Shown piece after piece: positions 1 through 64,000 of a DNA stretch of 64,000 nt. Location: the NCBI GenBank assembly GCA_016183565.1, contig JACPEJ010000001.1, positions 114,257 through 178,256 on the forward strand, given 5' to 3'. The stretch comes from Candidatus Blackburnbacteria bacterium. GTDB taxonomy: Bacteria > Patescibacteriota > Microgenomatia > UBA8517 > UBA10165. The notes under the pieces were generated by a model, which did no database searches, was not told the origin of the DNA, and saw only the letters and a list, made by a program, of their open reading frames with translations. Numbering within the stretch: the stretch's first letter is position 1; the number at the start of each line of letters is the position of its first letter. The translations under genes and the position numbers were made by a program.

Positions 1-492
1 CCAGGCAGTTTCAACGCCTTTTGGATCTCCTCCGGCAGTCATAAATTGATAACCGGCGAAGATAAAATTAATTAGTGCATAAACTCCCGCGGCGACAACA
101 AGAACTCGCAGGATGACACCTATGAAATTACCCAGTCCTTCTGGGCCTACACTGAAGTTAGCGATTCCAGGTGGGGGGTTGATTTTTCCGAAAAGGTTGT
201 TGGAGTTGTTTGTGGTGGTTGTGCCATCTCCGGCAGGACGGGTTGTTCCTGGAGCAACGTCGTTTTCACCTGGGCAGTAAAAGCCGTTTGGACTGCCGAT
301 GCAATTACAGCCTCGATTTTCGTCAGCGCATTCTTGCCTTGTGCGGGAGTAGTTTCTTACTTTGCCGCCTTCATCTCCTGTTACTGCAGCTTGTAGTGGC
401 TTGGATGCTATTAATAGGGAAGTGAATAGGGTTAAGCTAGTAACAAAGAGGGCGAAAGCTATTTTTCTTATAGTAATATTGTGCGTTATCAT
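1..492 (-). CDS. Partial gene; the 3' end lies beyond the window start. Secreted Cys-rich protein (signal peptide MITHNITIRKIAFALFVTSLTLFTSLLIAS) whose C-terminus begins a T4SS-pilin-like domain (GVILRVLVVAAGVYALINFIFAGYQFMTAGGDPKG).
   Basis: Reverse-strand translation from the ATG at 492..490, which sits directly after the stop of the upstream pilin gene. Hydrophobic signal, several Cys, and a C-terminal TM-GG-DPKG segment matching the small pilin-like proteins at 494..796 and 2107..2412. Not in the ORF track because it runs off the window. Confidence 0.5.
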   Translation of the reverse strand, partial: MITHNITIRKIAFALFVTSLTLFTSLLIASKPLQAAVTGDEGGKVRNYSRTRQECADENRGCNCIGSPNGFYCPGENDVAPGTTRPAGDGTTTTNNSNNLFGKINPPPGIANFSVGPEGLGNFIGVILRVLVVAAGVYALINFIFAGYQFMTAGGDPKGVETAW

Positions 493-493
493 T

Positions 494-796
494 TTAGACA
501 ATTTTAATTCCAGTTATTACTTCGATCAATTGAATTATCCAGTAAGAGACGAAAATTATCAAGAAGCCGACTATTGCTGATAATAGAATTCTTTTTCCGC
601 GGCCGACCTGTTCTCTGTCACTGCTACCTGCTCCTTGAATTATTGCAAATCCGCCCCACACAATAAGTACAAGAAGAACAACTCCTGCGATAATGTAGAG
701 GTTGGATGCGAGGGCTGAGATAAGCTTTCCAACTTGGTCGACTTGGGTTATCGGAGGGCTGTATTTTTCTCCAATGTTAACTTGGGTCATTTCCAT
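494..796 (-). CDS. Small two-TM protein of the T4SS pilin-like (TrbC/VirB2-like, PF18895-type) family common in CPR
   Basis: 100 aa with two hydrophobic helices around a short Gly/charged loop (IVWGGFAIIQGAGSSDREQVGRGKRILLSAIVGF). Paralog of 2107..2412. Confidence 0.6.
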   Translation of the reverse strand: MEMTQVNIGEKYSPPITQVDQVGKLISALASNLYIIAGVVLLVLIVWGGFAIIQGAGSSDREQVGRGKRILLSAIVGFLIIFVSYWIIQLIEVITGIKIV

Positions 797-926
797 ATAT
801 ATAGTTTAACTTGAGGAATGGTTCGTTTGCAAGAAATGGGTAATTTCTTGGCCCCTTGTGATATTTCTTTGCTCTGTGTTAAAATCTCTACTATTATCCG
901 CAAGGTAAAACTGCTGTTGTAATTAA

Positions 927-1727
927 ATGAGCAACAAAGAGCTTACAGAAGGTATTCCTACGCATGTTGCAATTATTATGGATGGCAATCGCCGTTGGGC
1001 GGCGAAGCGTGGTCTTGGGCCGGTTGATGGTCACAGGTTTGCTGCAGAAAAAACTCTAAAACCCATTGTTGTTCGAGCAATTAAAAGAGGTATTAAATAC
1101 TTAACTTTGTGGGCCTTTTCTACAGAGAATAAAAAAAGGGACAAGCTGGAACTTCAGGGTTTAATGAAAATCTTTAGAGATGTTTTGAAAAGTAATCTTC
1201 GTGAACTTGAGGAACTTGGGGTACAGTTGAAGATAATAGGTGATATTGATTGGTTTCCGAAAGATATAGCGGAATTGGCAAAGGCGATTGCCGAGCGTAC
1301 AAAGAACAACAAAAAAATAACAGTTTCTTTTGCTTTAAATTATGGGGGTCGGGAAGAGATTTTGCGTGCGATCTCAAGATTACTGGATAAGATACAGACT
1401 CATCAGAGGTCGGCTGAAGAACCAGTTACAGAGGGGGAGTTTGCAAGTCTTCTTGATACTTCAGGAATGCCTGATCCTGATTTGATTGTAAGAACAGGGG
1501 GGAATCTTCGTTTGTCGGGTTATTTCCCTTGGCAGAGTGTTTATTCGGAACTTTATTTTACCAAGACTCTTTGGCCTGATTTTACACCGGCGAAACTGGA
1601 TGCAGCACTAATGGATTATACAAAAAGGATGAGAAGATTTGGTGGTGGGAGTTTTAAGGACTATACGAAAAACGTAAAACGCAAAATGCAAAACGTAGGA
1701 AAGTCATTTGGTTTGCGATTGAAATAG
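927..1727 (+). CDS. uppS: Undecaprenyl-diphosphate synthase (isoprenyl transferase)
   Basis: HVAIIMDGNRRWA, FSTENKKR, RTGGNLRLSGYFPWQSVYSELYF motifs; 266 aa. Confidence 0.9.
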   Translation: MSNKELTEGIPTHVAIIMDGNRRWAAKRGLGPVDGHRFAAEKTLKPIVVRAIKRGIKYLTLWAFSTENKKRDKLELQGLMKIFRDVLKSNLRELEELGVQLKIIGDIDWFPKDIAELAKAIAERTKNNKKITVSFALNYGGREEILRAISRLLDKIQTHQRSAEEPVTEGEFASLLDTSGMPDPDLIVRTGGNLRLSGYFPWQSVYSELYFTKTLWPDFTPAKLDAALMDYTKRMRRFGGGSFKDYTKNVKRKMQNVGKSFGLRLK

Positions 1728-2096
1728 CTTCCAAAGTAACTGTCCGCAACGATTTCTTTTTTCTGTAATCTCTTTAAAAGCGTTTGTGCTTAAATAGTTC
1801 TGATCCAAAGCAAATTCTAGTAAGTAAGTAGCTTCTGCTAGAGAACCTAGTGCTATTCTCAAAAATTGCCTGAACTCATTTTTATTATTTCTAGCATAGC
1901 CCTCAATTATATTGAGAGCCACAGAAAGTGTGGCACGTCGTAGTTGTGAGGTGAGGCCATAGGTTTCATCTTTCGGGAACGTTTTTGTCGTTTTGTAGAC
2001 TGATTTGGCCAACTCATCAGCAATTTGCCATGCTAGCAAGTTCTTGTAAAGAGGAGTGAAAGTAGTATTTTTGTCCTTATACGTTTTGCGTATCAC
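1704..2096 (-). CDS. Four-helix-bundle protein (TIGR02436, 23S rRNA intervening-sequence protein family)
   Basis: 130 aa with the characteristic LAWQIADELAKSVYKTTKTFPKDETYGLTSQLRRATLSVALNIIEGYAR pattern. Stop region overlaps the uppS 3' end convergently (1704-1727). Confidence 0.8.
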   Translation of the reverse strand: MIRKTYKDKNTTFTPLYKNLLAWQIADELAKSVYKTTKTFPKDETYGLTSQLRRATLSVALNIIEGYARNNKNEFRQFLRIALGSLAEATYLLEFALDQNYLSTNAFKEITEKRNRCGQLLWKLFQSQTK

Positions 2097-2106
2097 GTTT
2101 TACGTT

Positions 2107-2412
2107 TTACTGAAACAGATTCCCAAACTGTTTTACTCCCAACACCAACCCCAGTATTTGTACTAGCCAGAAGGCGGCGAAGATAATCACAAAGCCGATG
2201 ATTGCATGGGTGATTCTTTCTCTTGCTGCTGCAGTTCCCTTGGGATCACCTTGGGCTGTCATTATGCCGAACCCTCCCCAGATAAGATAAAGGAAGAGGA
2301 TTATTCCGGCTATGCCGAACAAATAAGGGACGAAAGCGCTTACTATTGAGCCCAGACTATTGAGCTCGGGTTTTAGACCAGCTGATTCTTGCAGTTTGTT
2401 AAAGTCAATCAT
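2107..2412 (-). CDS. T4SS pilin-like (TrbC/VirB2-like) small membrane protein, paralog of 494..796
   Basis: 101 aa with the same two-TM architecture (LFLYLIWGGFGIMTAQGDPKGTAAARERITHAIIGFVIIF). Confidence 0.6.
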   Translation of the reverse strand: MIDFNKLQESAGLKPELNSLGSIVSAFVPYLFGIAGIILFLYLIWGGFGIMTAQGDPKGTAAARERITHAIIGFVIIFAAFWLVQILGLVLGVKQFGNLFQ

Positions 2413-2413
2413 G

Positions 2414-3511
2414 TTATTTGTTAAACCCTGGTAAAGCTAAAATATCAACTCCTATTAATTTTAGCAAAAATACAGAGAAAATAATCAAGATGAGACCTGA
2501 GATTGCAGCATTTAAGAGCTCTTTTCCTCCTTGGACTTTCTCCGGGTTTCCTGAAGCGGTTGTAATTTGGAAACCAGCGATTAAGATAAGAATGAAAGCA
2601 ACTCCCCCAGCAATTCCCAAGGCCCACCTTAAGAACCAGCCGACAAATTGGTTGGTGTCTCTTATGGGGATACAACCCACCGCAGTTTGGATAGCTTCTC
2701 TTGAGGGATCGCAAAAGGTGGGCTCAAATCCCAAGAGGGGTGTTGACGTGTAACCGGCGTCAGTTTCCTGGTTATCTATAGGATTGCCGGGTGTACCAAC
2801 GTCAAACTTTAGTGAATTGCAACGTGTACCTACCCACGGGGTAAGGATAGCAACTGGTCCTTGTTTGAGCTGTTGTAGTTCTGCTTTGTATCCTCGACCT
2901 GCAGTAGAGATTTGGTCTATCAGGAGTGTAAAAGAACCATCAGAAGATAAGCTGGGACTAAAGTATTTGTTATCACCAGGGCCTGAAATGGATAGCCGGT
3001 ATACAGAACCAGTGGGGGGTGTGGGCACACTGATTCCTCTAACTGTTAAATTTGTGTTTGTATCAAAAGCAGCGGTTCCAGCAGGGTTATCGCCGGAAAT
3101 ATTTAGTTTACAACCAGGAGTTACCGCATAAGTTCTTTTACAAAGGGGGGCGTCTTTGCCCTCTTGGATAAGTTGAATTTCGTGTCTACTAGGAACTTCA
3201 TCGAAAATCCTGTCTGAGCAGACTCCCCATCTGAAAGTGTGGGAAATCGTGTTGTCTGGATTCGGAGCTTGATTTGGAGATTCTTGTTTATTACCACAAC
3301 TCAATGTCCGATTCGTTATAATTCTGATCCTGAATTTTTTTCCTGTTGCGCCCATGTTAGGGAAGCCCATTTTGAACTCAACAGATCTGTCGCTGCTTTT
3401 AATTCTTTCTGGTGTGAGGGTACAGATATCTTGCGCATTTACTCTTTGGGGGAGTACAAGAAAAGCTACAACTATTATTATCAGTAGGCCTATTAGTTTT
3501 TTCATCGCCAT
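2414..3511 (-). CDS. Secreted Cys-rich protein with a C-terminal T4SS-pilin-like two-TM domain (pilin fusion / possible tip adhesin)
   Basis: Start most likely at the internal MAMKKLIGLLIIIVVAFLVLPQRVNA signal peptide (ATG at 3511) rather than the ORF-track start at 3664. About 8 Cys in the ectodomain. The C-terminal 75 aa (FVGWFLRWALGIAGGVAFILILIAGFQITTASGNPEKVQGGKELLNAAISGLILIIFSVFLL) is homologous to the standalone pilin-like proteins. Confidence 0.55.
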   Translation of the reverse strand: MAMKKLIGLLIIIVVAFLVLPQRVNAQDICTLTPERIKSSDRSVEFKMGFPNMGATGKKFRIRIITNRTLSCGNKQESPNQAPNPDNTISHTFRWGVCSDRIFDEVPSRHEIQLIQEGKDAPLCKRTYAVTPGCKLNISGDNPAGTAAFDTNTNLTVRGISVPTPPTGSVYRLSISGPGDNKYFSPSLSSDGSFTLLIDQISTAGRGYKAELQQLKQGPVAILTPWVGTRCNSLKFDVGTPGNPIDNQETDAGYTSTPLLGFEPTFCDPSREAIQTAVGCIPIRDTNQFVGWFLRWALGIAGGVAFILILIAGFQITTASGNPEKVQGGKELLNAAISGLILIIFSVFLLKLIGVDILALPGFNK

Positions 3512-3532
3512 TTCAAGTTTATCACAGCCCAC

Positions 3533-5362
3533 TTGGTTGTTGCTAGGGATAGTCGGGAAGGGGGTGTTTGGGGCTGGTATAATGGGAGAGTGCAATCCTT
3601 CGATAAAACTCAGGACAAGAGTGCAAAGTGCAATCCTTCGATAAAACTCAGGACAAGAGTGCAAAGTTGGAAGAGCCTATTAATAAAATCCTTCTTTATT
3701 TTGCTGTTAACAATAATTTTTCGCTTTCCAGTGGTTGCAAGCAATTGTCCGGAGAAGGATTACGATTGTCAGATCCAAGAAATTCAGCGGGATATAGATC
3801 AAATAAAACCTGCGCATGAGAAAAATAAGTCGGATTTGGCGGGTTTGAGAAAACAAATACAAAACATACGTGCAAAGATTTTTGACATATCAACGCAGTT
3901 AAATAATTTAGAAAAAGATATTTTAGACAGAGAAGAAAAGTTGGCTTTGCGTGAGGAACTCTTTAACCAAAAGTCAAAACGTCACTATATTGTTCTTCGT
4001 CAGTACGACCCCTTGGCACCATTCTTACTTGCTGAGTCAGCAACTGATCTTTTGCGGCAGGTGGCAATAAGAAAAAGAATTATTGCCGAAGATCAAAAGG
4101 AAATATTAAAATTGGCAGAGCAGATTTCTTCTTTGGAAAAAGATAGAGAAACTTTAAAAACAAGCAGGGCTTCTTTGACCTCTTCCCAACAGCAGTTGGA
4201 TAAAAAAGCTGAGTTTTTGGCGGGTGAGGTTGCAAAGGTCGAGTCATATCTTGCTGGTCTTACTTCTAAGCAGAAGAATTTGCTGGCTCAAAAACTTGCG
4301 AGTCTTAATCTTCCGACTAGTCTTGGTGCGGGACCTCTTTTGTGTACGGATGATAGAAAGCTGGATCCTGGGTTTAGTCCGGCTTTTGCGCTCTTTACTT
4401 ATGGAATTCCGCACAGGGTGGGGTTGAATCAGTACGGTGCGTATGGGCGAGCGAAGCTTGGACAAAATTACCAAGATATCTTGAGGGCATATTACGATGG
4501 GATTTCTATTGAGAAGAGGTCGAATGTTAATTTGAAAGTTAAGGGGTATGGGGAGATGCCCTTGGAGCAGTATTTGTTGGGTATTTATGAGATGCCTGGA
4601 GATTGGCCTGCAGAGGCTTTGAAGGCTCAGGTGGTTGCGGCTCGTTCTTATGCTTTGGCTTATACGGACAATGGGGCGAAAGAGATATGTACGACACAGG
4701 CTTGTCAGGTTTATAAAGGCGGGAGTAAAGGGGGGAATTGGGAAGCTGCAGTTCGGGCGACTGAGGGAGAGACACTTGTGTCCGGAGGTCAGCCGATTAC
4801 GGCTTGGTATGCGTCGACTTTTGGAGGGTATGCCTTAAGGTCGGATGATGTTGGTTGGTCCCCGCGTCCTTGGACCAAAAGGTTGAGGGATACGCTAGGC
4901 GATGTTGGTAATTTTGGGGAGTTAAATGAGAGGGCTTATGATAAGGATTCTCCTTGTTTTTATGCAGCGCAGGGTTTCAGAAAAGAGTATGCAAAATCAG
5001 CTTGGCTTAAAAGTGAGGAGGTTGCGGATATAGTTAATGTTTGGCTTTTAGGGAGTCGTGATCCATCTACCCAAAATCATCTTTCGCAAGTGGATAGGTC
5101 TAATCCTGATGGGGTGGAGACATGGGATACAGTGAGAGTTCGGCAGGAATTGCAGAGTCGTGGCTTGACTCCATATACAAGTGTTTCTAGTGTTTCTGTG
5201 AGCGGATGGGATACAAGTGTTGGAAAAACCAATTCTGTTTCCATAGAAGGGAATGCCGGAACCCAGACTATTTCTGCGGATGAGTTTAGGAATTTTTTCA
5301 ATTTGCGTGCACCCGGAAATATACAGATAGTAGGACCGTTGTTTAATGCAGAACGGAGGTGA
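3533..5362 (+). CDS. Coiled-coil protein with a C-terminal SpoIID/LytB-like domain (peptidoglycan-remodelling amidase enhancer family). The N-terminus is uncertain.
   Basis: SpoIID-like block LEQYLLGIYEMPGDWPAEALKAQVVAARSYALAYTDNGAKEICTTQACQVYKGG, with a long coiled-coil N-terminal half. The ORF-track start is a TTG at 3533 that reads through the tandem repeat. A signal-like segment KSLLIKSFFILLLTIIFRFPVVAS follows the repeat, so the real start is probably downstream (for example the TTG at 3704). Confidence 0.6.
   Translation: MVVARDSREGGVWGWYNGRVQSFDKTQDKSAKCNPSIKLRTRVQSWKSLLIKSFFILLLTIIFRFPVVASNCPEKDYDCQIQEIQRDIDQIKPAHEKNKSDLAGLRKQIQNIRAKIFDISTQLNNLEKDILDREEKLALREELFNQKSKRHYIVLRQYDPLAPFLLAESATDLLRQVAIRKRIIAEDQKEILKLAEQISSLEKDRETLKTSRASLTSSQQQLDKKAEFLAGEVAKVESYLAGLTSKQKNLLAQKLASLNLPTSLGAGPLLCTDDRKLDPGFSPAFALFTYGIPHRVGLNQYGAYGRAKLGQNYQDILRAYYDGISIEKRSNVNLKVKGYGEMPLEQYLLGIYEMPGDWPAEALKAQVVAARSYALAYTDNGAKEICTTQACQVYKGGSKGGNWEAAVRATEGETLVSGGQPITAWYASTFGGYALRSDDVGWSPRPWTKRLRDTLGDVGNFGELNERAYDKDSPCFYAAQGFRKEYAKSAWLKSEEVADIVNVWLLGSRDPSTQNHLSQVDRSNPDGVETWDTVRVRQELQSRGLTPYTSVSSVSVSGWDTSVGKTNSVSIEGNAGTQTISADEFRNFFNLRAPGNIQIVGPLFNAERR
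3590..3665. repeat. Perfect tandem duplication, 2 x 38 bp (gtgcaatccttcgataaaactcaggacaagagtgcaaa)
   Basis: Read directly: copy 1 at 3590-3627 and copy 2 at 3628-3665. Lies just downstream of an extended -10 (TGGTATAAT, 3574-3582) in the divergent region between the 3511(-) and 3533(+) genes. The period is not a multiple of 3. Confidence 0.85.
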
Positions 5363-5427
5363 CAATTTGGCCTGTAAGAGGTAGAATAGGTTAATAATTT
5401 ATAATTTTAAATTGAAAAATTTTTACA

Positions 5428-6066
5428 ATGCCTGATTTATATATTTCTAACACCAACAAAGTACAGACTTCTCGGCCTGAGGATAAACATCATGCACCTG
5501 GTCATACCCGCAATCCTTTTGCTGCGTATTCCTACAAGCCTGGTAACGCTCGCTTTGAGACACAGGAGCTTGAGGAAAAGATTGTTCTTCTTTTAAGAAA
5601 GCATCCTATTACGAATATTCCGTGGATTGTACTTTCTCTTGCTTTGGCGTTAGCTCCTTTGGTCTTTGGTTTTATTCCGTTGGCTACTTTTTTTCCGGTG
5701 CAGTTCCAAACGGGGGCTATTTTGCTTTGGTATCTTTTAGTTGTGGCTATAGTTTTAGAAGGTGCTCTTTCTTGGTTTTTTAATGTTTATATGATTACAG
5801 ATGAACGGATAATTGATGTTGATTTTTATAATCTTATTTACAGGGAGATTTCTGATGCCAAAATAGATAGGATACAAGACGTTACTTATAAGATGGGAGG
5901 TGTGGTAGGGACTTTGTTTAATTACGGAGATGTGGTGATTCAGACTGCTGGGACAATACCCAACTTTGATTTTATTGCAGTTCCTAATCCGGCTGAGGTT
6001 GCAAGAGTTTTACAGATTTCCAGAACTGAGGAGGAAGTTGAAGCGATGGAAGGGAGAGTAAGATGA
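5428..6066 (+). CDS. Membrane protein with a bacterial PH domain (bPH_2/DUF304, YdbT-like)
   Basis: Two TM helices followed by a YMITDERIIDVDF...GDVVIQTAG pattern typical of bPH_2. Confidence 0.5.
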   Translation: MPDLYISNTNKVQTSRPEDKHHAPGHTRNPFAAYSYKPGNARFETQELEEKIVLLLRKHPITNIPWIVLSLALALAPLVFGFIPLATFFPVQFQTGAILLWYLLVVAIVLEGALSWFFNVYMITDERIIDVDFYNLIYREISDAKIDRIQDVTYKMGGVVGTLFNYGDVVIQTAGTIPNFDFIAVPNPAEVARVLQISRTEEEVEAMEGRVR

Positions 6067-6281
6067 TTGTAGATTTCAATCAGCCAGTTTTGCTTTTAAC
6101 AAAAGTATTTTTTCTTTTCGCGTTTTTTATTTACATTATTTTTGCAACAGTTGTTGTTCGACAGGTATATCTTATGACGAATACCTTGGAAGTTGGTTTT
6201 GAGAGTCAGTTAAGGATAATTTCCTGGCTTCATCTTTTATTGGCAATTGGTGTGTTTTTGTTTGCACTGGTAGCTCTTTAA
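6063..6281 (+). CDS. Small two-TM hypothetical membrane protein, translationally coupled to the upstream gene (ATGA overlap)
   Basis: 72-aa hydrophobic ORF with a 4-nt overlap with the preceding gene. Confidence 0.35.
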   Translation: MIVDFNQPVLLLTKVFFLFAFFIYIIFATVVVRQVYLMTNTLEVGFESQLRIISWLHLLLAIGVFLFALVAL

Positions 6282-6283
6282 AG

Positions 6284-8131
6284 ATGTTCTTAACCACTGC
6301 CAAAATCCTTGGGCTACCCACAAGACGATCTTGGGCCCAAGTTTATAGTTTTACCCCGGATGAGGAGCTTCTTTCTTCTTGTGGTTCGCTTGTTACTATT
6401 GCAGCTCTTACGACTACACTTGAGCCTGATCCAACACAGCCTATTGAGAATGAAGTGGTGATTAAGGTTGGCAAAGATGTGTTGACTGGGTTTCAAGAGG
6501 AGTATTTTAAAGGACAGGGTACTCCTTTTAAGAAGCTTAATGATGCGACTCAAAAGGTGGTATCACTTGTTACTCAAGATATAGATAGGTTGGAGCTTTT
6601 GAACTGTGTGTTGTGGAAGCAATATGTTTATTTTTGTGTGGTGGGTGGTGGGGAGGTTTGGGTTTCTAAAGATGGGCGTCTTTCTAATTTACTTAAGTTG
6701 CAACCAGTTGATGGGGGGGTAGTTTGTATTTCCGGGAAGCTTACTGGGAATGAGGTGTTTTTGTTTGGGACGTCTCACTTTTTTGCTTCTGTTGATGGTT
6801 TTTCACTTGAGGAGATTTTTGCAAAAACCCAGATTCCTGATCAAATAGCGGATAATCTTAACCCTTTGGTGCATCGGAAAAATAATCCTTTAGCTGCTGC
6901 TGCTGTGTTTCAAGCGCGGCCTTCTTTTTCTCAGTCTGGCGTAGAGAAGGTTAAGGGTTTTTCAACAAACTTTTTTAAGAGAAAGCTTGTGGAGTTTGCC
7001 CAAAAGCTTCCTGAGAGCAGCGTGTACATTAAGAAAGAAGAACGGCCACGGCGTACTGCTTTGTCGATAGGGGCAGTACTTTTGGTGATATTGAGTGTTA
7101 GCATATTTTTTGGTTTGAGACAAAAGGATGTGAATGAAAGGAAACTCCTTTATGAGAATCGTTTAACTGAGGCCCGCACTTTATATAGTGATGCTTTGGA
7201 AACATTTGGCGTGGATAGAGATCAAGCGCGTTCTAAATTTTCTGCGGCTAGGGGTATTGTGGGGACATTGTTGGCAGAAGGGGTGAAGGATATTGAGCTT
7301 GATCGGTTAGATAGTCAAATGAAACAAGAGGAGGGTGCTATTTTAGGACGAGTAGAGGTTGTCCCTTCTCTTTTTACTGATCTTTCCATTTTTCGATCGG
7401 GAATTACAGCTCTGGAGATTGTACTTCATAAAGATAAAATTGCAGTGTTTGATACAACGGGCGAGAGATTTTTTCTGGTTTCTCTAGCGACCAAGGAGAC
7501 ATTGGCTTTGGGGGGAAGTGGTAAAACCGCCTCTCCGCAGGGTGTAGCTATATATGACGGGCGTGTGTTTACCTTGACAGAGAAGGGGATTGTAGAGATT
7601 GATAAACAGGGTACTGTGGAGACAGTTGTTGAGTTAGATAGTGAGTGGGGTGGCATTTCAAAAATTGGTGTTTTTGGTGGGAATGTTTATCTTCTTTCAA
7701 AAGATGGAGCTATTTGGAGATATCCTAGGGTTGAAGCGGGTTTTGCTGCGAAGCAAGCTTGGCTTTCGGAAGATATGGTGGTAGATTTTTCTGGTGTTCA
7801 AGACTGGACCATAGACGGATCTATCTGGCTACTGTCCTCAAACGGTGAAATTTCAAAATTTACTCGCAGAGCGCGAGATAGTTTTCGTCCCTCTGGCGTA
7901 GAAGGTGGTCTATCAAATTCGACCGCTATTTACACCAATGAAGACCTGGGGTCAATTTTTGTATTGGATAAAGCTCAAGGGAGAATAGTTGAGGTTGAGA
8001 AGAACGGAAAGCGTAAACTTGAGTATAGGAGTGAGGAGTTAAAAACAGCCTATGATTTGGTAGTCTCAAAAGAACTAGGTAAGATTTTTGTTCTTCAGGA
8101 GAGTAGGATTTTAGAGATACCTCTAAGGTAG
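6284..8131 (+). CDS. Hypothetical single-pass membrane protein (cytoplasmic N-domain, TM at ALSIGAVLLVILSVSIFFGL, repeat-rich extracytoplasmic C-domain)
   Basis: 615-aa ORF in frame with no recognisable catalytic motif. The C-terminal half has repeated beta-strand-like segments. Confidence 0.4.
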   Translation: MFLTTAKILGLPTRRSWAQVYSFTPDEELLSSCGSLVTIAALTTTLEPDPTQPIENEVVIKVGKDVLTGFQEEYFKGQGTPFKKLNDATQKVVSLVTQDIDRLELLNCVLWKQYVYFCVVGGGEVWVSKDGRLSNLLKLQPVDGGVVCISGKLTGNEVFLFGTSHFFASVDGFSLEEIFAKTQIPDQIADNLNPLVHRKNNPLAAAAVFQARPSFSQSGVEKVKGFSTNFFKRKLVEFAQKLPESSVYIKKEERPRRTALSIGAVLLVILSVSIFFGLRQKDVNERKLLYENRLTEARTLYSDALETFGVDRDQARSKFSAARGIVGTLLAEGVKDIELDRLDSQMKQEEGAILGRVEVVPSLFTDLSIFRSGITALEIVLHKDKIAVFDTTGERFFLVSLATKETLALGGSGKTASPQGVAIYDGRVFTLTEKGIVEIDKQGTVETVVELDSEWGGISKIGVFGGNVYLLSKDGAIWRYPRVEAGFAAKQAWLSEDMVVDFSGVQDWTIDGSIWLLSSNGEISKFTRRARDSFRPSGVEGGLSNSTAIYTNEDLGSIFVLDKAQGRIVEVEKNGKRKLEYRSEELKTAYDLVVSKELGKIFVLQESRILEIPLR

Positions 8132-8136
8132 ATACT

Positions 8137-8367
8137 TTAGGTTAGTCGTTTATTTCTAAAGGCAAAGCCGGAGCTTGATTTTAGGTATTTTTCAAAAGAA
8201 AGTGCTTTTAGTTTTGAATTGAAAGCACAATAGAACATAAGCTCTTTAGCTGTTTCCGTATGAACAACCAATCCTTTAAAGTGAGTTTTGATGCGTTGTT
8301 TTAGATTAGAAGAAAACCCTGTGTAGTAAGTTCCGTCACTGAGTTGGAGAATATAAACGTAATACAC
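8137..8367 (-). CDS. GIY-YIG nuclease family protein (small UPF0213-like)
   Basis: MYYVYILQLSDGTYYTGFSSNLKQRIKTH carries the GIY-(10)-YIG motif. Confidence 0.8.
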   Translation of the reverse strand: MYYVYILQLSDGTYYTGFSSNLKQRIKTHFKGLVVHTETAKELMFYCAFNSKLKALSFEKYLKSSSGFAFRNKRLT

Positions 8368-8557
8368 AAAACCAGTTTAGCAAAAATGTCCCACGTCGCG
8401 TGAAGCTATGCGGGACACCACACTATTTTTGCTTCTTGGTGCCGCGAAGCCTAGTAGAAAGTAGATAAAAATGCCCCACTACGCATAAAGCTTCGTTAGG
8501 GCACACTTCATGCGGTGGCTGCGCCACGCGAAGCCCCGCTGAATGCGGGGCGAAGTG

Positions 8558-8917
8558 TGGAGATGGAGGGATTTGAACCCTCATCCGGAAAAACACGATT
8601 GAACGCCTCTACAAGCTTAGTTTATTGATAAATTGTCGCAAAACATCCTCAATAGACAAAAGTAATAGTTTTGCCAAGATCAAAACTTAAATCAAAGCTG
8701 ATCAAACTTTGATCGCATCCTATATTTCGGTTTACACCCGTGTAATGCCGTTAGGAGAGCAAGGCACAGATGCCAGCTTTAAGCAGCGTATGCGTACTCA
8801 AAAGCTGGGGCGTAGGTTTTATCCTCGCCGTTTAAAGTTTTAACCCTGTTTAACGAGTATGAGTCGAACTCGGCCTGCAGCGTGTCAAAGTGCTCTTTCG
8901 TCGAAACCTGTCATCCC
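8558..8917 (-). ncRNA. ssrA: tmRNA (ssrA)
   Basis: Reverse complement starts GGGGATGACAGGTTTCGACG...GCAGGCCGAG...CTCGTTAAACAGG, matching the canonical tmRNA 5' region. It ends with the T-arm GAGGGTTCAAATCCCTC plus acceptor CATCTCC-A, which pairs with the 5' GGGGATG including a G3:U70 pair. Internal tag reading frame GGC GAG GAT AAA ACC TAC GCC CCA GCT TTT GAG TAC GCA TAC GCT GCT TAA. Sits immediately downstream of smpB. CCA is not encoded. Confidence 0.8.
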
Positions 8918-8947
8918 CGTGTCGAAATTTATTCTACAAGTTTTGGT

Positions 8948-9403
8948 TCAAGAGTTTTTAAGTTCGCGCTCTACGTCACGCTCTATATCTTTGCGGCGTT
9001 TAGCTTCGCGCTTTTCGTATTCTCTTTTGCCTTTGGCCAAGGCTATTTTAGCTTTGACCAGACGTCCTCTAGTATATAATGAAATAGGCACTAAAGTCAA
9101 GTGCTCCTGATGAGTTTTTGTGCCTAGGGAAATAATTTCCTCTTTGTGCAAAAGTAGTTTTCTTGTGCGCAGCGGGTCATACTCGGCATTAGTTGTACCT
9201 CCGTACTGAGGAATGTTTGCACCCACAAGCCAAGCTTCGCTGTTTCGAATACGCACAAAGGAACTCGTAAGGTCACCTCTTCCATCTTTTATGGATTTGA
9301 CCTCAAAACCGATGAGTGCAATTCCTGCTTCAAAGATATCGATTATTTTATAGTCTCGCTTTGCTCTTCTGTTGGTCAATTTCATATAACAAGTATATCT
9401 CAC
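8948..9403 (-). CDS. smpB: SsrA-binding protein SmpB
   Basis: 151 aa with SmpB-typical KDGRGDLTSSFVRIRNSEAWLVGANIPQY and a basic C-terminal tail. Confidence 0.9.
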   Translation of the reverse strand: MRYTCYMKLTNRRAKRDYKIIDIFEAGIALIGFEVKSIKDGRGDLTSSFVRIRNSEAWLVGANIPQYGGTTNAEYDPLRTRKLLLHKEEIISLGTKTHQEHLTLVPISLYTRGRLVKAKIALAKGKREYEKREAKRRKDIERDVERELKNS

Positions 9404-9454
9404 TCTTGCTTTTTGTTAAAATTTCTTAAGTTTGAAGTAGTAAACTTTAACTGA

Positions 9455-10150
9455 GTGTCAATTCTTGATTTTCTTTTTCCGAGACGCTGTGTTGGGTGTG
9501 GTGAAAGCGGAGTGTATTTTTGTTCTGGTTGCAGGGGTTTGGCGAAATCCCATTTTCCTCAGATTTGTCCGGTGTGTGAGAGGGGATCTATTGATGGGTT
9601 GAAACACAAATGGTGTTATAAGTCCTATACTCCTGAGGGTTTGATTGTGATGTGGAAGTATGAAGGAGCCCCTCGGAAACTAATTGCGCAGATTAAATAT
9701 GAGTACGTTTCAGATTTGGCAAGTGAGTTGGGAGAAGAACTGGCAGGGTTTTTGAAAGGATACGAGAGAAGTAGTTTGGGGTGTCCTCTTTGGGCGAAGG
9801 ACAAGTTTTTAGTTGTTCCAATACCCTTACACTGGAAGCGTAAAAACTGGCGAGGGTTTAACCATACGGAGGAGGTAGCAAGGGTTTTGGGTTCTAATAT
9901 GGGCTGGCAAGTTGAGAACCTTCTTGAGCGCGCAAGACCAACAAAGACCCAAGTTGGTTTGAAAGGAAAAGAGAGGAGAAAGAATATTCAAGGTGTTTTT
10001 GGGCTTTCTCCGGGTGCACTTGCTTTCCGGGATTTTGAGATCCTTCTTTTTGATGATGTTTGGACTACAGGATCGACAGTGCTTGAGGCAACAAGGGTTT
10101 TGAAAGAGGCTGGGTTTAGGAGAGTTTGGTGTTTGACTTTGGCAAGGTAA
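9455..10150 (+). CDS. comF: ComF family phosphoribosyltransferase (competence protein ComFC-like)
   Basis: N-terminal Cys4 zinc finger (CVGCG...CSGC...CPVC), C-terminal PRTase motif LLFDDVWTTGSTV. Confidence 0.85.
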   Translation: MSILDFLFPRRCVGCGESGVYFCSGCRGLAKSHFPQICPVCERGSIDGLKHKWCYKSYTPEGLIVMWKYEGAPRKLIAQIKYEYVSDLASELGEELAGFLKGYERSSLGCPLWAKDKFLVVPIPLHWKRKNWRGFNHTEEVARVLGSNMGWQVENLLERARPTKTQVGLKGKERRKNIQGVFGLSPGALAFRDFEILLFDDVWTTGSTVLEATRVLKEAGFRRVWCLTLAR

Positions 10151-10207
10151 AAGACAGAGACACCATGGACGATGTCAGATAAGGAAAATATTAGCCGCAT
10201 GGTGGGG

Positions 10208-10504
10208 TTAGGACATGTTCCAGTAAAAGGAAACTTGGATATGGGAGTTAATGTCCACAATCTCGGCTTCGCGAGGAGAAATTAGAATAAATATAGCTCT
10301 ATACTTTCGGTTTACCCTGAACGAGTAGATTTTTAATGCTTTTGGCTCAAGCCTTTCTGTGTGTAAAGAAGGATATCGTGGATTGTCTTTAAATAAGGAT
10401 AGTTGCTTATTAAACTTATTTTGTAGATTATGACGCTTGAGAAACTTTTGTAAATTTTCCCTTAGTGGTTTAACGTCCATATGATGAAGATTTGGATAAA
10501 CCAC
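10208..10504 (-). CDS. Type II toxin, RelE/ParE superfamily
   Basis: KIYSFRVNRKYRAIFILISPREAEIVDINSH core, and overlaps an upstream RHH antitoxin gene. Confidence 0.6.
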   Translation of the reverse strand: MVYPNLHHMDVKPLRENLQKFLKRHNLQNKFNKQLSLFKDNPRYPSLHTERLEPKALKIYSFRVNRKYRAIFILISPREAEIVDINSHIQVSFYWNMS

Positions 10505-10748
10505 TGATCAGGCTGTCAATAAACTTCTCGCTGTATTTGCCTGTCTTTGCCAGTTCGAGCCTTACTTCTTGGAGTGGGCGAGGCGTATATGTTTCAAATA
10601 GCACCTCTTCAGCGAAATGTTTTCTTAGTAGACTTCTAACAAACTCAGATCTTGTTGCAAAGCCCTGTTTTCTTGCCTCGGAGTCAACCTTTTTCGCTAC
10701 TTGGGTTGGTAGAGAGATGGTTACTGTAGCCATATGAATATTTAACAA
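10470..10748 (-). CDS. Ribbon-helix-helix (CopG/ParD-like) antitoxin
   Basis: N-terminal MATVTISLPTQVAKKVDSEARKQGFATRSEFVRSLLR is an RHH motif; overlaps the toxin start. Confidence 0.6.
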   Translation of the reverse strand: MLNIHMATVTISLPTQVAKKVDSEARKQGFATRSEFVRSLLRKHFAEEVLFETYTPRPLQEVRLELAKTGKYSEKFIDSLISGLSKSSSYGR

Positions 10749-10924
10749 TATTTATGAACTTTTATCAATGGCTAATTTGGTGTTTGACTTTGGCAAGGTA
10801 GTTGGCAGTGTCTGTTTGAAAATATCCGAATGGAACTGGCTGGGCAAGGTGGGTGGAACTCCCCCTTCTGGTTGATTATATTGGAACCTACTTTCAAAGA
10901 AAATAATTAGTCTTTCTTTTCTTG

Positions 10925-11158
10925 CTATTTTCTTTTCTTCAAAAGTTTTAAGAACTCATTAGTTGTTATATCGGCTTGTTTCAAAATTGCCCTTAAGGTA
11001 CCAGTTCTTACTGGACGGTTATGTCTAGGAACTACCGTGCGTCTTCCGTCTGAGTGTTTGAAAACCACATGGCTCCCTTTACCCGGTCTGGAAACAAAAT
11101 CTAATTGGAAAAGCACTCTTTCGATATTGCGTGGTCTGATTTGGGGCAATCTTGACAT
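10925..11158 (-). CDS. hicA: HicA toxin (mRNA interferase)
   Basis: 77 aa with LKLLKK...GFVFVSRPGKGSHVVFKHSDGRRTVVPRH...GTLRAILKQA, typical of HicA/YcfA. Confidence 0.85.
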   Translation of the reverse strand: MSRLPQIRPRNIERVLFQLDFVSRPGKGSHVVFKHSDGRRTVVPRHNRPVRTGTLRAILKQADITTNEFLKLLKKRK

Positions 11159-11167
11159 GTTGAAATC

Positions 11168-11440
11168 TCATGCAAAACGCAGAGAAAGTGGAGCCGTAAC
11201 CTGAGTCGTAGTAACAATATCTTGTTGGGTATGATCGACAGGTACAAGTTGCTTATCTTCAGCCAAACTATCTATATAAACTTGAATGGCTCCTTTTACG
11301 TTCTTAAGCGCTTCTTCAACAGTATCTCCGTCATCAGCTACACCAAGAGTGGGACAAAGTGCAGTAAAACCTGCTTTACCTGTTCCGGTTTGAGTGTCAG
11401 GACTAATAATAATACGGTAGTTTAAAACTTTTGTTCTCAT
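11168..11440 (-). CDS. hicB: HicB antitoxin (UPF0150 family)
   Basis: 90 aa with YRIIISPDTQTGTGKAGFTALCPTLGVADDGDTVEEALKNVKGAIQVYI, upstream of hicA. Confidence 0.8.
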   Translation of the reverse strand: MRTKVLNYRIIISPDTQTGTGKAGFTALCPTLGVADDGDTVEEALKNVKGAIQVYIDSLAEDKQLVPVDHTQQDIVTTTQVTAPLSLRFA

Positions 11441-11594
11441 AGTATCTTGAGTATATTACAGATAGCAAAATAAGACAAGCTTGTTTCTTCGAAATAAAGC
11501 AAAATATGAGTCAAGCGAAGTGCAACAAGCGAACCGAACATATTTTTCTTTCTTTGCCCTACGAAGCCTCAGCGAAGTATTGGGCGGCAAATTT

Positions 11595-12198
11595 TTAATA
11601 CCAAATTGTTTTTGTTCTGTGATACGGTTTGTCGTCCGGCGACTTAACTTGTCCTTTGAACCAAAATATTCCGTCAACTTTCGCCGCGTTAGCTTGTGGA
11701 AACTTTTCTTTCAAAATTTTTGTAGCAAGTTCTATCGCCCAAATTGTATTTGCGCGAATTTCTATTTCTTCGTCGCTACCGCTTGGAATTTCAATTTTGT
11801 TATCAATTTTATTGGTAAGCTCGTCTGTGTATTTCAATATCCCAAATTTTCTAAGTAATTGCGGGACTTTGAGAAATTTTTGACGGCTTAAAATCCAAAT
11901 CTCTACGAGTAGGTTGTTTGCCTTTGTGTTGCCAGATATTGAGTATATTCTCAAACAATTCCTCGTCCGAATAATTGATAGTATTTCCGCCTTGCAGTCC
12001 TGCTTTCGAAAGAGCTTTGTTCCAAGTTCCAAACCGCCTCAAAATAGTCGAGGGGTCATATTTACCGTCATTCTCAATATAAGTTTTCATTGAAAGCTTT
12101 TTTTGTGCAATCTTTCCCGACACTAAACGGACATCGTTTAGTAAGTCATCAGATGAAACAGGATTATTTTTTGGTGGTGTATATTGAAAGTTATTCAT
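11595..12198 (-). pseudogene. Frameshifted remnant of a protein with homing-endonuclease-associated repeats (HNH_repeat-like: ...ST I LRRFGTWNKAL SKAGL...)
   Basis: Two overlapping ORFs in different frames (11851..12198 and 11595..12032) share the repeat signature RRFGTWNKALSKAGL / KFGILKYTDEL, consistent with one gene broken by a frameshift. Confidence 0.4.
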
Positions 12199-12291
12199 AA
12201 AATTATTTCATTAAATCATCAATTGAAACGCCAAGTGCTTTGGCGATTTTCGCCATTATGTAAACGGTTGGCTTATTAAAAATGTTTTAAC

Positions 12292-12552
12292 TTACCCTCC
12301 ATTTTTAAGGTATCTTCTTAGCATCCCTTTTATTGTTTTTCTCCCATAACCACTTTTAAGATATTCCTCTCTATTTTTGGCATCAATTCTGTTGATAAAA
12401 GCTTCATAGAAGATTAATTTATATGGTCTAAACGGTTTTGTTGCTAAACTCTTTCCATTATTGTGTTCTTTAAATCTTTTCTTTAGGTTTGCAGTATAAC
12501 CTATGTATAAACTATTATTTTTTAAACTCTGCAGAATGTAAACGTAATTCAT
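12292..12552 (-). CDS. GIY-YIG nuclease family protein (second copy)
   Basis: MNYVYILQSLKNNSLYIGYTANLKKRFKEHN carries the GIY-YIG motif. Confidence 0.8.
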   Translation of the reverse strand: MNYVYILQSLKNNSLYIGYTANLKKRFKEHNNGKSLATKPFRPYKLIFYEAFINRIDAKNREEYLKSGYGRKTIKGMLRRYLKNGG

Positions 12553-12626
12553 TGGCGTGACGTAATAAATTCTGCGAATTTAAGCGTCACAGCAACGTTT
12601 AAATTGCTTTGCAATTTATTACGTTG

Positions 12627-12713
12627 CGGTGGGAGTGGGATTCGAACCCACGATACCTTGCGGTATACGGCTTTTCCAAAACCGCGCACTAGGCCAAACT
12701 ATGCGATCCCACC
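12627..12713 (-). tRNA. tRNA-Ser (anticodon GGA), class II with long variable arm
   Basis: Reverse complement GGTGGGATCGCATAGTTTGGCCTAGTGCGCGGTTTTGGAAAAGCCG...GTGGGTTCGAATCCCACTCCCACCG. Anticodon loop TTGGAAA. CCA is not encoded. Confidence 0.8.
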
Positions 12714-12718
12714 TTGTG

Positions 12719-12790
12719 CGCACCCACCCAGAATCGAACTGGGATCAGTTGCTCCGCAAGCAACTACTCTATCCGTTAAGCTATGGGTGC
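12719..12790 (-). tRNA. tRNA-Arg, anticodon read as GCG (unusual and should be verified)
   Basis: Reverse complement GCACCCATAGCTTAACGGATAGAGTAGTTGCTTGCGGAGCAACTGATCCCAGTTCGATTCTGGGTGGGTGCG. Anticodon stem GTTGC/GCAAC, loop TTGCGGA. The D-arm resembles bacterial tRNA-Arg. Confidence 0.65.
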
Positions 12791-12817
12791 AGGAATTTTT
12801 AGGAGATTTTTACGTTG

Positions 12818-12901
12818 CGGAGGGTACAGGATTCGAACCTGTGAGGGCTTGCGCCCACAAGTTTTCAAAACTTGCGCCATGAACCTCTCGGCCAACCCTC
12901 C
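12818..12901 (-). tRNA. tRNA-Ser (anticodon TGA)
   Basis: Reverse complement GGAGGGTTGGCCGAGAGGTTCATGGCGCAAGTTTTGAAAACTTGTGGGCGCAAGCCCTCACAGGTTCGAATCCTGTACCCTCCG. Anticodon loop TTTGAAA, long variable arm. Confidence 0.8.
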
Positions 12902-12906
12902 TAGGG

Positions 12907-12991
12907 CGGTGGAGGTGGGATTCGAACCCACGTGCCCCTTGCGGAGCGAGGCTTAGCAAGCCCCTGCCATCGGCCACTAGGCGACTCCACC
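12907..12991 (-). tRNA. tRNA-Ser (anticodon GCT)
   Basis: Reverse complement GGTGGAGTCGCCTAGTGGCCGATGGCAGGGGCTTGCTAAGCCTCGCTCCGCAAGGGGCACGTGGGTTCGAATCCCACCTCCACCG. Anticodon loop TTGCTAA, long variable arm. Confidence 0.8.
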
Positions 12992-13046
12992 TTACGCTTA
13001 GATTATATCAGATTTTGTGGTATAATTATACTCAGCACGAGACTAT

Positions 13047-13565
13047 ATGGATTCACCAGAGAATGCCCAATCCAGTGCTGGTAGTCGTTCTTTGACAAAG
13101 GAACTTTTTTCTTGGAAAGCGCCGGTTCGGCCGTTCAAGAGGCGTAATAAAGAATTTTTCACTACGGTTTTGGCGATTGCTCTTTTACTGTCAATAATCT
13201 TTTTTACGATTAGTGGCATAATGCCTGTGATTGTTATCTTCTCTCTTGTTTTTTTGGTGTATATTCTTTCTACGATTTCACCTGAGGAGGTTGAGCACAA
13301 AATAACGAACAAGGGTGTTGTGTTTGCAGGTAAGCAGTATTATTGGACGGATCTTTTGCGGTTTTGGTTTGTTGAGAGGTTTGGGAGTAGTCTTTTGGTT
13401 CTTGAAACCACAAAACTTCCTGGTCGTTTGGAGATGGTGGTTGATCCTCAAGAGAAAGAGAAAATTAAGGGGTTATTGGTTGGCCATATTGATCTTGAAG
13501 AAGCTGCGCCAAGTTTTATGGATAAAACAGCGGCTTGGTTGTCAAGAAGAGTTCCTTTAGATTAA
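13047..13565 (+). CDS. Hypothetical membrane protein (two TM plus a possible PH-like C-domain)
   Basis: 172-aa ORF with hydrophobic helices at 40-85; architecture similar to 5428..6066. Confidence 0.4.
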   Translation: MDSPENAQSSAGSRSLTKELFSWKAPVRPFKRRNKEFFTTVLAIALLLSIIFFTISGIMPVIVIFSLVFLVYILSTISPEEVEHKITNKGVVFAGKQYYWTDLLRFWFVERFGSSLLVLETTKLPGRLEMVVDPQEKEKIKGLLVGHIDLEEAAPSFMDKTAAWLSRRVPLD

Positions 13566-13577
13566 ATTTGGTAAGTT

Positions 13578-13651
13578 GCACCCGTAGCTCAGTTGGATAG
13601 AGCGTGGGATTCCGGATCCCAAGGTCGGTGGTTCAAATCCACCTGGGTGCG
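13578..13651 (+). tRNA. tRNA-Arg (anticodon CCG)
   Basis: GCACCCGTAGCTCAGTTGGATAGAGCGTGGGATTCCGGATCCCAAGGTCGGTGGTTCAAATCCACCTGGGTGCG. Anticodon arm TGGGA-TTCCGGA-TCCCA. Confidence 0.85.
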
Positions 13652-13693
13652 CAAGAATTTAAAATTACTGCTGCCCTAAAAAAAGGTGCAGAT

Positions 13694-14128
13694 ATGAGTG
13701 AACAACTGGTAGCTGGAGCTACTGTTTATAGAAAAAGGAATGGTTCACCTCCTCTTTGGCTTGTTATTAAAAATGAACAAGATGGGGACTGGGAACTACC
13801 TAAGGGGTTAGTTCGACGCGGAGAATCCTCTGTTGGTTCTATCTTGAGAATTTTGCGTGAAGAGGGGGGTATGGTTGTTGAGATTATAGAAGAAGCAGGT
13901 CGTGCTACTGCTTCTAGAACTAAAAATGGCAGTAGGTCAACAGATAAAATTATTTTTTACCTGAGCGAGATGCATTCTAGTCTTTTTTCAGAGTCTATTT
14001 ATTATACTCAGGAAAAATGGCTAGCTTACAGTCGAGCTAAAAAGGCTTTAGGGTTGGAGAGAGAGAAGAGAATTTTGAAACAGGCAAATGATACCCTTAA
14101 AGAATGCCTTAAGAAAAGAAAAAACTGA
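13694..14128 (+). CDS. NUDIX hydrolase
   Basis: Nudix box GLVRRGESSVGSILRILREEGG. Start taken at the MSEQLV methionine, because the ORF-track start (13604) overlaps tRNA-Arg. My manual base counting around 13690 was off by one, so the start coordinate is good to about 1 nt. Confidence 0.75.
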   Translation: MSEQLVAGATVYRKRNGSPPLWLVIKNEQDGDWELPKGLVRRGESSVGSILRILREEGGMVVEIIEEAGRATASRTKNGSRSTDKIIFYLSEMHSSLFSESIYYTQEKWLAYSRAKKALGLEREKRILKQANDTLKECLKKRKN

Positions 14129-14144
14129 TACGCAAATTCTCTAA

Positions 14145-14234
14145 GGTGGGATGTCAGAGTGGTTTATTGGCCAGGTCTCGAAAACCTTGGAGGGAGTAAT
14201 CCCTACGGAGGTTCAAATCCTCCTCCCACCGCCA
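14145..14234 (+). tRNA. tRNA-Ser (anticodon CGA), CCA encoded
   Basis: GGTGGGATGTCAGAGTGGTTTATTGGCCAGGTCTCGAAAACCTTGGAGGGAGTAATCCCTACGGAGGTTCAAATCCTCCTCCCACCGCCA. Anticodon loop CTCGAAA with a C27:U43 mismatch at the top of the stem; long variable arm. Confidence 0.75.
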
Positions 14235-14395
14235 ATTTTCAGAATTCGGATTTTGGGCGATTGTTGCCTCGCCCGCCCGTGTGCATACAACAGATTTACC
14301 CCTTTATTTTGCTTGCCGAGTTTATAATAATTTAGTATCATTGTAGTAAGGATTGGGACTTAATCTCATAGTATAACCTTATAACAATCATACAA

Positions 14396-14471
14396 CTCGT
14401 TTCAAAACTCGTAGATTAGTCTTATTAAATTTTTTGAAACGAGATTGGAGAAGCTGTTTTGAAACAGCTTC
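14396..14471. promoter_or_regulatory. Operator-like inverted repeats (C-box-like) upstream of the R-M operon
   Basis: ctcgtttcaaaa (14396-14407) faces ttttgaaacgag (14432-14443). A 22-bp palindrome gaagctgttttgaaacagcttc sits at 14450-14471. All three share a tttgaaac core. Confidence 0.5.
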
Positions 14472-14663
14472 ATAAAGAAAGCCCGAAACAAAAAGGGCGT
14501 TTCGCAGGATAGGTTGTCAAAAATAATTGAATCGGGAACAATTCAAAATCCGACTATTGACACCCTATCAAAAATCGCCAATGCATTAGATGCCAAGGTG
14601 GACGATTTAATCAAAAAACAATATGAGTCAAGTAGCAACATTATTTTCAAAAACAAAAATTGA
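14463..14663 (+). pseudogene. Start-less remnant of an XRE-family HTH controller (C) protein
   Basis: Frame translation NSFIKKARNKKGVSQDRLSKIIESGTIQNPTIDTLSKIANALDAKVDDLIKKQYESSSN shows a Cro/C1-type HTH but there is no ATG/GTG start after the in-frame TGA. The 3' end overlaps the M1 start by 41 nt. Confidence 0.5.
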
Positions 14664-15891
14664 CTATTCGTGGTCTTTTTCTGATAAAACTAGAAAAGAC
14701 ACCGCTTATATTACTCACGGATACCACCGCTACCCTGCAAAATTTATTCCTCAAATAGTTTCTCGTTTAGCGGAAAAATATACCAAAGACGGAGATTTAA
14801 TTGTTGATCCTTTTGGTGGTTGCGGAACAACGCTTGTTGAATCAAAAGTAATGGGAAGGCCGTCAGTTGGTGTTGATATAAACCCGGTAGCTGTTTTAAT
14901 TACAAAAGCAAAAATTACTCCAATTGATCCTCAAAAAATCGAGAAAGCATTTACCGTACTAAAAGCAAAACTGGGCACATACAACAAAGATACAAAAGTA
15001 AAAGCACCCGAGCATGAAAGAATTGATTACTGGTTTAAGCCCGAAGAGAAAAGAAAACTTGCTTTTATCTTTGCTGAAATTTCAAAATTGAAAGACCAAG
15101 ATATCAAAGATTTTTTCTTTTGCGGGTTTTCTAATATTTTGAAAAATTGCTCTATTTGGCTACAAAAAAGCAATAAGCCGACAAGAGATTTTGAAAAACA
15201 GCCATCAGAGCCAATGAAAACTTTTGCAAAACAAATAAAAATGATGTTAAGGGGCAATGCCCGATTATTTCAGTTGTTATCAGAAAAAGGTTATTTAAAA
15301 GTTTCAAGTAAAGTAGTTTGCACGGACGCAAGAACAATTCCCGCTAAAGATAACAGCGTTAGTTTGATAGTCACATCACCACCCTATGTTACCTCTTACG
15401 AATACGCTGATTTACACCAATTAACTGCTTTGTGGTTGGAATATACAAAAGATTTAAGTGGTTTTCGTAAAAGATTTATTGGTACTTCTTGTCACAGCAA
15501 AAAAGATTTAGTTTTTAATAGCGAACTTGCCGAAAAAATAAGGAACGAATTATTGAAAAAAGATAGGAAAACCGCCGAGGAAGTTTCGACATATTTTAGC
15601 GAAATGAATCAAGTTTTTATTGAAATGAAAAGAATGTTAAAAAAGGATGGAAAAACTTGTATTGTTATCGGCAATACCAACTTAAAAGGAGTTGAGATAT
15701 TAAATGCCGAAGTTTTTGCCGAGCAACTACAGAACTTAGGATTGAAAATCGCTGATATTATTAAAAGAGAAATCCCGTCAAAAAATTTGCCGTCTGTCAG
15801 AGATGAAAAAACAGGTAAGTTTGCGAGAATAAGTGATAAAAATAAAGTGTCAGCTTATCCAACGGAATATATTTTAATAATGGAAAAATAA
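14623..15891 (+). CDS. DNA methyltransferase (N6-adenine/N4-cytosine amino-MTase family; FxGxG motif I before SPPY motif IV)
   Basis: YPAKFIPQIV...GDLIVDPFGGCGTT (AdoMet motif X/I) near the N-terminus and LIVTSPPYVTSYEY (motif IV) around residue 250; 422 aa. Confidence 0.75.
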   Translation: MSQVATLFSKTKIDYSWSFSDKTRKDTAYITHGYHRYPAKFIPQIVSRLAEKYTKDGDLIVDPFGGCGTTLVESKVMGRPSVGVDINPVAVLITKAKITPIDPQKIEKAFTVLKAKLGTYNKDTKVKAPEHERIDYWFKPEEKRKLAFIFAEISKLKDQDIKDFFFCGFSNILKNCSIWLQKSNKPTRDFEKQPSEPMKTFAKQIKMMLRGNARLFQLLSEKGYLKVSSKVVCTDARTIPAKDNSVSLIVTSPPYVTSYEYADLHQLTALWLEYTKDLSGFRKRFIGTSCHSKKDLVFNSELAEKIRNELLKKDRKTAEEVSTYFSEMNQVFIEMKRMLKKDGKTCIVIGNTNLKGVEILNAEVFAEQLQNLGLKIADIIKREIPSKNLPSVRDEKTGKFARISDKNKVSAYPTEYILIMEK

Positions 15892-15927
15892 GCAAAGCTT
15901 GTTTTTCGCTTCGTTCAAAATAAAACT

Positions 15928-16596
15928 ATGACTATAAACGACCTTATCAAAATTTACGAGACAAAAAAGAAAAAATATGGCGTACAAGCATATCGCCATA
16001 TTTCAAATGTTTTGAAAGAAGCAAAGGCACAACATAAAAAAGATTTTTCAGGTGATGACCACGAGCAATCTTGGCGGGCTTTTAAGGGTAAGAATTTGGA
16101 GAAAATGATTGAGTATATTATTACCGATGAAGTCCGTGCTTTAGGGTTGCAGGTTGTAAACGGAAATAGTTTAGAGCGAACGAATGGCACAAACTTGTCT
16201 AGAGAATTAAGTTTAGTAAAGAGAAATTTGATTGTTGATTATGGCGAGTTTGGTTCGCATTTGCCTGATGTTGATTTGATAATTTATGACCCAAAAATGA
16301 GCAAAGTCGTTGCCGTTCTATCAAGCAAAGTAACTTTGCGAGAAAGAATCGCCCAAACTGGTTATTGGAAAATAAAACTTGCTTCCGACGAAGCGACAAA
16401 ACATATCAAGGTTTATTTCGTAACACCAGATGAAGACGGAACGCTAACTATTAAAAAACCAGCGAAAAAAGGACGAGCAATTGTTGAAGTAGACACAGAC
16501 GGCAGTTATGTTTTAAGCGAGACGGATATAGAGGAGAGCGACAAAGTTAAAATGTTTGATAAATTTATTGATGACCTTAAAAAATTACTCAAATAA
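15928..16596 (+). CDS. Candidate Type II restriction endonuclease (R subunit), inferred mainly from position between the two MTases
   Basis: 222-aa protein with no MTase or HTH motifs and a possible PD-(D/E)XK-like segment PDVDLIIYD...VVAVLSSKVTLRER, sandwiched between M1 and M2 on the same strand. Confidence 0.45.
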   Translation: MTINDLIKIYETKKKKYGVQAYRHISNVLKEAKAQHKKDFSGDDHEQSWRAFKGKNLEKMIEYIITDEVRALGLQVVNGNSLERTNGTNLSRELSLVKRNLIVDYGEFGSHLPDVDLIIYDPKMSKVVAVLSSKVTLRERIAQTGYWKIKLASDEATKHIKVYFVTPDEDGTLTIKKPAKKGRAIVEVDTDGSYVLSETDIEESDKVKMFDKFIDDLKKLLK

Positions 16597-16843
16597 TGTG
16601 ACAAAATCGCAAATACAATTGGCGTGGGGAAAAGTTATTAAAGAAACTCGTAAGATTCCCGATTGGAATACGCTTAAAAAAGATTCAAAACAATATCAAA
16701 AAGTTGTCACTCTTAGAGAGCTTATTTTGTTTTGTCAAGTGCTTTTAGGGAAGATAGAAATTGGTGAAAATGTTGCTTTTAATGAAATAATTTATAAAAA
16801 GACTATAAAATTTTATTGTGAGCAGATGAAAGAATATGTCTAA
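16556..16843 (+). CDS. Small ORF between the R and M2 genes (hypothetical; overlaps both neighbours)
   Basis: 95-aa ORF with start inside the R gene 3' end and stop 8 nt into M2. No recognisable domain. Confidence 0.25.
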   Translation: MINLLMTLKNYSNNVTKSQIQLAWGKVIKETRKIPDWNTLKKDSKQYQKVVTLRELILFCQVLLGKIEIGENVAFNEIIYKKTIKFYCEQMKEYV

Positions 16844-17522
16844 AGATTTGATTTTGGAATCAACAACTCTGTGGGATTATCCAACGCAAAATTATGGTGA
16901 TAAGCCACACGGAAACAATAAATATAATGGCGTAACACCTGCTTTTGTTCTTTGGAATTTGCTACAAAGATACACAAAAGAAGGCGATTTAGTTGTCGAT
17001 CCGATGTGCGGAAGCGGAACAACAATTGATGTTGCCAAAGAATTAAACCGAAAAGTAATCGGCTATGATTTAAACATTGTTCGCCCAGATGTTACCAAAA
17101 ATGACTCTCGAAAAATCCCACTTAAAGATAATTCTGTTGATTTTGTTTTTATTGATTCGCCATACTCGGACAATATCAAATATTCTGACGATGAAAAATG
17201 TATCGGCAAAATTTCTTGCGAAAAACCAGAATTTTATGACGAGTTAGAAAAAACCGCTTCAGAAATTGCAAGAATTTTGAAGCTCGGCAAAGTCATGGGT
17301 TGGGTTATTGCCGACCAATGGATTAAAAAGAAATTTACAGCAGTTGGATTTTTGCTTTGGCAAAGATTGGAAAAATATTTTGAGCCAATGGATATTGTTT
17401 GTTTAACAAGACATAACCAAACATCAAACACTGGTGTTTGGCATAACAGAGCGAGGCAGTTCAATTTTTATTTGAGAGGTTTTAAGTATTTGTTTATAAT
17501 GAAGAAATCCGAAAAGAATTAG
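16836..17522 (+). CDS. Second DNA methyltransferase (small amino-MTase; DPMCGSGTT motif I and DSPY motif IV)
   Basis: PAFVLWNLLQRYTKEGDLVVDPMCGSGTT then VDFVFIDSPYSD; 228 aa. Confidence 0.7.
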   Translation: MSKDLILESTTLWDYPTQNYGDKPHGNNKYNGVTPAFVLWNLLQRYTKEGDLVVDPMCGSGTTIDVAKELNRKVIGYDLNIVRPDVTKNDSRKIPLKDNSVDFVFIDSPYSDNIKYSDDEKCIGKISCEKPEFYDELEKTASEIARILKLGKVMGWVIADQWIKKKFTAVGFLLWQRLEKYFEPMDIVCLTRHNQTSNTGVWHNRARQFNFYLRGFKYLFIMKKSEKN

Positions 17523-17702
17523 GCGGCGCGCCAGCTTTGCTAGCACGAAAAATTGCGGTGGTGAAAAAAGGAGCGGCGAAAGCGAGGGCGAGGCGGAGCG
17601 TCAAAATGCACAATCTGGATTTTCGTCAAAAAAAGTTCGGATTTTAACCAAAAGGTACCGCAAAAAGGATTTTGCAATCGCGAGTGGAGTTGTTTTTAAC
17701 CC

Positions 17703-17740
17703 TTGACAGGCTGTAATAATTCTGTAATAATTGTTATATA
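17703..17740 (+). promoter_or_regulatory. Consensus-like promoter (TTGACA 17703-17708, -10 near 17726-17738) overlapped by a tandem 11-bp direct repeat ctgtaataatt x2 (17711-17732); putative Phd/RelE operator
   Basis: Read directly. The repeats lie between the -35 element and the phd ATG at 17740, leaving little or no leader. Confidence 0.5.
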
Positions 17741-18018
17741 TGGCACAATTAATTGCTAATGAAGATTTTACCAGCATCCAGAAAGCACAGGCAGGCTTAA
17801 CCAGGGTTTTTAAAAAAGCCGAAAAACGTGGAAAATTTGTTAGGGTGATGAGGAATAATGAGCCTGTGGGAGTACTAGTGCCCAATCGGGTTTGGGAGTC
17901 CTTTTTAGAAGATTTAGAGGCCCTTTCTTCTGAGAATTATTTAAAAAGGATTGCCAAATCAAGAGCAGATAAAAAAACTTACTCTATGGAGGAAGTTAAA
18001 AAGAGATTGGGTGTCTAA
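17740..18018 (+). CDS. Phd/YefM family antitoxin
   Basis: MAQLIANEDFTSIQKAQAGLTRVFKKAEKRGKFVRVMRNNEPVGVLVP; stop overlaps the relE start (ATGTAA-type coupling at 18018). Confidence 0.75.
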   Translation: MAQLIANEDFTSIQKAQAGLTRVFKKAEKRGKFVRVMRNNEPVGVLVPNRVWESFLEDLEALSSENYLKRIAKSRADKKTYSMEEVKKRLGV

Positions 18019-18278
18019 TGTACCAGATTAAGTTTAAGGCTTCAGCAGACAAAAGATTTTCTAAGTTCCCCAGAGATGTTCAGATAAGAGTTATACAAAA
18101 ATTAGAGTTCTTTTTATCTCAATCGGACCCTTTGATTTACGCAGAAATGTTAACAAACCCTAGAATTGGTACATATCGTTTTAGGGTTGGTGATTATCGC
18201 GTAGTTTTTGATTTGGAAGATGATGAGACTATTGTGATTGTGGATATTGATCATAGGAAAAATATTTATCGGCGATGA
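18018..18278 (+). CDS. RelE/ParE family toxin
   Basis: GTYRFRVGDYRVVFDLEDDETIVIVDIDHRKNIY. Confidence 0.8.
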   Translation: MYQIKFKASADKRFSKFPRDVQIRVIQKLEFFLSQSDPLIYAEMLTNPRIGTYRFRVGDYRVVFDLEDDETIVIVDIDHRKNIYRR

Positions 18279-18353
18279 AAAGAGAATTTTCTGCAGGTGG
18301 ATTTGTATATACTTAATATTATGTCAAATTTACGAAGACACTTTGTATAAAGA

Positions 18354-18947
18354 ATGAGCACAACACGCGATTTAGATTTTTTATTTGAAATAGGTACCTT
18401 GAGGAATGTTAAACGGGGCTGGGCACAACATATCGCTCAAAATTGTGCCAGTGTTTTGGAACATACAGCTAGGGTTGTGTGGATTGCACTAATCCTTGCA
18501 AGAAAAGAAAGGGTTAAAGATGAAGAAAAAGTAATGAAAATGGCTTTGGTTCACGATGTGGCAGAAGCACGAGTAAGCGACCTTTCCTATGTGCAGAAGG
18601 TATATGTGATTGCTGACGAAGAGAGAGCAGTCAAAGACGCTTTTGAAGGAACCATTCTTGAAAGTTTTTACAAAGATACGCTGGTGGAGTATGAAAAAAG
18701 AGAAAGCATTGAAGCAAAAATTGTCAAAGATGCGGATAACCTAGATGTAGACATTGAGTTAAAGGAGTTAGCAGAAACCGGATCTGTATTGCCTCGAAAA
18801 TGGCAGATTTTTCGAAAAATGGTTAGAGAAAATAAGCTTTATACCCAGTCAGCCAGAGAGTTATGGGATCTTCTGCAAGAAGTTGATGTTCAAAGTTGGC
18901 ATTTAGCAGTCAACAAATGGGTTAAGGTGCCGGAGGCTGGTACTTAA
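18354..18947 (+). CDS. HD-domain phosphohydrolase (YfbR-like 5'-deoxynucleotidase family)
   Basis: H...HD...D pattern: LEHTARVVWIALIL, ALVHDVAEARVSD, KDADNLD. Confidence 0.7.
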   Translation: MSTTRDLDFLFEIGTLRNVKRGWAQHIAQNCASVLEHTARVVWIALILARKERVKDEEKVMKMALVHDVAEARVSDLSYVQKVYVIADEERAVKDAFEGTILESFYKDTLVEYEKRESIEAKIVKDADNLDVDIELKELAETGSVLPRKWQIFRKMVRENKLYTQSARELWDLLQEVDVQSWHLAVNKWVKVPEAGT

Positions 18948-18998
18948 AAATAGCTCGACTTCTTTGATTCTTCGGTTATACTTGTCTCAAGGGAGAGT

Positions 18999-20774
18999 AT
19001 GGCGCAGGATCAAATCGAGGAGATTAAAAATAAGGTTGATATTGTTGAGTTGATTTCGGAGTTTGTGGAGCTTAAAAAAGCTGGAAGAAATTATAGAGGT
19101 CTTTGTCCGTTTCATAGTGAGAAGACTCCTTCTTTCATGGTCTCTTCGGAGCTTCAAATTTTCAAGTGTTTCGGATGTGGTTTGGGAGGGGATTGTTATA
19201 GATTTTTGATGGAGTATGAGAAAGCAGATTTTCCCCAGGTTTTGAAGATTCTTGCGGATCGTGTAGGTGTTCAGCTTCAGCCACTTCGTGGGTTTGTCGG
19301 GTTTCAAGAGAAAGAGGAGATTTATAAAGTTAATCAGCAGGCACTAGAACTTTATCATTATCTATTGATTTCTCACCCTTTGGGAGAAAGCTCTCGAGCT
19401 TATTTGAGAAAGAGGGGGATTAAAGATGAAGCGATAAAACAATTTAGGTTGGGGCTTGCAATTGATCGACCCAATGCCCTTTTTCGTTTTTTGACTGAAA
19501 AGAGGAAACAGAACCCAGTGTTGTTGGAAAAGGCCGGTCTTGTTGTAAGGCGAGATGGCGAGTACTTTGATCGTTTTCGGGCAAGACTTATCTTTCCGCT
19601 TAAGGATCATCACGGAAATACGGTTGGTTTTTCGGGGCGAGTTCTTGTGGGAGAACGAGAAGTGGCGAAATATATAAACTCACCAGATACGCTCGTTTAT
19701 AAAAAAGGGCAGATGCTTTATGGGTTGGACGTTACGAAACAGGAAATAAAGAAGGCAGATTTTGCGGTAGTTGTAGAAGGAGAGTTTGATCTTATTTCTC
19801 CATGGCAAGTAGGGGTTAAAAACGTTGTTGCAATTAAGGGTTCGGCTTTGACTCCCGAACAAGCAGGACTTCTCTCTCGGTTTTGTTCTAGGGTTTATTT
19901 AGCACTTGATAGCGATTTCGCAGGAGATAAAGCGGCGTGGCGTGGAATTGATATTGTACAAAGTAAAGGGTTGGAAGTAAGGATAGTAGATCTTAATGGA
20001 TTTAAGGATCCTGATGAGATGGCGCAAAAGGATGCTAAAGGATTAAGACAAGCAATAGAGAAAGCGCAAGGGGCTTATGACTTTTTTATAAACTCGACTT
20101 TTAAAAAGTATGATTCTACTACAACGGAGGGCAAAGCCAAGATAAGCAGAGAATTATCCCCGATACTTGTAAATATAGAAGATGAGATTGTTAAAGCAAC
20201 GTGCATTAGTCAGGTTGCAAGGCGTTTAGGAGTTTCTGAGCAGGCGGTTTTACGGGAAGTTGAGAAAAAAATAGGCAGCAGGAAGCCGGGTACTGTGAAT
20301 ATGGAGGGAAACGAGAACCTCGCAAAAAGCCGTAGGGTTCTTTTGGAAGAAGGGCTTTTGAGTTTGATCTTTCAGACTAATCCTGTTTTAGTAGTTGAGA
20401 AAAATGTCAAAAGGGTTATTAAGGATCCTATTTTGAGACGATTGGTGGAACTATTTGAGGGTTATAGTGTAATGGCAGAAGAAGATGTTGGTAGTTTATC
20501 TTTTTTTGCAAACCAACTACCCGCAGAATTAAAAGATGTTTTTGCGTCTTTGTTGTTACGGGAGGCGCTGAAAGAGGATGAAGTGGATACAGAGTTAGAG
20601 GTGGAGGATATTATAAAAACTATTCAGGTTTTAGAAGAACAAGGGGTGATGGAGGGCTTAACGATGCAAATAAAAGAGTTGGAGTATAAAGGAGAGATGG
20701 AGAGAGTAGGTGAGTTGGAAGTTGAGCTTAATAATTCGGTGAAAAGATTGTTGAAATTGAAGGAAGGAAGCTAA
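18999..20774 (+). CDS. dnaG: DNA primase
   Basis: CHC2 zinc finger CPFHSEKTPSFMV...FKCFGCGLGGD, Toprim EGEFDLIS, 591 aa. Confidence 0.9.
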   Translation: MAQDQIEEIKNKVDIVELISEFVELKKAGRNYRGLCPFHSEKTPSFMVSSELQIFKCFGCGLGGDCYRFLMEYEKADFPQVLKILADRVGVQLQPLRGFVGFQEKEEIYKVNQQALELYHYLLISHPLGESSRAYLRKRGIKDEAIKQFRLGLAIDRPNALFRFLTEKRKQNPVLLEKAGLVVRRDGEYFDRFRARLIFPLKDHHGNTVGFSGRVLVGEREVAKYINSPDTLVYKKGQMLYGLDVTKQEIKKADFAVVVEGEFDLISPWQVGVKNVVAIKGSALTPEQAGLLSRFCSRVYLALDSDFAGDKAAWRGIDIVQSKGLEVRIVDLNGFKDPDEMAQKDAKGLRQAIEKAQGAYDFFINSTFKKYDSTTTEGKAKISRELSPILVNIEDEIVKATCISQVARRLGVSEQAVLREVEKKIGSRKPGTVNMEGNENLAKSRRVLLEEGLLSLIFQTNPVLVVEKNVKRVIKDPILRRLVELFEGYSVMAEEDVGSLSFFANQLPAELKDVFASLLLREALKEDEVDTELEVEDIIKTIQVLEEQGVMEGLTMQIKELEYKGEMERVGELEVELNNSVKRLLKLKEGS

Positions 20775-20827
20775 TTTTAAGTGCTAGTTGAGCTTGGATT
20801 GAGGTAACTGGTATCATATACAGACCA

Positions 20828-21910
20828 ATGAAACTAAGAAAGCCGGTACGGGACTTATTAGAGAGGGGTGAGAAACAAGGGTTTTTAACCCAAGAAGAAA
20901 TTCTTGAGGTTTTTAGTGATGCCGAGAATCGTTTAGAAGAACTTGATAATTTATACTATCTTCTTTTAGAGCGTGGTGTTGATGTTTTTGAGTCAGTTAC
21001 GGAGGACGATCTTGTTGAGGATACGAAAACTCCTGCTGATTTAGAGCGTGAGATAGAAGCCTTAACACGGTTTGACGAGGGTGTTTCAACAGATCCTGTT
21101 AGGCAGTATTTGCGCGAGATAGGGAGAGTCCGTCTTCTTACTCCAGAGGAAGAGGTGGAGCTTGCAAAAAGAATTGAGAAGAGTGAGCGTCGGGCGAAAG
21201 AGGTTCTTACAGAGTCTAATTTAAGATTAGTGGTTTCTATTGCCAAGAAGTATGTTGGTCGAGGTTTGACACTTCTTGATCTTATTCAAGAAGGTAACCA
21301 GGGTTTGATAAGAGCTGTCGAAAAGTACAATTGGAGGAGGGGGTATAAGTTTTCAACTTATGCTACTTGGTGGATTAGACAGGCTATTACTCGTGCTATT
21401 GCAGACCAAGCCAGGACGATTCGTATTCCTGTGCACATGGTTGAGACAATAAACAAGCTTTTTCATACCTCAAGAAGGTTGATGCAAGAGCTTGGTCGGG
21501 AGCCGACTGCAGAGGAGATCGGAGGAGAGTTAGATTTGACTCCGGACAGAGTTCGGGAGATTTTCAAAATTGCGCAAGAGGTGACTTCAATTGATGCTAA
21601 AGTGGGAGATGATGAGGATAGTTTTCTTGGAGACTTTATTGAGGACACAAGCCAACCGTCGCCAGTTGACCAGGCATCTCGGGAACTATTAAAGGAGAGT
21701 TTAGAGGAGGTTTTAGGAAGTTTGTCTGACAGAGAGGCAAGGGTTTTAAAATTCCGATTTGGTTTAAATGGTAATAAATCAATGACTTTGGAGGAGGTTG
21801 GTCGGGAATTTGGGGTAACTCGAGAGCGTATTCGTCAAATTGAGGCAAAGGCTTTGAGAAAACTCAAACATCCCAGTCGTCGCAAGAAACTTCAGGATTA
21901 TTTGGAGTAA
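20828..21910 (+). CDS. rpoD: RNA polymerase sigma-70 factor
   Basis: Region 2 [55 protein letters not shown] and region 4 [28 protein letters not shown]. Confidence 0.9.
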
Positions 21911-21954
21911 CCCGTTGTATTTTTCACTAGTTTGTGTAATATGTGTCTTAGATC

Positions 21955-23034
21955 GTGTTTAAGGAAACAGGTGAGATCCCTGTACTGTGCCGCAACCGTA
22001 TAGTCGGAAAACTAGCGATTTTTAGTCCCGAGCAGGAATTTATGAGAACCATTGAGCGTCTTGCATTTGATGTAGGAATAGAAACAAACCCTCAAAGAGT
22101 TGCCCATAATTTTGCTTCTTATACAATTGAGCATGCAGATCTCCCTATTTGGAGAAGAATAAACACTGAATATCTGTTCTTGCGTTCAGATGGCAGTGTT
22201 GTTGATGTAAGTGGCATTCCGATTGACCAACAGCTAAGAAAGGAGACAGAATCAGATTTTTTGGAAAATCCTGTTGTTCCCAAGATAATTACTTTTTTAC
22301 ACAGAGGCCGGGTCGGAGATGTGCTTTGGTGGGGAAGCCCAAAAAGTGGAAAGTTTAGATACACAGAATCCAGATCCATATTCTACGAGCTTTTTGAGGA
22401 ACAAGGTCAACGCTATTTAATTTTGCATGCAGTTCCTGGGCCCCATGTGGTTCAGGATTACCTAAGAGTGGCGAGAGATTTAAGTGAGTACAGGAGAGGT
22501 TGGGATGTGCCAGTAACGGAAGATGAGTTAAGAGGAACGCCCATTTGGGTGTGTCCACCAAAAAGTAATCACTGGGTAAGGATTTTTGAGCAGTATTTAG
22601 ATTTTCCACCGCAAGTTTGGAAGGTTATCGAGAACGGAGAGGATATAAAGGGTAAAGAGGAAATCCTGAAGCATGCTTTGGAAGTTAATCGAAAGTGGAG
22701 GAAGGTTGTGTCTCAGGCGCGAACTCCTTACGAGAGAGTTTGGGTTGGGGCACAGATGGAGGAAGATATGGCAAGACGGGTTGGATTTGGAGTGCAGGCT
22801 TTTGGAAGTTGTGGTATCTCAAACACAGAAGCTTTAAGAAGAGGCATATTCGACAGGATGTTTGGTGAAAGAGAATACCCGTGGTCTGGTAACTGTCCGT
22901 TGTGTGGGACATATAATAAAAATATGAGACGCGGAGATCGGTGTAGTGGGTGCGATCAGGTGTATGAAGGTTGTGGGCGAAAAGAGAATGATGCCCTGCT
23001 GGTTCGTTGCTTAATTGGAAGTGATTCCAACTAG
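21955..23034 (+). CDS. Hypothetical protein with a C-terminal Cys-rich zinc-ribbon (CPLCGTYNKNMRRGDRCSGCDQVYEGCG)
   Basis: 359-aa ORF with a Cys cluster at the C-terminus and no other recognisable motif. Confidence 0.4.
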   Translation: MFKETGEIPVLCRNRIVGKLAIFSPEQEFMRTIERLAFDVGIETNPQRVAHNFASYTIEHADLPIWRRINTEYLFLRSDGSVVDVSGIPIDQQLRKETESDFLENPVVPKIITFLHRGRVGDVLWWGSPKSGKFRYTESRSIFYELFEEQGQRYLILHAVPGPHVVQDYLRVARDLSEYRRGWDVPVTEDELRGTPIWVCPPKSNHWVRIFEQYLDFPPQVWKVIENGEDIKGKEEILKHALEVNRKWRKVVSQARTPYERVWVGAQMEEDMARRVGFGVQAFGSCGISNTEALRRGIFDRMFGEREYPWSGNCPLCGTYNKNMRRGDRCSGCDQVYEGCGRKENDALLVRCLIGSDSN

Positions 23035-23462
23035 ATGAACCAGCAGGGTAGAGATTGGCATTAGACAGTGAGTTGAGCTGCTTCGGTAGCCCACGGTTGT
23101 CGTAGAATTGCCTCGTCAGTCGCCGTTGTGGGTTGGAATAGGGTACGGCGCTTGCCGTATCGAGTAGTGTATGCTTCAATTGTGCGCGTTTGGTTGCCTC
23201 TGGACACAGAGACGGGTCCCTTGTAGTGGAATCGGCCTTCCACCAGAAGACCGAATTGTCGTGCCTCGTCTGGCCTGAGCATACAATCCTCCCTAATGTT
23301 TTGTTTATGTGCCAATGGACGAAAAACGGTTTTTCGTCCCCAAAACAAAAAACCTCCCTTTTTGGGGAGGTTCCCTGTTTTGGAAGCTATTTTTGTTTAG
23401 CTTGCCAGGGTCTCCCCGTCCTTCTTAAGAAGGAGGACGATGGAGAGGTTGATGGTGTTTAT

Positions 23463-23575
23463 TGACAAGCCTTGCATTTGTAAGTATATTATATTAAACT
23501 GCTTGCTGGGAAGTCAAGACCTAGAGTAGAGCTTACTTTAGGACTTGACAAGTGTACAAGTCTTTTTTACAATAG
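23463..23575 (+). promoter_or_regulatory. Two tandem near-consensus sigma-70 promoters upstream of groES
   Basis: TTGACA-17 nt-TATATT at about 23463-23492 and TTGACA-17 nt-TACAAT at about 23547-23575. The second overlaps a GACTTG-N9-CAAGTC inverted repeat. No CIRCE element was found. Confidence 0.55.
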
Positions 23576-23681
23576 CAGTCACTACAATCAAGTGATAGGG
23601 AATAGAGGGATAATTTACAAAGATAACTCTTCTGCTTCCTCCCATCACTTTTCAAAGCAGGGTTGGCAGAAAAACGACAAT

Positions 23682-23981
23682 ATGACAGACAAACTTAATC
23701 TTAAACCGGCAGCAGGTTATTTGCTTCTTCAGCCTGAAGAGGCAGAAACTGCAACTGCTTCCGGTATTCTTCTTCCTGATGCAGTTGGTGAAAAACCTCA
23801 GTCAGGCAAAGTGCTGGCGGTTGGCGATGAGGAGATTACAGACTCCGGTTCTAAAAAAAGTGCTCCTGTAAAAGAAGGAGATAGAGTAGTTTACAAAAAA
23901 TGGGGTGGTAATGAGATGAAAATTGACGGTAAAGATTATTTATTTGTAAAATTTGAAGATATTTTGGCTGTGTACCAATAA
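23682..23981 (+). CDS. groES: Co-chaperonin GroES
   Basis: MTDKLNLKPAAGYLLLQPEEAE...GILLPD...GKVLAVG... Start at the internal Met of ORF 23592. Confidence 0.9.
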   Translation: MTDKLNLKPAAGYLLLQPEEAETATASGILLPDAVGEKPQSGKVLAVGDEEITDSGSKKSAPVKEGDRVVYKKWGGNEMKIDGKDYLFVKFEDILAVYQ

Positions 23982-23992
23982 TTTTTTGAAAT

Positions 23993-25618
23993 ATGTCAAA
24001 GCAATTGCAATTCGGTGATGATGCGAGACAATCTCTTCTAAAGGGTATTGATATTGTGGCAAAAGCAGTTGTTACAACACTTGGCCCTAAGGGTAGAAAT
24101 ATTGCTCTTGATCGCAAATGGGGTGGGCCGAATGTTGTTCATGATGGTGTTTCTGTTGCAAAAGAAATAGAGCTCCCGGATGCTTTTGAGAATATGGGTG
24201 CTCAGCTAGTTCGTGAAGCTGCTTCAAAAACTAACGATGTTGCGGGAGATGGAACTACAACTGCAACTCTTCTTGCTCAATATATTGCACATCGGGGGAT
24301 GAGATACATTGCAACGGGCTCTAACCCGATGCTTCTTAAAAGGGGAATAGATAAAGGAGTTTTGGTAATAGTTGAGGAGATCAAGAAGATGGCAAAGCCA
24401 ATCAAAGGTAAGGAGGAAATTGCACAGGTTGCCACTGTTTCTGCGCAAAATTCTGAGATTGGTAGTATTATCGCGGAGGCGTTGGAGAAAGTTGGCCGGG
24501 ATGGAGTTGTGACAGTAGAAGAGGGCAGGGGTTTAACTATTGAGGTTGAATATAAAGAAGGGATGGAGTTTGATCGGGGTTATGCATCTGCCTATTTTGT
24601 AACGAATCCTGAGCGAATGGAAGCTGAGATTCAAGATGCTTACATATTAATAACTGATAAGAAAATTTCTGCGATTTCTGACCTTCTTCCTTTTTTGGAG
24701 AATACTGTAAAGGTAAGTAAGAATATAGTAATTATTGCTGATGAGATTGATGGGGAGGCACTTGCAACTTTGGTTGTAAACAAGCTACGTGGTACGTTTA
24801 ATGTTTTGGCTGTTAAAGCTCCTGGGTTTGGAGATCGCCGACGCGAGATGCTTGAGGATATAGCTACTTTAACGGGTGGGAATGTGATATCTGAGGATAC
24901 AGGGAGGACTTTGGAATCTGTGACCGTAGGTGATTTGGGGAAGGCAGACAAGGTTTGGGCGGAGAAAGAAAATACTCGGATAATAGGAGGTAAGGGGGAT
25001 AAATCGAAAATCGATGCAAGAATTGCCCAGATAAGGCGAGCGGTTGACGAAACTGACTCTGATTTTGATCGAGAGAAGTTACAAGAGCGTTTGGCGAAAT
25101 TGGCAGGTGGGGTTGCTCAGGTTAATGTGGGTGCTGCAACTGAGGTTGAGCTTAATGAGAGGAAAGAGAGAGTGAAGGATGCAGTTGAGGCAACAAAATC
25201 GGCTATAGAAGAGGGTATTGTACCTGGTGGTGGTGTTGCACTTTTGCGTGCAATGTCTGCTTTGGGTGGTGTTAAGACGGAGAATGAGGATGAGGTAGCG
25301 GGGGTAGAGATTTTGCGCGATGCTCTTCAGCAGCCTTTGCGTTGGATAGTTAAAAACGCTGGGGAGGATGATGGGTATGTGTTAAGGCAAGTTGTGGAAG
25401 TGAAAGATGTTGATTATGGGTATGATGTTATGACGGGTAAATTTGGCTCGATGCTTGAGAAGGGGATAGTTGACCCTGCCAAAGTGACAAGATCAGCAGT
25501 GCAAAACGCAGCGTCTGTTGCTACTATGGTTTTGACTACAGAGGGATTAGTTTCGGATTTACCTGAGAAAGAGAAAGCTCACCCAACTCCTGATATGGGT
25601 GGGGGAATGGATTATTAA
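23993..25618 (+). CDS. groEL: Chaperonin GroEL
   Basis: 541 aa; [28 protein letters not shown]-terminal GGM repeat. Confidence 0.95.
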
Positions 25619-25619
25619 A

Positions 25620-34700: not shown

Positions 34701-36227
34701 TTAAACAGAAAGGGCTTTTAGAATGCCAGGGCTAGTTCTTTTCCAGATTTCTACTCCTCCTACTGTTTCAAGATACAAGTAGTTTTTTTGTAAGAAGCTG
34801 TAGAATCCAGGGAATGATCTTTTTTCTTCTTGGACAATAAGTATGTATTTTGGTTTGTTTTCTTCGAGTGATTGTAGGGTTTCTGAGGTTCTGTTAAAGT
34901 CAGAAATGTGGAATGATGTTGTGTATCTTCCTGATGGTACCCGGTGGGAGAGTGCGTAAAGTTCAGGCATAGTTCCCCAGATAAATATTCTGTCATTCTT
35001 ACTGGTTCTGTTTGTAATTATTTCCCCGAGCTCGTAAATTAGTGGAGTTCTTTTGTCAAAGTATTCAAAATATGCTTTTTTATCTTTTTGTCCGGTTGCA
35101 AATTTTAGGAAGTTTTCATAATAAGTTGTACTTCTATAGTAGCCGAATTGATAAAAGCTGAGGGTAAATACGAAAAGGATTAGGAATGGGACTGGTAAGA
35201 AGCGGAACTTTTCTTTTCCGAATGACAAGATGGCAATTAGTAATGCGAGAGGTGGGACTACTTGAATAATATAGTGCGGGTATGGTCTTCCTGAGAGAAG
35301 GGATGCGAATAGAGCAAAAGTAAACCATAAAGAAGCGAATAGGGTTATTTTGTCAAATCGGTGTTTGAATATAAAAAGTAGAAAAATAATGATAGAAAAA
35401 ATTATCGCACGGGTGGTTAATCCTGCTTGTGCGAGTGTGCTTATAAAGGTAACTGATGGGGTTGACCATTGCGAGATGTAGGTAAAGTTTTGAGTCCATG
35501 CTGTGTCAAGGTATTGGGTTAGCGATCCTTGGGACCAGTAATAAAGAACACTTACCAGTGCAGGGCTTACAAGTCCTATTGTTAGTAAGAGAATATTTCT
35601 GCCGGTTTTTAGGATTTCTTTCTTTGTGGAAATTGTAAATATTAGGAATGTACACAAAGCTAAGAAGTCGAATATTGCGGGTACCTTGAAAAGTGTTGAG
35701 ATAGAAAACAAGGCCCCTGCCAAAAAGAGATTCTTTGGTGTTTCTTTTTTAGAAAAAATGATAAGTAAGGCGGGTATTGTTGATCCGATCATGAAAAGCT
35801 CGCTGTTTACGATATTTCCTTCGAGAAGTGGTAGTGTTGTCAGTAGGATAAATATTGTGTTGGCGAGAAGAAGTGCTTTCTTGTTTGTTTCGAAGACTTT
35901 TTCTGTGAGCTTCCAAAAGAGTACGACTGTGGTTGTGTGCCAGATTAGGAGTGTAAGTTTAAACCAAAAGAGGGATCCCGCGATTGCTGCAATTAAGTAG
36001 ATTGCTGGTGGTTTGTGGTCAAACATGTCTTTATATAAAACCAATCCTTGTTTGATTCCTTCTCCTAGGGTTAGGTATATTCCTTCATCACCATACCAAT
36101 AGGGCTCAAAGAGAGATGGGATTCGCAGTAGGATTACCAAAAGCACTAAACCCACAAGAGGGGTAAGAGTTACTTTTTCTCCGAGGATGCTAACGTTTTT
36201 TGCTTTGGTTATTTTTGAGAACTTCAT
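34701..36227 (-). CDS. GT-C fold glycosyltransferase (GT39/GT83, ArnT/PMT-like)
   Basis: First-loop motif YWYGDEGIY...DHKPP, more than 10 TM helices, 508 aa. Confidence 0.55.
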   Translation of the reverse strand: MKFSKITKAKNVSILGEKVTLTPLVGLVLLVILLRIPSLFEPYWYGDEGIYLTLGEGIKQGLVLYKDMFDHKPPAIYLIAAIAGSLFWFKLTLLIWHTTTVVLFWKLTEKVFETNKKALLLANTIFILLTTLPLLEGNIVNSELFMIGSTIPALLIIFSKKETPKNLFLAGALFSISTLFKVPAIFDFLALCTFLIFTISTKKEILKTGRNILLLTIGLVSPALVSVLYYWSQGSLTQYLDTAWTQNFTYISQWSTPSVTFISTLAQAGLTTRAIIFSIIIFLLFIFKHRFDKITLFASLWFTFALFASLLSGRPYPHYIIQVVPPLALLIAILSFGKEKFRFLPVPFLILFVFTLSFYQFGYYRSTTYYENFLKFATGQKDKKAYFEYFDKRTPLIYELGEIITNRTSKNDRIFIWGTMPELYALSHRVPSGRYTTSFHISDFNRTSETLQSLEENKPKYILIVQEEKRSFPGFYSFLQKNYLYLETVGGVEIWKRTSPGILKALSV

Positions 36228-36237
36228 GTAATTGAGT

Positions 36238-37938
36238 TTACCAGAAAACCTTCTTTAGGAGGAGGTTTATTGAAAGAAGGGTGGTTAGGGAAATTAGGGA
36301 GATTAGGGAGGTTGTGTTTGCTATTTTACGAAGGGGTGTTTCTTGGAAGGTGGTGGTAATTTGAAAGCTGCCGCTGGGGAGGGAATAGACAATTCTTCCG
36401 GGGAAGTTCCTGTCTTGGTATGAGAAGTCAAGGTCTTTGCCGTTTGCTTGTAGGTTCCAGCCGGGGTAGTATGCAGTGTTTTCTACTACTAAAACTGGAG
36501 TTTGAGAGACTATTTTATATTCATGACTTGCTGTTTTCCAGGAGGTGATGCTTACCCTTCCTTCTCCGCTCACAATTTCTACTCTGCTCTTCGGGATTTG
36601 GGAGGGTTTTGGCTCAAACCAAATGGGGAATTGCTCATCAGCCCAAGTTGTGGATCCAGCAATTGGTTTATTGCTAGGCAGGTCTACACTAGCTCTTTTG
36701 TCTACTTTCCAGTAATCCTTGCTTAAGAAAAGAAGAAGGCTGATTACCAATATTGCGATGAGTGGACTTAGGTGCTTGAGATCTAGTTTTTTAGCACCTT
36801 CGTTAATTGTAAAGACAGATGCTCCGGCTAGGACTGAAGTAGAAAGAACTGTCCATGATAAAAATCTCCAAGGAAATTGGGTAAAAGCAAGGAGAGGTAA
36901 TTTATCCCAAAGGAGTCTTGAATAAGGAAGCATGAGAAAGATTGAAAGGAAAAATACTCCGATATAAAAGGCGGTGTGTATTGCCCTGAATTGGTGTTTT
37001 TTCCAAAGAAGAAAAAGGATAATTGTTCCGAGAAGTAAAGCTGTCAGATGCAGAAGTCCTACTTGAAAGGATATTTCGTCAGAGGAGCCGGCTATTGATG
37101 CTCCAAATTCCCACTTTCGTTGCCATAGTTGTTCTGGGGAAACAAAATGATCGGGGTAGTCTTTACCGATTGTTTGGTCAAGCCTCACGTATTCTTTTTC
37201 GGCCAGAGAAGGGATCCAGAAAAAAGCTGAGAGCAAGAGTCCTATTGTACCAACAGCAGTAAAATACAAAAGTAAGACAAGTTGTTTTTTTAAGAGAACA
37301 TGGAAAAGCATAAACAAACCAAGGACGATAGTGAAAATGAAAGCCATTATGTTGTGTGATAGTACAAGGAGTGCGTAGGAAACACCTGCAAGAAGGGTGT
37401 ATCTAAGCCGTTTTCTTGACTCTCCTTCTGCTATTTTTTCTGTGAACATAAACAAAAGAGGGAGAATTACAAAGGCAAGGTGTTCGGCAAGTGCGCCGCG
37501 CACGTACACATTTAAGAAGCGATATGGTGCGTATATATAAAAGATTCCTGAGACTAAACCTCCCCAGTTTCCCCAATGGTTGCGTTGCCATAAAAACATA
37601 GTAATACCTGAAAGCACGAGACTTCCCAGGGAGACCATGTTTAGTGAGATGGTGAAGTTTGCACCAAGTAAATGAACTGCTTCCCCGAGCCAGTAGACAA
37701 GAGGGTAATTAAAGTTGAAGAAATAGTAGCCGTAACCATACATTAGGTTTTTACTTAGACGGGGAGGAAAATGACCGTCTTTTAATGCAATATCAAATTC
37801 TTGTAGTCTTATGATGTGTCCTATTCCGTCGTGTGTTGTGAAGTAGCTGGGTTTGAGAAGCTCCCAAGATGCGGGGATTGCGAGAAGAATTAAAAGTATG
37901 ACGAACAGGGGTGTTAGGACAGTTTTTAGACTATTCAT
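36238..37938 (-). CDS. Large polytopic membrane protein, probable GT-C family glycosyltransferase (hypothetical)
   Basis: 566 aa, multi-TM N-half, periplasmic C-domain, HDGIGHIIRLQEF loop motif. Confidence 0.4.
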   Translation of the reverse strand: MNSLKTVLTPLFVILLILLAIPASWELLKPSYFTTHDGIGHIIRLQEFDIALKDGHFPPRLSKNLMYGYGYYFFNFNYPLVYWLGEAVHLLGANFTISLNMVSLGSLVLSGITMFLWQRNHWGNWGGLVSGIFYIYAPYRFLNVYVRGALAEHLAFVILPLLFMFTEKIAEGESRKRLRYTLLAGVSYALLVLSHNIMAFIFTIVLGLFMLFHVLLKKQLVLLLYFTAVGTIGLLLSAFFWIPSLAEKEYVRLDQTIGKDYPDHFVSPEQLWQRKWEFGASIAGSSDEISFQVGLLHLTALLLGTIILFLLWKKHQFRAIHTAFYIGVFFLSIFLMLPYSRLLWDKLPLLAFTQFPWRFLSWTVLSTSVLAGASVFTINEGAKKLDLKHLSPLIAILVISLLLFLSKDYWKVDKRASVDLPSNKPIAGSTTWADEQFPIWFEPKPSQIPKSRVEIVSGEGRVSITSWKTASHEYKIVSQTPVLVVENTAYYPGWNLQANGKDLDFSYQDRNFPGRIVYSLPSGSFQITTTFQETPLRKIANTTSLISLISLTTLLSINLLLKKVFW

Positions 37939-37957
37939 CGTGCTTTGAGATTAAATA

Positions 37958-39451
37958 CTAGATCTTTTCTGTAACGCGATATTCTAGGTATTTTCCTAAC
38001 ATTAATCGAGTGTGGGCATCTAGTCCTGGTAGTGCTCCAAAGATAAAACCAACTACTGGCATTAGTATGTATTCGAATGGTACCAACCACCCTCGCCAGG
38101 CGGGAACGGTTGCTGGCCTTGGTGGTTTATGTTTTGATTCAATAATAAGCATGATTATTAAGAAGGAGAGTGCTATTGTAAGGATGATTGAGGAGAGACC
38201 TGGTAGTGTGTATCCGATAACTGTTCTTGAGAATTCTGGGTTGAGTAACACTGGTGCTGAAATGCCGAGTGTGATGATAAACCAGTTTACTGGCCAGAGG
38301 AAATGGTCACGTATTAGAGTAATTAGCCTAAAGGTTTTTGTTAGCAAAGGCACGTTTGGGGTTAAGAGGAAGTTTTTTATAACATAGGGGTCATCGGATA
38401 CGCCCCAAGCCCAACGTTGGTATTGGAAGTATTGACTTTTGATGGTTCCCCAGGTGCTATTTCCTTCTGCTGCGTCGGCAAAAAGGGGTAGATATATTGC
38501 TTCTACTTCTACTTTGCCTTGTGTTTTATAAAAGGCTTTAAAAAAGATGTGGTAATCTTCTGGGATTATGTCTGGATCCCAGTATCCTACTTGGTCGAGG
38601 AGATAGAAAGACAAAGAGTAATTTTGCGCATTGACCAGGCGATCTTTTCTTGGAAGTTGGGAGAGATTCCAAATTGAGGATAGAGAGTTAAGGACCCTTG
38701 TTATTGCTGGGAGCTTCCAGATATTTTGGTAAAAAAGCACTGCGGGTTGCCAGAATTTGTGGTGTCTGTCGGGGTCGGTTAAAAACTTATAGGTGAGGTA
38801 GGAGAAGTGTTTTGGGTGGTAGTAGTGATCTGCGTCACAAGAGGTTATGGTCATGTACTTGATGTCCATTTTTTTCTTGTCGACAAGTTTTTTTTTGGCT
38901 TCTAGAGCGGCGTGTCGTTCGTTTGAGGATTTACCTACCACTTCTCCGGGGACTAATTTGTGTACTGTTACTAGAAGGTTTCCAAAGAGTTTCCCAAACT
39001 CTTTTCTTAGAGCTGTTGCCTTTTCTTTTCTTGCGGTTTCATCTTCTTTGAATTCCATTGCTAATACTATGTGTAGTTGCTTTAAAGGTAAGTCTTGGTT
39101 GGCAATGGAGCTTAGAGTTCTTCGAAGTATATGTATTGGTTCTTTGTAGGTTGGTATGACTACTACATGGTGTACTTTTTTCCAGCCTGGGAATTTTTGT
39201 ATGTCACTTTTCCAGTCGTATTTTTTGGATGCTTCTATGCGAAGATGTGAGACGCTTGAGGTAATGGCGATAGTTAGACCTTGGAAAAACCAATAAATGT
39301 CAAAAAGGAGAACAAAGTAGGCAACAACCATGGGGATAAAAAGAATTCCCCAGTAGGGAAAAAGTATTAGGTTCCAAGATACGAAACCTGGGAGGATTTC
39401 AAGTACTCGGTGAAACCCCTTCTTATGCGCAAGAACAAACTTTTGGAACAT
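37958..39451 (-). CDS. Membrane-bound GT2 family glycosyltransferase (processive synthase-like)
   Basis: VVIPTYKEP...D..D, QPAVLFYQNIW and RWAWG-like motifs. Start set at MFQKFVLAHKK (39451); the longer ORF-track N-terminus extends into the neighbouring region without support. Confidence 0.6.
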   Translation of the reverse strand: MFQKFVLAHKKGFHRVLEILPGFVSWNLILFPYWGILFIPMVVAYFVLLFDIYWFFQGLTIAITSSVSHLRIEASKKYDWKSDIQKFPGWKKVHHVVVIPTYKEPIHILRRTLSSIANQDLPLKQLHIVLAMEFKEDETARKEKATALRKEFGKLFGNLLVTVHKLVPGEVVGKSSNERHAALEAKKKLVDKKKMDIKYMTITSCDADHYYHPKHFSYLTYKFLTDPDRHHKFWQPAVLFYQNIWKLPAITRVLNSLSSIWNLSQLPRKDRLVNAQNYSLSFYLLDQVGYWDPDIIPEDYHIFFKAFYKTQGKVEVEAIYLPLFADAAEGNSTWGTIKSQYFQYQRWAWGVSDDPYVIKNFLLTPNVPLLTKTFRLITLIRDHFLWPVNWFIITLGISAPVLLNPEFSRTVIGYTLPGLSSIILTIALSFLIIMLIIESKHKPPRPATVPAWRGWLVPFEYILMPVVGFIFGALPGLDAHTRLMLGKYLEYRVTEKI

Positions 39452-39533
39452 ATTGGGCTTTTGGAGTATTTTACCATATTTTAATTTGACTCTTATACTA
39501 TGAGTTTGGTGTAATGTGTCTCTAACTGTCTGA

Positions 39534-40313
39534 TTGGCAGATGGCTCGCACCTTGACGTTTCAAGGCTAAAACCTAAAGGGAGTGACACCCTCGTGAATA
39601 TACGGACAACCTTGGTAGACCGCAGGCTCGTAGCAGCGGTACTCGAAGGTATCCCCGAGTTGCCTGAGAGCGTGGTAAAGTACCACCTTGCGCATTTGGA
39701 CGACCTGCATCGCGCCATAGCTGAGATGCTTCTGGTACCCATGTCGTCCTGTGCCTTCAAGCCCGGAGTTTTGGAGGCTGTACGTTTGCTCGGAGGTCAG
39801 TACGCCGAGGCTCGGCTAACCCAAGTTCCTGGCAACGAGACTCTCGAGTCCCAGCGCAGGACTCAGGTGATCAAGTTCTGGACCGACTGGCACTTCAAGT
39901 CCATGAAGGAGGGTGAGGAGCTGCAAATCAGCCCCAGCTTGGGAACAGAGGTTGTCTACCTCCACAACCTGGTCGAGGGCAGCCTCCGCTGCACCTTTGA
40001 TCGAGTCGAAGGGAAAAAGTGCGTGGAAGATATCCTCACACAACTACCTGTGGTGGAAGGTCTCCGCTGGGTAGTTGGCAATTCGTCGACCATTACGCGA
40101 GTCTTGGCCAACCACCTGAGAGACACCGGACAGTATCTATTGCCGACCTGGACCTGGACATGGACAACAGACACTTACAAGTTGTCCGAGCCCGGAGGCC
40201 TTCACCGCTTGCTCGTTGGCGACTTCGGCTCGTTCGGTGTCCATGTCAGCAACTACCCACCTGGCTATTGGGATGACAGCTTTGGCCTCTTTGTTCTGGG
40301 AGTTCCCGCCTAA
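39534..40313 (+). CDS. Hypothetical protein in a compositionally anomalous (about 57% GC) segment; likely horizontally acquired
   Basis: 259-aa ORF in a 0.9-kb GC-rich block with abrupt boundaries. Many overlapping ORFs on both strands, as expected for high GC. Followed by a stem-loop terminator at about 40343-40395. Confidence 0.3.
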   Translation: MADGSHLDVSRLKPKGSDTLVNIRTTLVDRRLVAAVLEGIPELPESVVKYHLAHLDDLHRAIAEMLLVPMSSCAFKPGVLEAVRLLGGQYAEARLTQVPGNETLESQRRTQVIKFWTDWHFKSMKEGEELQISPSLGTEVVYLHNLVEGSLRCTFDRVEGKKCVEDILTQLPVVEGLRWVVGNSSTITRVLANHLRDTGQYLLPTWTWTWTTDTYKLSEPGGLHRLLVGDFGSFGVHVSNYPPGYWDDSFGLFVLGVPA

Positions 40314-40430
40314 CGGCGAAGGCCTGCCTAGGACATTCCCGGGCACGGATTTGCATTAATTTGCACGTTCGTGCCCTTTTCTTTTGCTAAAATGGTGTGA
40401 GAGAGCGCTTTTTGGAAATTAGATTGATAG

Positions 40431-40679
40431 AGAAAGCTGGGGTATGGCATTGACTTTTTGGGGTATGTTGTTTTACCTCATCACAAGTTGGTGCGCACAA
40501 AAACAAAAAGAAGAATATTCAGAAAAATTAAACAAAAATTGGAAGATTTTAGAAATAAAAATCTTGACTCAAGCACATTCAACCAGAGTGTTCAGTCTTA
40601 TCTTGGGGTATTAAGCCATGCGAATACCCACGAACTAACAGAAAATCTTAAAAACCAGATATGGATTGAGACTGTTTAG
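40431..40679 (+). pseudogene. C-terminal fragment of a reverse transcriptase (motif-7 FLGY plus thumb-like tail); no RT body
   Basis: Open frame after a TAG gives RKLGYGIDFLGYVVLPHHKLVRTKTKRRIFRKIKQKLEDF...SYLGVLSHANTHEL. The FLGY motif and basic thumb resemble retron/group II/DGR-type RT C-termini. No upstream RT domains 1-6 are present. Confidence 0.4.
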
Positions 40680-40720
40680 GCTAGCCTTGGGAAAAGAGGT
40701 TCGGTGGACCATTTTGTTGC

Positions 40721-40749
40721 TTGACGTTCTGTACAAAATTTTGTAATAT
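40721..40749 (+). promoter_or_regulatory. Promoter (TTGACG-17 nt-TAATAT) with an embedded perfect 14-bp palindrome tacaaaattttgta (40732-40745); putative antitoxin operator
   Basis: Read directly; sits upstream of the phd-like gene at 40755. Confidence 0.5.
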
Positions 40750-40754
40750 TAGCT

Positions 40755-41030
40755 GTGGTTAAAACTTTACCTATTACTAAAGCGCGGGAGGAGTTGACAG
40801 AGCTGGTTAATAAGGCTAACAAGCTACTTAACGAGTACGTGATTACGGTTAATGGTGAGCCCAGGGCGGTTTTGATGTCAATTGCCGAGTATGGATCTTG
40901 GAAGGAAACAGTGGATATACTCAGTGACACTGGTTTGGTTAGTGCCATTAAGAAAGGCGAGGAAGATATAGAAAAAGGACGTTATATTACTTTTGAGCAG
41001 TTGAAAAAAGAACTCAAATTGGGTATATAG
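40755..41030 (+). CDS. Phd/YefM family antitoxin (second copy)
   Basis: VKTLPITKAREELTELVNKA...EPRAVLMSIAEYGSWKETVDIL; GTG start. Confidence 0.75.
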   Translation: MVKTLPITKAREELTELVNKANKLLNEYVITVNGEPRAVLMSIAEYGSWKETVDILSDTGLVSAIKKGEEDIEKGRYITFEQLKKELKLGI

Positions 41031-41080
41031 AACCTGTTTCAACTACGTATAAAAGATTTTCTCCGAAAATCTCTTCAACT

Positions 41081-41332
41081 TTGTATAAATTATTTATTTC
41101 TACTAGAGTCAAGAGAGAGCTTAAGAAGATTTCTAGATCTCATAAGGAAGCAATTGTTAATGCTCTAATGGAATTGAAAGACGATCCTCTAGTTGGTAAG
41201 CCTTTGACTCGTGAGCTGACAGGGAAGTTTAGTCTAAGGGTAGGAACATATCGCGTAATATACAAAATTAATAGGCAAGACAAAATTATTTATATTTTGA
41301 CTGCAGGACATCGTTCGACTGTTTACAACTGA
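41081..41332 (+). CDS. RelE/ParE family toxin (second Phd/RelE pair)
   Basis: GKFSLRVGTYRVIYKINRQDKIIYILTAGHRSTVY. Confidence 0.8.
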   Translation: MYKLFISTRVKRELKKISRSHKEAIVNALMELKDDPLVGKPLTRELTGKFSLRVGTYRVIYKINRQDKIIYILTAGHRSTVYN

Positions 41333-41334
41333 AT

Positions 41335-42732
41335 TTAAATCCTTGGGAAAAGGGGTTCGGTGAAGGAGATTTTGGGGCCTTTAAATTGTTTTTCGATTTT
41401 TTCTGCGGTTTTGGGGAGAAAAGGTTTGAGCAAGGAGGCAATTTCGTTGATTTTGACAACGAGGTGCTCTAGAGTTTGTTTTAGACTTTCCCCTTCTTGT
41501 TCCCATGGGCGATTCTCGTCAATGAATTTGTTGGCTTCGGATATTTTTTCCCAGACAAAGCTAACGGAGTCATTGAGCCGAAACTCTTCGAGTGTTTTGT
41601 GATAGGGTGCAAATTGAGGGTTTTGAATGTTGACTTTGGCAGGCGGGAATTCAAAATTACTTGATTCAGCGATTTTTGCGACTCGGGATACTAGATTTCC
41701 GAGATTATTTGCCAGGTCAGAATTGTAAGTGTCTTTAATTGTGGAAAGTTTGATGTCAGTATCTTCAGTAAGAGGACCGTAGCGAAGAAAGTAGTGTCTG
41801 GTACCATCTACGCCAAATTCTTTTACTAACTCTGTTGGCCGAATAATGTTACCTAAAGATTTACTGATCTTCTGGCCATCGATTGTAGCAAATCCGTGGC
41901 CGTAAATTGTTTTAGGGAGAGGGTATCCAGCGCTCTTGAGCATAGCAGGCCATAAGAGAGCGTGCCAGCGAACGTTATCTTTACCTAGTATGTGAACACT
42001 TGCGGGCCAAAAGTCAGGTGCTCCGGAAATATAATTTAGCAAGGCGTCGAACCACACATAAAAAACATGTTTTGGATCATTGGGTATTGGTATGCCCCAG
42101 CTAACCTTATCTCTTTGTCTGGATATAGCTATATCTCGCAACCCTTGGTCTAAAAAGGCCAGCATCTCGTTTTTTCTGGCTTCTGGTTTTATAAAATTTG
42201 GGTTTTCTTCTATGTGATTTCTCAAGAAATTTTCATATTTGGACCAAGTGAAGAAATAATTTTCCTCTTCAATAGATTGAAGTTCTCGTGTGGGATGTAA
42301 CGGGCACTTCCCATCAACAATCTCACCCTCGGTTTTATAAGATTCACACCCCACACAATAAAGGCCCTTATAAGTTCCTTTATAAATATCACCATTACTT
42401 TTAACTTTGAGATAGAATTCCCTTACTAATTCTTTATGATCCGGGTCGGTTGTTCTAATGAATCGATCGTAACTTATGTTTAGGGAGTCTATCTGCTCTT
42501 TATCTTTTGCCGAGATTTCATCAACAAACTCTTTGGGTTCTTTACCAGCTTTTTTTGCAGCTTGCTCGCTTGTGGTCCCGTGTTCGTCTGTGCCGGTTAA
42601 AAAGAAAGTTTTGTCTCCAAGTTGTCTATGGTAGCGGGCCAAAACATCAGCCAATATCTTTTGATAAGCATGACCTATGTGGATTACATCATTTGTGTAA
42701 TCAATTGCTGTAGTAATGTAATATTTATTCAT
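41335..42732 (-). CDS. metG: Methionine--tRNA ligase
   Basis: HIGHAY (DVIHIGHAYQKILADVLARY) and KISKSLGN class-I motifs; zinc knuckle CVGCESY...CPLH. Confidence 0.9.
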   Translation of the reverse strand: MNKYYITTAIDYTNDVIHIGHAYQKILADVLARYHRQLGDKTFFLTGTDEHGTTSEQAAKKAGKEPKEFVDEISAKDKEQIDSLNISYDRFIRTTDPDHKELVREFYLKVKSNGDIYKGTYKGLYCVGCESYKTEGEIVDGKCPLHPTRELQSIEEENYFFTWSKYENFLRNHIEENPNFIKPEARKNEMLAFLDQGLRDIAISRQRDKVSWGIPIPNDPKHVFYVWFDALLNYISGAPDFWPASVHILGKDNVRWHALLWPAMLKSAGYPLPKTIYGHGFATIDGQKISKSLGNIIRPTELVKEFGVDGTRHYFLRYGPLTEDTDIKLSTIKDTYNSDLANNLGNLVSRVAKIAESSNFEFPPAKVNIQNPQFAPYHKTLEEFRLNDSVSFVWEKISEANKFIDENRPWEQEGESLKQTLEHLVVKINEIASLLKPFLPKTAEKIEKQFKGPKISFTEPLFPRI

Positions 42733-42747
42733 GGTTTATCTTAGCAT

Positions 42748-42768
42748 AAAAAAAGCCCCTTTCGGGGC
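42748..42768 (-). terminator. Rho-independent terminator (gccccgaaaggggc + T7) for the YerC-like gene
   Basis: Stem-loop with a T run on the minus strand, between the YerC-like gene and the metG start. Confidence 0.6.
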
Positions 42769-42893
42769 TATAGACTTATTGGGTCTTTTTTAGCCCCGTC
42801 CTCGCTCCTTTTTCATTTGCATATTTTTAGTTTCAAACATTAGGTTTATTGTAGTTAAGCGGATTGCTCTTGTCAAATCTGGGTTGTCAAAAG

Positions 42894-43256
42894 TTAGCTC
42901 AATCTTTTGGTGAACTTTTTGATTCTTTCTGCCCAGACTTTTGCCCATTCGTCTGCTTTAATGTGTTGAAGAGCTAATCTTGCTCCTTTGTGCTTTTTCA
43001 TTGTTTCCTGGACGCTGGCAACAGTTGCACTGGAGACTTTAAGATTTGTTCGGATGTTGTTGTAACCCCTACCTTTGTCTAGCCAATATGCAATGGCTAG
43101 TCTTTTTGCCATTGTTTCGTGTTCTGATTTTGATAGGAATGCTTCCAATAAAAGACCAATTTCCTCAGGAGTTTTTAGGTCAGCGATAAGCTCGTGAAGT
43201 GTTGTGAACAGCTCTTTTTCTAAATGCTTGTTGATTCTATTTTTAGAAACCCGCAT
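42894..43256 (-). CDS. TrpR-related YerC/YecD family DNA-binding protein
   Basis: 120 aa; LLTPEEIGLLLEAF...MAKRLAIAYWLDKGRGYNNI matches the TrpR-like fold family. Confidence 0.65.
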   Translation of the reverse strand: MRVSKNRINKHLEKELFTTLHELIADLKTPEEIGLLLEAFLSKSEHETMAKRLAIAYWLDKGRGYNNIRTNLKVSSATVASVQETMKKHKGARLALQHIKADEWAKVWAERIKKFTKRLS

Positions 43257-43306
43257 GTTTTAGAGCAGTTTGTTTGGTTGAAGTTTACAGTCTTATATTG
43301 GTAATG

Positions 43307-43783
43307 TCAATCTCTTGTAAGGTAATACTCTAATGCAGTTAGGATGCTAATTATTAAGATGAGATTTAGCCAAGTTCCGGCTCCAAAGTGTCCTAATACG
43401 ATAAAAAGGGAAATACCACTACTTATCAAGAATCCACGGCGTGTGTTTGCAAGTATTAGGGCCCAGATAAAAAGAAGTGATAAAAATGTTAATACTAAAA
43501 AGAGAATTGGGAGGAGTGGTAATTCGGGGGGAACAAAGAAAAAGATTGTTGACCATATTCCGATAAGGAGGAGTACGATGGTAAGTGCTGGTAGAAAGTT
43601 TTTTTTGTGCTTCACTCTCTCTTTGAGCATTATGTTATGATACACCAAAGTTAGCTGTGGTAGAATTAAGGACTTTATGACGCAAGAGATGTTCTTGGTA
43701 TTGATAGTAGTTGCTGGTGGTTTTTTAGGGATTGTTTGGATAGTGAACAGACGATTATCAAAAATTAGCGAGAACAACACCAA
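43307..43783 (-). CDS. Hypothetical membrane protein
   Basis: 158-aa hydrophobic ORF; its 5' region overlaps rmuC on the opposite strand. Confidence 0.3.
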   Translation of the reverse strand: MVLFSLIFDNRLFTIQTIPKKPPATTINTKNISCVIKSLILPQLTLVYHNIMLKERVKHKKNFLPALTIVLLLIGIWSTIFFFVPPELPLLPILFLVLTFLSLLFIWALILANTRRGFLISSGISLFIVLGHFGAGTWLNLILIISILTALEYYLTRD

Positions 43784-44693
43784 TGATGCACTTGTTCAGT
43801 GGTTAAAGGCGAATCAAGAGGTATTAGCTCAAAGTAATAAAAATATCACAGATACCTTACAGCAGAATACGAGGGATATTAACGAAAGATTGGATAGAGC
43901 CGCTCGAGTTATTGGGGATTTACAGAAAGAAGCGGGACAATTTTCCGAGGTCTCAAGGTCGATGAAGGACCTTCAGGATTATCTCAAAAGTCCTAAATTG
44001 AGAGGGAATTTGGGTGAGGAGGTTTTGAATGACCTTCTTATGCAATCTTTGCCTCGAAATGCAATATTTCTTCAGTATCAATTTAAGTCTGGTGATAAGG
44101 TGGATGCAGCTTTAAAGACCGATGCTGGAATAATACCGATTGATTCAAAGTTTCCAATGGAGAATTTTCAGAGGATGATGCAGGAGGAGAAGAAAGAAGA
44201 CAGAGAACGGGGCAGGCGGGAATTTGGTCGGGATGTGCGGCACCACATTGATGCAATTGCGAAGAAATATATACTGCCCCAAGAAGGAACAGTGGATTTT
44301 GCAATTATGTACGTTCCTTCGGAGTCAGTGTATTACGAAATTGTAACAACTCCAGAGATTATTAAATACGCTCGTTCCGAGCGCGTTTATCCGGTGTCCC
44401 CTACTACTCTTTATGCACATTTGCGCATAATTTTAATGAGTTTTGAGGGGAAGAAGATAGAGCAGCAGGCTAGGCAGATTTTATCTGCTATTAGAGCGAT
44501 GCAAAAGGACTATGAAAAAACTGGTAGTGTTTTGGGTGTATTGGGGAGACATATTAATAATGCATACAATTCTCTCAATACTGTAACCTCTTCCTTTACC
44601 CAGCTTGGACAGAAGATTTACTCTACCCAAGCTTTAGGACAGGAGACAATGGATGAGGAAGTGAAGTTGGAGCCAGGGTCAAATAATACTTAA
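43677..44693 (+). CDS. rmuC: DNA recombination protein RmuC
   Basis: N-terminal TM plus coiled coil, C-terminal AIMYVPSESVYYE and conserved RmuC nuclease-like region. Confidence 0.8.
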   Translation: MTQEMFLVLIVVAGGFLGIVWIVNRRLSKISENNTNDALVQWLKANQEVLAQSNKNITDTLQQNTRDINERLDRAARVIGDLQKEAGQFSEVSRSMKDLQDYLKSPKLRGNLGEEVLNDLLMQSLPRNAIFLQYQFKSGDKVDAALKTDAGIIPIDSKFPMENFQRMMQEEKKEDRERGRREFGRDVRHHIDAIAKKYILPQEGTVDFAIMYVPSESVYYEIVTTPEIIKYARSERVYPVSPTTLYAHLRIILMSFEGKKIEQQARQILSAIRAMQKDYEKTGSVLGVLGRHINNAYNSLNTVTSSFTQLGQKIYSTQALGQETMDEEVKLEPGSNNT

Positions 44694-44717
44694 GCTTCGT
44701 GATACAATTTCTTCGCA

Positions 44718-47603
44718 ATGAGGACGGATGTTACTTTAAATGATCAGCAGCGGGTTGCTGTACAGTATGGTGAGGGATCACTTCTAATTATTGCAGGGGC
44801 GGGTACTGGGAAAACTACAGTTATTACAGAGAGAGTAAAATATCTTATTTTGGAGCGGAATGTGTTGTCTTCGGAACTTCTTGCTTTAACTTTTACCGAG
44901 AAGGCATCTCGGGAAATGGAAGAACGTGTGGATGTTGCAATGCCTTATGGTTATGCACAGATGTGGATTTCTACTTTTCATTCTTTTGGTGATCGAATTT
45001 TGCGAAATGAAGCGGTACATATAGGGCTTGATCCTAGGTATAGATTAATAACAGAGGCCGAAGCGATAAGGTTTATAAGAGAACATCTTTTTGAATTTGA
45101 GTTAGTGTACTTCCGTCCATTAGGGAATCCAACAAGGTTTTTAAGTGGGATGTTCCAGCATTTTTGTCGTTTAAAGGATGAAGATATATGCGCGTTTGAT
45201 TATGTAAAGTGGGCAGAGAAACAAAAAGGAAGAGGTCGAGAGAACGAGAAGTGGTTGGAGTTGGCTCATGCTTATTTTAAGTATGAGGAATTGAAAAATA
45301 AATACTCGGTTATGGATTTTTCGGATCTTATTTCAAATACTTTGAAGCTTTTTAGAGAAAGGCCGAATGTTTTGGAGCAGTACCAAAAACAGTTCAACTA
45401 TATTCTTGTTGATGAATTCCAGGATACCAATATTGCACAGTATGAGTTGATAAAACTTCTTGCACCACCTTCTAAAAATGCAAACCTTACTGTTGTGGGG
45501 GATGATTCACAGAGCATTTATAAATTTAGGGGCGCAGCGATTTCGAATATCCTTAACTTTATGAAGGACTACAAGGGTGCGGAAATTGCTGTATTAACCA
45601 AGAACTATCGTTCGACACAGGCTATTTTAGATCGGGCTTATCAATTAATTCAACACAATAATCCTGATACGCTGGAAGCTAAACTAGGAATTGACAAGAA
45701 TTTGGTTAGCGTGAAAGAACAAAGGGGTCAGGATGTAGAGTTTATACATGCAGATAGAGTTGAAAATGAGGCAGAGCTTATCGTCAAAAAGATTCTTCAA
45801 TTGCTTGAAGAGGAAAAGAGGAGTTTTTCTGATTTTGCGATTTTAGTAAGAGCGAATAACCATTCCGAACCTTTTGTTCAAGCGCTTTCTCGAGCTGGAC
45901 TTCCCTACCAATTTTTGGGTCCGGGTCAACTTTTTCGTCAACCGGAAGTGAAGGAACTAATAGCTTATTTAAAAGTTCTTTATAACTTTGAGGATTCGAT
46001 TGCTTTTTATAAGGTTCTATCAATGGAGCACTTTGATATACCGGCTCGAGACTTAGCTGTTATAACGAATTATGCTCGGCGAGTCAATGTAAGTCTTTTT
46101 GAAGCAGCGGAACGAGTTAACGAAATTTTTGTATCAGAGGGGGCGAAGAAAAAAGTTTTAGATATTGTTGCCATGATACATAACCATTTGAAACTTGTTC
46201 CAAGTAAGTCTGCTGGGTATATAGTTTATCGATTTTTAGAAGAGTCAGGTATCTTGCAGTTTATGGGAAGTTCGAAGAACGCAACGGACGAGAAGAGGAC
46301 GCAAAATATTGCTCGTTTTTTTGACAAACTAAAAACTTACGAGACTGATCACGAGGATGCTTCGATTTTTGCTGTGGTTGATTGGATAGAGCTTTCTTTG
46401 GATTTGGGTGAGTCACCTTTAGCGTCGAATTATGATTGGGCGAGAGAAGATGCTGTAAATATTTTGACTGTTCATTCATCTAAAGGTTTGGAGTTTCCTG
46501 TAGTTTTTGTTGTTAATCTTGTTGATCAACGCTTTCCCACACGAGAAAGAAGTGAACAGATTCCTATACCAGATGAGTTAATAAAAGAGGTTTTGCCACA
46601 AGGGAATTATCATTTACAAGAAGAACGCCGTCTTTTTTATGTTGCTATGACTCGTGCGAGGGAAAGGTTGTATTTAACGGCGGCGGATTATTACGGAGAA
46701 GGAAAAAGGGAAAAGAAAATATCTCTTTTTGTTCCGGAAGCGCTTGGTGTAGAGGTGCTTCAGAAGAAAGCAAAGAAAGTGGAACAGTTATTAATACTTG
46801 ATTATTCTCCTTTAGATCGGGAACCGTTTCAGGGTGGGGTTTTACAGCCTATTACCTACTTGTCGTATTCTCAAATAGATTGTTTTAATTTTTGCCCGTT
46901 GCATTACAAGTTAAGGTATGTTTTAAAAATTCCTACTCCGCCTACTGCGGCTTTGAGTTTTGGTAACACACTTCATGCAACCCTTAAGAATTTTTGTGAG
47001 TTACCCAAGAGTGAGATGGGGAATGAAGAGAAAAAAATATTGGAAATTTATGATAGGAACTGGATATCGGAAGGTTATACAAGTCGCTTGCATGAGGAAA
47101 AAATGAAGAAGAGAGGGCGAGAGTATTTATTAGATTATTTGAAAACTGATTTACATAGTACACGTGAGCCCCTTGCGCTTGAAAGACCTTTTACCCTGTC
47201 AATTGGTAAGTTTTTAAAAGTGGGAGGAAAAATAGATCGTGTGGATAGGACTGAAAATGGAATTGAAATCATTGATTACAAGACGACGGATTTGTCTTTT
47301 AAGGATTTGCCTACCTCAAGAGAGCTAGAAAAAGATCTTCAACTCTCGGTCTATGCACTTGCAGCAACTATGATTCAAGATCCTATTTTTTCGAAAATGC
47401 CCGAGCAGATCAAACTCTCTCTTTATTATCTTGATAAAGGTACGAAGGTTTCTACAACAAGAACAGCTAAACAGTTGGAGGTGGCTCGCAAGGATATTTT
47501 GAGAATGAAAGAAGAAATAGAAAAATCGGATTTTGTTTGTTCTGGTAACTTTTGGTGCAAGAGTTGTGAGTACAAGCTTTTTTGTGAGGTTAGTGGTAAT
47601 TAG
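44718..47603 (+). CDS. UvrD-like helicase fused to a C-terminal PD-(D/E)XK (Cas4/AddB-like, Cys-cluster) nuclease domain; AddA/PcrA-nuclease family
   Basis: Walker A AGAGTGKTTV, helicase motifs (DEFQDTN, VGDDSQSIY, TVHSSKGLEF), C-terminal nuclease region with IIDYKT and Cys cluster C-x-CSGNFWCKSCEYKLFC. Confidence 0.75.
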   Translation: MRTDVTLNDQQRVAVQYGEGSLLIIAGAGTGKTTVITERVKYLILERNVLSSELLALTFTEKASREMEERVDVAMPYGYAQMWISTFHSFGDRILRNEAVHIGLDPRYRLITEAEAIRFIREHLFEFELVYFRPLGNPTRFLSGMFQHFCRLKDEDICAFDYVKWAEKQKGRGRENEKWLELAHAYFKYEELKNKYSVMDFSDLISNTLKLFRERPNVLEQYQKQFNYILVDEFQDTNIAQYELIKLLAPPSKNANLTVVGDDSQSIYKFRGAAISNILNFMKDYKGAEIAVLTKNYRSTQAILDRAYQLIQHNNPDTLEAKLGIDKNLVSVKEQRGQDVEFIHADRVENEAELIVKKILQLLEEEKRSFSDFAILVRANNHSEPFVQALSRAGLPYQFLGPGQLFRQPEVKELIAYLKVLYNFEDSIAFYKVLSMEHFDIPARDLAVITNYARRVNVSLFEAAERVNEIFVSEGAKKKVLDIVAMIHNHLKLVPSKSAGYIVYRFLEESGILQFMGSSKNATDEKRTQNIARFFDKLKTYETDHEDASIFAVVDWIELSLDLGESPLASNYDWAREDAVNILTVHSSKGLEFPVVFVVNLVDQRFPTRERSEQIPIPDELIKEVLPQGNYHLQEERRLFYVAMTRARERLYLTAADYYGEGKREKKISLFVPEALGVEVLQKKAKKVEQLLILDYSPLDREPFQGGVLQPITYLSYSQIDCFNFCPLHYKLRYVLKIPTPPTAALSFGNTLHATLKNFCELPKSEMGNEEKKILEIYDRNWISEGYTSRLHEEKMKKRGREYLLDYLKTDLHSTREPLALERPFTLSIGKFLKVGGKIDRVDRTENGIEIIDYKTTDLSFKDLPTSRELEKDLQLSVYALAATMIQDPIFSKMPEQIKLSLYYLDKGTKVSTTRTAKQLEVARKDILRMKEEIEKSDFVCSGNFWCKSCEYKLFCEVSGN

Positions 47604-48490
47604 AGAGAGAGGATTCTCAGTAGTGGGTTATAATATCTAACGAGGGTTTTGGGGTATTCAATTGTGTTTCCTCCGAATCCTTCCTTAAATCGTGTGAAAC
47701 CTTTCCAGGATTTTGTTTGTGGGTAACGCTTATCGTAAATTCCTTCGAAGTCAAAAATTTTACACCCTATCTTTTTTGCGAGTTTTATAGCTTCCCAGGT
47801 AAGGAGGGTGGGGGCGAAAAGCCTATTCCCTTCTTTGGTTGATGCCGCATACATGTAGTAGGTAGTGGTTGGTGATTTGATGAGCAAGATTCCAGCCAAA
47901 GGGTTTACTACACTCCTATGTAGGAGTGTAGTATTGTTGGCTAATAAAAGATGTGCTTTTTTTTCAAAGGCATCCCACAAGGCTTGGATTTCTTTTTTTT
48001 GAGAAAAAAAATTTCCACGTTTTTTTGCTCCCTCATGCCATAGTTTTATAAAAGCATCTATGTTAGATGATTCCTGGATAGACATTCTGCGTTTTTGGGA
48101 AAGTCGGATGTTGTATCGTGTTTTGGACTTCATTTGATTGAATATTTTCTCTTCCGACTGCTCCAGATTTATGTGGATTGTTTTAGGTGGTAGAAAACAG
48201 GTTTTTGCGATAGAGAAAGCTGAAGGGTTTTTTTGTTCTTCTTCTTGGGGTTCGATGTAAATAGCTGCGAGAGAATAATTCTGTTGTAGTTTCTCTAACT
48301 GCTTTTTGTTTGGAACACACTGCGGTCTTTGGATTTTGGCTATTTTACCAATTAAAGGGATATTTCTAATAAATACTCTATTTTTAATACTTCCTACTTC
48401 ATACTTTTCTGTTTTCCATCCAAGTATTTCCATATACCTTGCGTACTCGTGTGTTTGTCTTATGTCCTTTGATATCATGATTCGAATCAT
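47600..48490 (-). CDS. FemAB family peptidoglycan bridge-forming aminoacyltransferase-like protein
   Basis: GNAT-like Fem fold signature ...WKGFTRFKEGFGGNTIEY; 296 aa. Confidence 0.6.
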   Translation of the reverse strand: MIRIMISKDIRQTHEYARYMEILGWKTEKYEVGSIKNRVFIRNIPLIGKIAKIQRPQCVPNKKQLEKLQQNYSLAAIYIEPQEEEQKNPSAFSIAKTCFLPPKTIHINLEQSEEKIFNQMKSKTRYNIRLSQKRRMSIQESSNIDAFIKLWHEGAKKRGNFFSQKKEIQALWDAFEKKAHLLLANNTTLLHRSVVNPLAGILLIKSPTTTYYMYAASTKEGNRLFAPTLLTWEAIKLAKKIGCKIFDFEGIYDKRYPQTKSWKGFTRFKEGFGGNTIEYPKTLVRYYNPLLRILSL

Positions 48491-48508
48491 TAGATCACCG
48501 AGGTAGTT

Positions 48509-49558
48509 TTATCTAAAGTTTGGTTTTGGCAGAGGGAGGTGGGCTGCGAGCTTAAGAGCTTTCCATCTTAGTTGTTCAGCTATGCGATAAACAAGGTAAA
48601 GGTTTGGATTTATAACAAGATCCCATGTTCCTATAAACTCGATGGTTTTTGGTGCGAATCCTTCTTTAAAACGAGTGAATCCTTTGCCCTCTTCTTTTCC
48701 CCAAAGATCGAATGTTTTAAGTTTTAATTTTTTTCCATATCGGATTGTTTCCCACATCATAAGGTAAGAAGCCATTAGATTTCTATGTTGGTCCGAAGAT
48801 GCACCATAGGGATAGTAAAGCAGGTCTTTGAAGGAAAAAAGAATCCAGGCAATAAGAATTTCCCCCCCATACTTTGCGGTAAGCAAACGTGCCCTCAGTT
48901 CATTTTGACTTTTGACTTTTGATTTTTGATTTTTTAATGTTTCCCACATTAGTCTGTGGTATTTTTCCGTATGAGCATAAAAACCTTGTCTTTTTGTTGT
49001 TTGTTCGGTTAAATCGAGATATTTTTCAAAAGCTTCTTTAGAGTTATCTTCAACGACTGTGACTCCGTGACGCTGAGCGACCCGTATATTGTAACGAGTT
49101 TTAGGGTGCATGTTTTTAAGAAGTTCTTCTTCAGACTTTGTAAGATCTATCCAAAAAGTTTCTTTGGTAAATAGCGTTTTTCCTTTTTTTGCTCCACTGT
49201 TTTGTAATAGTTTGATGGTATTGTTTGCGTTTTTGTCAGTGGTTACAAGATTTGGTTCCATCTTGATAAAAATTAAGTTCTCTTCTTTTCCTAGGTTTTT
49301 TAGAGCCTCAAGCATTTCTTGGGAAAGAAGGCCTCCTTTGAGGAAAACACCTATTTTATACGGAGTGTGAGGTATCGGATGAATTGTTAATTGGGCGCTT
49401 TCGATAAGTTTGCCTTTGTCAAAAACTCCAAGTCTTATTACTTTATTTCCTGTCTTTTCTCTAAACTCTCCCCATTCCCAGGATTGAATGGGATGAGTTG
49501 CAACTTTGTTGAAAGCTGTTTTGTCTTTTTCTGTTATTTCTCGAATGGTTTTGCTCAT
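48509..49558 (-). CDS. FemAB family protein (second paralog)
   Basis: ...GKGFTRFKEGFAPKTIEFIGTWD; 349 aa. Contains a short KSK-type repeat encoded by ttttgac tandem units. Confidence 0.6.
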   Translation of the reverse strand: MSKTIREITEKDKTAFNKVATHPIQSWEWGEFREKTGNKVIRLGVFDKGKLIESAQLTIHPIPHTPYKIGVFLKGGLLSQEMLEALKNLGKEENLIFIKMEPNLVTTDKNANNTIKLLQNSGAKKGKTLFTKETFWIDLTKSEEELLKNMHPKTRYNIRVAQRHGVTVVEDNSKEAFEKYLDLTEQTTKRQGFYAHTEKYHRLMWETLKNQKSKVKSQNELRARLLTAKYGGEILIAWILFSFKDLLYYPYGASSDQHRNLMASYLMMWETIRYGKKLKLKTFDLWGKEEGKGFTRFKEGFAPKTIEFIGTWDLVINPNLYLVYRIAEQLRWKALKLAAHLPLPKPNFR

Positions 49559-49600
49559 ACGTAGTTGAAGAGATTTTCAAAGAAAATCTTTTATGGATAA

Positions 49601-51490
49601 CTAAAAGTCGTCAATAAAATCTAAATTACGGATGTTAAAGTATGGTTTAGAATACACATTTTCAACTAGGTTTTCTGAGATGTCTCCAAGGAAACGGGAT
49701 GGAAGGCTTGTTCCCGATTGTCCGAAGATCATTCTACGGGATGCAAAGGTTAGGTATAGAAGTTTTTTGGCCCGAGTCATTCCGACGTATGCCAGGCGAC
49801 GTTCCTCCTCAAGCTCATCTATGCTTTCGAAGGAACGTGAGTGAGGGAATAGTCCTTCTTCAAGCCCTATTATAAAAACAACAGGAAACTCAAGTCCTTT
49901 GGCAGCGTGCGTAGTCATTAATGTTGTGACTTGATTGCTGTTTGTGGATTGAAGTACTCCCCTGTGGTTTTGTGCAGTTTCTATAAGAGTTACTTGCTCT
50001 AAGAACTCATGAAGTTTAGGGAACTCTGATGCCACGGAACGCAGTTCTTTAATATTTTCTAGTCGTGCAGCATCTTCTGGGTCTTCTGGATTGTATAGAC
50101 TTAAATAATCAGTTGCTTGCAGTGTTTCGTCTAGTATTTCTATTGTGGGCTTGTTTTCGAAATTGACCTTTTCGCAAAAACTCTCAAATTTGGTAAATCT
50201 TCTTTTTCCCAGGTTTCTTGCTCGTTTTTTCGAAACGCTATCTTTTGGGTTAGAGATTAGCTTAAGGTAGGAAAGAACATCTTTCACTTCGCGACGGTCG
50301 TAAAAACGAAGTCCTCCTACTAAGACATACGGTATGCCTTCGTGCAAGAAAGCTTCCTCGAGTGTTCTGGATTGAGCGTTTATTCTATATAAAACTGCGC
50401 AATCGGAAAATGTAAGATTTTGGGATATGAGTTTTTTTACTTCTTTTGCAACAAAAGTGGCTTCGTCCATTTCTGATTGTGCTTGGTAAAGCTTTATTCT
50501 CTCTCCTCCGCTGTTTGTTGTCCATAATTTGAGAATTGGATGATTTTTGTTTTTGTTTATAACGTCGTAGGCAGCATCGAGAATATTTTGAGTTGAGCGG
50601 TAATTTTGTTCTAGATTAATGGTTGTTATATTGGGGAAGTCTTCTTTAAGGTGCATTAAATTTCTATAATTGGCCCCGCGCCATGTGTATATTGTTTGAG
50701 AGAAGTCTCCGACGACCGTTAGGTTACTGTTTTTGCCTACGAGGAGTTTTACAAGTTGGTATTGTGCTCTATTTGTGTCTTGCCACTCATCGACCAAAAT
50801 GTGGGAGTATTGATTTCGGTATTTGTTTAATGTTTCTTTGCTGTTACTCAGGAGTTTAACTGTAAAAATGAGTAAGTCGTCAAAATCTAAAGCGTTATTT
50901 TCGCTGAGGATTTTGTGGTATTCGAGGTAAACTTTGGCGATATTTTTTTGCCACTCACTGCGTACGTATTGGGCATATTCTAAGGCGTCTATTAGTTCGT
51001 TTTTTGCTTGGGATATAGGAGACAGAATGCTATTGGGTTTAATTGATTTGTCCAGCCCTAGTCGTGCCAGAGCCTCTTTTAGTGTATCGAGTTGGTCACC
51101 GGTGTCGTAGATTATGAAGTTTGGGCTAATTCCTATAGCTTGACCGCTTTCTCGTAAGATTTTTGCACAAAAGGAGTGGAAAGTTCCTGCGAAGGGAGGT
51201 TTGAGGGCTGTTTTTCCGGTTTCGTTGGGGGATAGTAATCTTAGAATACGGTTGCGCATTTCGCCGGCTGCTTTGTTTGTGAAGGTTTGGAGTAGGATGT
51301 TTTCGGGAAACACTCCTTTTTCTTCTATTAACCACGCTGCTCTGTGGGTGAGTACGCGAGTTTTACCAGAGCCTGCGCCTGCAAGGACCAAAAGAGGTGT
51401 ACCCCAATGGGTTACTGCTTCTTGCTGATTAGGGTTTAAATCAGCTAGAATTGAATCTGTTTCTGGCATGAATCGATTGTACCACAGCAC
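49601..51490 (-). CDS. uvrD: ATP-dependent DNA helicase UvrD/PcrA
   Basis: LVLAGAGSGKTRVL, DEWQDTN, VVGDFSQTIY, TTHAAKGLEFPVVF. Confidence 0.85.
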   Translation of the reverse strand: MLWYNRFMPETDSILADLNPNQQEAVTHWGTPLLVLAGAGSGKTRVLTHRAAWLIEEKGVFPENILLQTFTNKAAGEMRNRILRLLSPNETGKTALKPPFAGTFHSFCAKILRESGQAIGISPNFIIYDTGDQLDTLKEALARLGLDKSIKPNSILSPISQAKNELIDALEYAQYVRSEWQKNIAKVYLEYHKILSENNALDFDDLLIFTVKLLSNSKETLNKYRNQYSHILVDEWQDTNRAQYQLVKLLVGKNSNLTVVGDFSQTIYTWRGANYRNLMHLKEDFPNITTINLEQNYRSTQNILDAAYDVINKNKNHPILKLWTTNSGGERIKLYQAQSEMDEATFVAKEVKKLISQNLTFSDCAVLYRINAQSRTLEEAFLHEGIPYVLVGGLRFYDRREVKDVLSYLKLISNPKDSVSKKRARNLGKRRFTKFESFCEKVNFENKPTIEILDETLQATDYLSLYNPEDPEDAARLENIKELRSVASEFPKLHEFLEQVTLIETAQNHRGVLQSTNSNQVTTLMTTHAAKGLEFPVVFIIGLEEGLFPHSRSFESIDELEEERRLAYVGMTRAKKLLYLTFASRRMIFGQSGTSLPSRFLGDISENLVENVYSKPYFNIRNLDFIDDF

Positions 51491-52604
51491 CTATCGCTTC
51501 TTCTTGTTTCCTAAGCGGCACAAGCTTTTGTTTGTGCTAGTTATTGTTTTTGTTGTTTGCCTTATTTTTTTAAGTCCTTTAGTAAGGTATGTTCCCCAGA
51601 TGGAAGCTCTTGCTGAAGGTTTCCTTTTTGGTTCTTTGGATAAAGTTGCCCAAACAGATGGGAGAACAAATTTTTTGATACTTGGTTTGGGTGGACCGAA
51701 AAATGAGCCGTCTGGGTTGACGGATACAATATTGTTCTTGTCTTTTGACCATTCCCGAGGGCGTCATTTACTACTTTCGATTCCTCGGGATATATGGGTT
51801 AGTTCTATGCAGGCAAAGTTGAATTCTGCTTATTATTATGGGAATCGAAATGATGGCTTGGGAATGGAGTGGACAAAGCGTTTTGTTGAGGAGATTGTTG
51901 GGCAGCCGATTCATTATACGACGGTTATTTCCTTTGAGGGGTTTGTAGAGATGGTGGATTTATTTGGTGGAGTTTCTGTTAATGTAGAGCGGGGTTTTAC
52001 GGATGAGAAGTACCCGATTACTGGTCGGGAGGATGATGTTTGTGGGGGTGATCCTAATTTGAGTTGTAGATGGGAGAAGATAAGCTTTTCGCGAGGCTTG
52101 CAAACGCTTAACGGTTCCACGGCTTTGAAGTTTGTACGCTCTAGACATAGTGAGGGTGAAGAGGGAAGTGATTTTGCTCGTTCAGCAAGGCAACAAAAGA
52201 TGATACTTGGGGTTCGGGAGAAGCTTTTATCTCCATGGTTTTTCTTAAATCCAATTAAAGTTGATAATATGCTTCAACTTGTGACTAGACACATAGAAAC
52301 AAATCTACCCCAAGCGAGTACTGGGATTTTTGGGAGGGCACTTCTTTATGTAAAGTCGGAAAATATTCGTTCTGAAGTTTTAGATGGGGTTTACCAAAAG
52401 AATGACAAGCCCAGTTTTTTGCTTAATCCTCCGGTATCTAAAGAGTATGGTAATCAGTGGGTTCTTGTTCCTCGGACTGGAGATTGGGAGGAGGTTCATG
52501 AGTGGGTAAGGTGTTTGCTGACAGAAGATCAGTGCACCATTGCTCAAGCGCCTGTTGCTGTTCCGACGCCGACGCCTGCTCGTTCTATTAAGATTAATAA
52601 TTGA
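51468..52604 (+). CDS. LytR-CpsA-Psr (LCP) family cell-envelope transferase
   Basis: N-terminal TM, NFLILGLGG...DTILFLSFD...SIPRDIWV LCP core. Confidence 0.75.
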   Translation: MNRLYHSTYRFFLFPKRHKLLFVLVIVFVVCLIFLSPLVRYVPQMEALAEGFLFGSLDKVAQTDGRTNFLILGLGGPKNEPSGLTDTILFLSFDHSRGRHLLLSIPRDIWVSSMQAKLNSAYYYGNRNDGLGMEWTKRFVEEIVGQPIHYTTVISFEGFVEMVDLFGGVSVNVERGFTDEKYPITGREDDVCGGDPNLSCRWEKISFSRGLQTLNGSTALKFVRSRHSEGEEGSDFARSARQQKMILGVREKLLSPWFFLNPIKVDNMLQLVTRHIETNLPQASTGIFGRALLYVKSENIRSEVLDGVYQKNDKPSFLLNPPVSKEYGNQWVLVPRTGDWEEVHEWVRCLLTEDQCTIAQAPVAVPTPTPARSIKINN

Positions 52605-52722
52605 TGAGGTGTGGCCAGTATAAAATGCTGACCAAAACCATGTAGCCTTAAAGGTGGTAGCTTTGGAAAAAGAACACCCCTTAAAGAAATATGCTCAGAG
52701 TTTTTTATGATATGCTGGGAAT

Positions 52723-53343
52723 GTGGAAAAATCCGTATTTAAACTTAGACTTCAAGGCAAAACAGCAGTCTTTATTGACTGGGCCAATGTCTATGGATGG
52801 ACAAACAGGCTTAACAAAGAAGTTGATCCTCGTAAACTTTACCGATATCTAAAAAGCTATAAAGATATAGATGATCTGTATTTTTACTACGGTCTAGATA
52901 AACACCCAAAGTCAAAACAGTTTTTGAGAAAAGTTAAGCAGATTGGTTTTGATGTTGTTACTAAGGAAGTAAAATATATTCCAGTTAGCATTGATGCTTC
53001 TCATTTTAAACATATTACTAGAGAAATAAAGGAATCCTTAAATATAATCAAACACTTAGAGACAGAGGACATTGAAAAAATCCTGCAAATTCTAAACAGA
53101 AAAGTATTACGTAGAAAATGTGATTTTGATATTGAGATTGCGCTCGATTGTTTTGAAAATTTGGGTAAATACAAAAGCTTCGTTTTTTTCTCTGGCGATG
53201 GAGATTTTGCAACATTGTATAAAAGATTAATTAAAGCTAAAAAACAGGTAGTAGTCGTTTATGCTCCTGGTCATATAGGTAGAGAAATATGGGAAATACA
53301 AAGAGGGCTTTTTAAAGTGAATATCCAAAATATGGGGCTTTAA
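52723..53343 (+). CDS. NYN-domain (LabA-like PIN-fold) RNase
   Basis: TAVFIDWANVYGW at the N-terminus and FFSGDGDFATLYKRL...KQVVVV at the C-terminus. Confidence 0.7.
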   Translation: MEKSVFKLRLQGKTAVFIDWANVYGWTNRLNKEVDPRKLYRYLKSYKDIDDLYFYYGLDKHPKSKQFLRKVKQIGFDVVTKEVKYIPVSIDASHFKHITREIKESLNIIKHLETEDIEKILQILNRKVLRRKCDFDIEIALDCFENLGKYKSFVFFSGDGDFATLYKRLIKAKKQVVVVYAPGHIGREIWEIQRGLFKVNIQNMGL

Positions 53344-53677
53344 AAAATCGTCCCCCCGATTTCTCGAGGGGCGTGATTGTTTCTATTTAACCACAAACAA
53401 CCTCAGAAGTCAATAGCCCCCATTCGAGTTGTCGACATTTTGTCGACAGTTGAAATTAGAAGCTCCTGATGGAAAACTAAGATATACTCGTTTAACTCGA
53501 GTTTGCAACTCTTTGTTAAACGATTAGAACCCAAAATAGTTATTTAGAGTTGCAAATTCAAGTATTTTGGGTATAAGCAGATTGTGTAAATATAAAAACC
53601 GCAAGCTCAATCAGTCAGGTTCTTAAGCTAGTAGTCTCCGAAAAAGAACACCTTCCACTTTCTAGCTAGCTCTAGTG

Positions 53678-55723
53678 TTAGTAATTGACAGAGTAGATTT
53701 TAGTTGGTCCAGAGGAGAAAACGGGCTCCCCCAGCGCTTTTATATTTTCTTCCCTGAGGTTTGGATATTTTCTTTTTTCTAGAGTTCCTACGACTATAAA
53801 TTTGATGCTGTATTTTTTAACGAGGTTTGAAACTTCTTGAATGTTAGATGAAGTGTAGATTTTTTCGACGTCGCTTGCCCGTTTTCCTGGCTCATCATAT
53901 GAACCTCTCCAAAGCCACTCATGCACCAGCCACCCCTCAACTGTAGGCAAGCCAGTATAAGAGGAGACTACGTTGTTATCTGTGTAGCTGTCCCCCACTG
54001 CCTCAAGGATTGTGGATGGATTTGTAACGTTCATTCGCAGCCATTGAATTGCTTCATATTCTCCCTTGTATTCATTTTTAAGCCAGGTTTCACCTGAAAG
54101 GCCCATGTAATTTTGTAGACCATAGTAAGAGCGGACAGCAAAATAGGGATATATTGATACAAACATAAGCAAGAAAAGCAAGGGTGCCAGAAGAATAAAT
54201 TGTAGCACCCGCAAGTTTCTTTTCGACTTCAATTTTTCGTTCGTCGCGATTCGGGCCACTATATATCCTATTGTTAGTGAAAACATAACAAAAGATTGGT
54301 ATGTAAACTTAAACATAGTATTCGCGCGTTGATATTCATGAATATAGATATCTTTTACATAAATAATTTCTGGAATTATGATCAGGAGCCAGGAAACCAA
54401 GAGAAGAATTAGAACGAAGAAGTCAGTGTCTCTTTGTTTGTTGGTGATTTTGAATTTTTTGGTTTTGTTTAGGAAGAGAAATAGTACGAAGATAATTGTT
54501 GCGACGAGCGGTAGTCCCCAAAGAACTAAAAGCATCCGTAAAGGAGAGTGGAAATCGACAAGAGCTACACCCTTTGAAATGTTTTGGAAAGAAAGATGAA
54601 AAGGTAGGGAGGTAATTAATCCTCCTAATATTACCAGAGTGCTTGTGGCTACTGTTTTTACTATGGTTTTTAAGTGCAGACCATTTTGGGTCCAGTTTAG
54701 GTACAAGATTACTAGCCCGAAGACTAAAAAGTAAATCGGAAAGTCCCAGGCATTAGTCATGTAGAAAATTCCCAGAAGCCATGAAACCATGAGGCAATGA
54801 AGCAATGAAGCCTTTTTTTGCCAAACCATTGTGAACGCGATTGCCAGAAAAAGGAGTACAGAGGGAAGGTTTAAGAGGTGACCGTGAAGGTCAGCGACAA
54901 CAAAGCTGTAGATAGGGAATTCGTGAATTGTGTTGTCTGTTGCTCCGAATAGTTTTACGATAAAGCGTGTAGCGTCTGGGTACCAATAGTTAAGGAAACT
55001 TTTTTTTGTAAGCCACCAGTAGAGAGGGTGAAGATTGCCCCCTAGGTTTAAAAGGAAGCTTGATAACAAACCAACGGCAATTAAAGGTCTGTATTTTTTG
55101 ATTCCTGTTGTGTAAAGGAAATTTGCAGCAAGGGAAAATGTGTTGGTTATTGATAGGGAGAAAATGGTTGCAATCATTAGGTTATAAGTAATGTGAGATG
55201 GTATGCCGGAAAGACGCGTTAAGACTGCTGCGGTTAAGTGTCCAAAGTAGTAATAGTTAATGGATTCTCCTGTAAACCACATGTCTTGTGGAGGAAAGTA
55301 ATCGCTTCTCAAAATTGAGTTGACAAAACCGAAGTCCATAAATTTCTCAAGACCCCGAATGTCTGGTTGAAATCCGCGGATAAAAGACCACGTCCCGAGT
55401 GCAAGAAAAAAAAGAACCTCTTCAAAAAGAATGATTTTCCAGTTTGGTTTTAGTGATTTAGTAAATTTTTGCGAGATGATGAAGTTTAATAGAGTAAAGA
55501 GCCCTGTTGCGAGAAATACAATTTCTGTAGTAAATGGCAAAAGTTTTAGACTACCTAGTAACCAAACGACGTAAGAAATACTTAAGATAGCAATTGTTTT
55601 GGAGAAAGCATAACCTTGGTCGAAGAAGTTTTTAAAGACTAAGGATGTTAGAGGGAAAAATATTGCTCCGAGAGCAAACAGTAGAGCCCACCAGGTAAAA
55701 ATAGTTAGGAAGTCAGTAAACAT
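53678..55723 (-). CDS. Large polytopic membrane protein, DUF2298/YYY-like (probable GT-C glycosyltransferase)
   Basis: 681 aa, more than 12 TM helices, then a soluble C-domain; resembles YYY membrane proteins common in CPR/archaea. Confidence 0.4.
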   Translation of the reverse strand: MFTDFLTIFTWWALLFALGAIFFPLTSLVFKNFFDQGYAFSKTIAILSISYVVWLLGSLKLLPFTTEIVFLATGLFTLLNFIISQKFTKSLKPNWKIILFEEVLFFLALGTWSFIRGFQPDIRGLEKFMDFGFVNSILRSDYFPPQDMWFTGESINYYYFGHLTAAVLTRLSGIPSHITYNLMIATIFSLSITNTFSLAANFLYTTGIKKYRPLIAVGLLSSFLLNLGGNLHPLYWWLTKKSFLNYWYPDATRFIVKLFGATDNTIHEFPIYSFVVADLHGHLLNLPSVLLFLAIAFTMVWQKKASLLHCLMVSWLLGIFYMTNAWDFPIYFLVFGLVILYLNWTQNGLHLKTIVKTVATSTLVILGGLITSLPFHLSFQNISKGVALVDFHSPLRMLLVLWGLPLVATIIFVLFLFLNKTKKFKITNKQRDTDFFVLILLLVSWLLIIIPEIIYVKDIYIHEYQRANTMFKFTYQSFVMFSLTIGYIVARIATNEKLKSKRNLRVLQFILLAPLLFLLMFVSIYPYFAVRSYYGLQNYMGLSGETWLKNEYKGEYEAIQWLRMNVTNPSTILEAVGDSYTDNNVVSSYTGLPTVEGWLVHEWLWRGSYDEPGKRASDVEKIYTSSNIQEVSNLVKKYSIKFIVVGTLEKRKYPNLREENIKALGEPVFSSGPTKIYSVNY

Positions 55724-57359
55724 TATTGCAGCTTGTCTTTGTGTTGTAAATTCTTAAGCCACTAATTTGGTTTTTGTATACCAAGTGGAAGTTTTTTTCA
55801 AACAGAGAGAAGCTGATAGGAAATTCTTCCTTGGAATATCTGGGCTGTGTTTCTATAAAATCAATTTTTTTGTTCCGTAAGAATGTACATACATCATGTT
55901 TATTTGAAGAAACATATACATCTTTTATTTCTTGGAAACGTGTATCTGTATCGTAACCCGCTGACCAGGCGAAGTATGGCCAGCCCAGGAAGATTTTTCT
56001 TCCTACTAGTGAGGCAGGATGGTATATAAAAGATGAATTTAGAAATACGGAATTTCTTGGTGTATTTTTTAGTATCCAGTTTGCATCTGGCTGTTTTGAA
56101 TAGTCTATAACTTCAATGAGTCGATCGTTTTTGATCGCGAAGAAATCGATTATTCCTGATAAGATAAGAGTTAAGGCTACAAGAGGTAGGAGAATATGGA
56201 ACAGCGGCCATCTTTTGAGTAATAGAATTATAGCATTAGCACTAAACATGTTTCCGACTGTAATAAATAGGTTAAAGAATTTGTGATTTGCAGCAATATC
56301 TGGTGTCATCTTAAAAAGATTTGCAAATATAAATAGTGCTCCAAAGGATAGGAAGACCCTTCGGTTTTTTCTAGTGGTTAGCAAAAACCCAATTGGCATT
56401 AAAACCAATCCTAGTCCTAGATTTAGAATCCAAAATTTAGAAAACATTTGAGGGCTAAGTTGCGAGTTTATTAAATAGCCTGGTATTAGTTCCAATGAGG
56501 ACTTAGAACCTTCCCCTCTTATTAAAAAAATTTGAGGAAAGGTAATGCATAATCCAATGAGAACAAGTACACATAACCTAATGAAATCTTTCTTTCCCCA
56601 AAAGAGGCTGTAACTACTTAATACAACCATTGCCATAACAAAGACTGCGCCGTTCCAAAATGGCAATAAACCTAGCCCGATTCCACAAAGCATGGCGTGT
56701 TTCAGCTTAAATTTTTTCGACTCGGTTTTTTTATGAATAAAAAGAAATAAAAAAAGAAAAAACGTTAAAGCGGAGGCAAGGTGTCGCTGGTTGGTAAAGA
56801 CATTGAGGTTCCAGAAACCACCAGTGATTAAAGATGATCTTATGTAAGGAAAGAATGCAGGGAACTCTGTATTTGTAAAAATTTCTTTTGGGGTTAAAAG
56901 CGAAATTGGATGAGTTTTAAAGAACTCAACAAAGGACAATGAGCCATTAAAAAGAAAAAATATAACAGAGAGGATAGCAACGGCCCTGCTTTTAAATAGG
57001 AATTTTGCAAGAAGATAAATTGATAAAATAAGAAGGGTAAAGGAAAGTACACTTGGAACGTTTAGTGCCCAATCTATTCTCAGTCCGATTTTTTCTAATA
57101 GACCGACAAAAAGATAAAACAAAAAATGATAACGTATCGGTTCTCCAGGGAAAATTGGATATTCAGGAGGAAAATTGTTTCCTAGAGAGAAAGAGCGTAT
57201 CAGAGGAATGTGGCTTGCAAAATCACTCCAGGCTTTTGCAGCGATAAGCATTGATCCGTTTTCGTAGGAAAACGTATGCCACATAAGCCAAGTACTAAAG
57301 ATTAGTGCGAAAGTTGTAAGCAGAATCTCTATTGAGTAATTTTTAATAATCTGTTTCAT
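55713..57359 (-). CDS. Large polytopic membrane protein (hypothetical; operonic with neighbours by overlapping start/stop)
   Basis: 548-aa multi-TM ORF overlapping both neighbours by 11-17 nt. Confidence 0.35.
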   Translation of the reverse strand: MKQIIKNYSIEILLTTFALIFSTWLMWHTFSYENGSMLIAAKAWSDFASHIPLIRSFSLGNNFPPEYPIFPGEPIRYHFLFYLFVGLLEKIGLRIDWALNVPSVLSFTLLILSIYLLAKFLFKSRAVAILSVIFFLFNGSLSFVEFFKTHPISLLTPKEIFTNTEFPAFFPYIRSSLITGGFWNLNVFTNQRHLASALTFFLFLFLFIHKKTESKKFKLKHAMLCGIGLGLLPFWNGAVFVMAMVVLSSYSLFWGKKDFIRLCVLVLIGLCITFPQIFLIRGEGSKSSLELIPGYLINSQLSPQMFSKFWILNLGLGLVLMPIGFLLTTRKNRRVFLSFGALFIFANLFKMTPDIAANHKFFNLFITVGNMFSANAIILLLKRWPLFHILLPLVALTLILSGIIDFFAIKNDRLIEVIDYSKQPDANWILKNTPRNSVFLNSSFIYHPASLVGRKIFLGWPYFAWSAGYDTDTRFQEIKDVYVSSNKHDVCTFLRNKKIDFIETQPRYSKEEFPISFSLFEKNFHLVYKNQISGLRIYNTKTSCNNVY

Positions 57360-58626
57360 CTATGGCGAGTTTTGCTACTGTATTACCTAACTCTACAGCG
57401 TAATTTGTTCCTCTGTCCCAGGGATAAACTTGTTGAATGTTGGCAAGATAGAGGTTGGGGATGGGAGTTTTTAACGGAGGAATAATTTTTGAGTAATTTA
57501 GGGGGATGATTGGTTGGGCAAAGGGGGCCTTAAAAAGTTCAAAGTTCAAAGTGAAGAGTTCAAAGTTGCGATTAATTTTTCTAAGATAAGGAGCATAAAC
57601 CTTGAAGAGTTCTTCTTTTGTCATTCTCATATAGGGATGATTGGTGGGAAGATAGTTGCCAACATAGATGATGTGATTCTCGTTGTAGTGCCTTTTGTCC
57701 ATAAAATTGGTATGTTCTACGATAGCCAAGAAAGGAAAACCTTGGTCGTTGATGTTTAACCAGTATGTCCCGTCAGCAAGAAAGGGCTTTTTAAGTATCA
57801 GAACTAAATTAAGTGCACCCAAGCTGGATAGGTTGCTTACTTTCTTAATGTAAGTCCTTGGCAAGCCTTTTGTAATTTTGCAGAATAGTGGGGTAGGAAG
57901 GGTGCAAATTACACGATCCGCTAGATGCCTGCCACCTTGGTTGGTGGTAACGACGAAACTGTTGTTTGTTCGTTTAATTGAAGTGCCTCCGTTTCCAAAA
58001 ATAAATTGTGCACCATACTTCTCTGTGGTGTGCTGTATGTTTTCCGCAAGTTGTTGGAATCCTCCTTCGGGGTAGCCAAGTGAGGTGCTTCTTTTTTTGA
58101 CCCTTGCCCAAAACCACGATGCAGGGATTGATTCTTTATGTTTTCCAAACTTTGCTTTAAATAAAGGTTCCCATAAGATTTTCCAGGTGCTTTGCCCCAT
58201 TGTCTGTTTGAGGAAATTTGCGGCGGTTATTTTTTCGAGAGGTTTCCAGAGTGGTGTGAATTTAAGATAGGCTAGTGTTATTCCAGCTCGGATTTTTTCT
58301 ATAAGCGAAAGGTGTGGAAAAGCAAGAAGCGAGGTCGGTGAGTCAAGCTGGTAGGTGTTTCCATTAACAAAGGTTGAGGTTTTTGGGCGAGTGAATAGAA
58401 TTTTGTGATTAACTTCTTTTGCTAGGTTTTTAATATGCTTGTCAGAAGTAAACAGATGATGGTAATGCTTTTCCAGAGGCCATTTCCACCCCTTGTCTTT
58501 AAATCCAATAGCTAGGCCTCCGGGTTGTTGTTCTTTTTCAAAGACTGACACATTGTGACCAAGTTTTGCAAGCCGTAGACTTGCGGCAAGACCAGTAAAA
58601 CCAGCACCTATTATACAAATACGCAT
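57343..58626 (-). CDS. FAD-dependent oxidoreductase (Rossmann GAGxxG amine-oxidase / UDP-galactopyranose-mutase-like fold)
   Basis: MRICIIGAGFTGLAASLRLAKLGHNVSVFEKEQQPGG dinucleotide-binding motif. Confidence 0.65.
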   Translation of the reverse strand: MRICIIGAGFTGLAASLRLAKLGHNVSVFEKEQQPGGLAIGFKDKGWKWPLEKHYHHLFTSDKHIKNLAKEVNHKILFTRPKTSTFVNGNTYQLDSPTSLLAFPHLSLIEKIRAGITLAYLKFTPLWKPLEKITAANFLKQTMGQSTWKILWEPLFKAKFGKHKESIPASWFWARVKKRSTSLGYPEGGFQQLAENIQHTTEKYGAQFIFGNGGTSIKRTNNSFVVTTNQGGRHLADRVICTLPTPLFCKITKGLPRTYIKKVSNLSSLGALNLVLILKKPFLADGTYWLNINDQGFPFLAIVEHTNFMDKRHYNENHIIYVGNYLPTNHPYMRMTKEELFKVYAPYLRKINRNFELFTLNFELFKAPFAQPIIPLNYSKIIPPLKTPIPNLYLANIQQVYPWDRGTNYAVELGNTVAKLAIDETDY

Positions 58627-58651
58627 ATCTCAAATTGTACATCAGGGAGGC

Positions 58652-59500
58652 TTACAGGGCGAGAGCTATACCGAGGAACAGGACTATTGCGCCTGCTATG
58701 GCAAGCATGATGGTTGGTAGGCTGGTTCCGGAGACAGGTAGAGAGTCACCGGATACTGTTGGGGTTACGGTTGTTGCTTTTTTAGTAGGTGTTGGGGTGG
58801 AGGTTGTTTGAGTGCCACCTGCTGGTTTGGTTGTTGGTGTTGGTGTAGTTTGAGTACCCCCACCACCTGATCCGCCAGTTTGGGTGGGGGTTGGAGTGGG
58901 GCTTGCCCCTACGGCTTGAGTAGGAGTGGGGGTTGTGTCTGGTGAGGTGGTGGGTGTTGGGGTTGGCGTTGGTGCAAGGATGGTGATACTTGTGCCAGTT
59001 TTGTTAACTATAATGTCTGTGCTTGCGCCTTCGCCAATTCCCCTACCTTTAGTTTGGGTGCCGAAGTCTACAATGGTAGTACCTGGGGATTTTCCTTTAA
59101 ATTTTAAAGTTGCCAGGATGCCTTCCCCTTGCGGTGGGTTGGCGGGTTGGGCGCCATAAGTAACAGAAGCTGTACCTGTGGTATTGTCTATTGCCGGTTG
59201 TACGAATATATTTGGCAGGAAGGTGCCTGGTGTAATTTCTTTTAATTCTAATTTCTGGGGGTCGAAGGTTATGTGAAGTTCTGCTCCGGTGGTGGTATTT
59301 GTTACAGTGTTCATGTTAACAGAGAGGTCGATTTCATCCCCAACTTTTATAGTATTTGTAGGAGGCAATATTGAAAGTGTACTTGCAGGAGCTGCCTTTT
59401 TCCTCATTTCTTGTTGTCTTTGAACGAGGAATAGACCAGCGACTAAGCCTAGAGCCAAAATAATGAAAATAACGATTCCTATGATTATTTTCTTGTTCAT
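58652..59500 (-). CDS. Cell-surface protein: signal anchor, cohesin-like domain, Thr/Pro-rich linker, C-terminal LPVSG-type sorting signal and TM
   Basis: Cohesin-like ELHITFDPQKLELKEITPG...GEGILATLKFKG...TTIVDFG. TPTPT linker. C-terminal SLPVSGTSLPTIMLAIAGAIVLFLGIALAL. Confidence 0.5.
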   Translation of the reverse strand: MNKKIIIGIVIFIILALGLVAGLFLVQRQQEMRKKAAPASTLSILPPTNTIKVGDEIDLSVNMNTVTNTTTGAELHITFDPQKLELKEITPGTFLPNIFVQPAIDNTTGTASVTYGAQPANPPQGEGILATLKFKGKSPGTTIVDFGTQTKGRGIGEGASTDIIVNKTGTSITILAPTPTPTPTTSPDTTPTPTQAVGASPTPTPTQTGGSGGGGTQTTPTPTTKPAGGTQTTSTPTPTKKATTVTPTVSGDSLPVSGTSLPTIMLAIAGAIVLFLGIALAL

Positions 59501-59546
59501 ATGTAGTTAAAGAGATTTTTTCTCTTCAAAAAGATCTTTTATATAT

Positions 59547-60116
59547 CTATTGGACTCTTACTATAGAGCTTGCTTCTGTCTGAGCAATATTTCCGGTTTT
59601 ACCCAGAGCGACAACTTTTGTTTCATTGGCTAAAGAGATGTTGGTTGCACCTTCTTTTACTCCAAGGATTTTTAGATGAGCAAGGTTTCCCTTTCCTGGT
59701 TTTGGGGTGAGAGTTCCTATTGTAAAGATGGCTTTACCTTCTTTGTTGTCCACTTGATTAAGAAAGATAGTGGGTTTTTCCAAGAAGTCTCCATATAAAA
59801 TGTCGACTATTTTTACTACTGTTGGATCAAATTTAATTTTTAGTTCCGCGCCAGTGATTTTTTCCTCTGGGGCATCAATGGTTATGGTGACAGTTGTTTC
59901 TTTATTTGCTTTTACAACAAGCTCTTTGGGTAATAGGTAAATACGCGAGGAGTTAACAATTGCTTCCTGCTCTTGTTTTAAGGGAGGCGTTGTATTTGAT
60001 GAAGTTATTTTTTGAGTAGAGTCAATTGTAAAAACTAGTGCAAGCAAAACAGTAACGCACAAAATTGAGATTTTCCACTCTTGTGGGTTGGCAGAGTCCA
60101 TTATCTTAGTATGCAA
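59547..60116 (-). CDS. Secreted cohesin-like domain protein
   Basis: Signal/TM, then ELKIKFDPTVVKIVDILYGDFLEKPTIFLNQVDNKEGKAIFTIGTL...GNLAHLKILG, paralogous to 58652..59500. Confidence 0.45.
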   Translation of the reverse strand: MHTKIMDSANPQEWKISILCVTVLLALVFTIDSTQKITSSNTTPPLKQEQEAIVNSSRIYLLPKELVVKANKETTVTITIDAPEEKITGAELKIKFDPTVVKIVDILYGDFLEKPTIFLNQVDNKEGKAIFTIGTLTPKPGKGNLAHLKILGVKEGATNISLANETKVVALGKTGNIAQTEASSIVRVQ

Positions 60117-60152
60117 GTGTTAGTACAAAAACGCAAGAGGATGTAGGGATTT

Positions 60153-61082
60153 TTATCCACTGTTGATTCTCCTGCCGAAATTTTCCACAAATACATTAAA
60201 GTCATCAAGGTCTACTTTTCCGTCTTTTGTAAAGTCGGCAGGGCTTCCTCCTTCTGGCATCCTGGGCCCGAAGTGCTCAACGAACACAGTAAAGTCATCA
60301 AGGTCAACGATTCCGTCTTCAGTTATGTCACCTGTGAGTTGTGTTGGTGTTGGGGTGGCAGTTACCTGTCCGGTTGGGGTGGGGGTTAGAAGTTCTGTTG
60401 GTGTGGGGGTCAGAGTACTGGTTGGGGTAGGAGTTGTGTCTGGTGAGGTGGTGGGTGTAGGGGTTGGTGTAGAGGTGGGTGCTAGAGTCGGAGTTGGTGT
60501 TGGGGTCGGGGTTGGTTCTACGATTGAGTATGAGACGGAGGTTTTGGTAACAGGGATAAATGTATGACTTGATGGTGAGGTGGCATAGACATTTGTAAAT
60601 TCCAAGGAACCTGTAGCAGGAGTTTGGGAAGCGGAGAAGTTGACATCAGCCAGATGAAGAATGCCCTTACCTGTTATTTGGCCATAAGGGCTTATTCGTA
60701 CGACTCTTGCTGTGTTAGTTTGCCAATCAACTGTTCCAATTAGCTGCAGGTCTAAACTGGGTGCATCAAGGCCTGGGGTTACTTCTGTTGGAACAAAGCT
60801 TGGTGTAAATCTTCCTGAGATATCGAGTCCATTAATTTCCAAATTTTGTGTGTCAAGGTAGAGAGAAAGTGTGATTTTTTGTCCAGGTGAAAGAGACAAT
60901 TGAGTAACTGGGGCGCTCGTGCCTTTGAGTGTGAAATACAAGGAGATTGATTGTGTTTCCTGGGCTTGTTTTCGCAAGTCTTGAGATTTTTTAACCAAAC
61001 TTAGGCTTGCCAAAAGACCAAGAAGAAGCAGGATAAGTAAAAGAAATTTTATTTGGAATATTGCGTGGCGGATATTTGTCAT
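60153..61082 (-). CDS. Secreted cohesin-like domain protein with a TP-rich linker and a C-terminal type I dockerin
   Basis: Two dockerin Ca-binding repeats: DITEDGIVDLDDFTVFVEHFG and DFTKDGKVDLDDFNVFVENFG. Confidence 0.55.
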   Translation of the reverse strand: MTNIRHAIFQIKFLLLILLLLGLLASLSLVKKSQDLRKQAQETQSISLYFTLKGTSAPVTQLSLSPGQKITLSLYLDTQNLEINGLDISGRFTPSFVPTEVTPGLDAPSLDLQLIGTVDWQTNTARVVRISPYGQITGKGILHLADVNFSASQTPATGSLEFTNVYATSPSSHTFIPVTKTSVSYSIVEPTPTPTPTPTLAPTSTPTPTPTTSPDTTPTPTSTLTPTPTELLTPTPTGQVTATPTPTQLTGDITEDGIVDLDDFTVFVEHFGPRMPEGGSPADFTKDGKVDLDDFNVFVENFGRRINSG

Positions 61083-61083
61083 G

Positions 61084-64000: not shown

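What the first reader, a model, noticed from the sequence alone, without database searches (positions are those of the whole stretch)
1..3664. Two paralogous loci pairing a T4SS-pilin-like small protein with a large Cys-rich secreted protein that ends in the same pilin domain
There are two standalone two-TM pilin-like genes (494..796 and 2107..2412, TrbC/VirB2-like). Each sits next to a large secreted, cysteine-rich protein whose last 75 aa reproduce the whole pilin-like module: TM1, then G-x-Q/M-x-x-G-D/N-P-x-K, then TM2. In the first locus the pilin stop is followed directly by the fusion gene's start codon at 492; in the second the fusion gene precedes the pilin. A large ectodomain fused to a polymerising pilin module suggests a tip-adhesin or minor-pilin arrangement for host attachment in an episymbiotic CPR cell. 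I do not know of a characterised example. Paralogous duplication within 4 kb argues for function rather than chance.
Basis: partly seen in the sequence, partly recalled or inferred. Interest (0 to 1): 0.75.

Follow-up and report, generated by a model that had tools for sequence, protein, structure and literature searches.

The report
Pilus-subunit gene array with surface domains
The left edge of this window, from an ultra-small 'Candidatus Blackburnbacteria' (CPR/Patescibacteria) genome, holds the first four of eight conserved genes for secretion-system-type pilus subunits; two of them carry an extra, fast-evolving surface domain, a design that is very common in metagenomes, that I did not find described, and that may be how these cells contact their hosts.

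Summary
Window 1-3664 (minus strand) encodes two small two-helix PF18895 'T4SS_pilin' proteins (494-796, 2107-2412). It also encodes two Sec-signal proteins that end in the same module. One is 363 aa (2414-3505). The other starts at 492 and is cut by the window edge; its full length is only 206 aa. These are not two duplicated pairs. They are the first four genes of an eight-gene pilin array that continues about 2 kb beyond the window. A secreted wall-enzyme-like protein and a polytopic protein follow; the polytopic protein's model matches only TrwI/VirB6 and DotA. Each of the eight genes has a position-specific ortholog in four other Microgenomatia genomes. The ectodomains are hypervariable (8-22% identity) while their pilin modules are conserved (53-73%). 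The large ectodomain models as two Ig-like sandwiches. About 5,200 cluster representatives share this architecture. In 29 of 31 surveyed genomes the large type lies next to a small pilin or the VirB6-like gene. No VirB4 lies within 16 kb to the left or in the 64-kb window. Patescibacterial VirB2-like pilin arrays are published (2018-2025); ectodomain-bearing 'modular' pilins and the Microgenomatia VirB6 candidate were not found in the papers searched. Verdict: new variant of a known kind, moderately interesting.

The parts
2414..3505 (-). fus2: 363-aa modular pilin (NCBI HYU80_00610). It has a signal peptide (aa 1-24, cleavage after VNA), two Ig-like beta-sandwich domains (aa ~28-130 and 132-237; nt 2795-3424), a neck with the invariant Cys265/Cys278 and motif TAVGCIP (nt 2663-2719), and a C-terminal VirB2-like helical hairpin (aa 284-355; nt 2417-2656). 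An alternative start is ATG 3511.
   Evidence: PF18895 28.8 bits; P0001 100% identical; invariant columns; AF2 pLDDT 88.6; generic tandem Ig-like matches; ectodomain 20-22% vs module 55-73% identity to orthologs
2107..2412 (-). pil2: 101-aa small pilin-like protein, start one base after the fus2 stop (TAA-C-ATG)
   Evidence: PF18895 45.4 bits; TrbC E 0.0016; NF045849 36.4 bits, below the cut-off of 40; positional orthologs 47-70%
1704..2096 (-). Inserted 23S_rRNA_IVP four-helix-bundle gene, bracketed by 29-nt inverted repeats (1669-1697 / 2080-2108). It is a passenger within the array, not a pilin.
   Evidence: present at the same place in L003/L004, L007 and L008, absent in L005
927..1727 (+). 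uppS (undecaprenyl-diphosphate synthase family, PF01255) embedded between the two halves of the array. It is conserved there in most relatives.
494..796 (-). pil1: 100-aa small pilin-like protein
   Evidence: PF18895 32.4 bits; orthologs 46-54%
1..492 (-). fus1, N-terminal 164 aa of a 206-aa protein cut by the window edge. It has a signal peptide (cleavage after LQA), a ~64-aa four-Cys and Thr/Asn-rich ectodomain, then helix 1 and the loop of the pilin module. Helix 2 lies outside the window (L001 3127-3747).
   Evidence: L001 100% identical to window 1-3618; PF18895 20.9 bits, E 3.7e-4
3589..3664 (.). Perfect 38-bp tandem repeat (2 copies) in the divergent intergenic region upstream of fus2 and of the SpoIID-like gene. 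It may be regulatory. It explains the spurious 416-aa ORF and the contig break in L001.
   Evidence: not found in the other loci
3533..5362 (+). Divergent SpoIID/LytB-domain protein (coiled coil plus peptidoglycan lytic-transglycosylase domain; true start probably ~40 codons downstream). It is a conserved neighbour of the array in every syntenic locus.

Best explanation
Window 1-3664 is the proximal end of a conserved Microgenomatia gene cluster. The cluster encodes the membrane and pilus part of the Patescibacteria type-IV-secretion-like apparatus. It holds eight differentiated VirB2-like (PF18895) subunits, a secreted cell-wall-enzyme-like protein, a small membrane protein, and a divergent VirB6/DotA-like polytopic platform. 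Six subunits are plain two-helix pilins.

Two subunits (fus2 and fus1) are 'modular pilins'. The Sec system exports the N-terminal part and signal peptidase trims it. The C-terminal hairpin then inserts with both ends outside and the basic G-G-D-P-K loop inside, the VirB2 topology. This leaves a folded ectodomain on the outer face: two Ig-like sandwiches in fus2 and a small four-Cys knot in fus1.

Inferred mechanism, by analogy with R388: the hairpins are recruited from the membrane by the VirB6-like pentamer and stacked into a short heteropolymeric pilus or stalk. The bulky fus2-type subunit has the most conserved hairpin and the most variable head. It would enter first or sparsely and sit distally, serving as the host-contact (VirB5-like) element that these systems otherwise lack. 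Its head would diversify with host surface.

What is shown: family membership, topology logic, fold of the ectodomain, conserved synteny, hypervariable head on a conserved module, and linkage to the VirB6-like gene. What is inferred: polymerisation, position in the filament, adhesin role, and dependence on a VirB4 encoded elsewhere.
For: Family: PF18895 is above the cut-off for pil1, pil2, fus2 and for three of the four further array genes; the fourth scores 26.3 against 26.6, and fus1 scores 20.9 bits (E 3.7e-4). TrbC/VirB2 hits are sub-threshold.

Array: L001/L010 are 100% identical to window 1-3618 and show fus1 (206 aa), four more pilins, a 421-aa secreted protein, a 134-aa TM protein and a 468-aa polytopic protein.

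Orthology: each of the 8 genes has its best match at the same array position in 4 other genomes, in 31 of 32 comparisons.

Conserved module, variable head: fus2 ectodomain 20-22% against module 55-73%; fus1 8-22% against 53-64%. In the homolog search most hits share only the C-terminal ~90 aa, at 50-80% identity.

Fold: the AF2 model (pLDDT 88.6) shows two beta-sandwiches, a beta-hairpin neck and a 33+35-residue helical hairpin. Matches are to tandem Ig-like, MG and BIg domains, including the adhesin SiiE and the matrix protein RbmA.

Neighbourhood: of 31 fus2-type genes in GTDB genomes, 14 are followed at once by a small pilin and 15 are convergent with the VirB6-like gene.

Family size: 5,179 cluster representatives at E<=1e-30; the top 150 are 169-730 aa.

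Literature: pilin arrays are essential in S. epibionticum and sit next to a VirB6-like gene; SEML1_0015 has PF18895 at residues 115-180, so it is fus1-like (PMC10633639). VirB6 is the VirB2 recruitment and assembly platform with VirB5 at the tip (PMC9259494). No adhesin or VirB5 has been found in Patescibacteria or pCF10 systems (PMC12102498; bioRxiv 10.64898/2025.12.18.695078).
Against: No pilus made of PF18895 proteins has been seen, and the Pfam name is an annotation. A profile of the pilins finds no solved T4SS pilin by sequence, only designed helical hairpins with a GDP loop. No VirB4, VirD4 or any P-loop ATPase lies within 16 kb to the left or in the 64-kb window to the right, nor within 10 kb in relatives. 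VirB4 presence in Blackburnbacteria rests on a published table for other assemblies. The Foldseek E-values for VirB6 are modest (7e-3 to 3e-2) and TM-scores are 0.37-0.45. A 240-aa head on every subunit would be hard to pack in a VirB2 lattice, so polymerisation of fus2 itself is uncertain. In arrangement B no small pilin is adjacent. Co-assembly could not be modelled because no multimer tool was available.
Confidence: 0.55

Rival explanations
1. The hairpin is a membrane anchor, not a polymerising subunit. On this view fus2/fus1-type proteins are ordinary surface proteins (adhesins, enzymes or wall-associated proteins). The PF18895 hairpin holds them permanently in the cytoplasmic membrane. 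It perhaps docks laterally to the VirB6-like protein or to small-pilin oligomers, but it never leaves the membrane.
For: Thousands of proteins carry unrelated ectodomains on the same module, the pattern of a generic display or sorting module. No ATPase that could extract subunits is encoded nearby. A bulky head is sterically awkward in a VirB2 lattice. In 15 loci there is no adjacent small pilin.
Against: A mere anchor would not need 55-80% identity over ~90 residues, including loop and neck, across genera while the neighbouring small pilins diverge more. It would not be expected to be homologous to the seven other array members. Nor would it be expected to keep tight linkage to pilin genes or to the VirB6-like gene in 29 of 31 genomes.
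Confidence: 0.27
2. The genes are variant pilin cassettes for antigenic or host-range variation, as in Bartonella Trw or Anaplasma virB2 paralogs. On this view the eight genes are interchangeable alternative major pilins generated by recent tandem duplication, which was the first reader's 'paralogous duplication'.
For: The genes form a tandem array of divergent pilin genes. The literature itself suggests this reading for Patescibacteria arrays (PMC12102498). The fus2 head is hypervariable between species.
Against: Each position has its own ortholog across Blackburn-, Woese- and other Microgenomatia genomes, and orthologs (35-73%) are closer than paralogs (22-45%). This indicates ancient, non-redundant subunits. 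Gene number and order are stable (7-8 modules in most complete loci, 10 in one). All six array members are essential in S. epibionticum (file 1), which argues against redundancy.
Confidence: 0.08
3. The proteins are not pilins at all. On this view the PF18895 proteins are small two-TM membrane proteins of another function (holin-like, channel or c-ring-like oligomers, or envelope-biogenesis factors), and the T4SS label is a misnomer. The cluster would belong with the neighbouring wall genes (SpoIID, uppS, M14/beta-lactamase-like enzyme).
For: No sequence match to solved pilins was found. Conserved neighbours are cell-wall genes. VirB4 is absent from the neighbourhood.
Against: There are sub-threshold but repeated TrbC/VirB2 and Mycoplasma ICE pilin-like hits. 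The arrays lie inside the VirB4/VirB6 cluster in Saccharibacteria (PMC10633639). A VirB6/DotA-like fold is encoded in the same cluster here. T4SS loci normally include wall hydrolases (VirB1), so the wall-gene neighbours do not count against a T4SS reading.
Confidence: 0.1

Closest known systems
VirB2-like pilin arrays of the Patescibacteria T4SS (S. epibionticum SEML1_0014-0019; TM7x 'array of small signal-peptide proteins'; 441 arrays in 383 assemblies)
   Same: Same Pfam family (PF18895, with weak PF04956). Tandem arrays of 2-11 divergent genes that are most abundant in Microgenomatia and Saccharimonadia. They are sometimes interrupted by non-pilin genes and lie next to a VirB6-like gene. 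One Saccharibacteria member (SEML1_0015) has a fus1-like N-terminal extension (PMC12102498; PMC10633639; bioRxiv 10.1101/258137).
   Different: Here the array is far from any VirB4. It is headed by a 363-aa member with two Ig-like domains. The papers searched describe small pilins only, state that no adhesins were detected, and report VirB6 as scarce in Microgenomatia.
R388/Agrobacterium VirB6 platform with VirB5 tip and VirB2 pilus (PMC9259494)
   Same: Polytopic VirB6-like protein encoded with VirB2-like subunits. The proposed logic is that membrane pilins are recruited by VirB6 and that a distal element contacts the target.
Bartonella Trw (trwL/trwJ amplification) and Anaplasma/Ehrlichia virB2 paralogs
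   Same: Multiple tandem VirB2 paralogs in a host-associated bacterium, thought to broaden host-surface binding.
   Different: Those are recent, similar copies of small pilins, and the adhesin variants are separate VirB5 proteins. Here the paralogs are ancient and position-specific, and the variable part is fused to the pilin module. The comparison rests on the literature cited in PMC12102498 and on my own knowledge.
Modular type IV pilins (e.g. Streptococcus sanguinis PilB/PilC) and large minor pseudopilins such as GspK
   Same: Same concept: a polymerising pilin module with a grafted functional domain that ends up exposed, often at the tip, next to several differentiated minor pilins.
   Different: Unrelated protein family (type IV pilin fold, N-terminal pilin module, PilD processing). 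This resemblance is recalled from memory and was not tested here.
PrgF of pCF10 (VirB2-like protein of a Gram-positive T4SS; bioRxiv 10.64898/2025.12.18.695078)
   Same: Small two-helix VirB2-like protein in a monoderm MPF-FATA-type system, predicted to form a pilus. No VirB5-like tip was found.
   Different: Single small gene, no array and no ectodomain-bearing form. Homology to the proteins here was not tested.

Membership tests
Pfam PF18895 T4SS_pilin | Score at or above the gathering cut-off (26.6 bits) over most of the 71-position profile | tested here: met
   pil1 32.4, pil2 45.4 and fus2 28.8 bits. The array members outside the window score 26.3 (just below), 32.1, 37.0 and 40.4. fus1 full length scores 20.9 bits, below the cut-off (E 3.7e-4), and is assigned by homology to the others.
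Pfam PF18895 T4SS_pilin | Two long hydrophobic helices joined by a short basic loop | tested here: met
   Hydropathy segments. The AF2 hairpin has helices 284-316 and 321-355 in fus2. The loop G-G-D-P-K is nearly invariant (G46, G55, D56, G73) in 29 aligned pilins.
TrbC/VirB2 conjugative pilins (PF04956) | Significant sequence match to the TrbC/VirB2 profile | tested here: not met
   Best E values are 0.0016 (19.0 bits), 0.008 and 0.12, all below the cut-off of 27.9. No solved T4SS pilin is found by a profile of 29 sequences. The relation is therefore remote: the proteins resemble VirB2 but are not shown to be members.
TrbC/VirB2 conjugative pilins (PF04956) | Polymerises with phospholipid into an extracellular filament | not testable with these tools
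   Needs microscopy, biochemistry or multimer modelling.
Patescibacteria VirB2-like pilin array (PMC12102498) | [quoted passage not shown] | tested here: met
   Eight module-bearing genes lie within ~9 kb, four of them in the window. They are interrupted by the IVP gene and uppS.
Patescibacteria VirB2-like pilin array (PMC12102498) | Located near virB4 (true for 1135 of 1948 assemblies in the paper, so not obligatory) | tested here: not met
   No P-loop ATPase or VirB4 family hit in the 20 large ORFs of the window, in 16 kb to the left, or within 10 kb in relatives.
Type IV secretion system (any class) | VirB4 ATPase encoded in the genome | not tested
   The rest of the 686-kb contig could not be reached. 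Four other Blackburnbacteria assemblies are listed as VirB4-positive in Table S1 of PMC12102498.
VirB6/TrbL (and DotA) polytopic T4SS platform, for the 468-aa protein P0099 outside the window | Sequence match to TrbL/VirB6 profiles | tested here: not met
   No Pfam family at E<=1. No PDB sequence hit with a single sequence or with a profile. All 198 homologs are annotated as hypothetical and have no Pfam domain.
VirB6/TrbL (and DotA) polytopic T4SS platform, for the 468-aa protein P0099 outside the window | Fold similarity to solved VirB6-class proteins | tested here: met
   [not shown]
VirB5 tip adhesin | Homology to VirB5/TraC-type proteins | tested here: not met
   The fus2 ectodomain is a pair of Ig-like sandwiches, whereas VirB5 is helical (own knowledge). 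Any equivalence would be functional analogy only.
Diversity-generating retroelement target (considered because an Avd-like IVP gene is adjacent) | Reverse transcriptase plus template/variable repeat pair | tested here: not met
   No TR/VR-type repeat in window 1-6000 or L001. The Avd model scores 29.7 bits against a cut-off of 80. No RT is seen in the neighbourhood gene lists.

The most novel reading that the evidence does not exclude
Patescibacterial (at least Microgenomatia) T4SS-like machines build a heteropolymeric pilus from about eight dedicated VirB2-like subunits on a previously unrecognised, highly divergent VirB6. The pilus tip or surface would be formed by 'modular VirB2 pilins', whose hypervariable Ig-like heads replace VirB5 and cell-wall adhesins. 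These heads would be the primary determinants of which host cell an episymbiont can attach to. They form a family of thousands of proteins that could be read as a host-range code.
Probability: 0.25. Interest if true: 0.8.

Novelty: new variant of a known kind. Interest (0 to 1): 0.55.

Why it matters
A 2024 perspective (PMC11665869) calls the role of the T4SS in Saccharibacteria 'completely unknown', although the system and its pilin array are essential for epibiotic growth in the one species tested. Published surveys found no adhesin and few VirB6 homologs in Microgenomatia. This locus supplies candidates for both. One is a very large family of pilin-module proteins with fast-evolving Ig-like heads. 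The other is a conserved polytopic protein with a VirB6/DotA-like fold. The two are linked genomically in 29 of 31 genomes. If the heads mediate host contact, they give a direct, testable handle on host specificity of uncultivated CPR bacteria. They would also be the first case of domain-grafted VirB2-class pilins. If they are only anchors, the result still defines a widespread surface-display module for annotation.

Tried and rejected
(1) Looked for further pilin modules in the 64-kb window with an HMM built from the four modules. None was found beyond the four.

(2) Looked for T4SS ATPases. I ran Pfam on 20 large window ORFs, scanned for Walker A motifs in all flanks, and extended 16 kb to the left. 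Only housekeeping genes and, in some relatives, ClpB-like ATPases turned up.

(3) Ran a sequence search of the pilin profile against PDB. It gave only designed helical hairpins sharing a GDP helix-capping loop, so it is not informative.

(4) Searched PDB and Pfam for the 421-aa secreted protein, the 468-aa polytopic protein, the 134-aa, 676-aa and 458-aa neighbours. Nothing significant emerged. The SLT-like reading of the 421-aa protein rests only on motifs seen by eye (E…G[AP]MQ…Y.G) and on a Peptidase_C39_2 domain in one distant homolog.

(5) Considered a DGR targeting the variable head, because of the adjacent Avd-like IVP gene. There is no RT and no TR/VR repeat, so I rejected it.

(6) Considered the conserved 'TA[VIL]GC' as a lipobox. 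I rejected it because it is not preceded by a signal-peptide h-region. It models as a beta-hairpin with two invariant Cys, so a disulfide is likely.

(7) The promoter/terminator scan was not above shuffles.

(9) The first attempt at a genome scan with the 98-sequence alignment failed because no conserved stretch was found. It succeeded with 11 sequences.

Full report
**What is in the window**

On the minus strand of window 1-3664 there are, in order of transcription, five genes. fus2 runs 2414-3505 (listed as a 416-aa TTG ORF to 3664). pil2 runs 2107-2412 and encodes 101 aa. A 23S_rRNA_IVP four-helix-bundle gene runs 1704-2096. pil1 runs 494-796 and encodes 100 aa. The last gene starts at ATG 492 and runs off the window (fus1; 164 aa visible). 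uppS (927-1727) lies on the plus strand between the two halves.

Both junctions are tight. The fus2 stop and the pil2 start read TAA-C-ATG. The pil1 stop and the fus1 start read TAA-A-ATG.

The 416-aa ORF is an over-extension. It reads through a perfect 38-bp tandem repeat at 3589-3664. The NCBI protein HYU80_00610, of a Candidatus Blackburnbacteria MAG, is 363 aa and starts MKKL.

**Is the shared module real?**

Pfam PF18895 (T4SS_pilin, gathering cut-off 26.6 bits) scores 32.4 for pil1, 45.4 for pil2 and 28.8 for the C-terminus of fus2. TrbC/VirB2 (PF04956) reaches only E 0.0016, and the Mycoplasma ICE pilin-like model NF045849 scores 36.4 bits against a cut-off of 40.

Pairwise BLASTP between the modules gives E values of 1e-7 to 2e-11. 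Real alignment scores lie 5.6-11.5 standard deviations above shuffles confined to 10-residue blocks, which preserve the hydropathy pattern. The exception is the weak pair fus1-pil1 (z 3-5). So the similarity is homology, not composition.

An HMM of the modules finds no further copy in the 64-kb window.

A public contig (L001/L010) is 100% identical to window 1-3618 and continues to the left.

- fus1 is only 206 aa. It has a signal peptide, a ~64-aa ectodomain with four Cys and a Thr/Asn-rich linker, then the hairpin (PF18895 20.9 bits, E 3.7e-4).
- Four more pilin genes follow, of 123, 111, 131 and 104 aa. They score 26.3, 32.1, 37.0 and 40.4 bits.
- Next come a 421-aa secreted Cys-rich protein, a 134-aa membrane protein and a HepT/MNT toxin-antitoxin pair on the other strand.
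- Then come a 468-aa polytopic protein (HYU80_00540) and a 676-aa protein on the other strand.
- Beyond these are unrelated genes.

The finding is therefore the first half of one eight-gene array, not two duplicated pairs.

**Conservation**

The same order recurs in other Microgenomatia genomes (L003/L004, L005, L007, L008). That order is a divergent SpoIID gene, a fus2-type gene, a small pilin, (IVP, uppS), a pilin, a fus1-type gene, 3-5 pilins, a secreted enzyme-like protein, a small TM protein, and a polytopic protein.

In reciprocal comparison, each of the eight genes finds its best match at the same array position in these four genomes, in 31 of 32 comparisons. Orthologs are 35-73% identical. 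Paralogs within the genome are only 22-45% identical, with fus1-pil1 at 22% and fus2-pil2 at 29%. These are ancient, differentiated subunits, not a recent duplication and not interchangeable cassettes.

**The two extended proteins**

Both have canonical signal peptides (…VNA|QD and …LQA|AV). Their ectodomains are essentially unalignable between orthologs, while their modules are well conserved:

| Protein | Ectodomain identity | Module identity |
|---|---|---|
| fus2 | 20-22% | 55-73% |
| fus1 | 8-22% | 53-64% |

In a search of 5.8 billion proteins, 98 hits of 200-530 aa were returned. About ten share the fus2 ectodomain. The rest share only the last ~90 residues, at 50-80% identity. The shared motif is C…TA[VIL]GCIP…W.L.WA.GIAGG.AFLL…GFQIMT.SGNPEK.Q.G.ELL.AAISGLILIIFSVFLLKLIGV.IL..PGF, and the heads are unrelated and often Cys-rich.

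An exhaustive profile search of 1.84 billion cluster representatives finds 5,179 proteins at E<=1e-30 and 7,802 at E<=1e-10. The top 150 are 169-730 aa. The architecture is thus very common in metagenomes.

AlphaFold2 (pLDDT 88.6) models fus2 in five parts:

- a signal helix;
- two beta-sandwich domains (residues 28-130 and 132-237);
- a linker;
- a beta-hairpin neck carrying the invariant Cys265/Cys278;
- a 33+35-residue helical hairpin.

Foldseek matches are to generic tandem Ig-like, macroglobulin and BIg domains. They include the adhesin SiiE and the biofilm matrix protein RbmA.

**Link to a T4SS**

No VirB4, VirD4 or other P-loop ATPase is encoded among the window's 20 large ORFs, in 16 kb to the left, or within 10 kb in relatives. 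Other Blackburnbacteria assemblies are listed as VirB4-positive in PMC12102498 Table S1, so the ATPase is probably elsewhere in the genome.

The 468-aa polytopic protein has no Pfam or PDB sequence match, and all of its 198+ homologs are annotated 'hypothetical'. Its model (pLDDT 81) gives a clearer signal:

- With Foldseek, five of the six best PDB hits are chains of the R388 VirB5-VirB6 stalk entries.

This is a fold-level assignment of moderate strength. It matters because the 2025 survey reported VirB6 as scarce in Microgenomatia and suspected extreme divergence.

In a scan of GTDB species genomes, 31 fus2-type genes were recovered. Of these, 14 are followed at once by a small pilin (as here), 15 are convergent with the VirB6-like gene at a short distance, and 2 have neither. 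One locus duplicates L005.

**What is already known**

Arrays of small signal-peptide proteins related to VirB2 were noted in Saccharibacteria in 2018 (bioRxiv 10.1101/258137). In S. epibionticum the T4SS cluster contains a VirB6-like gene followed by six PF18895 pilins. All are essential, and one of them (SEML1_0015) has the domain at residues 115-180, so it is fus1-like (PMC10633639).

[quoted passage not shown] It compared them with Bartonella Trw and stated that no adhesins were detected (PMC12102498). A 2025 review and a 2025 preprint on PrgF extend VirB2-like pili to monoderm systems and note the lack of a VirB5-like tip.

In the papers I could search, none discusses pilin-module proteins with large folded ectodomains. 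The library is incomplete, so this absence is not proof.

**Mechanism proposed**

In R388, VirB2 subunits in the membrane are recruited by a VirB6 pentamer and stacked beneath a VirB5 tip (PMC9259494). By analogy, I propose that the eight hairpins are substrates of the VirB6-like platform. I further propose that the fus2-type protein is a distal, host-contacting subunit, because it has the most conserved hairpin, the most variable head, and the tightest linkage to the platform gene. fus1 would be a second, smaller decorated subunit.

Family membership, topology, fold, synteny and the evolutionary pattern are shown. Polymerisation, position in the filament and an adhesin role are inferred.

The main rival is that the hairpin is only a membrane anchor (confidence 0.27). 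The variant-cassette reading and the 'not a pilin' reading are less likely.

**Verdict**

The array itself is a known kind. The modular, Ig-headed VirB2-like pilins and the Microgenomatia VirB6 candidate are a new variant worth follow-up. Interest is 0.55.

Noticed in passing
window 3589-3664: Perfect 38-bp tandem repeat (2.1 copies, AGTGCAATCCTTCGATAAAACTCAGGACAAGAGTGCAA) in the divergent intergenic region between fus2 and the SpoIID-like gene. It is not present in any of the 42 related loci, and a public short-read contig breaks inside it. It could be a recent duplication of an operator or promoter element, or an assembly artefact.
   Followed up: partly
window 1669-1697 and 2080-2108 (flanking 1704-2096): 29-nt inverted repeats (86% complementary, each made of ~7-nt ACGCAAA-type units) exactly bracket the 23S_rRNA_IVP four-helix-bundle gene. 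This gives an IVS-like 'ORF in the loop of a long stem' cassette inserted between pil2 and uppS. The cassette is present at the same place in some relatives and absent in L005, which suggests a mobile or RNase III-processed element.
   Followed up: partly
[not shown]
   Followed up: yes
L001 5366-6631 (left of the window); homologs in L004, L005, L012, L038, L009: Secreted Cys-rich protein after the array has conserved E…G[AP]MQ…Y.G motifs that by eye resemble lytic transglycosylase motifs. A distant homolog (L038) adds a Peptidase_C39_2 domain. In L007 the equivalent position holds a Peptidase_M14 plus Beta-lactamase2 protein. It may be a VirB1-like wall-remodelling slot.
   Followed up: partly
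L001 9381-11411 (-) and 11492-12868 (+): A conserved 640-940-aa Gly/Arg/Glu-rich protein with no detectable domain lies on the opposite strand after the VirB6-like gene in all arrangement-A loci. It is followed here by a 458-aa protein with a weak C-terminal J-domain-like HPD motif. Function unknown.
   Followed up: no
window 3533-8131 (+): A block conserved next to the array in all syntenic loci: a SpoIID/LytB protein with an N-terminal coiled coil, a bPH_2 membrane protein (5428-6066), a 72-aa DUF5657-like membrane protein (6063-6281), and a 615-aa single-pass protein with a probable beta-propeller-like C-terminal half (6284-8131, no Pfam hit). tmRNA (8557-8918) follows.
   Followed up: partly
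L029, L030, L034, L036, L038, L009: In genomes where the fus2-type gene is convergent with the VirB6-like gene, an unusually long ClpB-like double-AAA ATPase (770 aa, cut by a contig end, to 1,600 aa) recurs within a few kb.
   Followed up: no
window 12626-14234: Cluster of six tRNA genes (four Ser, two Arg) on both strands around two short ORFs. There is also a tRNA-Cys at 31275-31349.
   Followed up: no
window 58652-63885 (-): Other candidate surface proteins: a cohesin-domain protein (58652-59500) and a 933-aa subtilase with FG-GAP repeats (61084-63885).
   Followed up: no
L011-L042 record titles: Many of the GTDB-representative MAGs carrying this Microgenomatia-type locus are deposited under the title 'uncultured Gammaproteobacteria bacterium'. 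This is evidently a submitter placeholder and not their taxonomy.
   Followed up: no

What the first reader, a model, noticed from the sequence alone, without database searches (positions are those of the whole stretch)
8137..18300. About 10-kb mobile/defence island inserted between ssrA and a tRNA-rich segment
Several accessory-type genes are crowded between the smpB-ssrA pair and dnaG, in a region also holding seven tRNA genes. They are two GIY-YIG nucleases, a decayed homing-endonuclease-like locus, RelE/RHH, HicAB and Phd/RelE toxin-antitoxin pairs, a NUDIX hydrolase, a two-methylase R-M operon, and an HD phosphohydrolase. tmRNA and tRNA genes are preferred integration targets. The island has no integrase, which suggests an old, eroded insertion or accretion by homing/illegitimate events.
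Basis: inference. Interest (0 to 1): 0.5.

Follow-up and report, generated by a model that had tools for sequence, protein, structure and literature searches.

The report
Core tRNA neighbourhood with piecemeal selfish inserts
This is not one 10-kb island: it is a conserved housekeeping gene neighbourhood of a tiny groundwater bacterium that picked up several small selfish modules separately, the largest a 3.4-kb restriction-modification cassette that entered at a serine tRNA gene and later lost its integrase.

Summary
The listed genes are real, with six tRNAs plus tmRNA rather than seven tRNAs. The single-island reading fails.

**Conserved backbone.** Relatives (ComF 49-58% identical) keep smpB-ssrA-comF, the Ser/Arg tRNA cluster, a membrane protein, NUDIX and dnaG-rpoD in the same order. 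The GIY-YIG gene 3' of ssrA recurs there in several relatives, 83-87% identical in two.

**Accessory DNA.** It sits in two variable slots:
- comF to the tRNAs: a RelE/RHH cassette bracketed by an exact 25-nt repeat, HicAB, and a frameshifted HNH_repeat/Q_salvage remnant.
- tRNA-Ser(cga) to dnaG: the R-M element, Phd/ParE and HD.

**The R-M element.** Only the R-M block is compositionally foreign. It is a discrete element, 14235-17663, that starts right after the tRNA-Ser CCA end. It retains the last ~21 codons of a large serine recombinase (LSR) gene and a decayed controller gene.

Intact relatives carry this recombinase, with its 3' end abutting or overlapping the 3' end of a tRNA gene. The family has more than 460 metagenome loci. 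Its endonuclease is 91-98% identical in the 80 loci examined, although host markers are only 28-47% identical. It also has a swap-in slot for other defence genes between R and M2.

**Verdict:** partly supported; moderately interesting.

The parts
8137..8367 (-). GIY1: a 76-aa stand-alone GIY-YIG protein immediately 3' of ssrA. It is a conserved neighbour, not an insert.
   Evidence: Pfam GIY-YIG E 8e-13. It is 83-87% aa identical to the gene in the same slot in L021 and L022, where SmpB is 54-61% and ComF 49-55% identical. The DNA alignment shows many synonymous changes. The same smpB-tmRNA-GIY order occurs in L104 and L106.
8555..9403 (-). ssrA (tmRNA, 8555-8918) and smpB (8948-9403): core genes.
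   Evidence: ARAGORN and Rfam, 139 bits. Pfam SmpB E 2e-48. Present in all relatives examined.
9455..10150 (+). comF-like phosphoribosyltransferase: core gene. Its last 25 nt form the first copy of the direct repeat.
   Evidence: Pfam DZR_2 and Pribosyltran. 784 homologues, named ComF family by NCBI. Syntenic in L019-L022.
10125..10800 (-). RelE(YoeB-like)/RHH toxin-antitoxin cassette (genes 10208-10504 and 10470-10748), bracketed by an exact 25-nt direct repeat TTTGGTGTTTGACTTTGGCAAGGTA at 10125-10149 and 10776-10800.
   Evidence: Repeat found. The longest exact repeat in 200 shuffles had mean 13.8 and maximum 19 nt. Pfam and PDB matches. A terminator-like hairpin lies at 10176-10159. The cassette is absent from relatives.
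10925..11440 (-). HicB (11168-11440) / HicA (10925-11158) toxin-antitoxin pair: accessory.
   Evidence: Pfam HicA E 4e-16, HicB_lk E 5e-5. Not found in this slot in relatives. L021 has a 44-46% homologous pair at a different locus.
11595..12198 (-). Decayed locus: two HNH_repeat units with a frameshift in the second, fused to the C-terminal third of a Q_salvage gene. No nuclease domain.
   Evidence: Pfam HNH_repeat E 1e-15; Q_salvage profile positions 188-285 of 285, E 2e-22. Three-frame translations. Absent from relatives.
12292..12552 (-). GIY2: an 86-aa stand-alone GIY-YIG protein 3' of tRNA-Ser(gga), with a 71% homologue inside the tRNA cluster of one relative (L022).
   Evidence: Pfam E 3e-17. 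71% identical to L022 11980-12240, which lies inside that genome's tRNA cluster.
12626..14234 (.). Core segment. It holds tRNA-Ser(gga), Arg(gcg), Ser(tga) and Ser(gct) on the - strand; a 172-aa membrane protein at 13047-13565(+); tRNA-Arg(ccg) at 13578-13652(+); NUDIX at 13694-14128(+); and tRNA-Ser(cga) at 14145-14234(+).
   Evidence: ARAGORN and Rfam. The same tRNA set, membrane protein (56-60% id) and NUDIX (36-45% id) lie upstream of dnaG in L020, L022/L023 and L002.
14235..17663 (+). R-M integrative element, 3,429 bp, inserted at the 3' CCA end of tRNA-Ser(cga). An imperfect 8-nt repeat marks the ends: CACCGCCA (14227-14234) and TACCGCAA (17656-17663).
   Evidence: The end motifs each occur once in the window, with 0 expected. 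blastn homology to 80 metagenome loci spans about 14264-17590 plus the end pieces. The block is a k-mer outlier with GC 0.33-0.36. It is absent from the nearest relatives.
14211..14273 (-). Remnant of the large serine recombinase gene (last ~21 codons, ...GEATIAQNPNSENW...) reading into the tRNA.
   Evidence: tblastn with the L028 recombinase, residues 495-515, 86% identity, E 8e-6. Translation shown. Full-length recombinases end in the same way against tRNA-Asp, Ser(tga), Ser(gct) and Ala in L028, L043, L081 and L079.
14463..14622 (+). Controller (C) protein pseudogene (HTH_XRE type). The start is lost, 11 codons of the helix-turn-helix are deleted, and the stop is lost.
   Evidence: Comparison with the intact 71-aa ORF in L027, L035, L036, L048, L063 and L088.
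14623..15891 (+). M1 DNA methyltransferase (422 aa).
   Evidence: Pfam N6_N4_Mtase E 9e-23. PADLOC MTase_II E 8e-62. 75-94% aa identical in nearly all 80 loci (L098 only 54%).
15928..16596 (+). BsaWI-family type II restriction endonuclease (222 aa).
   Evidence: Pfam RE_BsaWI E 3e-33. 3976 homologues, the best 120 clusters at 88-95% identity. 91-98% identical in the 80 loci.
16597..16835 (+). Variable cargo slot of the element. Here it holds orf95 (ORF 16556-16843), of unknown function.
   Evidence: No Pfam, NCBIfam or PADLOC hit. Among 72 loci the slot is empty in 27, orf95-sized in 17, and holds a 0.43-2.3 kb insert in 28; the inserts examined encode mostly defence-type genes.
16836..17522 (+). 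M2 DNA methyltransferase (228 aa).
   Evidence: Pfam N6_N4_Mtase E 3e-21. PADLOC MTase_II. 84-97% identical in the 80 loci.
17523..17663 (+). Right-end non-coding arm of the element: RE2 at about 17545-17590, and RE at 17601-17663 ending in a mimic of a tRNA 3' end.
   Evidence: An independent assembly (L001) breaks at 17631, inside RE.
17731..18278 (+). Phd (17731-18018) / ParE-RelE (18018-18278) toxin-antitoxin pair: accessory and separate from the R-M element.
   Evidence: Pfam E 3e-8 and 2e-9. A promoter-like site lies at 17703-17731. Absent from relatives and from the other R-M loci.
18354..18947 (+). HD-domain phosphohydrolase (YfbR-like), with typical composition. It is not found at this position in relatives, so its status is uncertain.
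   Evidence: Pfam HD_3 E 1e-19. GC 0.40. No tblastn hit in L002 or L019-L022.
18999..21910 (+). dnaG and rpoD: the core right-hand anchor.
   Evidence: Pfam. DnaG is 53% and RpoD 83% identical in L020 and L022.

Best explanation
**Organism and backbone**
The window comes from a Candidatus Blackburnbacteria genome (Microgenomates group, CPR/Patescibacteria). The interval 8.1-18.3 kb is a vertically inherited core neighbourhood, in this order:
1. smpB
2. ssrA
3. a small GIY-YIG gene
4. comF
5. a small GIY-YIG gene
6. the Ser/Arg tRNA cluster
7. a membrane protein
8. NUDIX
9. dnaG-rpoD

**Two variable slots**
The neighbourhood has two intergenic slots that vary between relatives. Each has been filled piecemeal by small self-stabilising modules.
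- Slot A (comF 3' end to the tRNA cluster) received a 0.65-kb RelE/RHH cassette flanked by a 25-nt duplication of the end of comF. It also received HicAB and a now-decayed HNH_repeat/Q_salvage fragment.
- Slot B (tRNA-Ser(cga) to dnaG) received a restriction-modification element, a Phd/ParE pair, and perhaps the HD gene.

**History of the R-M element**
The shown steps are the defined ends, the recombinase remnant and the family-wide architecture. The inferred steps are the order of events and the recombinase activity.
1. An element of about 5-6 kb carried a large serine recombinase, a controller protein, M1, R, a cargo slot and M2.
2. It integrated at the 3' end of tRNA-Ser(cga).
3. A deletion removed the recombinase gene except its last ~21 codons. 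The junction lies between two TTGCCYCGCCC-like microhomologies.
4. The controller gene decayed.
5. M1, R and M2 stayed intact, presumably held by post-segregational killing and/or defence benefit.

The copy in this window is therefore immobilised.
For: **Synteny**
- Four lineages (L019-L023) keep the backbone.
- The comF-to-dnaG distance is 3.5-4.7 kb in those lineages, against 8.85 kb here.
- The same six Ser/Arg tRNA isoacceptors are found in the same place.
- tblastn identities: membrane protein 56-60%, NUDIX 36-45%, GIY1 83-87%, GIY2 71%.
- None of the TA genes, R-M genes, the HD gene or the Q_salvage/HNH_repeat fragment has a hit at this position in the relatives; only HicAB has a distant (44-46%) pair elsewhere in L021.

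**Composition**
- Only 14.0-18.5 kb deviates, with z up to 3.5.
- The R-M genes have GC 0.33-0.36 against a background of 0.404 +/- 0.036.

**Ends of the R-M element**
- The left-end motif starts at 14235, directly after the tRNA CCA. The right-end motif is at 17636-17663. Each is unique in the window.

**Recombinase**
- Pfam finds Resolvase + Recombinase + Zn_ribbon_recom in ORFs next to the R-M operon in L028, L063, L088 and L081; L036 keeps only the last two domains.
- Thirteen loci have such a recombinase gene or fragment, and the window has a C-terminal remnant.
- The 3' end of the recombinase gene overlaps a tRNA 3' end by ~25 nt in L028, L043, L081 and L079.

**Horizontal transfer**
- The endonuclease is 97% aa identical, 94% nt identical and 88% identical at 4-fold sites to L027/L028, whose SmpB is only 43% identical.
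- Host markers on R-M contigs are 28-47% identical, while R-M proteins are 86-98% identical.

**Controller pseudogene:**

**TA cassette**
- The exact 25-nt repeat exceeds every one of 200 shuffles, whose maximum was 19 nt.
Against: - Only 64 kb of the genome was available, so a recombinase acting in trans cannot be excluded, and mobility of this copy is untested.
- The repeat at the element's ends is short and imperfect (6 of 8 nt).
- The relation between the left-end, right-end and RE2 pieces is complex in other loci: inverted copies, closed right-end/left-end junctions, and 38-nt mini-units. This is not fully explained by a simple attP x attB model.
- R-M copies also sit next to tRNA-Ser in the equivalent neighbourhood of several other Microgenomates-like contigs (L048, L094, L102). 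Some vertical inheritance inside sub-lineages is therefore possible.
- The relatives are 49-58% identical in ComF, so the timing of the TA and HD gains is coarse.
- The mechanism that produced the 25-nt repeat is unknown.
Confidence: 0.8

Rival explanations
1. One reading: a single ~10-kb mobile/defence island was acquired in one event at ssrA or a tRNA and then lost its integrase.
For: Many accessory-type Pfam families sit within 10 kb. No intact integrase is present. tmRNA and tRNA genes are classical integration targets (established knowledge).
Against: The backbone genes inside the interval (comF, six tRNAs, membrane protein, NUDIX) are syntenic in all informative relatives, and the GIY-YIG genes in some. 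The composition of 8-14 kb is typical. No repeat of the ssrA or tRNA 3' end brackets the interval. The insertions have their own separate boundaries.
Confidence: 0.03
2. The R-M operon is an old, vertically inherited resident of the tRNA-Ser/dnaG neighbourhood in Microgenomates. It is kept extremely conserved by selection and was simply lost in the relatives sampled.
For: R-M copies lie next to tRNA-Ser in equivalent contexts in L048, L094 and L102. The most distant copies are near saturation at 4-fold sites (0.40-0.45 identity) yet 91% aa identical, which shows strong purifying selection over a long time.
Against: The copies closest to the window's (88% identity at 4-fold sites) sit in a host whose SmpB is only 43% identical and are attached to a different tRNA, Asp. 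The nearest core-gene relatives lack the operon. The k-mer composition is foreign. A recombinase remnant and element ends are present. Source annotations place homologues in Nomura-, Kaiserbacteria and non-CPR bins.
Confidence: 0.08
3. The R-M cassette reached this genome not through its own recombinase but by homologous recombination or transformation. An already recombinase-less copy from a related donor was swapped in, using the conserved tRNA and flanking genes as arms.
For: Recombinase-less copies with other deletion junctions exist (L035, L037, L048), so loss is recurrent. comF and other competence-type genes are present. Cargo in the R|M2 slot appears to be exchanged by recombination between conserved flanks.
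Against: The element begins exactly at the tRNA CCA end with the recombinase 3' end in the canonical geometry. This is what in-situ integration followed by deletion predicts. No donor with the same junction was found among the 80 loci.
Confidence: 0.12
4. The small GIY-YIG genes are mobile homing-type nucleases that target the 3' flanks of tRNA and tmRNA genes. This would explain their position next to tRNA-Ser and ssrA.
For: Every GIY-YIG gene seen lies directly 3' of a tRNA-Ser or tmRNA on the same strand: two in the window, one each in L020 and L021, two in L022, and one each in L104 and L106. The distribution is patchy: absent after ssrA in L019 (an HNH gene is there instead) and in L020.
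Against: GIY1 orthologues occupy the same slot, with abundant synonymous divergence and 83-87% protein identity. This indicates purifying selection on a vertically inherited gene. There are 862 homologues, mostly in Microgenomates, at 60-70% identity and a uniform 78 aa. They have no DNA-binding extension, intron, intein or flanking repeats.
Confidence: 0.1

Closest known systems
Integrative elements mobilised by large serine recombinases, such as SCCmec (ccrAB, at the 3' end of rlmH/orfX), Tn4451/TnpX and phiC31/A118-type prophages
   Same: Relatives of the element encode a Resolvase + Recombinase + Zn-ribbon recombinase adjacent to one end. They integrate site-specifically at the 3' end of a conserved gene and carry accessory cargo. 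Recombinase-less 'pseudo' derivatives exist, as with pseudo-SCC elements.
   Different: The target is the 3' end of tRNA genes (Ser, Asp, Ala, Pro), with the recombinase ORF reading into the tRNA. The cargo is a fixed R-M operon. The copy in this window has only a 21-codon recombinase remnant. No activity has been tested.
tRNA/tmRNA-integrated genomic islands with tyrosine integrases
   Same: The element inserts at a tRNA 3' end, has a short repeat of the tRNA end at its far boundary, has foreign composition, and shows erosion after integration.
   Different: The integrase family is serine, not tyrosine. The element is 3.4 kb, not 10 kb. ssrA is not used. Most of the claimed island is core DNA.
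Mobile restriction-modification units (R-M systems as selfish mobile elements; Kobayashi and co-workers' concept, cited from my own knowledge)
   Same: The R-M operon behaves as a self-contained transferable unit with defined flanking repeats. Its phylogeny is incongruent with the host, and it persists after loss of its mobility genes.
   Different: The scale and conservation are unusual: more than 460 metagenome loci and about 4000 proteins, with the best 120 clusters 88-95% identical. There are two methyltransferases with an internal cargo slot, and the link is to a serine recombinase.
BsaWI / CCGG-family type IIP restriction endonucleases (Pfam PF18643)
   Same: The C-terminal 104 residues match the RE_BsaWI catalytic domain at E 3e-33. 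NCBI names homologues 'BsaWI family type II restriction enzyme'.
   Different: No sequence match to any PDB chain. Not recognised by PADLOC REase models. The recognition site is unknown, and CCGG is not depleted in the 64-kb window. The enzyme is paired with two methyltransferases.
Defence genes embedded inside R-M operons (the prr locus, with PrrC inside a type Ic R-M operon; Campylobacter 'rlo' R-M-linked ORFs; cited from my own knowledge)
   Same: A variable gene is embedded between conserved R-M genes and is co-oriented with them. In relatives the slot holds OLD, AriA/AbiL-like, Z1 helicase, PDC-S45 protease, MBL and HNH genes.
   Different: This is a type II rather than type I scaffold. 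In the window the slot holds only an uncharacterised 95-aa ORF. A functional link between cargo and R-M is untested.
Type II toxin-antitoxin modules (RelE/YoeB-RHH, HicAB, Phd-ParE/RelE)
   Same: Each is a pair of adjacent small genes with the expected domains, in variable genomic slots. TA pairs also occupy the same slot in relatives: PIN-Phd in L022 and PIN in L021.
   Different: The RelE/RHH pair forms a 626-bp cassette between exact 25-nt direct repeats that regenerate the end of comF. No recombinase accounts for this arrangement.

Membership tests
Single horizontally acquired genomic island | Absent as one block from related genomes, so that the flanks are adjacent there | tested here: not met
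   Relatives keep comF, the Ser/Arg tRNAs, the membrane protein and NUDIX between smpB-ssrA and dnaG (some also the GIY-YIG genes). Only the TA, R-M, HD and Q_salvage pieces are missing.
Single horizontally acquired genomic island | Atypical composition across the island | tested here: not met
   The tetranucleotide distance z is within +/-0.7 for 8-14 kb. Only 14.0-18.5 kb is an outlier, with z up to 3.5.
Single horizontally acquired genomic island | An integrase at one end, and direct repeats of the target at both ends | tested here: not met
   No repeat of the ssrA or tRNA ends brackets 8137-18300. The only integrase trace is internal, at 14211-14273.
Integrative element mobilised by a large serine recombinase | Encodes a recombinase with Resolvase + Recombinase + Zn_ribbon_recom domains | tested here: not met
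   The window has only the last ~21 codons (tblastn 86%, E 8e-6). The feature is met in related elements L028, L063, L081 and L088, and partly in L036.
Integrative element mobilised by a large serine recombinase | Defined element ends abutting a specific conserved target | tested here: met
   The LE motif starts at 14235, right after the tRNA-Ser CCA. The RE motif ends at 17663 with a mimic of a tRNA 3' end. The same LE follows tRNA-Asp in L028 and tRNA-Ser(tga) in L043.
Integrative element mobilised by a large serine recombinase | Recombinase-dependent integration and excision | not testable with these tools
   This needs an attP x attB assay, or read-level junction evidence.
Type II restriction-modification system | A restriction endonuclease with a recognised catalytic domain | tested here: met
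   PF18643 RE_BsaWI, E 3e-33, 114.6 bits against a cutoff of 26.2. The ORF is full length relative to all homologues.
Type II restriction-modification system | Adjacent intact cognate DNA methyltransferase(s) | tested here: met
   M1 and M2 match PF01555 and PADLOC MTase_II at E 8e-62 and 2e-29.
Type II restriction-modification system | A controller (C) protein, in C-regulated systems | tested here: not met
   The HTH_XRE ORF is intact in relatives. In the window its start is lost, 11 codons are deleted and its stop is lost.
Type II restriction-modification system | A defined recognition site, with cleavage and methylation activity | not testable with these tools
   Palindrome avoidance in 64 kb gave no signal.
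Type II toxin-antitoxin systems | An adjacent small toxin gene and antitoxin gene with family domains | tested here: met
   RHH_1 with a HigB/ParE-like toxin that matches YoeB in PDB. HicA with a HicB-like antitoxin. PhdYeFM with ParE_toxin. Two of the six matches are below the Pfam cut-offs.
Homing endonuclease gene | A nuclease domain joined to a DNA-binding module in one intact ORF | tested here: not met
   11851-12198 has only HNH_repeat units and a frameshift, with no nuclease domain. GIY1 and GIY2 are bare 76-86-aa GIY-YIG domains.
Homing endonuclease gene | Sporadic, horizontally spreading distribution | tested here: not met
   This was tested for GIY1. Its orthologues are in the same slot, with synonymous divergence, across the Microgenomates lineages L021, L022, L104 and L106.
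Defence island (statistical clustering of defence genes) | Several bona fide defence systems co-located more than expected by chance | tested here: inconclusive
   There is one R-M system plus three TA pairs in 8 kb. PADLOC recognises only the methyltransferases. No enrichment test is possible on one window.

The most novel reading that the evidence does not exclude
The 3.4-kb block is a decayed copy of a very large family of integrative R-M elements. I found no description of this family in the searchable literature. Its members are found in CPR bacteria and, by source annotation, possibly beyond.

Features of the family:
- A large serine recombinase whose gene reads into the 3' end of tRNA genes.
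- An ultra-conserved C-M1-R-M2 scaffold. The endonuclease is 91-98% identical in the 80 loci examined (best 120 protein clusters 88-95%).
- A precise swap-in slot between R and M2 that shuttles other anti-phage genes: OLD, AriA/AbiL-like, Z1 helicase, PDC-S45, MBL, HNH and Schlafen-like.

Current defence-system models miss the endonuclease, so surveys would score these loci as orphan methylases.
Probability: 0.55. Interest if true: 0.6.

Novelty: new variant of a known kind. Interest (0 to 1): 0.42.

Why it matters
**For the finding as given:** an apparent 'defence island' in a streamlined CPR genome is a conserved core neighbourhood with two recurrent insertion slots. This corrects the annotation of the GIY-YIG, NUDIX and tRNA genes from accessory to core.

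**Beyond the window:** the R-M element gives a concrete, testable example of how integrase-less accessory DNA arises in CPR genomes. A serine-recombinase element integrates at a tRNA gene and then loses its recombinase.

It also points to a widespread, highly conserved R-M scaffold that appears to act as a carrier for other defence genes. CPR bacteria largely lack CRISPR and are thought to rely on R-M, so such a vehicle would be relevant to how they acquire immunity. The tRNA-targeting serine recombinases could also interest genome engineers.

Tried and rejected
- **Genome-collection scan with DnaG.** It found only distant relatives (47% identity or less) with little upstream DNA. Synteny was obtained instead from ComF homologues and their contigs.
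- **Strain variants.** I looked for variants lacking the TA cassette or the R-M block. All seven Logan contigs are 100% (one 99.9%) identical to the window. One of them breaks at 17631, inside the right-end repeat.
- **Viral and plasmid origin of the endonuclease.** No hit in IMG/VR or PLSDB.
- **PDB sequence search with the endonuclease.** No hit.
- **Inferring the recognition site from palindrome avoidance.** No signal in 64 kb, and CCGG is not depleted.
- **Hairpins after ssrA (GTGGGRCATTTT).** These looked like a dispersed repeat, but there are only two copies, both downstream of ssrA. I read them as tandem terminator-like hairpins.
- **The 172-182-aa 'ORFs' upstream of M1 in related loci.** I considered them as a recombination directionality factor. 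I rejected them as spurious, because they match the non-coding RE/RE2 repeats on both strands.
- **GIY2 plus the HNH_repeat ORF as one split GIY-YIG homing endonuclease.** I rejected this because GIY2 has a 71% identical stand-alone orthologue without the repeat ORF.
- **The CCA of tRNA-Ser(cga) being supplied by the element.** Undecided. Orthologous tRNAs in relatives are mixed, with CCA encoded in L002 but not in L020 or L022.
- **Literature searches.** I found no description of this R-M family or of the GIY-YIG/tmRNA linkage.

Full report
**Source and gene inventory**

The window is 100% identical to Logan assemblies from groundwater-type runs. Its ComF and GIY-YIG proteins match (99-100%) proteins on a 686-kb NCBI contig of Candidatus Blackburnbacteria, in the Microgenomates group of CPR/Patescibacteria.

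| Feature | Coordinates |
|---|---|
| GIY-YIG (GIY1) | 8137-8367(-) |
| tmRNA | 8555-8918(-) |
| smpB | 8948-9403(-) |
| comF-like | 9455-10150(+) |
| RelE/YoeB-like toxin and RHH antitoxin | 10208-10748(-) |
| HicA/HicB | 10925-11440(-) |
| HNH_repeat ORF overlapping a Q_salvage C-terminal fragment | 11595-12198(-) |
| GIY-YIG (GIY2) | 12292-12552(-) |
| four tRNAs | 12626-12991(-) |
| 172-aa membrane protein | 13047-13565 |
| tRNA-Arg(ccg) | 13578-13652 |
| NUDIX | 13694-14128 |
| tRNA-Ser(cga) | 14145-14234 |
| M1 | 14623-15891 |
| BsaWI-family endonuclease | 15928-16596 |
| orf95 | 16556-16843 |
| M2 | 16836-17522 |
| Phd/ParE | 17731-18278 |
| HD | 18354-18947 |
| dnaG, rpoD | 18999-21910 |

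- There are six tRNAs plus the tmRNA, not seven tRNAs.
- HD lies beyond the stated end of 18300.
- The 'homing-endonuclease-like' locus has no nuclease domain. It is two HNH_repeat units, with a frameshift in the second, continuing in frame into the last third of a Q_salvage gene.

**Is it one island? Composition says no**

A 2-kb sliding tetranucleotide comparison with the whole window flags only 14.0-18.5 kb. The z score reaches 3.5 and GC is 0.33-0.36. The stretch 8-14 kb is unremarkable.

Per-gene GC agrees. M1, R, orf95 and M2 lie 1.3-3.6 SD below the window mean. smpB, comF, the membrane protein, HD and dnaG are average.

**Is it one island? Synteny says no**

Contigs encoding ComF homologues at 49-58% identity (L019-L023) share this order:
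1. SpoIID-like gene, bPH-like gene, DUF5657 and a ~600-aa protein
2. smpB
3. tmRNA
4. comF
5. a variable slot
6. the Ser/Arg tRNAs
7. a 183-aa membrane protein
8. NUDIX
9. a second variable slot
10. dnaG-rpoD

This rests.

- The same isoacceptors recur: Ser tga, gct, gga and cga, and Arg gcg and ccg.
- The comF-to-dnaG distance is 3.5 kb in L020 and 4.7 kb in L022, against 8.85 kb here.
- tblastn finds the membrane protein (56-60%), NUDIX (36-45%), GIY1 and GIY2 in the relatives.
- tblastn finds none of the TA genes, R-M genes, HD gene or Q_salvage/HNH_repeat fragment at this position; only HicAB has a distant (44-46%) pair, at another locus in L021.
- The variable slots of the relatives hold other small genes: HIT, PIN-Phd, a methyltransferase and another GIY-YIG. 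So these are recurrent variable slots, not a unique insertion site.

**The GIY-YIG genes are not accessory**

- GIY1 is 83% and 87% identical to the gene in the same position (3' of tmRNA, before comF) in L021 and L022. Over the same pairs SmpB is 54-61%, ComF 49-55% and RpoD about 83% identical.
- The DNA alignment shows many synonymous differences. This is purifying selection, not recent transfer.
- The family has 862 detected members, mostly in Microgenomates lineages, at a uniform ~78 aa.
- smpB-tmRNA-GIY-YIG is also found in L104 and L106.
- GIY2 has a 71% orthologue inside the tRNA cluster of L022.

In every case seen, the GIY-YIG gene lies just 3' of a tRNA-Ser or tmRNA gene on the same strand. 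I record this as an unexplained observation.

**Slot A (10150-12290)**

The RelE/RHH pair is a compact cassette with promoter-like and terminator-like sites. It lies between two exact copies of a 25-nt sequence, at 10125-10149 and 10776-10800.
- The first copy is the end of comF, including all but the last base of its stop codon.
- The second copy would terminate the same reading frame with TAG.
- In 200 Markov shuffles of the region, the longest exact repeat averaged 13.8 nt and never exceeded 19 nt.

This is direct evidence for insertion of a discrete 0.65-kb module that regenerated the end of comF. The enzyme responsible is unknown.

HicAB and the decayed HNH_repeat/Q_salvage fragment follow. 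Neither has recognisable boundaries.

**Slot B: the R-M element and its ends**

The endonuclease has about 4000 detectable homologues, and the best 120 clusters (at 90% clustering) are all 88-95% identical. More than 460 JGI metagenome loci encode it, and the 80 that were retrieved are 91-98% identical. It is absent from IMG/VR and PLSDB.

blastn of window 13-19.5 kb against those 80 loci shows homology limited to about 14264-17590, plus short end pieces.

The ends in the window:
- The left end, ATTTTCAGAATTCGGATTTTGGGCG, starts at 14235. That is the base after the CCA of tRNA-Ser(cga).
- The right end, TTCGGATTTTAACCAAAAGGTACCGCAA, occupies 17636-17663. In other loci it reads ...GGCACCGCCA, which mimics a tRNA 3' end.
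- Each motif occurs exactly once in the window, with zero expected.
- An independent assembly breaks inside the right-end motif.

**Slot B: the missing integrase**

In related loci with more flank, the gene next to the R-M operon is a large serine recombinase.
- Pfam finds Resolvase + Recombinase + Zn_ribbon_recom in ORFs of 475-517 aa in L028, L063, L088 and L081; L036 holds an N-terminally truncated 399-aa copy without the Resolvase domain.
- Thirteen loci have such a gene or a fragment of one.
- Among 22 de-duplicated loci with at least 1.2 kb upstream of M1, 7 have the recombinase and 5 others have a tRNA within 700 nt.
- Its 3' end overlaps the 3' end of a tRNA gene in convergent orientation by ~25 nt. 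The tRNAs are Asp in L028, Ser(tga) in L043, Ser(gct) in L081 and Ala in L079.
- The 'left end' motif is simply the last codons of this gene (...GEATIAQNPNSENW). The window retains them at 14211-14273(-), with 86% identity over residues 495-515 and E 8e-6.

So the element integrated at tRNA-Ser(cga) through a serine recombinase and later lost the gene. The junction GATTGTTGCC|TCGCCCGCCCGTG lies between two TTGCCYCGCCC-like sequences that are far apart in the intact forms.

Other decay and loss:
- The HTH_XRE controller gene is intact as 71 codons in L027, L035, L036, L048, L063 and L088. In the window it has lost its start, 11 codons of the helix-turn-helix and its stop.
- Other loci (L035, L037, L048) lost the recombinase at different junctions. 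Loss is therefore recurrent.

M1, R and M2 are full length.

**Horizontal origin of the R-M element**

- The window's endonuclease gene is 97% aa identical, 94% nt identical and 88% identical at 4-fold sites to L027/L028. Their host SmpB is only 43% identical, and there the element sits at tRNA-Asp.
- Host markers on R-M contigs are 28-47% identical to the window: SmpB, ComF, DnaG, NUDIX, the membrane protein and the 615-aa protein. The nearer relatives L020 and L022 lack the element.
- The most distant copies are near saturation at 4-fold sites (0.40-0.45, against about 0.28 for random) yet still 91% identical in protein. This is unusually strong purifying selection for a restriction enzyme.
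- In a 50%-clustered library the next full-length relatives are 60-63% identical. The ~90% group is thus a tight sub-family.

**A cargo slot inside the operon**

Among 72 loci with both R and M2, the R-to-M2 spacer takes three forms:

| Spacer | Loci |
|---|---|
| 1-6 nt (empty) | 27 |
| ~225-254 nt (orf95-like, as in the window) | 17 |
| 0.43-2.3 kb (larger insert) | 28 |

Among the larger inserts examined, co-oriented ORFs match these families:
- OLD nuclease
- AriA/AbiL-like ATPase
- Z1-domain helicase plus a 145-aa partner
- PADLOC candidate PDC-S45 protease (E 7e-104)
- PDC-M48B metallo-beta-lactamase plus a membrane protein
- HNH nucleases
- a Schlafen/AlbA-like protein (weak match, E 3e-4)

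Two others (a 360-aa ORF in L027 and a 332-aa ORF in L047) matched no family.

Cargo starts 2-5 nt after the R stop and replaces the first few codons of M2. Backbones at least 97% identical to the window's differ in slot content: L024 is empty, L025/L026 are orf95-like, and L027/L028 hold a 360-aa ORF.

I read this as cassette exchange by recombination between the conserved R and M2 flanks. That step is inference.

PADLOC models do not recognise the endonuclease.

**What remains open**

- The inverted RE2 copies in 13 loci, the closed RE.LE junctions in L028 and L035, and the 38-nt LE+RE mini-units in L043 are not explained by a simple attP x attB scheme.
- The origin of the 25-nt repeat is unknown.
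- The status of HD is uncertain. Its composition is typical, but it is not found at this position in relatives.
- The function of the tRNA/tmRNA-linked GIY-YIG proteins is unknown.
- No activity was or could be tested.

**Verdict**

The region is a conserved core neighbourhood with two hot slots filled piecemeal. Its one clearly foreign piece is an immobilised, recombinase-deleted member of a large tRNA-targeting R-M element family. That family is the most interesting lead.

Noticed in passing
window 8137-8367 and 12292-12552; L020 13252-13488; L021 9768-9998; L022 9730-9960 and 11980-12240; L104 3001-3237; L106 3001-3243: In most cases, small (76-86 aa) stand-alone GIY-YIG genes lie directly 3' of a tmRNA or tRNA-Ser gene on the same strand (exceptions: L102, where it precedes tRNA-Ser; L105, with no tmRNA/tRNA upstream). 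The tmRNA-linked one is as conserved as RpoD (83-87% identity) across relatives whose SmpB is only 54-61% identical. Its function is unknown, and I found no literature on the linkage.
   Followed up: partly
window 8132-9454 compared with L019, L021, L022: The smpB-ssrA-GIY-YIG unit is inverted relative to comF in the window and in L020, compared with L019, L021 and L022. The neighbourhood has therefore been rearranged without losing its linkage.
   Followed up: no
window 8380-8480 (- strand): Two tandem terminator-like hairpins ending GTGGGRCATTTTT sit between ssrA and the GIY-YIG start. The one proximal to the GIY-YIG gene is conserved, with base changes, in L021 and L022.
   Followed up: partly
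window 26867-27984: A 144-aa HsdM N-terminal fragment (type I methylase) is followed by a low-GC (0.33) DUF3800 gene. This looks like another decayed defence remnant, outside the finding.
   Followed up: no
window 28464-31148, with tRNA-Cys at 31275-31349: The strongest k-mer outlier besides the R-M block (z 3.5, GC3 0.49) is a P-type cation ATPase gene next to tRNA-Cys. It may be a separate horizontal acquisition.
   Followed up: no
window 3589-3667 and 58932/60433: There is a 41-nt exact direct repeat with 38-nt spacing at the 5' end of the SpoIID-like ORF, and a 26-nt exact repeat 1.5 kb apart near 59-60 kb.
   Followed up: no
L081 100-1623(-) and 7741-9168(+); L028 2404-2443(+) and 4127-4154(-): Some R-M elements are bracketed by two inverted serine-recombinase genes, or by inverted copies of the recombinase 3' end. 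Thirteen loci have a ~58-nt inverted copy (95-100% match) of the sequence that follows M2, placed about 420 nt upstream of M1. This suggests inversion or nested insertion, which I did not resolve.
   Followed up: partly
L043 4569-4606 and 7589-7624: 38-nt mini-units consist of the element's left-end start fused to its right-end terminus. They sit directly after a tRNA-Ser gene and after a full right end. They may be scars or miniature derivatives of the element family.
   Followed up: no
L027 4817-5131(-): An HNH_repeat ORF 47% identical to window 11851-12198 lies about 400 nt beyond the right end of the R-M element in an unrelated host.
   Followed up: no

What the first reader, a model, noticed from the sequence alone, without database searches (positions are those of the whole stretch)
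14623..17522. Type II R-M operon with two amino-methyltransferases flanking a small candidate endonuclease
The gene order is M1 (422 aa, DPFGGCGTT then SPPY), R candidate (222 aa), small ORF (95 aa), M2 (228 aa, DPMCGSGTT then DSPY), all co-oriented with short spacers or overlaps. Two separate MTases imply an asymmetric (Type IIS-like) site, or a ssDNA/hemimethylation-specific second methylase as in DpnII-type systems. The 222-aa middle protein is small for a IIS enzyme and is called R only by position and a weak PD-(D/E)XK-like segment. In both MTases motif I precedes motif IV.
Basis: partly seen in the sequence, partly recalled or inferred. Interest (0 to 1): 0.55.

Follow-up and report, generated by a model that had tools for sequence, protein, structure and literature searches.

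The report
Two-methylase restriction operon with cargo slot
This is a real restriction-modification operon whose cutting enzyme belongs to the well-studied CCGG-cutting family, and the small gene between the enzyme and the second methylase sits in a slot that, in related genomes, holds many different anti-phage genes.

The parts
14295..14345 (+). Conserved upstream leader with a promoter-like site (TTGCCG-17 nt-TATCAT at 14313-14341)
   Evidence: DNA is shared with L001 and L002 from about 14295 onward. The promoter-like match is, which is a consensus match only; the number of such sites in the region is not above chance.
14400..14621 (+). Decayed controller (C-protein, XRE-type HTH) gene
   Evidence: This stretch is homologous to the intact 73-aa HTH gene of L001 (4505-4726), whose stop overlaps the M1 ATG. 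The L001 protein matches PADLOC Control_protein at 3.2e-8. In the window the start region is replaced, 30 bp are deleted inside the HTH, and the stop TAA has become CAA at 14619-14621. Only a 49-aa residual ORF remains at 14514-14663.
14623..15891 (+). M1: amino-methyltransferase with a large insert between motif I (res 62-70) and SPPY (res 252-255); alpha-like 'topology D'
   Evidence: The Pfam PF01555 hit (8.7e-23) is split, with the C-terminal part of the profile matching the N-terminus of the protein. PADLOC MTase_II PDLC03322 matches collinearly over the full length at 8.4e-62. Motif positions are. dN/dS is 0.088.
15928..16596 (+). R: BsaWI/CCGG-family PD-(D/E)XK restriction endonuclease
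16598..16843 (+). ORF3: 81-aa basic helical protein of unknown function; the variable cargo in the R-M2 slot
   Evidence: GTG start 1 nt after the R stop; its stop overlaps the M2 ATG. Only 30 homologue clusters exist among 5.8 billion proteins. dN/dS is 0.16-0.34. The AF2 model is a helical bundle with pLDDT 76.5. It has no specific fold, Pfam, PADLOC or PHROGs match.
16836..17522 (+). M2: compact amino-methyltransferase with motif I (res 55-63) followed about 44 residues later by DSPY (res 107-110) and no inserted recognition domain; 'topology E'
   Evidence: Pfam PF01555 at 3.1e-21. PADLOC MTase_II PDLC03376 (249-position profile) at 2.2e-29. DSPY is present in every M2 examined. dN/dS is 0.056. 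M2 pairs alone with R in L069, L073, L074, L075 and L079.

Best explanation
This is a Type II restriction-modification module. R is a compact BsaWI/CCGG-family endonuclease that most likely acts as a dimer or tetramer on a palindromic or pseudo-palindromic site with a CCGG core, possibly interrupted as CCNGG or CCWGG. It has a PD...K active site (E58, D114, K134) and a recognition helix that begins R138-E139-R140. Two permuted amino-methyltransferases each protect host DNA against R. M1 has a large inserted recognition domain and an SPPY motif, which suggests N4-cytosine methylation. M2 is a minimal enzyme without a recognition domain, carries an unusual but invariant DSPY motif, and is the partner most tightly co-conserved with R. 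Shown here: gene identities, fold, motifs, purifying selection, the conserved M1-R-M2 order, and single-methylase variants in other genomes. Inferred: that both methylases modify the same site; that M2 may also act on single-stranded DNA, as M.BcnIA and DpnA do; and the nature of the site. The junction between R and M2 is a slot into which unrelated, co-oriented genes, many of them known or candidate anti-phage genes, are embedded with almost no intergenic DNA. ORF3 is this window's cargo. The controller gene that precedes M1 in some relatives is a pseudogene here, as it is absent from most relatives.
Against: The recognition site is not determined. Site avoidance is inconclusive: no CCGG hexamer stands out. 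CCWGG is the most depleted pentamer in pooled carrier flanks (O/E 0.74), but other W-centred quasi-palindromes rank next to it and the window itself shows none (O/E 0.96). The family's second catalytic acid, 10-14 residues after the lysine, is missing; those positions are T144 and W147, with Q143 and D116 as unproven candidates. BsaWI's outer-base reader K85 aligns with A51. The M1-only case is a single locus, and only 6 kb on each side was seen, so M2 could lie elsewhere in that genome. That both methylases modify the same site, and that M2 acts on single strands, are inferences. M2 was not compared directly with M1.BcnI. DSPY departs from the usual (D/N/S)PP(Y/F) motif, so M2's activity is supported only by conservation.
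Confidence: 0.8

Rival explanations
1. The site is asymmetric (Type IIS-like) and each methylase modifies one strand, so both are required.
For: Two separate methylases are typical of Type IIS and some asymmetric Type II systems (general knowledge). Both are retained in most loci.
Against: R is a single-domain CCGG-family enzyme, and all structurally characterised members of that family cut palindromic or pseudo-palindromic sites as dimers or tetramers. Intact R occurs with M2 alone in at least five loci and with M1 alone in one.
Confidence: 0.06
2. M1 and M2 modify different bases within the same R site, for example N4-cytosine by M1 (SPPY) and N6-adenine or another cytosine by M2 (DSPY). Each mark alone would be sufficient to block R. 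There would be no single-strand role.
For: The catalytic motifs differ (S versus D as first residue). The topologies differ. Either methylase can pair alone with R.
Against: There is no direct evidence on the target base. The best sequence matches of both enzymes in the PDB include N4-cytosine enzymes, but only through the motif I region. If the site is CCGG or CCSGG it contains no adenine.
Confidence: 0.3
3. M2 is not a cognate DNA methylase of R. It would be an unrelated orphan or RNA methyltransferase, or it would belong with the cargo.
For: Weak hits to Trm11/UPF0020-type RNA methyltransferase models. M2 lies beyond the cargo. Its motif IV is unusual.
Against: M2 is present whether or not cargo is present, in 73 of 73 informative metagenome loci. 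R+M2 is the minimal pair in distant lineages. M2 is more conserved than M1 and tracks R. Its best matches are Type II DNA methylase models.
Confidence: 0.05
4. ORF3 is a regulator of the R-M module, a functional replacement for the decayed controller, and not an independent defence-related cargo gene.
For: It is small, basic (pI 9.4) and helical. It is translationally coupled between R and M2. The window's own controller gene is decayed. In the L082 mosaic, ORF3 persists next to M2 remnants.
Against: It has no HTH or other DNA-binding signature. It occupies the same slot as about 27 unrelated families, including complete defence systems. L081 has both ORF3 and a LexA-like regulator. Most loci have neither a controller nor ORF3.
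Confidence: 0.2

Closest known systems
BsaWI (W/CCGGW) and the CCGG family of Type II restriction endonucleases (AgeI, PfoI, PspGI, NgoMIV, Bse634I, Cfr10I, SgrAI, Ecl18kI, EcoRII-C, Kpn2I)
   Different: It is only 14-18% identical to any solved member and shorter (222 aa against 258-311). No acidic residue occupies the family's second catalytic position. BsaWI's outer-base reader K85 is an alanine here, so the flanking specificity probably differs from W/CCGGW.
BcnI R-M system (CCSGG) with M.BcnIA (M1.BcnI) and M.BcnIB
   Same: Both have two amino-methyltransferases that differ by circular permutation or topology alongside one endonuclease. M2 meets the spacing criterion of the compact 'topology E' defined on M1.BcnI. 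Comparative genomics here suggests either methylase can suffice.
   Different: R.BcnI is not a CCGG-family enzyme (from my own knowledge, not tested here). Here both methylases have motif I before motif IV. Here the compact methylase appears to be the core partner, whereas M.BcnIA is reported as dispensable. Direct sequence similarity of M2 to M1.BcnI was not tested.
DpnII system (DpnM, DpnA, DpnB)
   Same: One endonuclease is paired with two methylases of the same specificity, one of which can act on single-stranded DNA to protect incoming DNA (PMC3573125).
   Different: The enzyme families and the site (GATC, m6A) differ. No competence-linked regulation is evident here. The single-strand activity of M2 is only a hypothesis.
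Defence genes embedded in Type I R-M, BREX, DISARM and Hma loci (PrrC in EcoprrI; DarTG2 between hsdS and hsdR; Septu in Hma; 'guilt-by-embedding')
   Same: Unrelated, co-oriented defence genes lie between the genes of a host defence system. Cargo types overlap (Septu, OLD/ABC ATPases, PADLOC PDC families).
   Different: The host here is a three-gene Type II M-R-M operon, a class not analysed in Payne et al. 2024. The cargo is packed with 0-15 nt junctions at one fixed position, between the R stop and the M2 start.

Membership tests
BsaWI/CCGG-family Type II restriction endonuclease | Match to Pfam PF18643 (RE_BsaWI) above the gathering score | tested here: met
   114.6 bits against a cutoff of 26.2, E=2.8e-33, residues 93-196.
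BsaWI/CCGG-family Type II restriction endonuclease | PD-(D/E)XK fold closest to solved CCGG-family enzymes | tested here: met
BsaWI/CCGG-family Type II restriction endonuclease | Catalytic E, PD and K residues (BsaWI E92, D145, K165) | tested here: met
   These align to E58, D114 and K134, all invariant in 83 sequences.
BsaWI/CCGG-family Type II restriction endonuclease | Second acidic residue (D/E, or Q in Kpn2I) 10-14 residues after the catalytic lysine | tested here: inconclusive
   The aligned positions are T144 and W147. Invariant Q143 or D116 might substitute. Model coordinates could not be inspected.
BsaWI/CCGG-family Type II restriction endonuclease | R-(D/E)R CCGG-recognition motif at the N-terminus of the helix after the lysine | tested here: met
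   R138-E139-R140 aligns to BsaWI R169-D170-R171. The predicted helix spans 138-152. E139 and R140 are invariant and R138 nearly so.
BsaWI/CCGG-family Type II restriction endonuclease | Cleaves DNA at a CCGG-core site | not testable with these tools
   Site-avoidance analysis was inconclusive.
Type II restriction-modification system | Separate endonuclease and DNA methyltransferase genes that are adjacent and co-conserved | tested here: met
   M1-R-M2 is co-linear in most of 160 related loci. PADLOC MTase_II matches both methylases.
Alpha-like 'topology D' amino-methyltransferase (M1) | SAM motif precedes the catalytic motif by more than 150 residues, with an inserted recognition domain | tested here: met
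   Motif I ends at residue 70 and SPPY starts at 252.
'Topology E' amino-methyltransferase, M1.BcnI-like (M2) | Same profile group, SAM motif precedes the catalytic motif by fewer than 100 residues, no inserted recognition domain | tested here: met
   Motif I ends at residue 63 and DSPY starts at 107.
'Topology E' amino-methyltransferase, M1.BcnI-like (M2) | Sequence or structural similarity to M1.BcnI or M4.BstF5I themselves | not tested
Source names of M2 relatives were uninformative.
DpnII/BcnI-type systems with a single-strand-capable second methylase | Two methylases with the same specificity | tested here: inconclusive
   This is inferred only from natural R+M2 and M1+R variants.
DpnII/BcnI-type systems with a single-strand-capable second methylase | One methylase acts on single-stranded DNA | not testable with these tools
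   This needs a biochemical assay.
Type IIS restriction-modification | Asymmetric site, with an endonuclease that has separate recognition and cleavage domains | tested here: not met
   R is a 222-aa single catalytic domain of the CCGG family. Single-methylase variants exist.
C-protein-controlled R-M | Intact small HTH controller gene upstream of the operon | tested here: not met
   It is a pseudogene in the window. It is intact in L001 and six other loci and absent from most.
Defence-system embedding (guilt-by-embedding) | Unrelated co-oriented genes, often defence genes, located between genes of a host defence system | tested here: met
   77 of 148 loci are occupied, by 28 families including Old, PtuA and PDC-S45.

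The most novel reading that the evidence does not exclude
The M1-R-M2 module may be an ancient carrier found across many bacterial phyla and some archaea, whose R-M2 junction works as a dedicated cassette slot for immunity genes. Unrelated defence genes would be swapped in and out at one fixed point, co-transcribed and translationally coupled with the restriction system. The two strongly conserved flanking genes would serve as recombination arms, and the two redundant methylases would make rearrangements at the junction non-lethal. On this reading ORF3, the commonest cargo, and the other unannotated small cargo families are new defence or defence-regulating proteins.
Probability: 0.4. Interest if true: 0.7.

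Novelty: new variant of a known kind. Interest (0 to 1): 0.5.

Why it matters
On its own the R-M system is an ordinary new member of a known family; NCBI already names its relatives 'BsaWI family type II restriction enzyme'. Three things go beyond that. First, a Type II operon acts as a host for embedded defence genes at one precise junction. This extends 'guilt-by-embedding' beyond Type I, BREX, DISARM and Hma loci, and yields about 15 unannotated candidate families, including the window's ORF3. Second, the endonuclease is under unusually strong purifying selection (dN/dS about 0.04, with saturated synonymous sites) across many bacterial phyla and some archaea, which is atypical for restriction enzymes. 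Third, the module pairs a recognition-domain-bearing methylase with a minimal one, offering a natural test of whether compact M1.BcnI-like enzymes are stand-alone protective methylases. Many carriers are Patescibacteria, which are reported to depend on DNA uptake (from my own knowledge, not tested here), so a single-strand-capable methylase would be biologically relevant.

Tried and rejected
1. Direct sequence search of R against the PDB found nothing relevant. A family profile was needed to reach BsaWI.
2. Recognition site by site avoidance: neither the window alone nor 521 kb of pooled carrier flanks gave a discriminating signal. CCWGG depletion is shared with other W-centred quasi-palindromes and is absent from the window itself.
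3. Specificity from names of M2 relatives: the names were uninformative.
4. Methylome literature for carriers: nothing relevant found. The primary BcnI paper is not held.
6. Recent horizontal sweep as the reason for 90% protein identity: rejected, because dS is 0.7 to saturated.
7. Swapped recognition domain in the divergent M1 class: rejected, because the proteins are collinear and diverged throughout.
8. tRNA-linked integration with att repeats, or repeats flanking the cargo: none found.
9. ORF3 as a general partner of other restriction enzymes (L082): rejected, because that locus is a decayed mosaic that still carries M2 remnants.
Full report
**Observation.** The four co-oriented ORFs are present as described: M1 14623-15891 (422 aa), R 15928-16596 (222 aa), a small ORF, and M2 16836-17522 (228 aa). 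M1 has DPFGGCGTT at residues 62-70 and SPPY at 252-255. M2 has DPMCGSGTT at 55-63 and DSPY at 107-110. Motif I therefore precedes motif IV in both. The small ORF should be read from GTG 16598 (81 aa), one base after the R stop, with its stop overlapping the M2 ATG. Most of its 30 homologue clusters are called at 81 aa, and nearly all begin MTKSQIQ or MTKKQ.

**The endonuclease.** R matches Pfam PF18643 (RE_BsaWI) at E=2.8e-33, 114.6 bits against a cutoff of 26.2. A direct search against PDB sequences failed. A profile of 19 relatives found BsaWI (4ZSF) as the only hit.

- In that alignment, BsaWI's active-site residues E92, D145 and K165 and its CCGG-recognition residues R169-D170-R171 (roles from PMC4652773) correspond to E58, D114, K134 and R138-E139-R140.
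- E58, D114, K134, E139 and R140 are invariant, and R138 nearly so, in alignments of 19 and 83 sequences.
- An AlphaFold2 model built on 83 sequences is confident (pLDDT 90.8, pTM 0.86).
- The predicted helix 138-152 begins with the RER motif, as in the family.

Two features differ from BsaWI. The second catalytic acid (BsaWI D175, NgoMIV E201) has no acidic counterpart: the aligned residues are T144 and W147, with invariant Q143 and D116 as candidates, and Kpn2I is reported to use Q. BsaWI's outer-base reader K85 aligns with A51. R is therefore a CCGG-family enzyme, but its flanking or central-base specificity cannot be read from the sequence.

**The methyltransferases.** Both pass Pfam PF01555, with the C-terminal (SAM-binding) part of the profile matching their N-termini. 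They are thus circular permutations of the beta-class order. PDB sequence matches reach beta-class N4/N6 enzymes only through that region.

- In the topology scheme of bioRxiv 10.1101/2023.12.13.571470, M1 fits topology D: the SAM motif is followed, after more than 150 residues that contain a recognition domain, by the catalytic motif.
- M2 fits topology E: fewer than 100 residues between the motifs and no inserted recognition domain. The experimentally confirmed examples of topology E are M1.BcnI and M4.BstF5I.
- PADLOC Type II methylase models match M1 collinearly over its full length (8.4e-62) and M2 against a 249-position profile (2.2e-29).
- DSPY is present in every M2 examined.

**Comparative genomics.** R has about 4,000 relatives at 90%-cluster level. 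Genome hits come from Patescibacteria, Ignavibacteriota, Elusimicrobiota, Chloroflexota, Planctomycetota, Gammaproteobacteria, Altarchaeum, Nitrososphaerales and others, at 68-96% identity. In about 70 of 80 genome loci the order M1-R-M2 is kept. DNA similarity to the window runs exactly from the M1 start to the R stop and from the M2 start to the M2 stop. It falls to 2 loci across ORF3, and none of the flanking genes is shared.

The high protein identity is not a recent sweep. Even against the closest locus, dS is 0.7-0.9, and it is usually saturated. The median dN/dS is 0.037 for R, 0.056 for M2 and 0.088 for M1. M1 is the fastest-evolving part: a class of 18 loci is only about 50% identical, collinear, and most diverged in residues 101-240. 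R and M2 stay near 81% in those loci. The module is AT-rich relative to the window (33.9% against 41.3% GC).

**Why two methylases.** Intact R occurs with M2 alone between housekeeping genes in three Chloroflexota loci (L069, L073, L079). It also occurs with an N-terminally extended M2 upstream of R (L074, L075). In one gammaproteobacterial chromosome, M1 and R are followed directly by housekeeping genes (L064).

Each methylase therefore seems able to partner R. Together with the dimeric or tetrameric, palindrome-cutting nature of the family, this argues against an asymmetric Type IIS-like site. Two-methylase systems with one specificity are known: DpnII with DpnM and DpnA, and BcnI with M.BcnIA and M.BcnIB. 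In both, one enzyme also methylates single strands. M2 shares the topology of M.BcnIA, so a single-strand role is a reasonable hypothesis, but it is untested. Unlike the reported dispensability of M.BcnIA, M2 here looks like the core partner.

**The cargo slot.** The distance from the R stop to the M2 start ranges from about 0 to 2.3 kb.

| Sample | Informative loci | Slot occupied |
|---|---|---|
| Genome contigs | 75 | 31 |
| Metagenome contigs, R at least 91% identical | 73 | 46 |
| Combined | 148 | 77 |

In the metagenome sample, 27 loci have R and M2 adjacent and none lacks M2. The inserted ORFs are co-oriented. They start 2-15 nt after the R stop and end at or overlapping the M2 start, with no shared repeats. 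They fall into 28 unrelated protein families, about 22 cassettes:

- an OLD nuclease (PADLOC Old, 1.8e-74);
- Septu PtuA (1.4e-167) followed by an HNH ORF cut by the contig end (not itself tested as PtuB);
- an AriA-like ABC ATPase;
- HNH nucleases;
- Schlafen AlbA_2 proteins;
- an MBL hydrolase (PDC-M48B, 3.5e-37) with a membrane protein;
- a trypsin-like protease (PDC-S45, 5e-102);
- many families with no annotation.

Many different cargos occur on backbones whose R is more than 90% identical, so cargo turns over faster than the backbone. Embedding of defence genes is documented for Type I R-M (PrrC, DarTG2), BREX, DISARM and Hma. A Type II operon as host was not part of that analysis.

**ORF3.** It is the commonest cargo (13 loci) but a rare family overall, with 30 clusters, all apparently from Patescibacteria. 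It is under purifying selection (dN/dS 0.16-0.34), basic (pI 9.4), and predicted to be a small helical bundle (pLDDT 76.5). It has no informative structural or family match. In L081 it sits in the same slot. In L082-L084 it sits in a decayed mosaic that still carries M2 remnants. Its function is unknown. The two leading options are a defence-related accessory protein (by embedding) and a small regulator.

**Regulation and setting.** In L001, an intact 73-aa XRE-type HTH gene ends at the M1 start and matches PADLOC Control_protein. The homologous stretch of the window (about 14400-14621) has lost its start, carries a 30-bp deletion in the HTH, and has its stop mutated. Such a controller abuts M1 in only 7 of 59 loci, and a LexA-like regulator takes its place in L068 and L081. 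The module lies 60 bp downstream of tRNA-Ser(CGA) without att-like repeats. It sits in a variable stretch with HicAB, Phd/ParE, GIY-YIG and homing-endonuclease-repeat genes.

**Specificity.** It could not be determined. Site avoidance in the window is not significant (ACCGGT O/E 0.47 on about 2 sites). In 521 kb of pooled carrier flanks, CCWGG is the most depleted pentamer (O/E 0.74, rank 1 of 512). However, GCWGC and GGWCC rank next to it, and the window itself shows no CCWGG depletion.

**Verdict.** The asymmetric-site idea is not supported. The system is a new member of a known endonuclease family in an M-R-M arrangement with known precedents. The features that raise its interest are the fixed cargo slot inside a Type II operon and the unusually strong, long-term conservation of the endonuclease.

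Noticed in passing
window 14145-14234: tRNA-Ser(CGA) ends about 60 bp before the conserved leader of the module. No direct repeat of the tRNA 3' end was found downstream, so there is no evidence of integrase-type insertion.
   Followed up: partly
window 11595-12198 (- strand): A C-terminal fragment of a queuosine-salvage gene (PF10343, 1.7e-22) overlaps an ORF with a homing-endonuclease-associated repeat (PF18780, 1.4e-15). This may be a gene disrupted by a mobile endonuclease.
   Followed up: no
window 10925-11440 (-) and 17731-18278 (+): HicA/HicB and Phd/ParE toxin-antitoxin pairs flank the region. A GIY-YIG gene (12292-12552) and a cluster of four tRNAs (12626-12991) lie between the HicAB pair and the module. 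The R-M module thus sits in a small variable, mobile-element-rich stretch.
   Followed up: partly
L068 4072-4731; L081 2406-3047: A LexA-like protein (LexA_DNA_bind + Peptidase_S24) occupies the controller position directly upstream of M1. This suggests that some versions of the module may be under SOS-type, self-cleaving repressor control.
   Followed up: no
L074 217-1626; L075 4750-5973: M2 is fused to a 180-240-residue N-terminal extension and lies upstream of R. The extension starts with an HTH-like segment in L074. This is reminiscent of methylases that autoregulate through an N-terminal HTH.
   Followed up: no
L064 4393-4713: An ORF just upstream of M1 repeats the N-terminal approximately 60 residues of M1 (a partial duplication) in the one locus that has M1+R without M2.
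   Followed up: no
L082 984-2989: This is a mosaic locus. M1 and R are replaced by an NmeDI_C-domain gene and a HinfI-family fragment, while ORF3 and remnants of M2 remain. It shows recombination on the left side of the slot.
   Followed up: partly
public annotations of R homologues: Several NCBI and UniRef records name this endonuclease 'DNA modification methylase', an apparent misannotation. PADLOC v2 has no model that detects it, so automated tools may report the two methylases as orphans.
   Followed up: partly
L034, L037, L038, L042, L050, L052, L057, L076, L154, L158, L160 (R-M2 gap): A second small cargo family (80-97 aa, starting MKYLLF...) is the next most common occupant of the slot. 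It has no match in Pfam, PADLOC or PHROGs.
   Followed up: partly
window 14774-14848 and 16966-17040: A 75-nt direct repeat at 72% identity marks the motif I regions of M1 and M2. The two methylases share a paralogous SAM-binding half (about 30% protein identity).
   Followed up: yes
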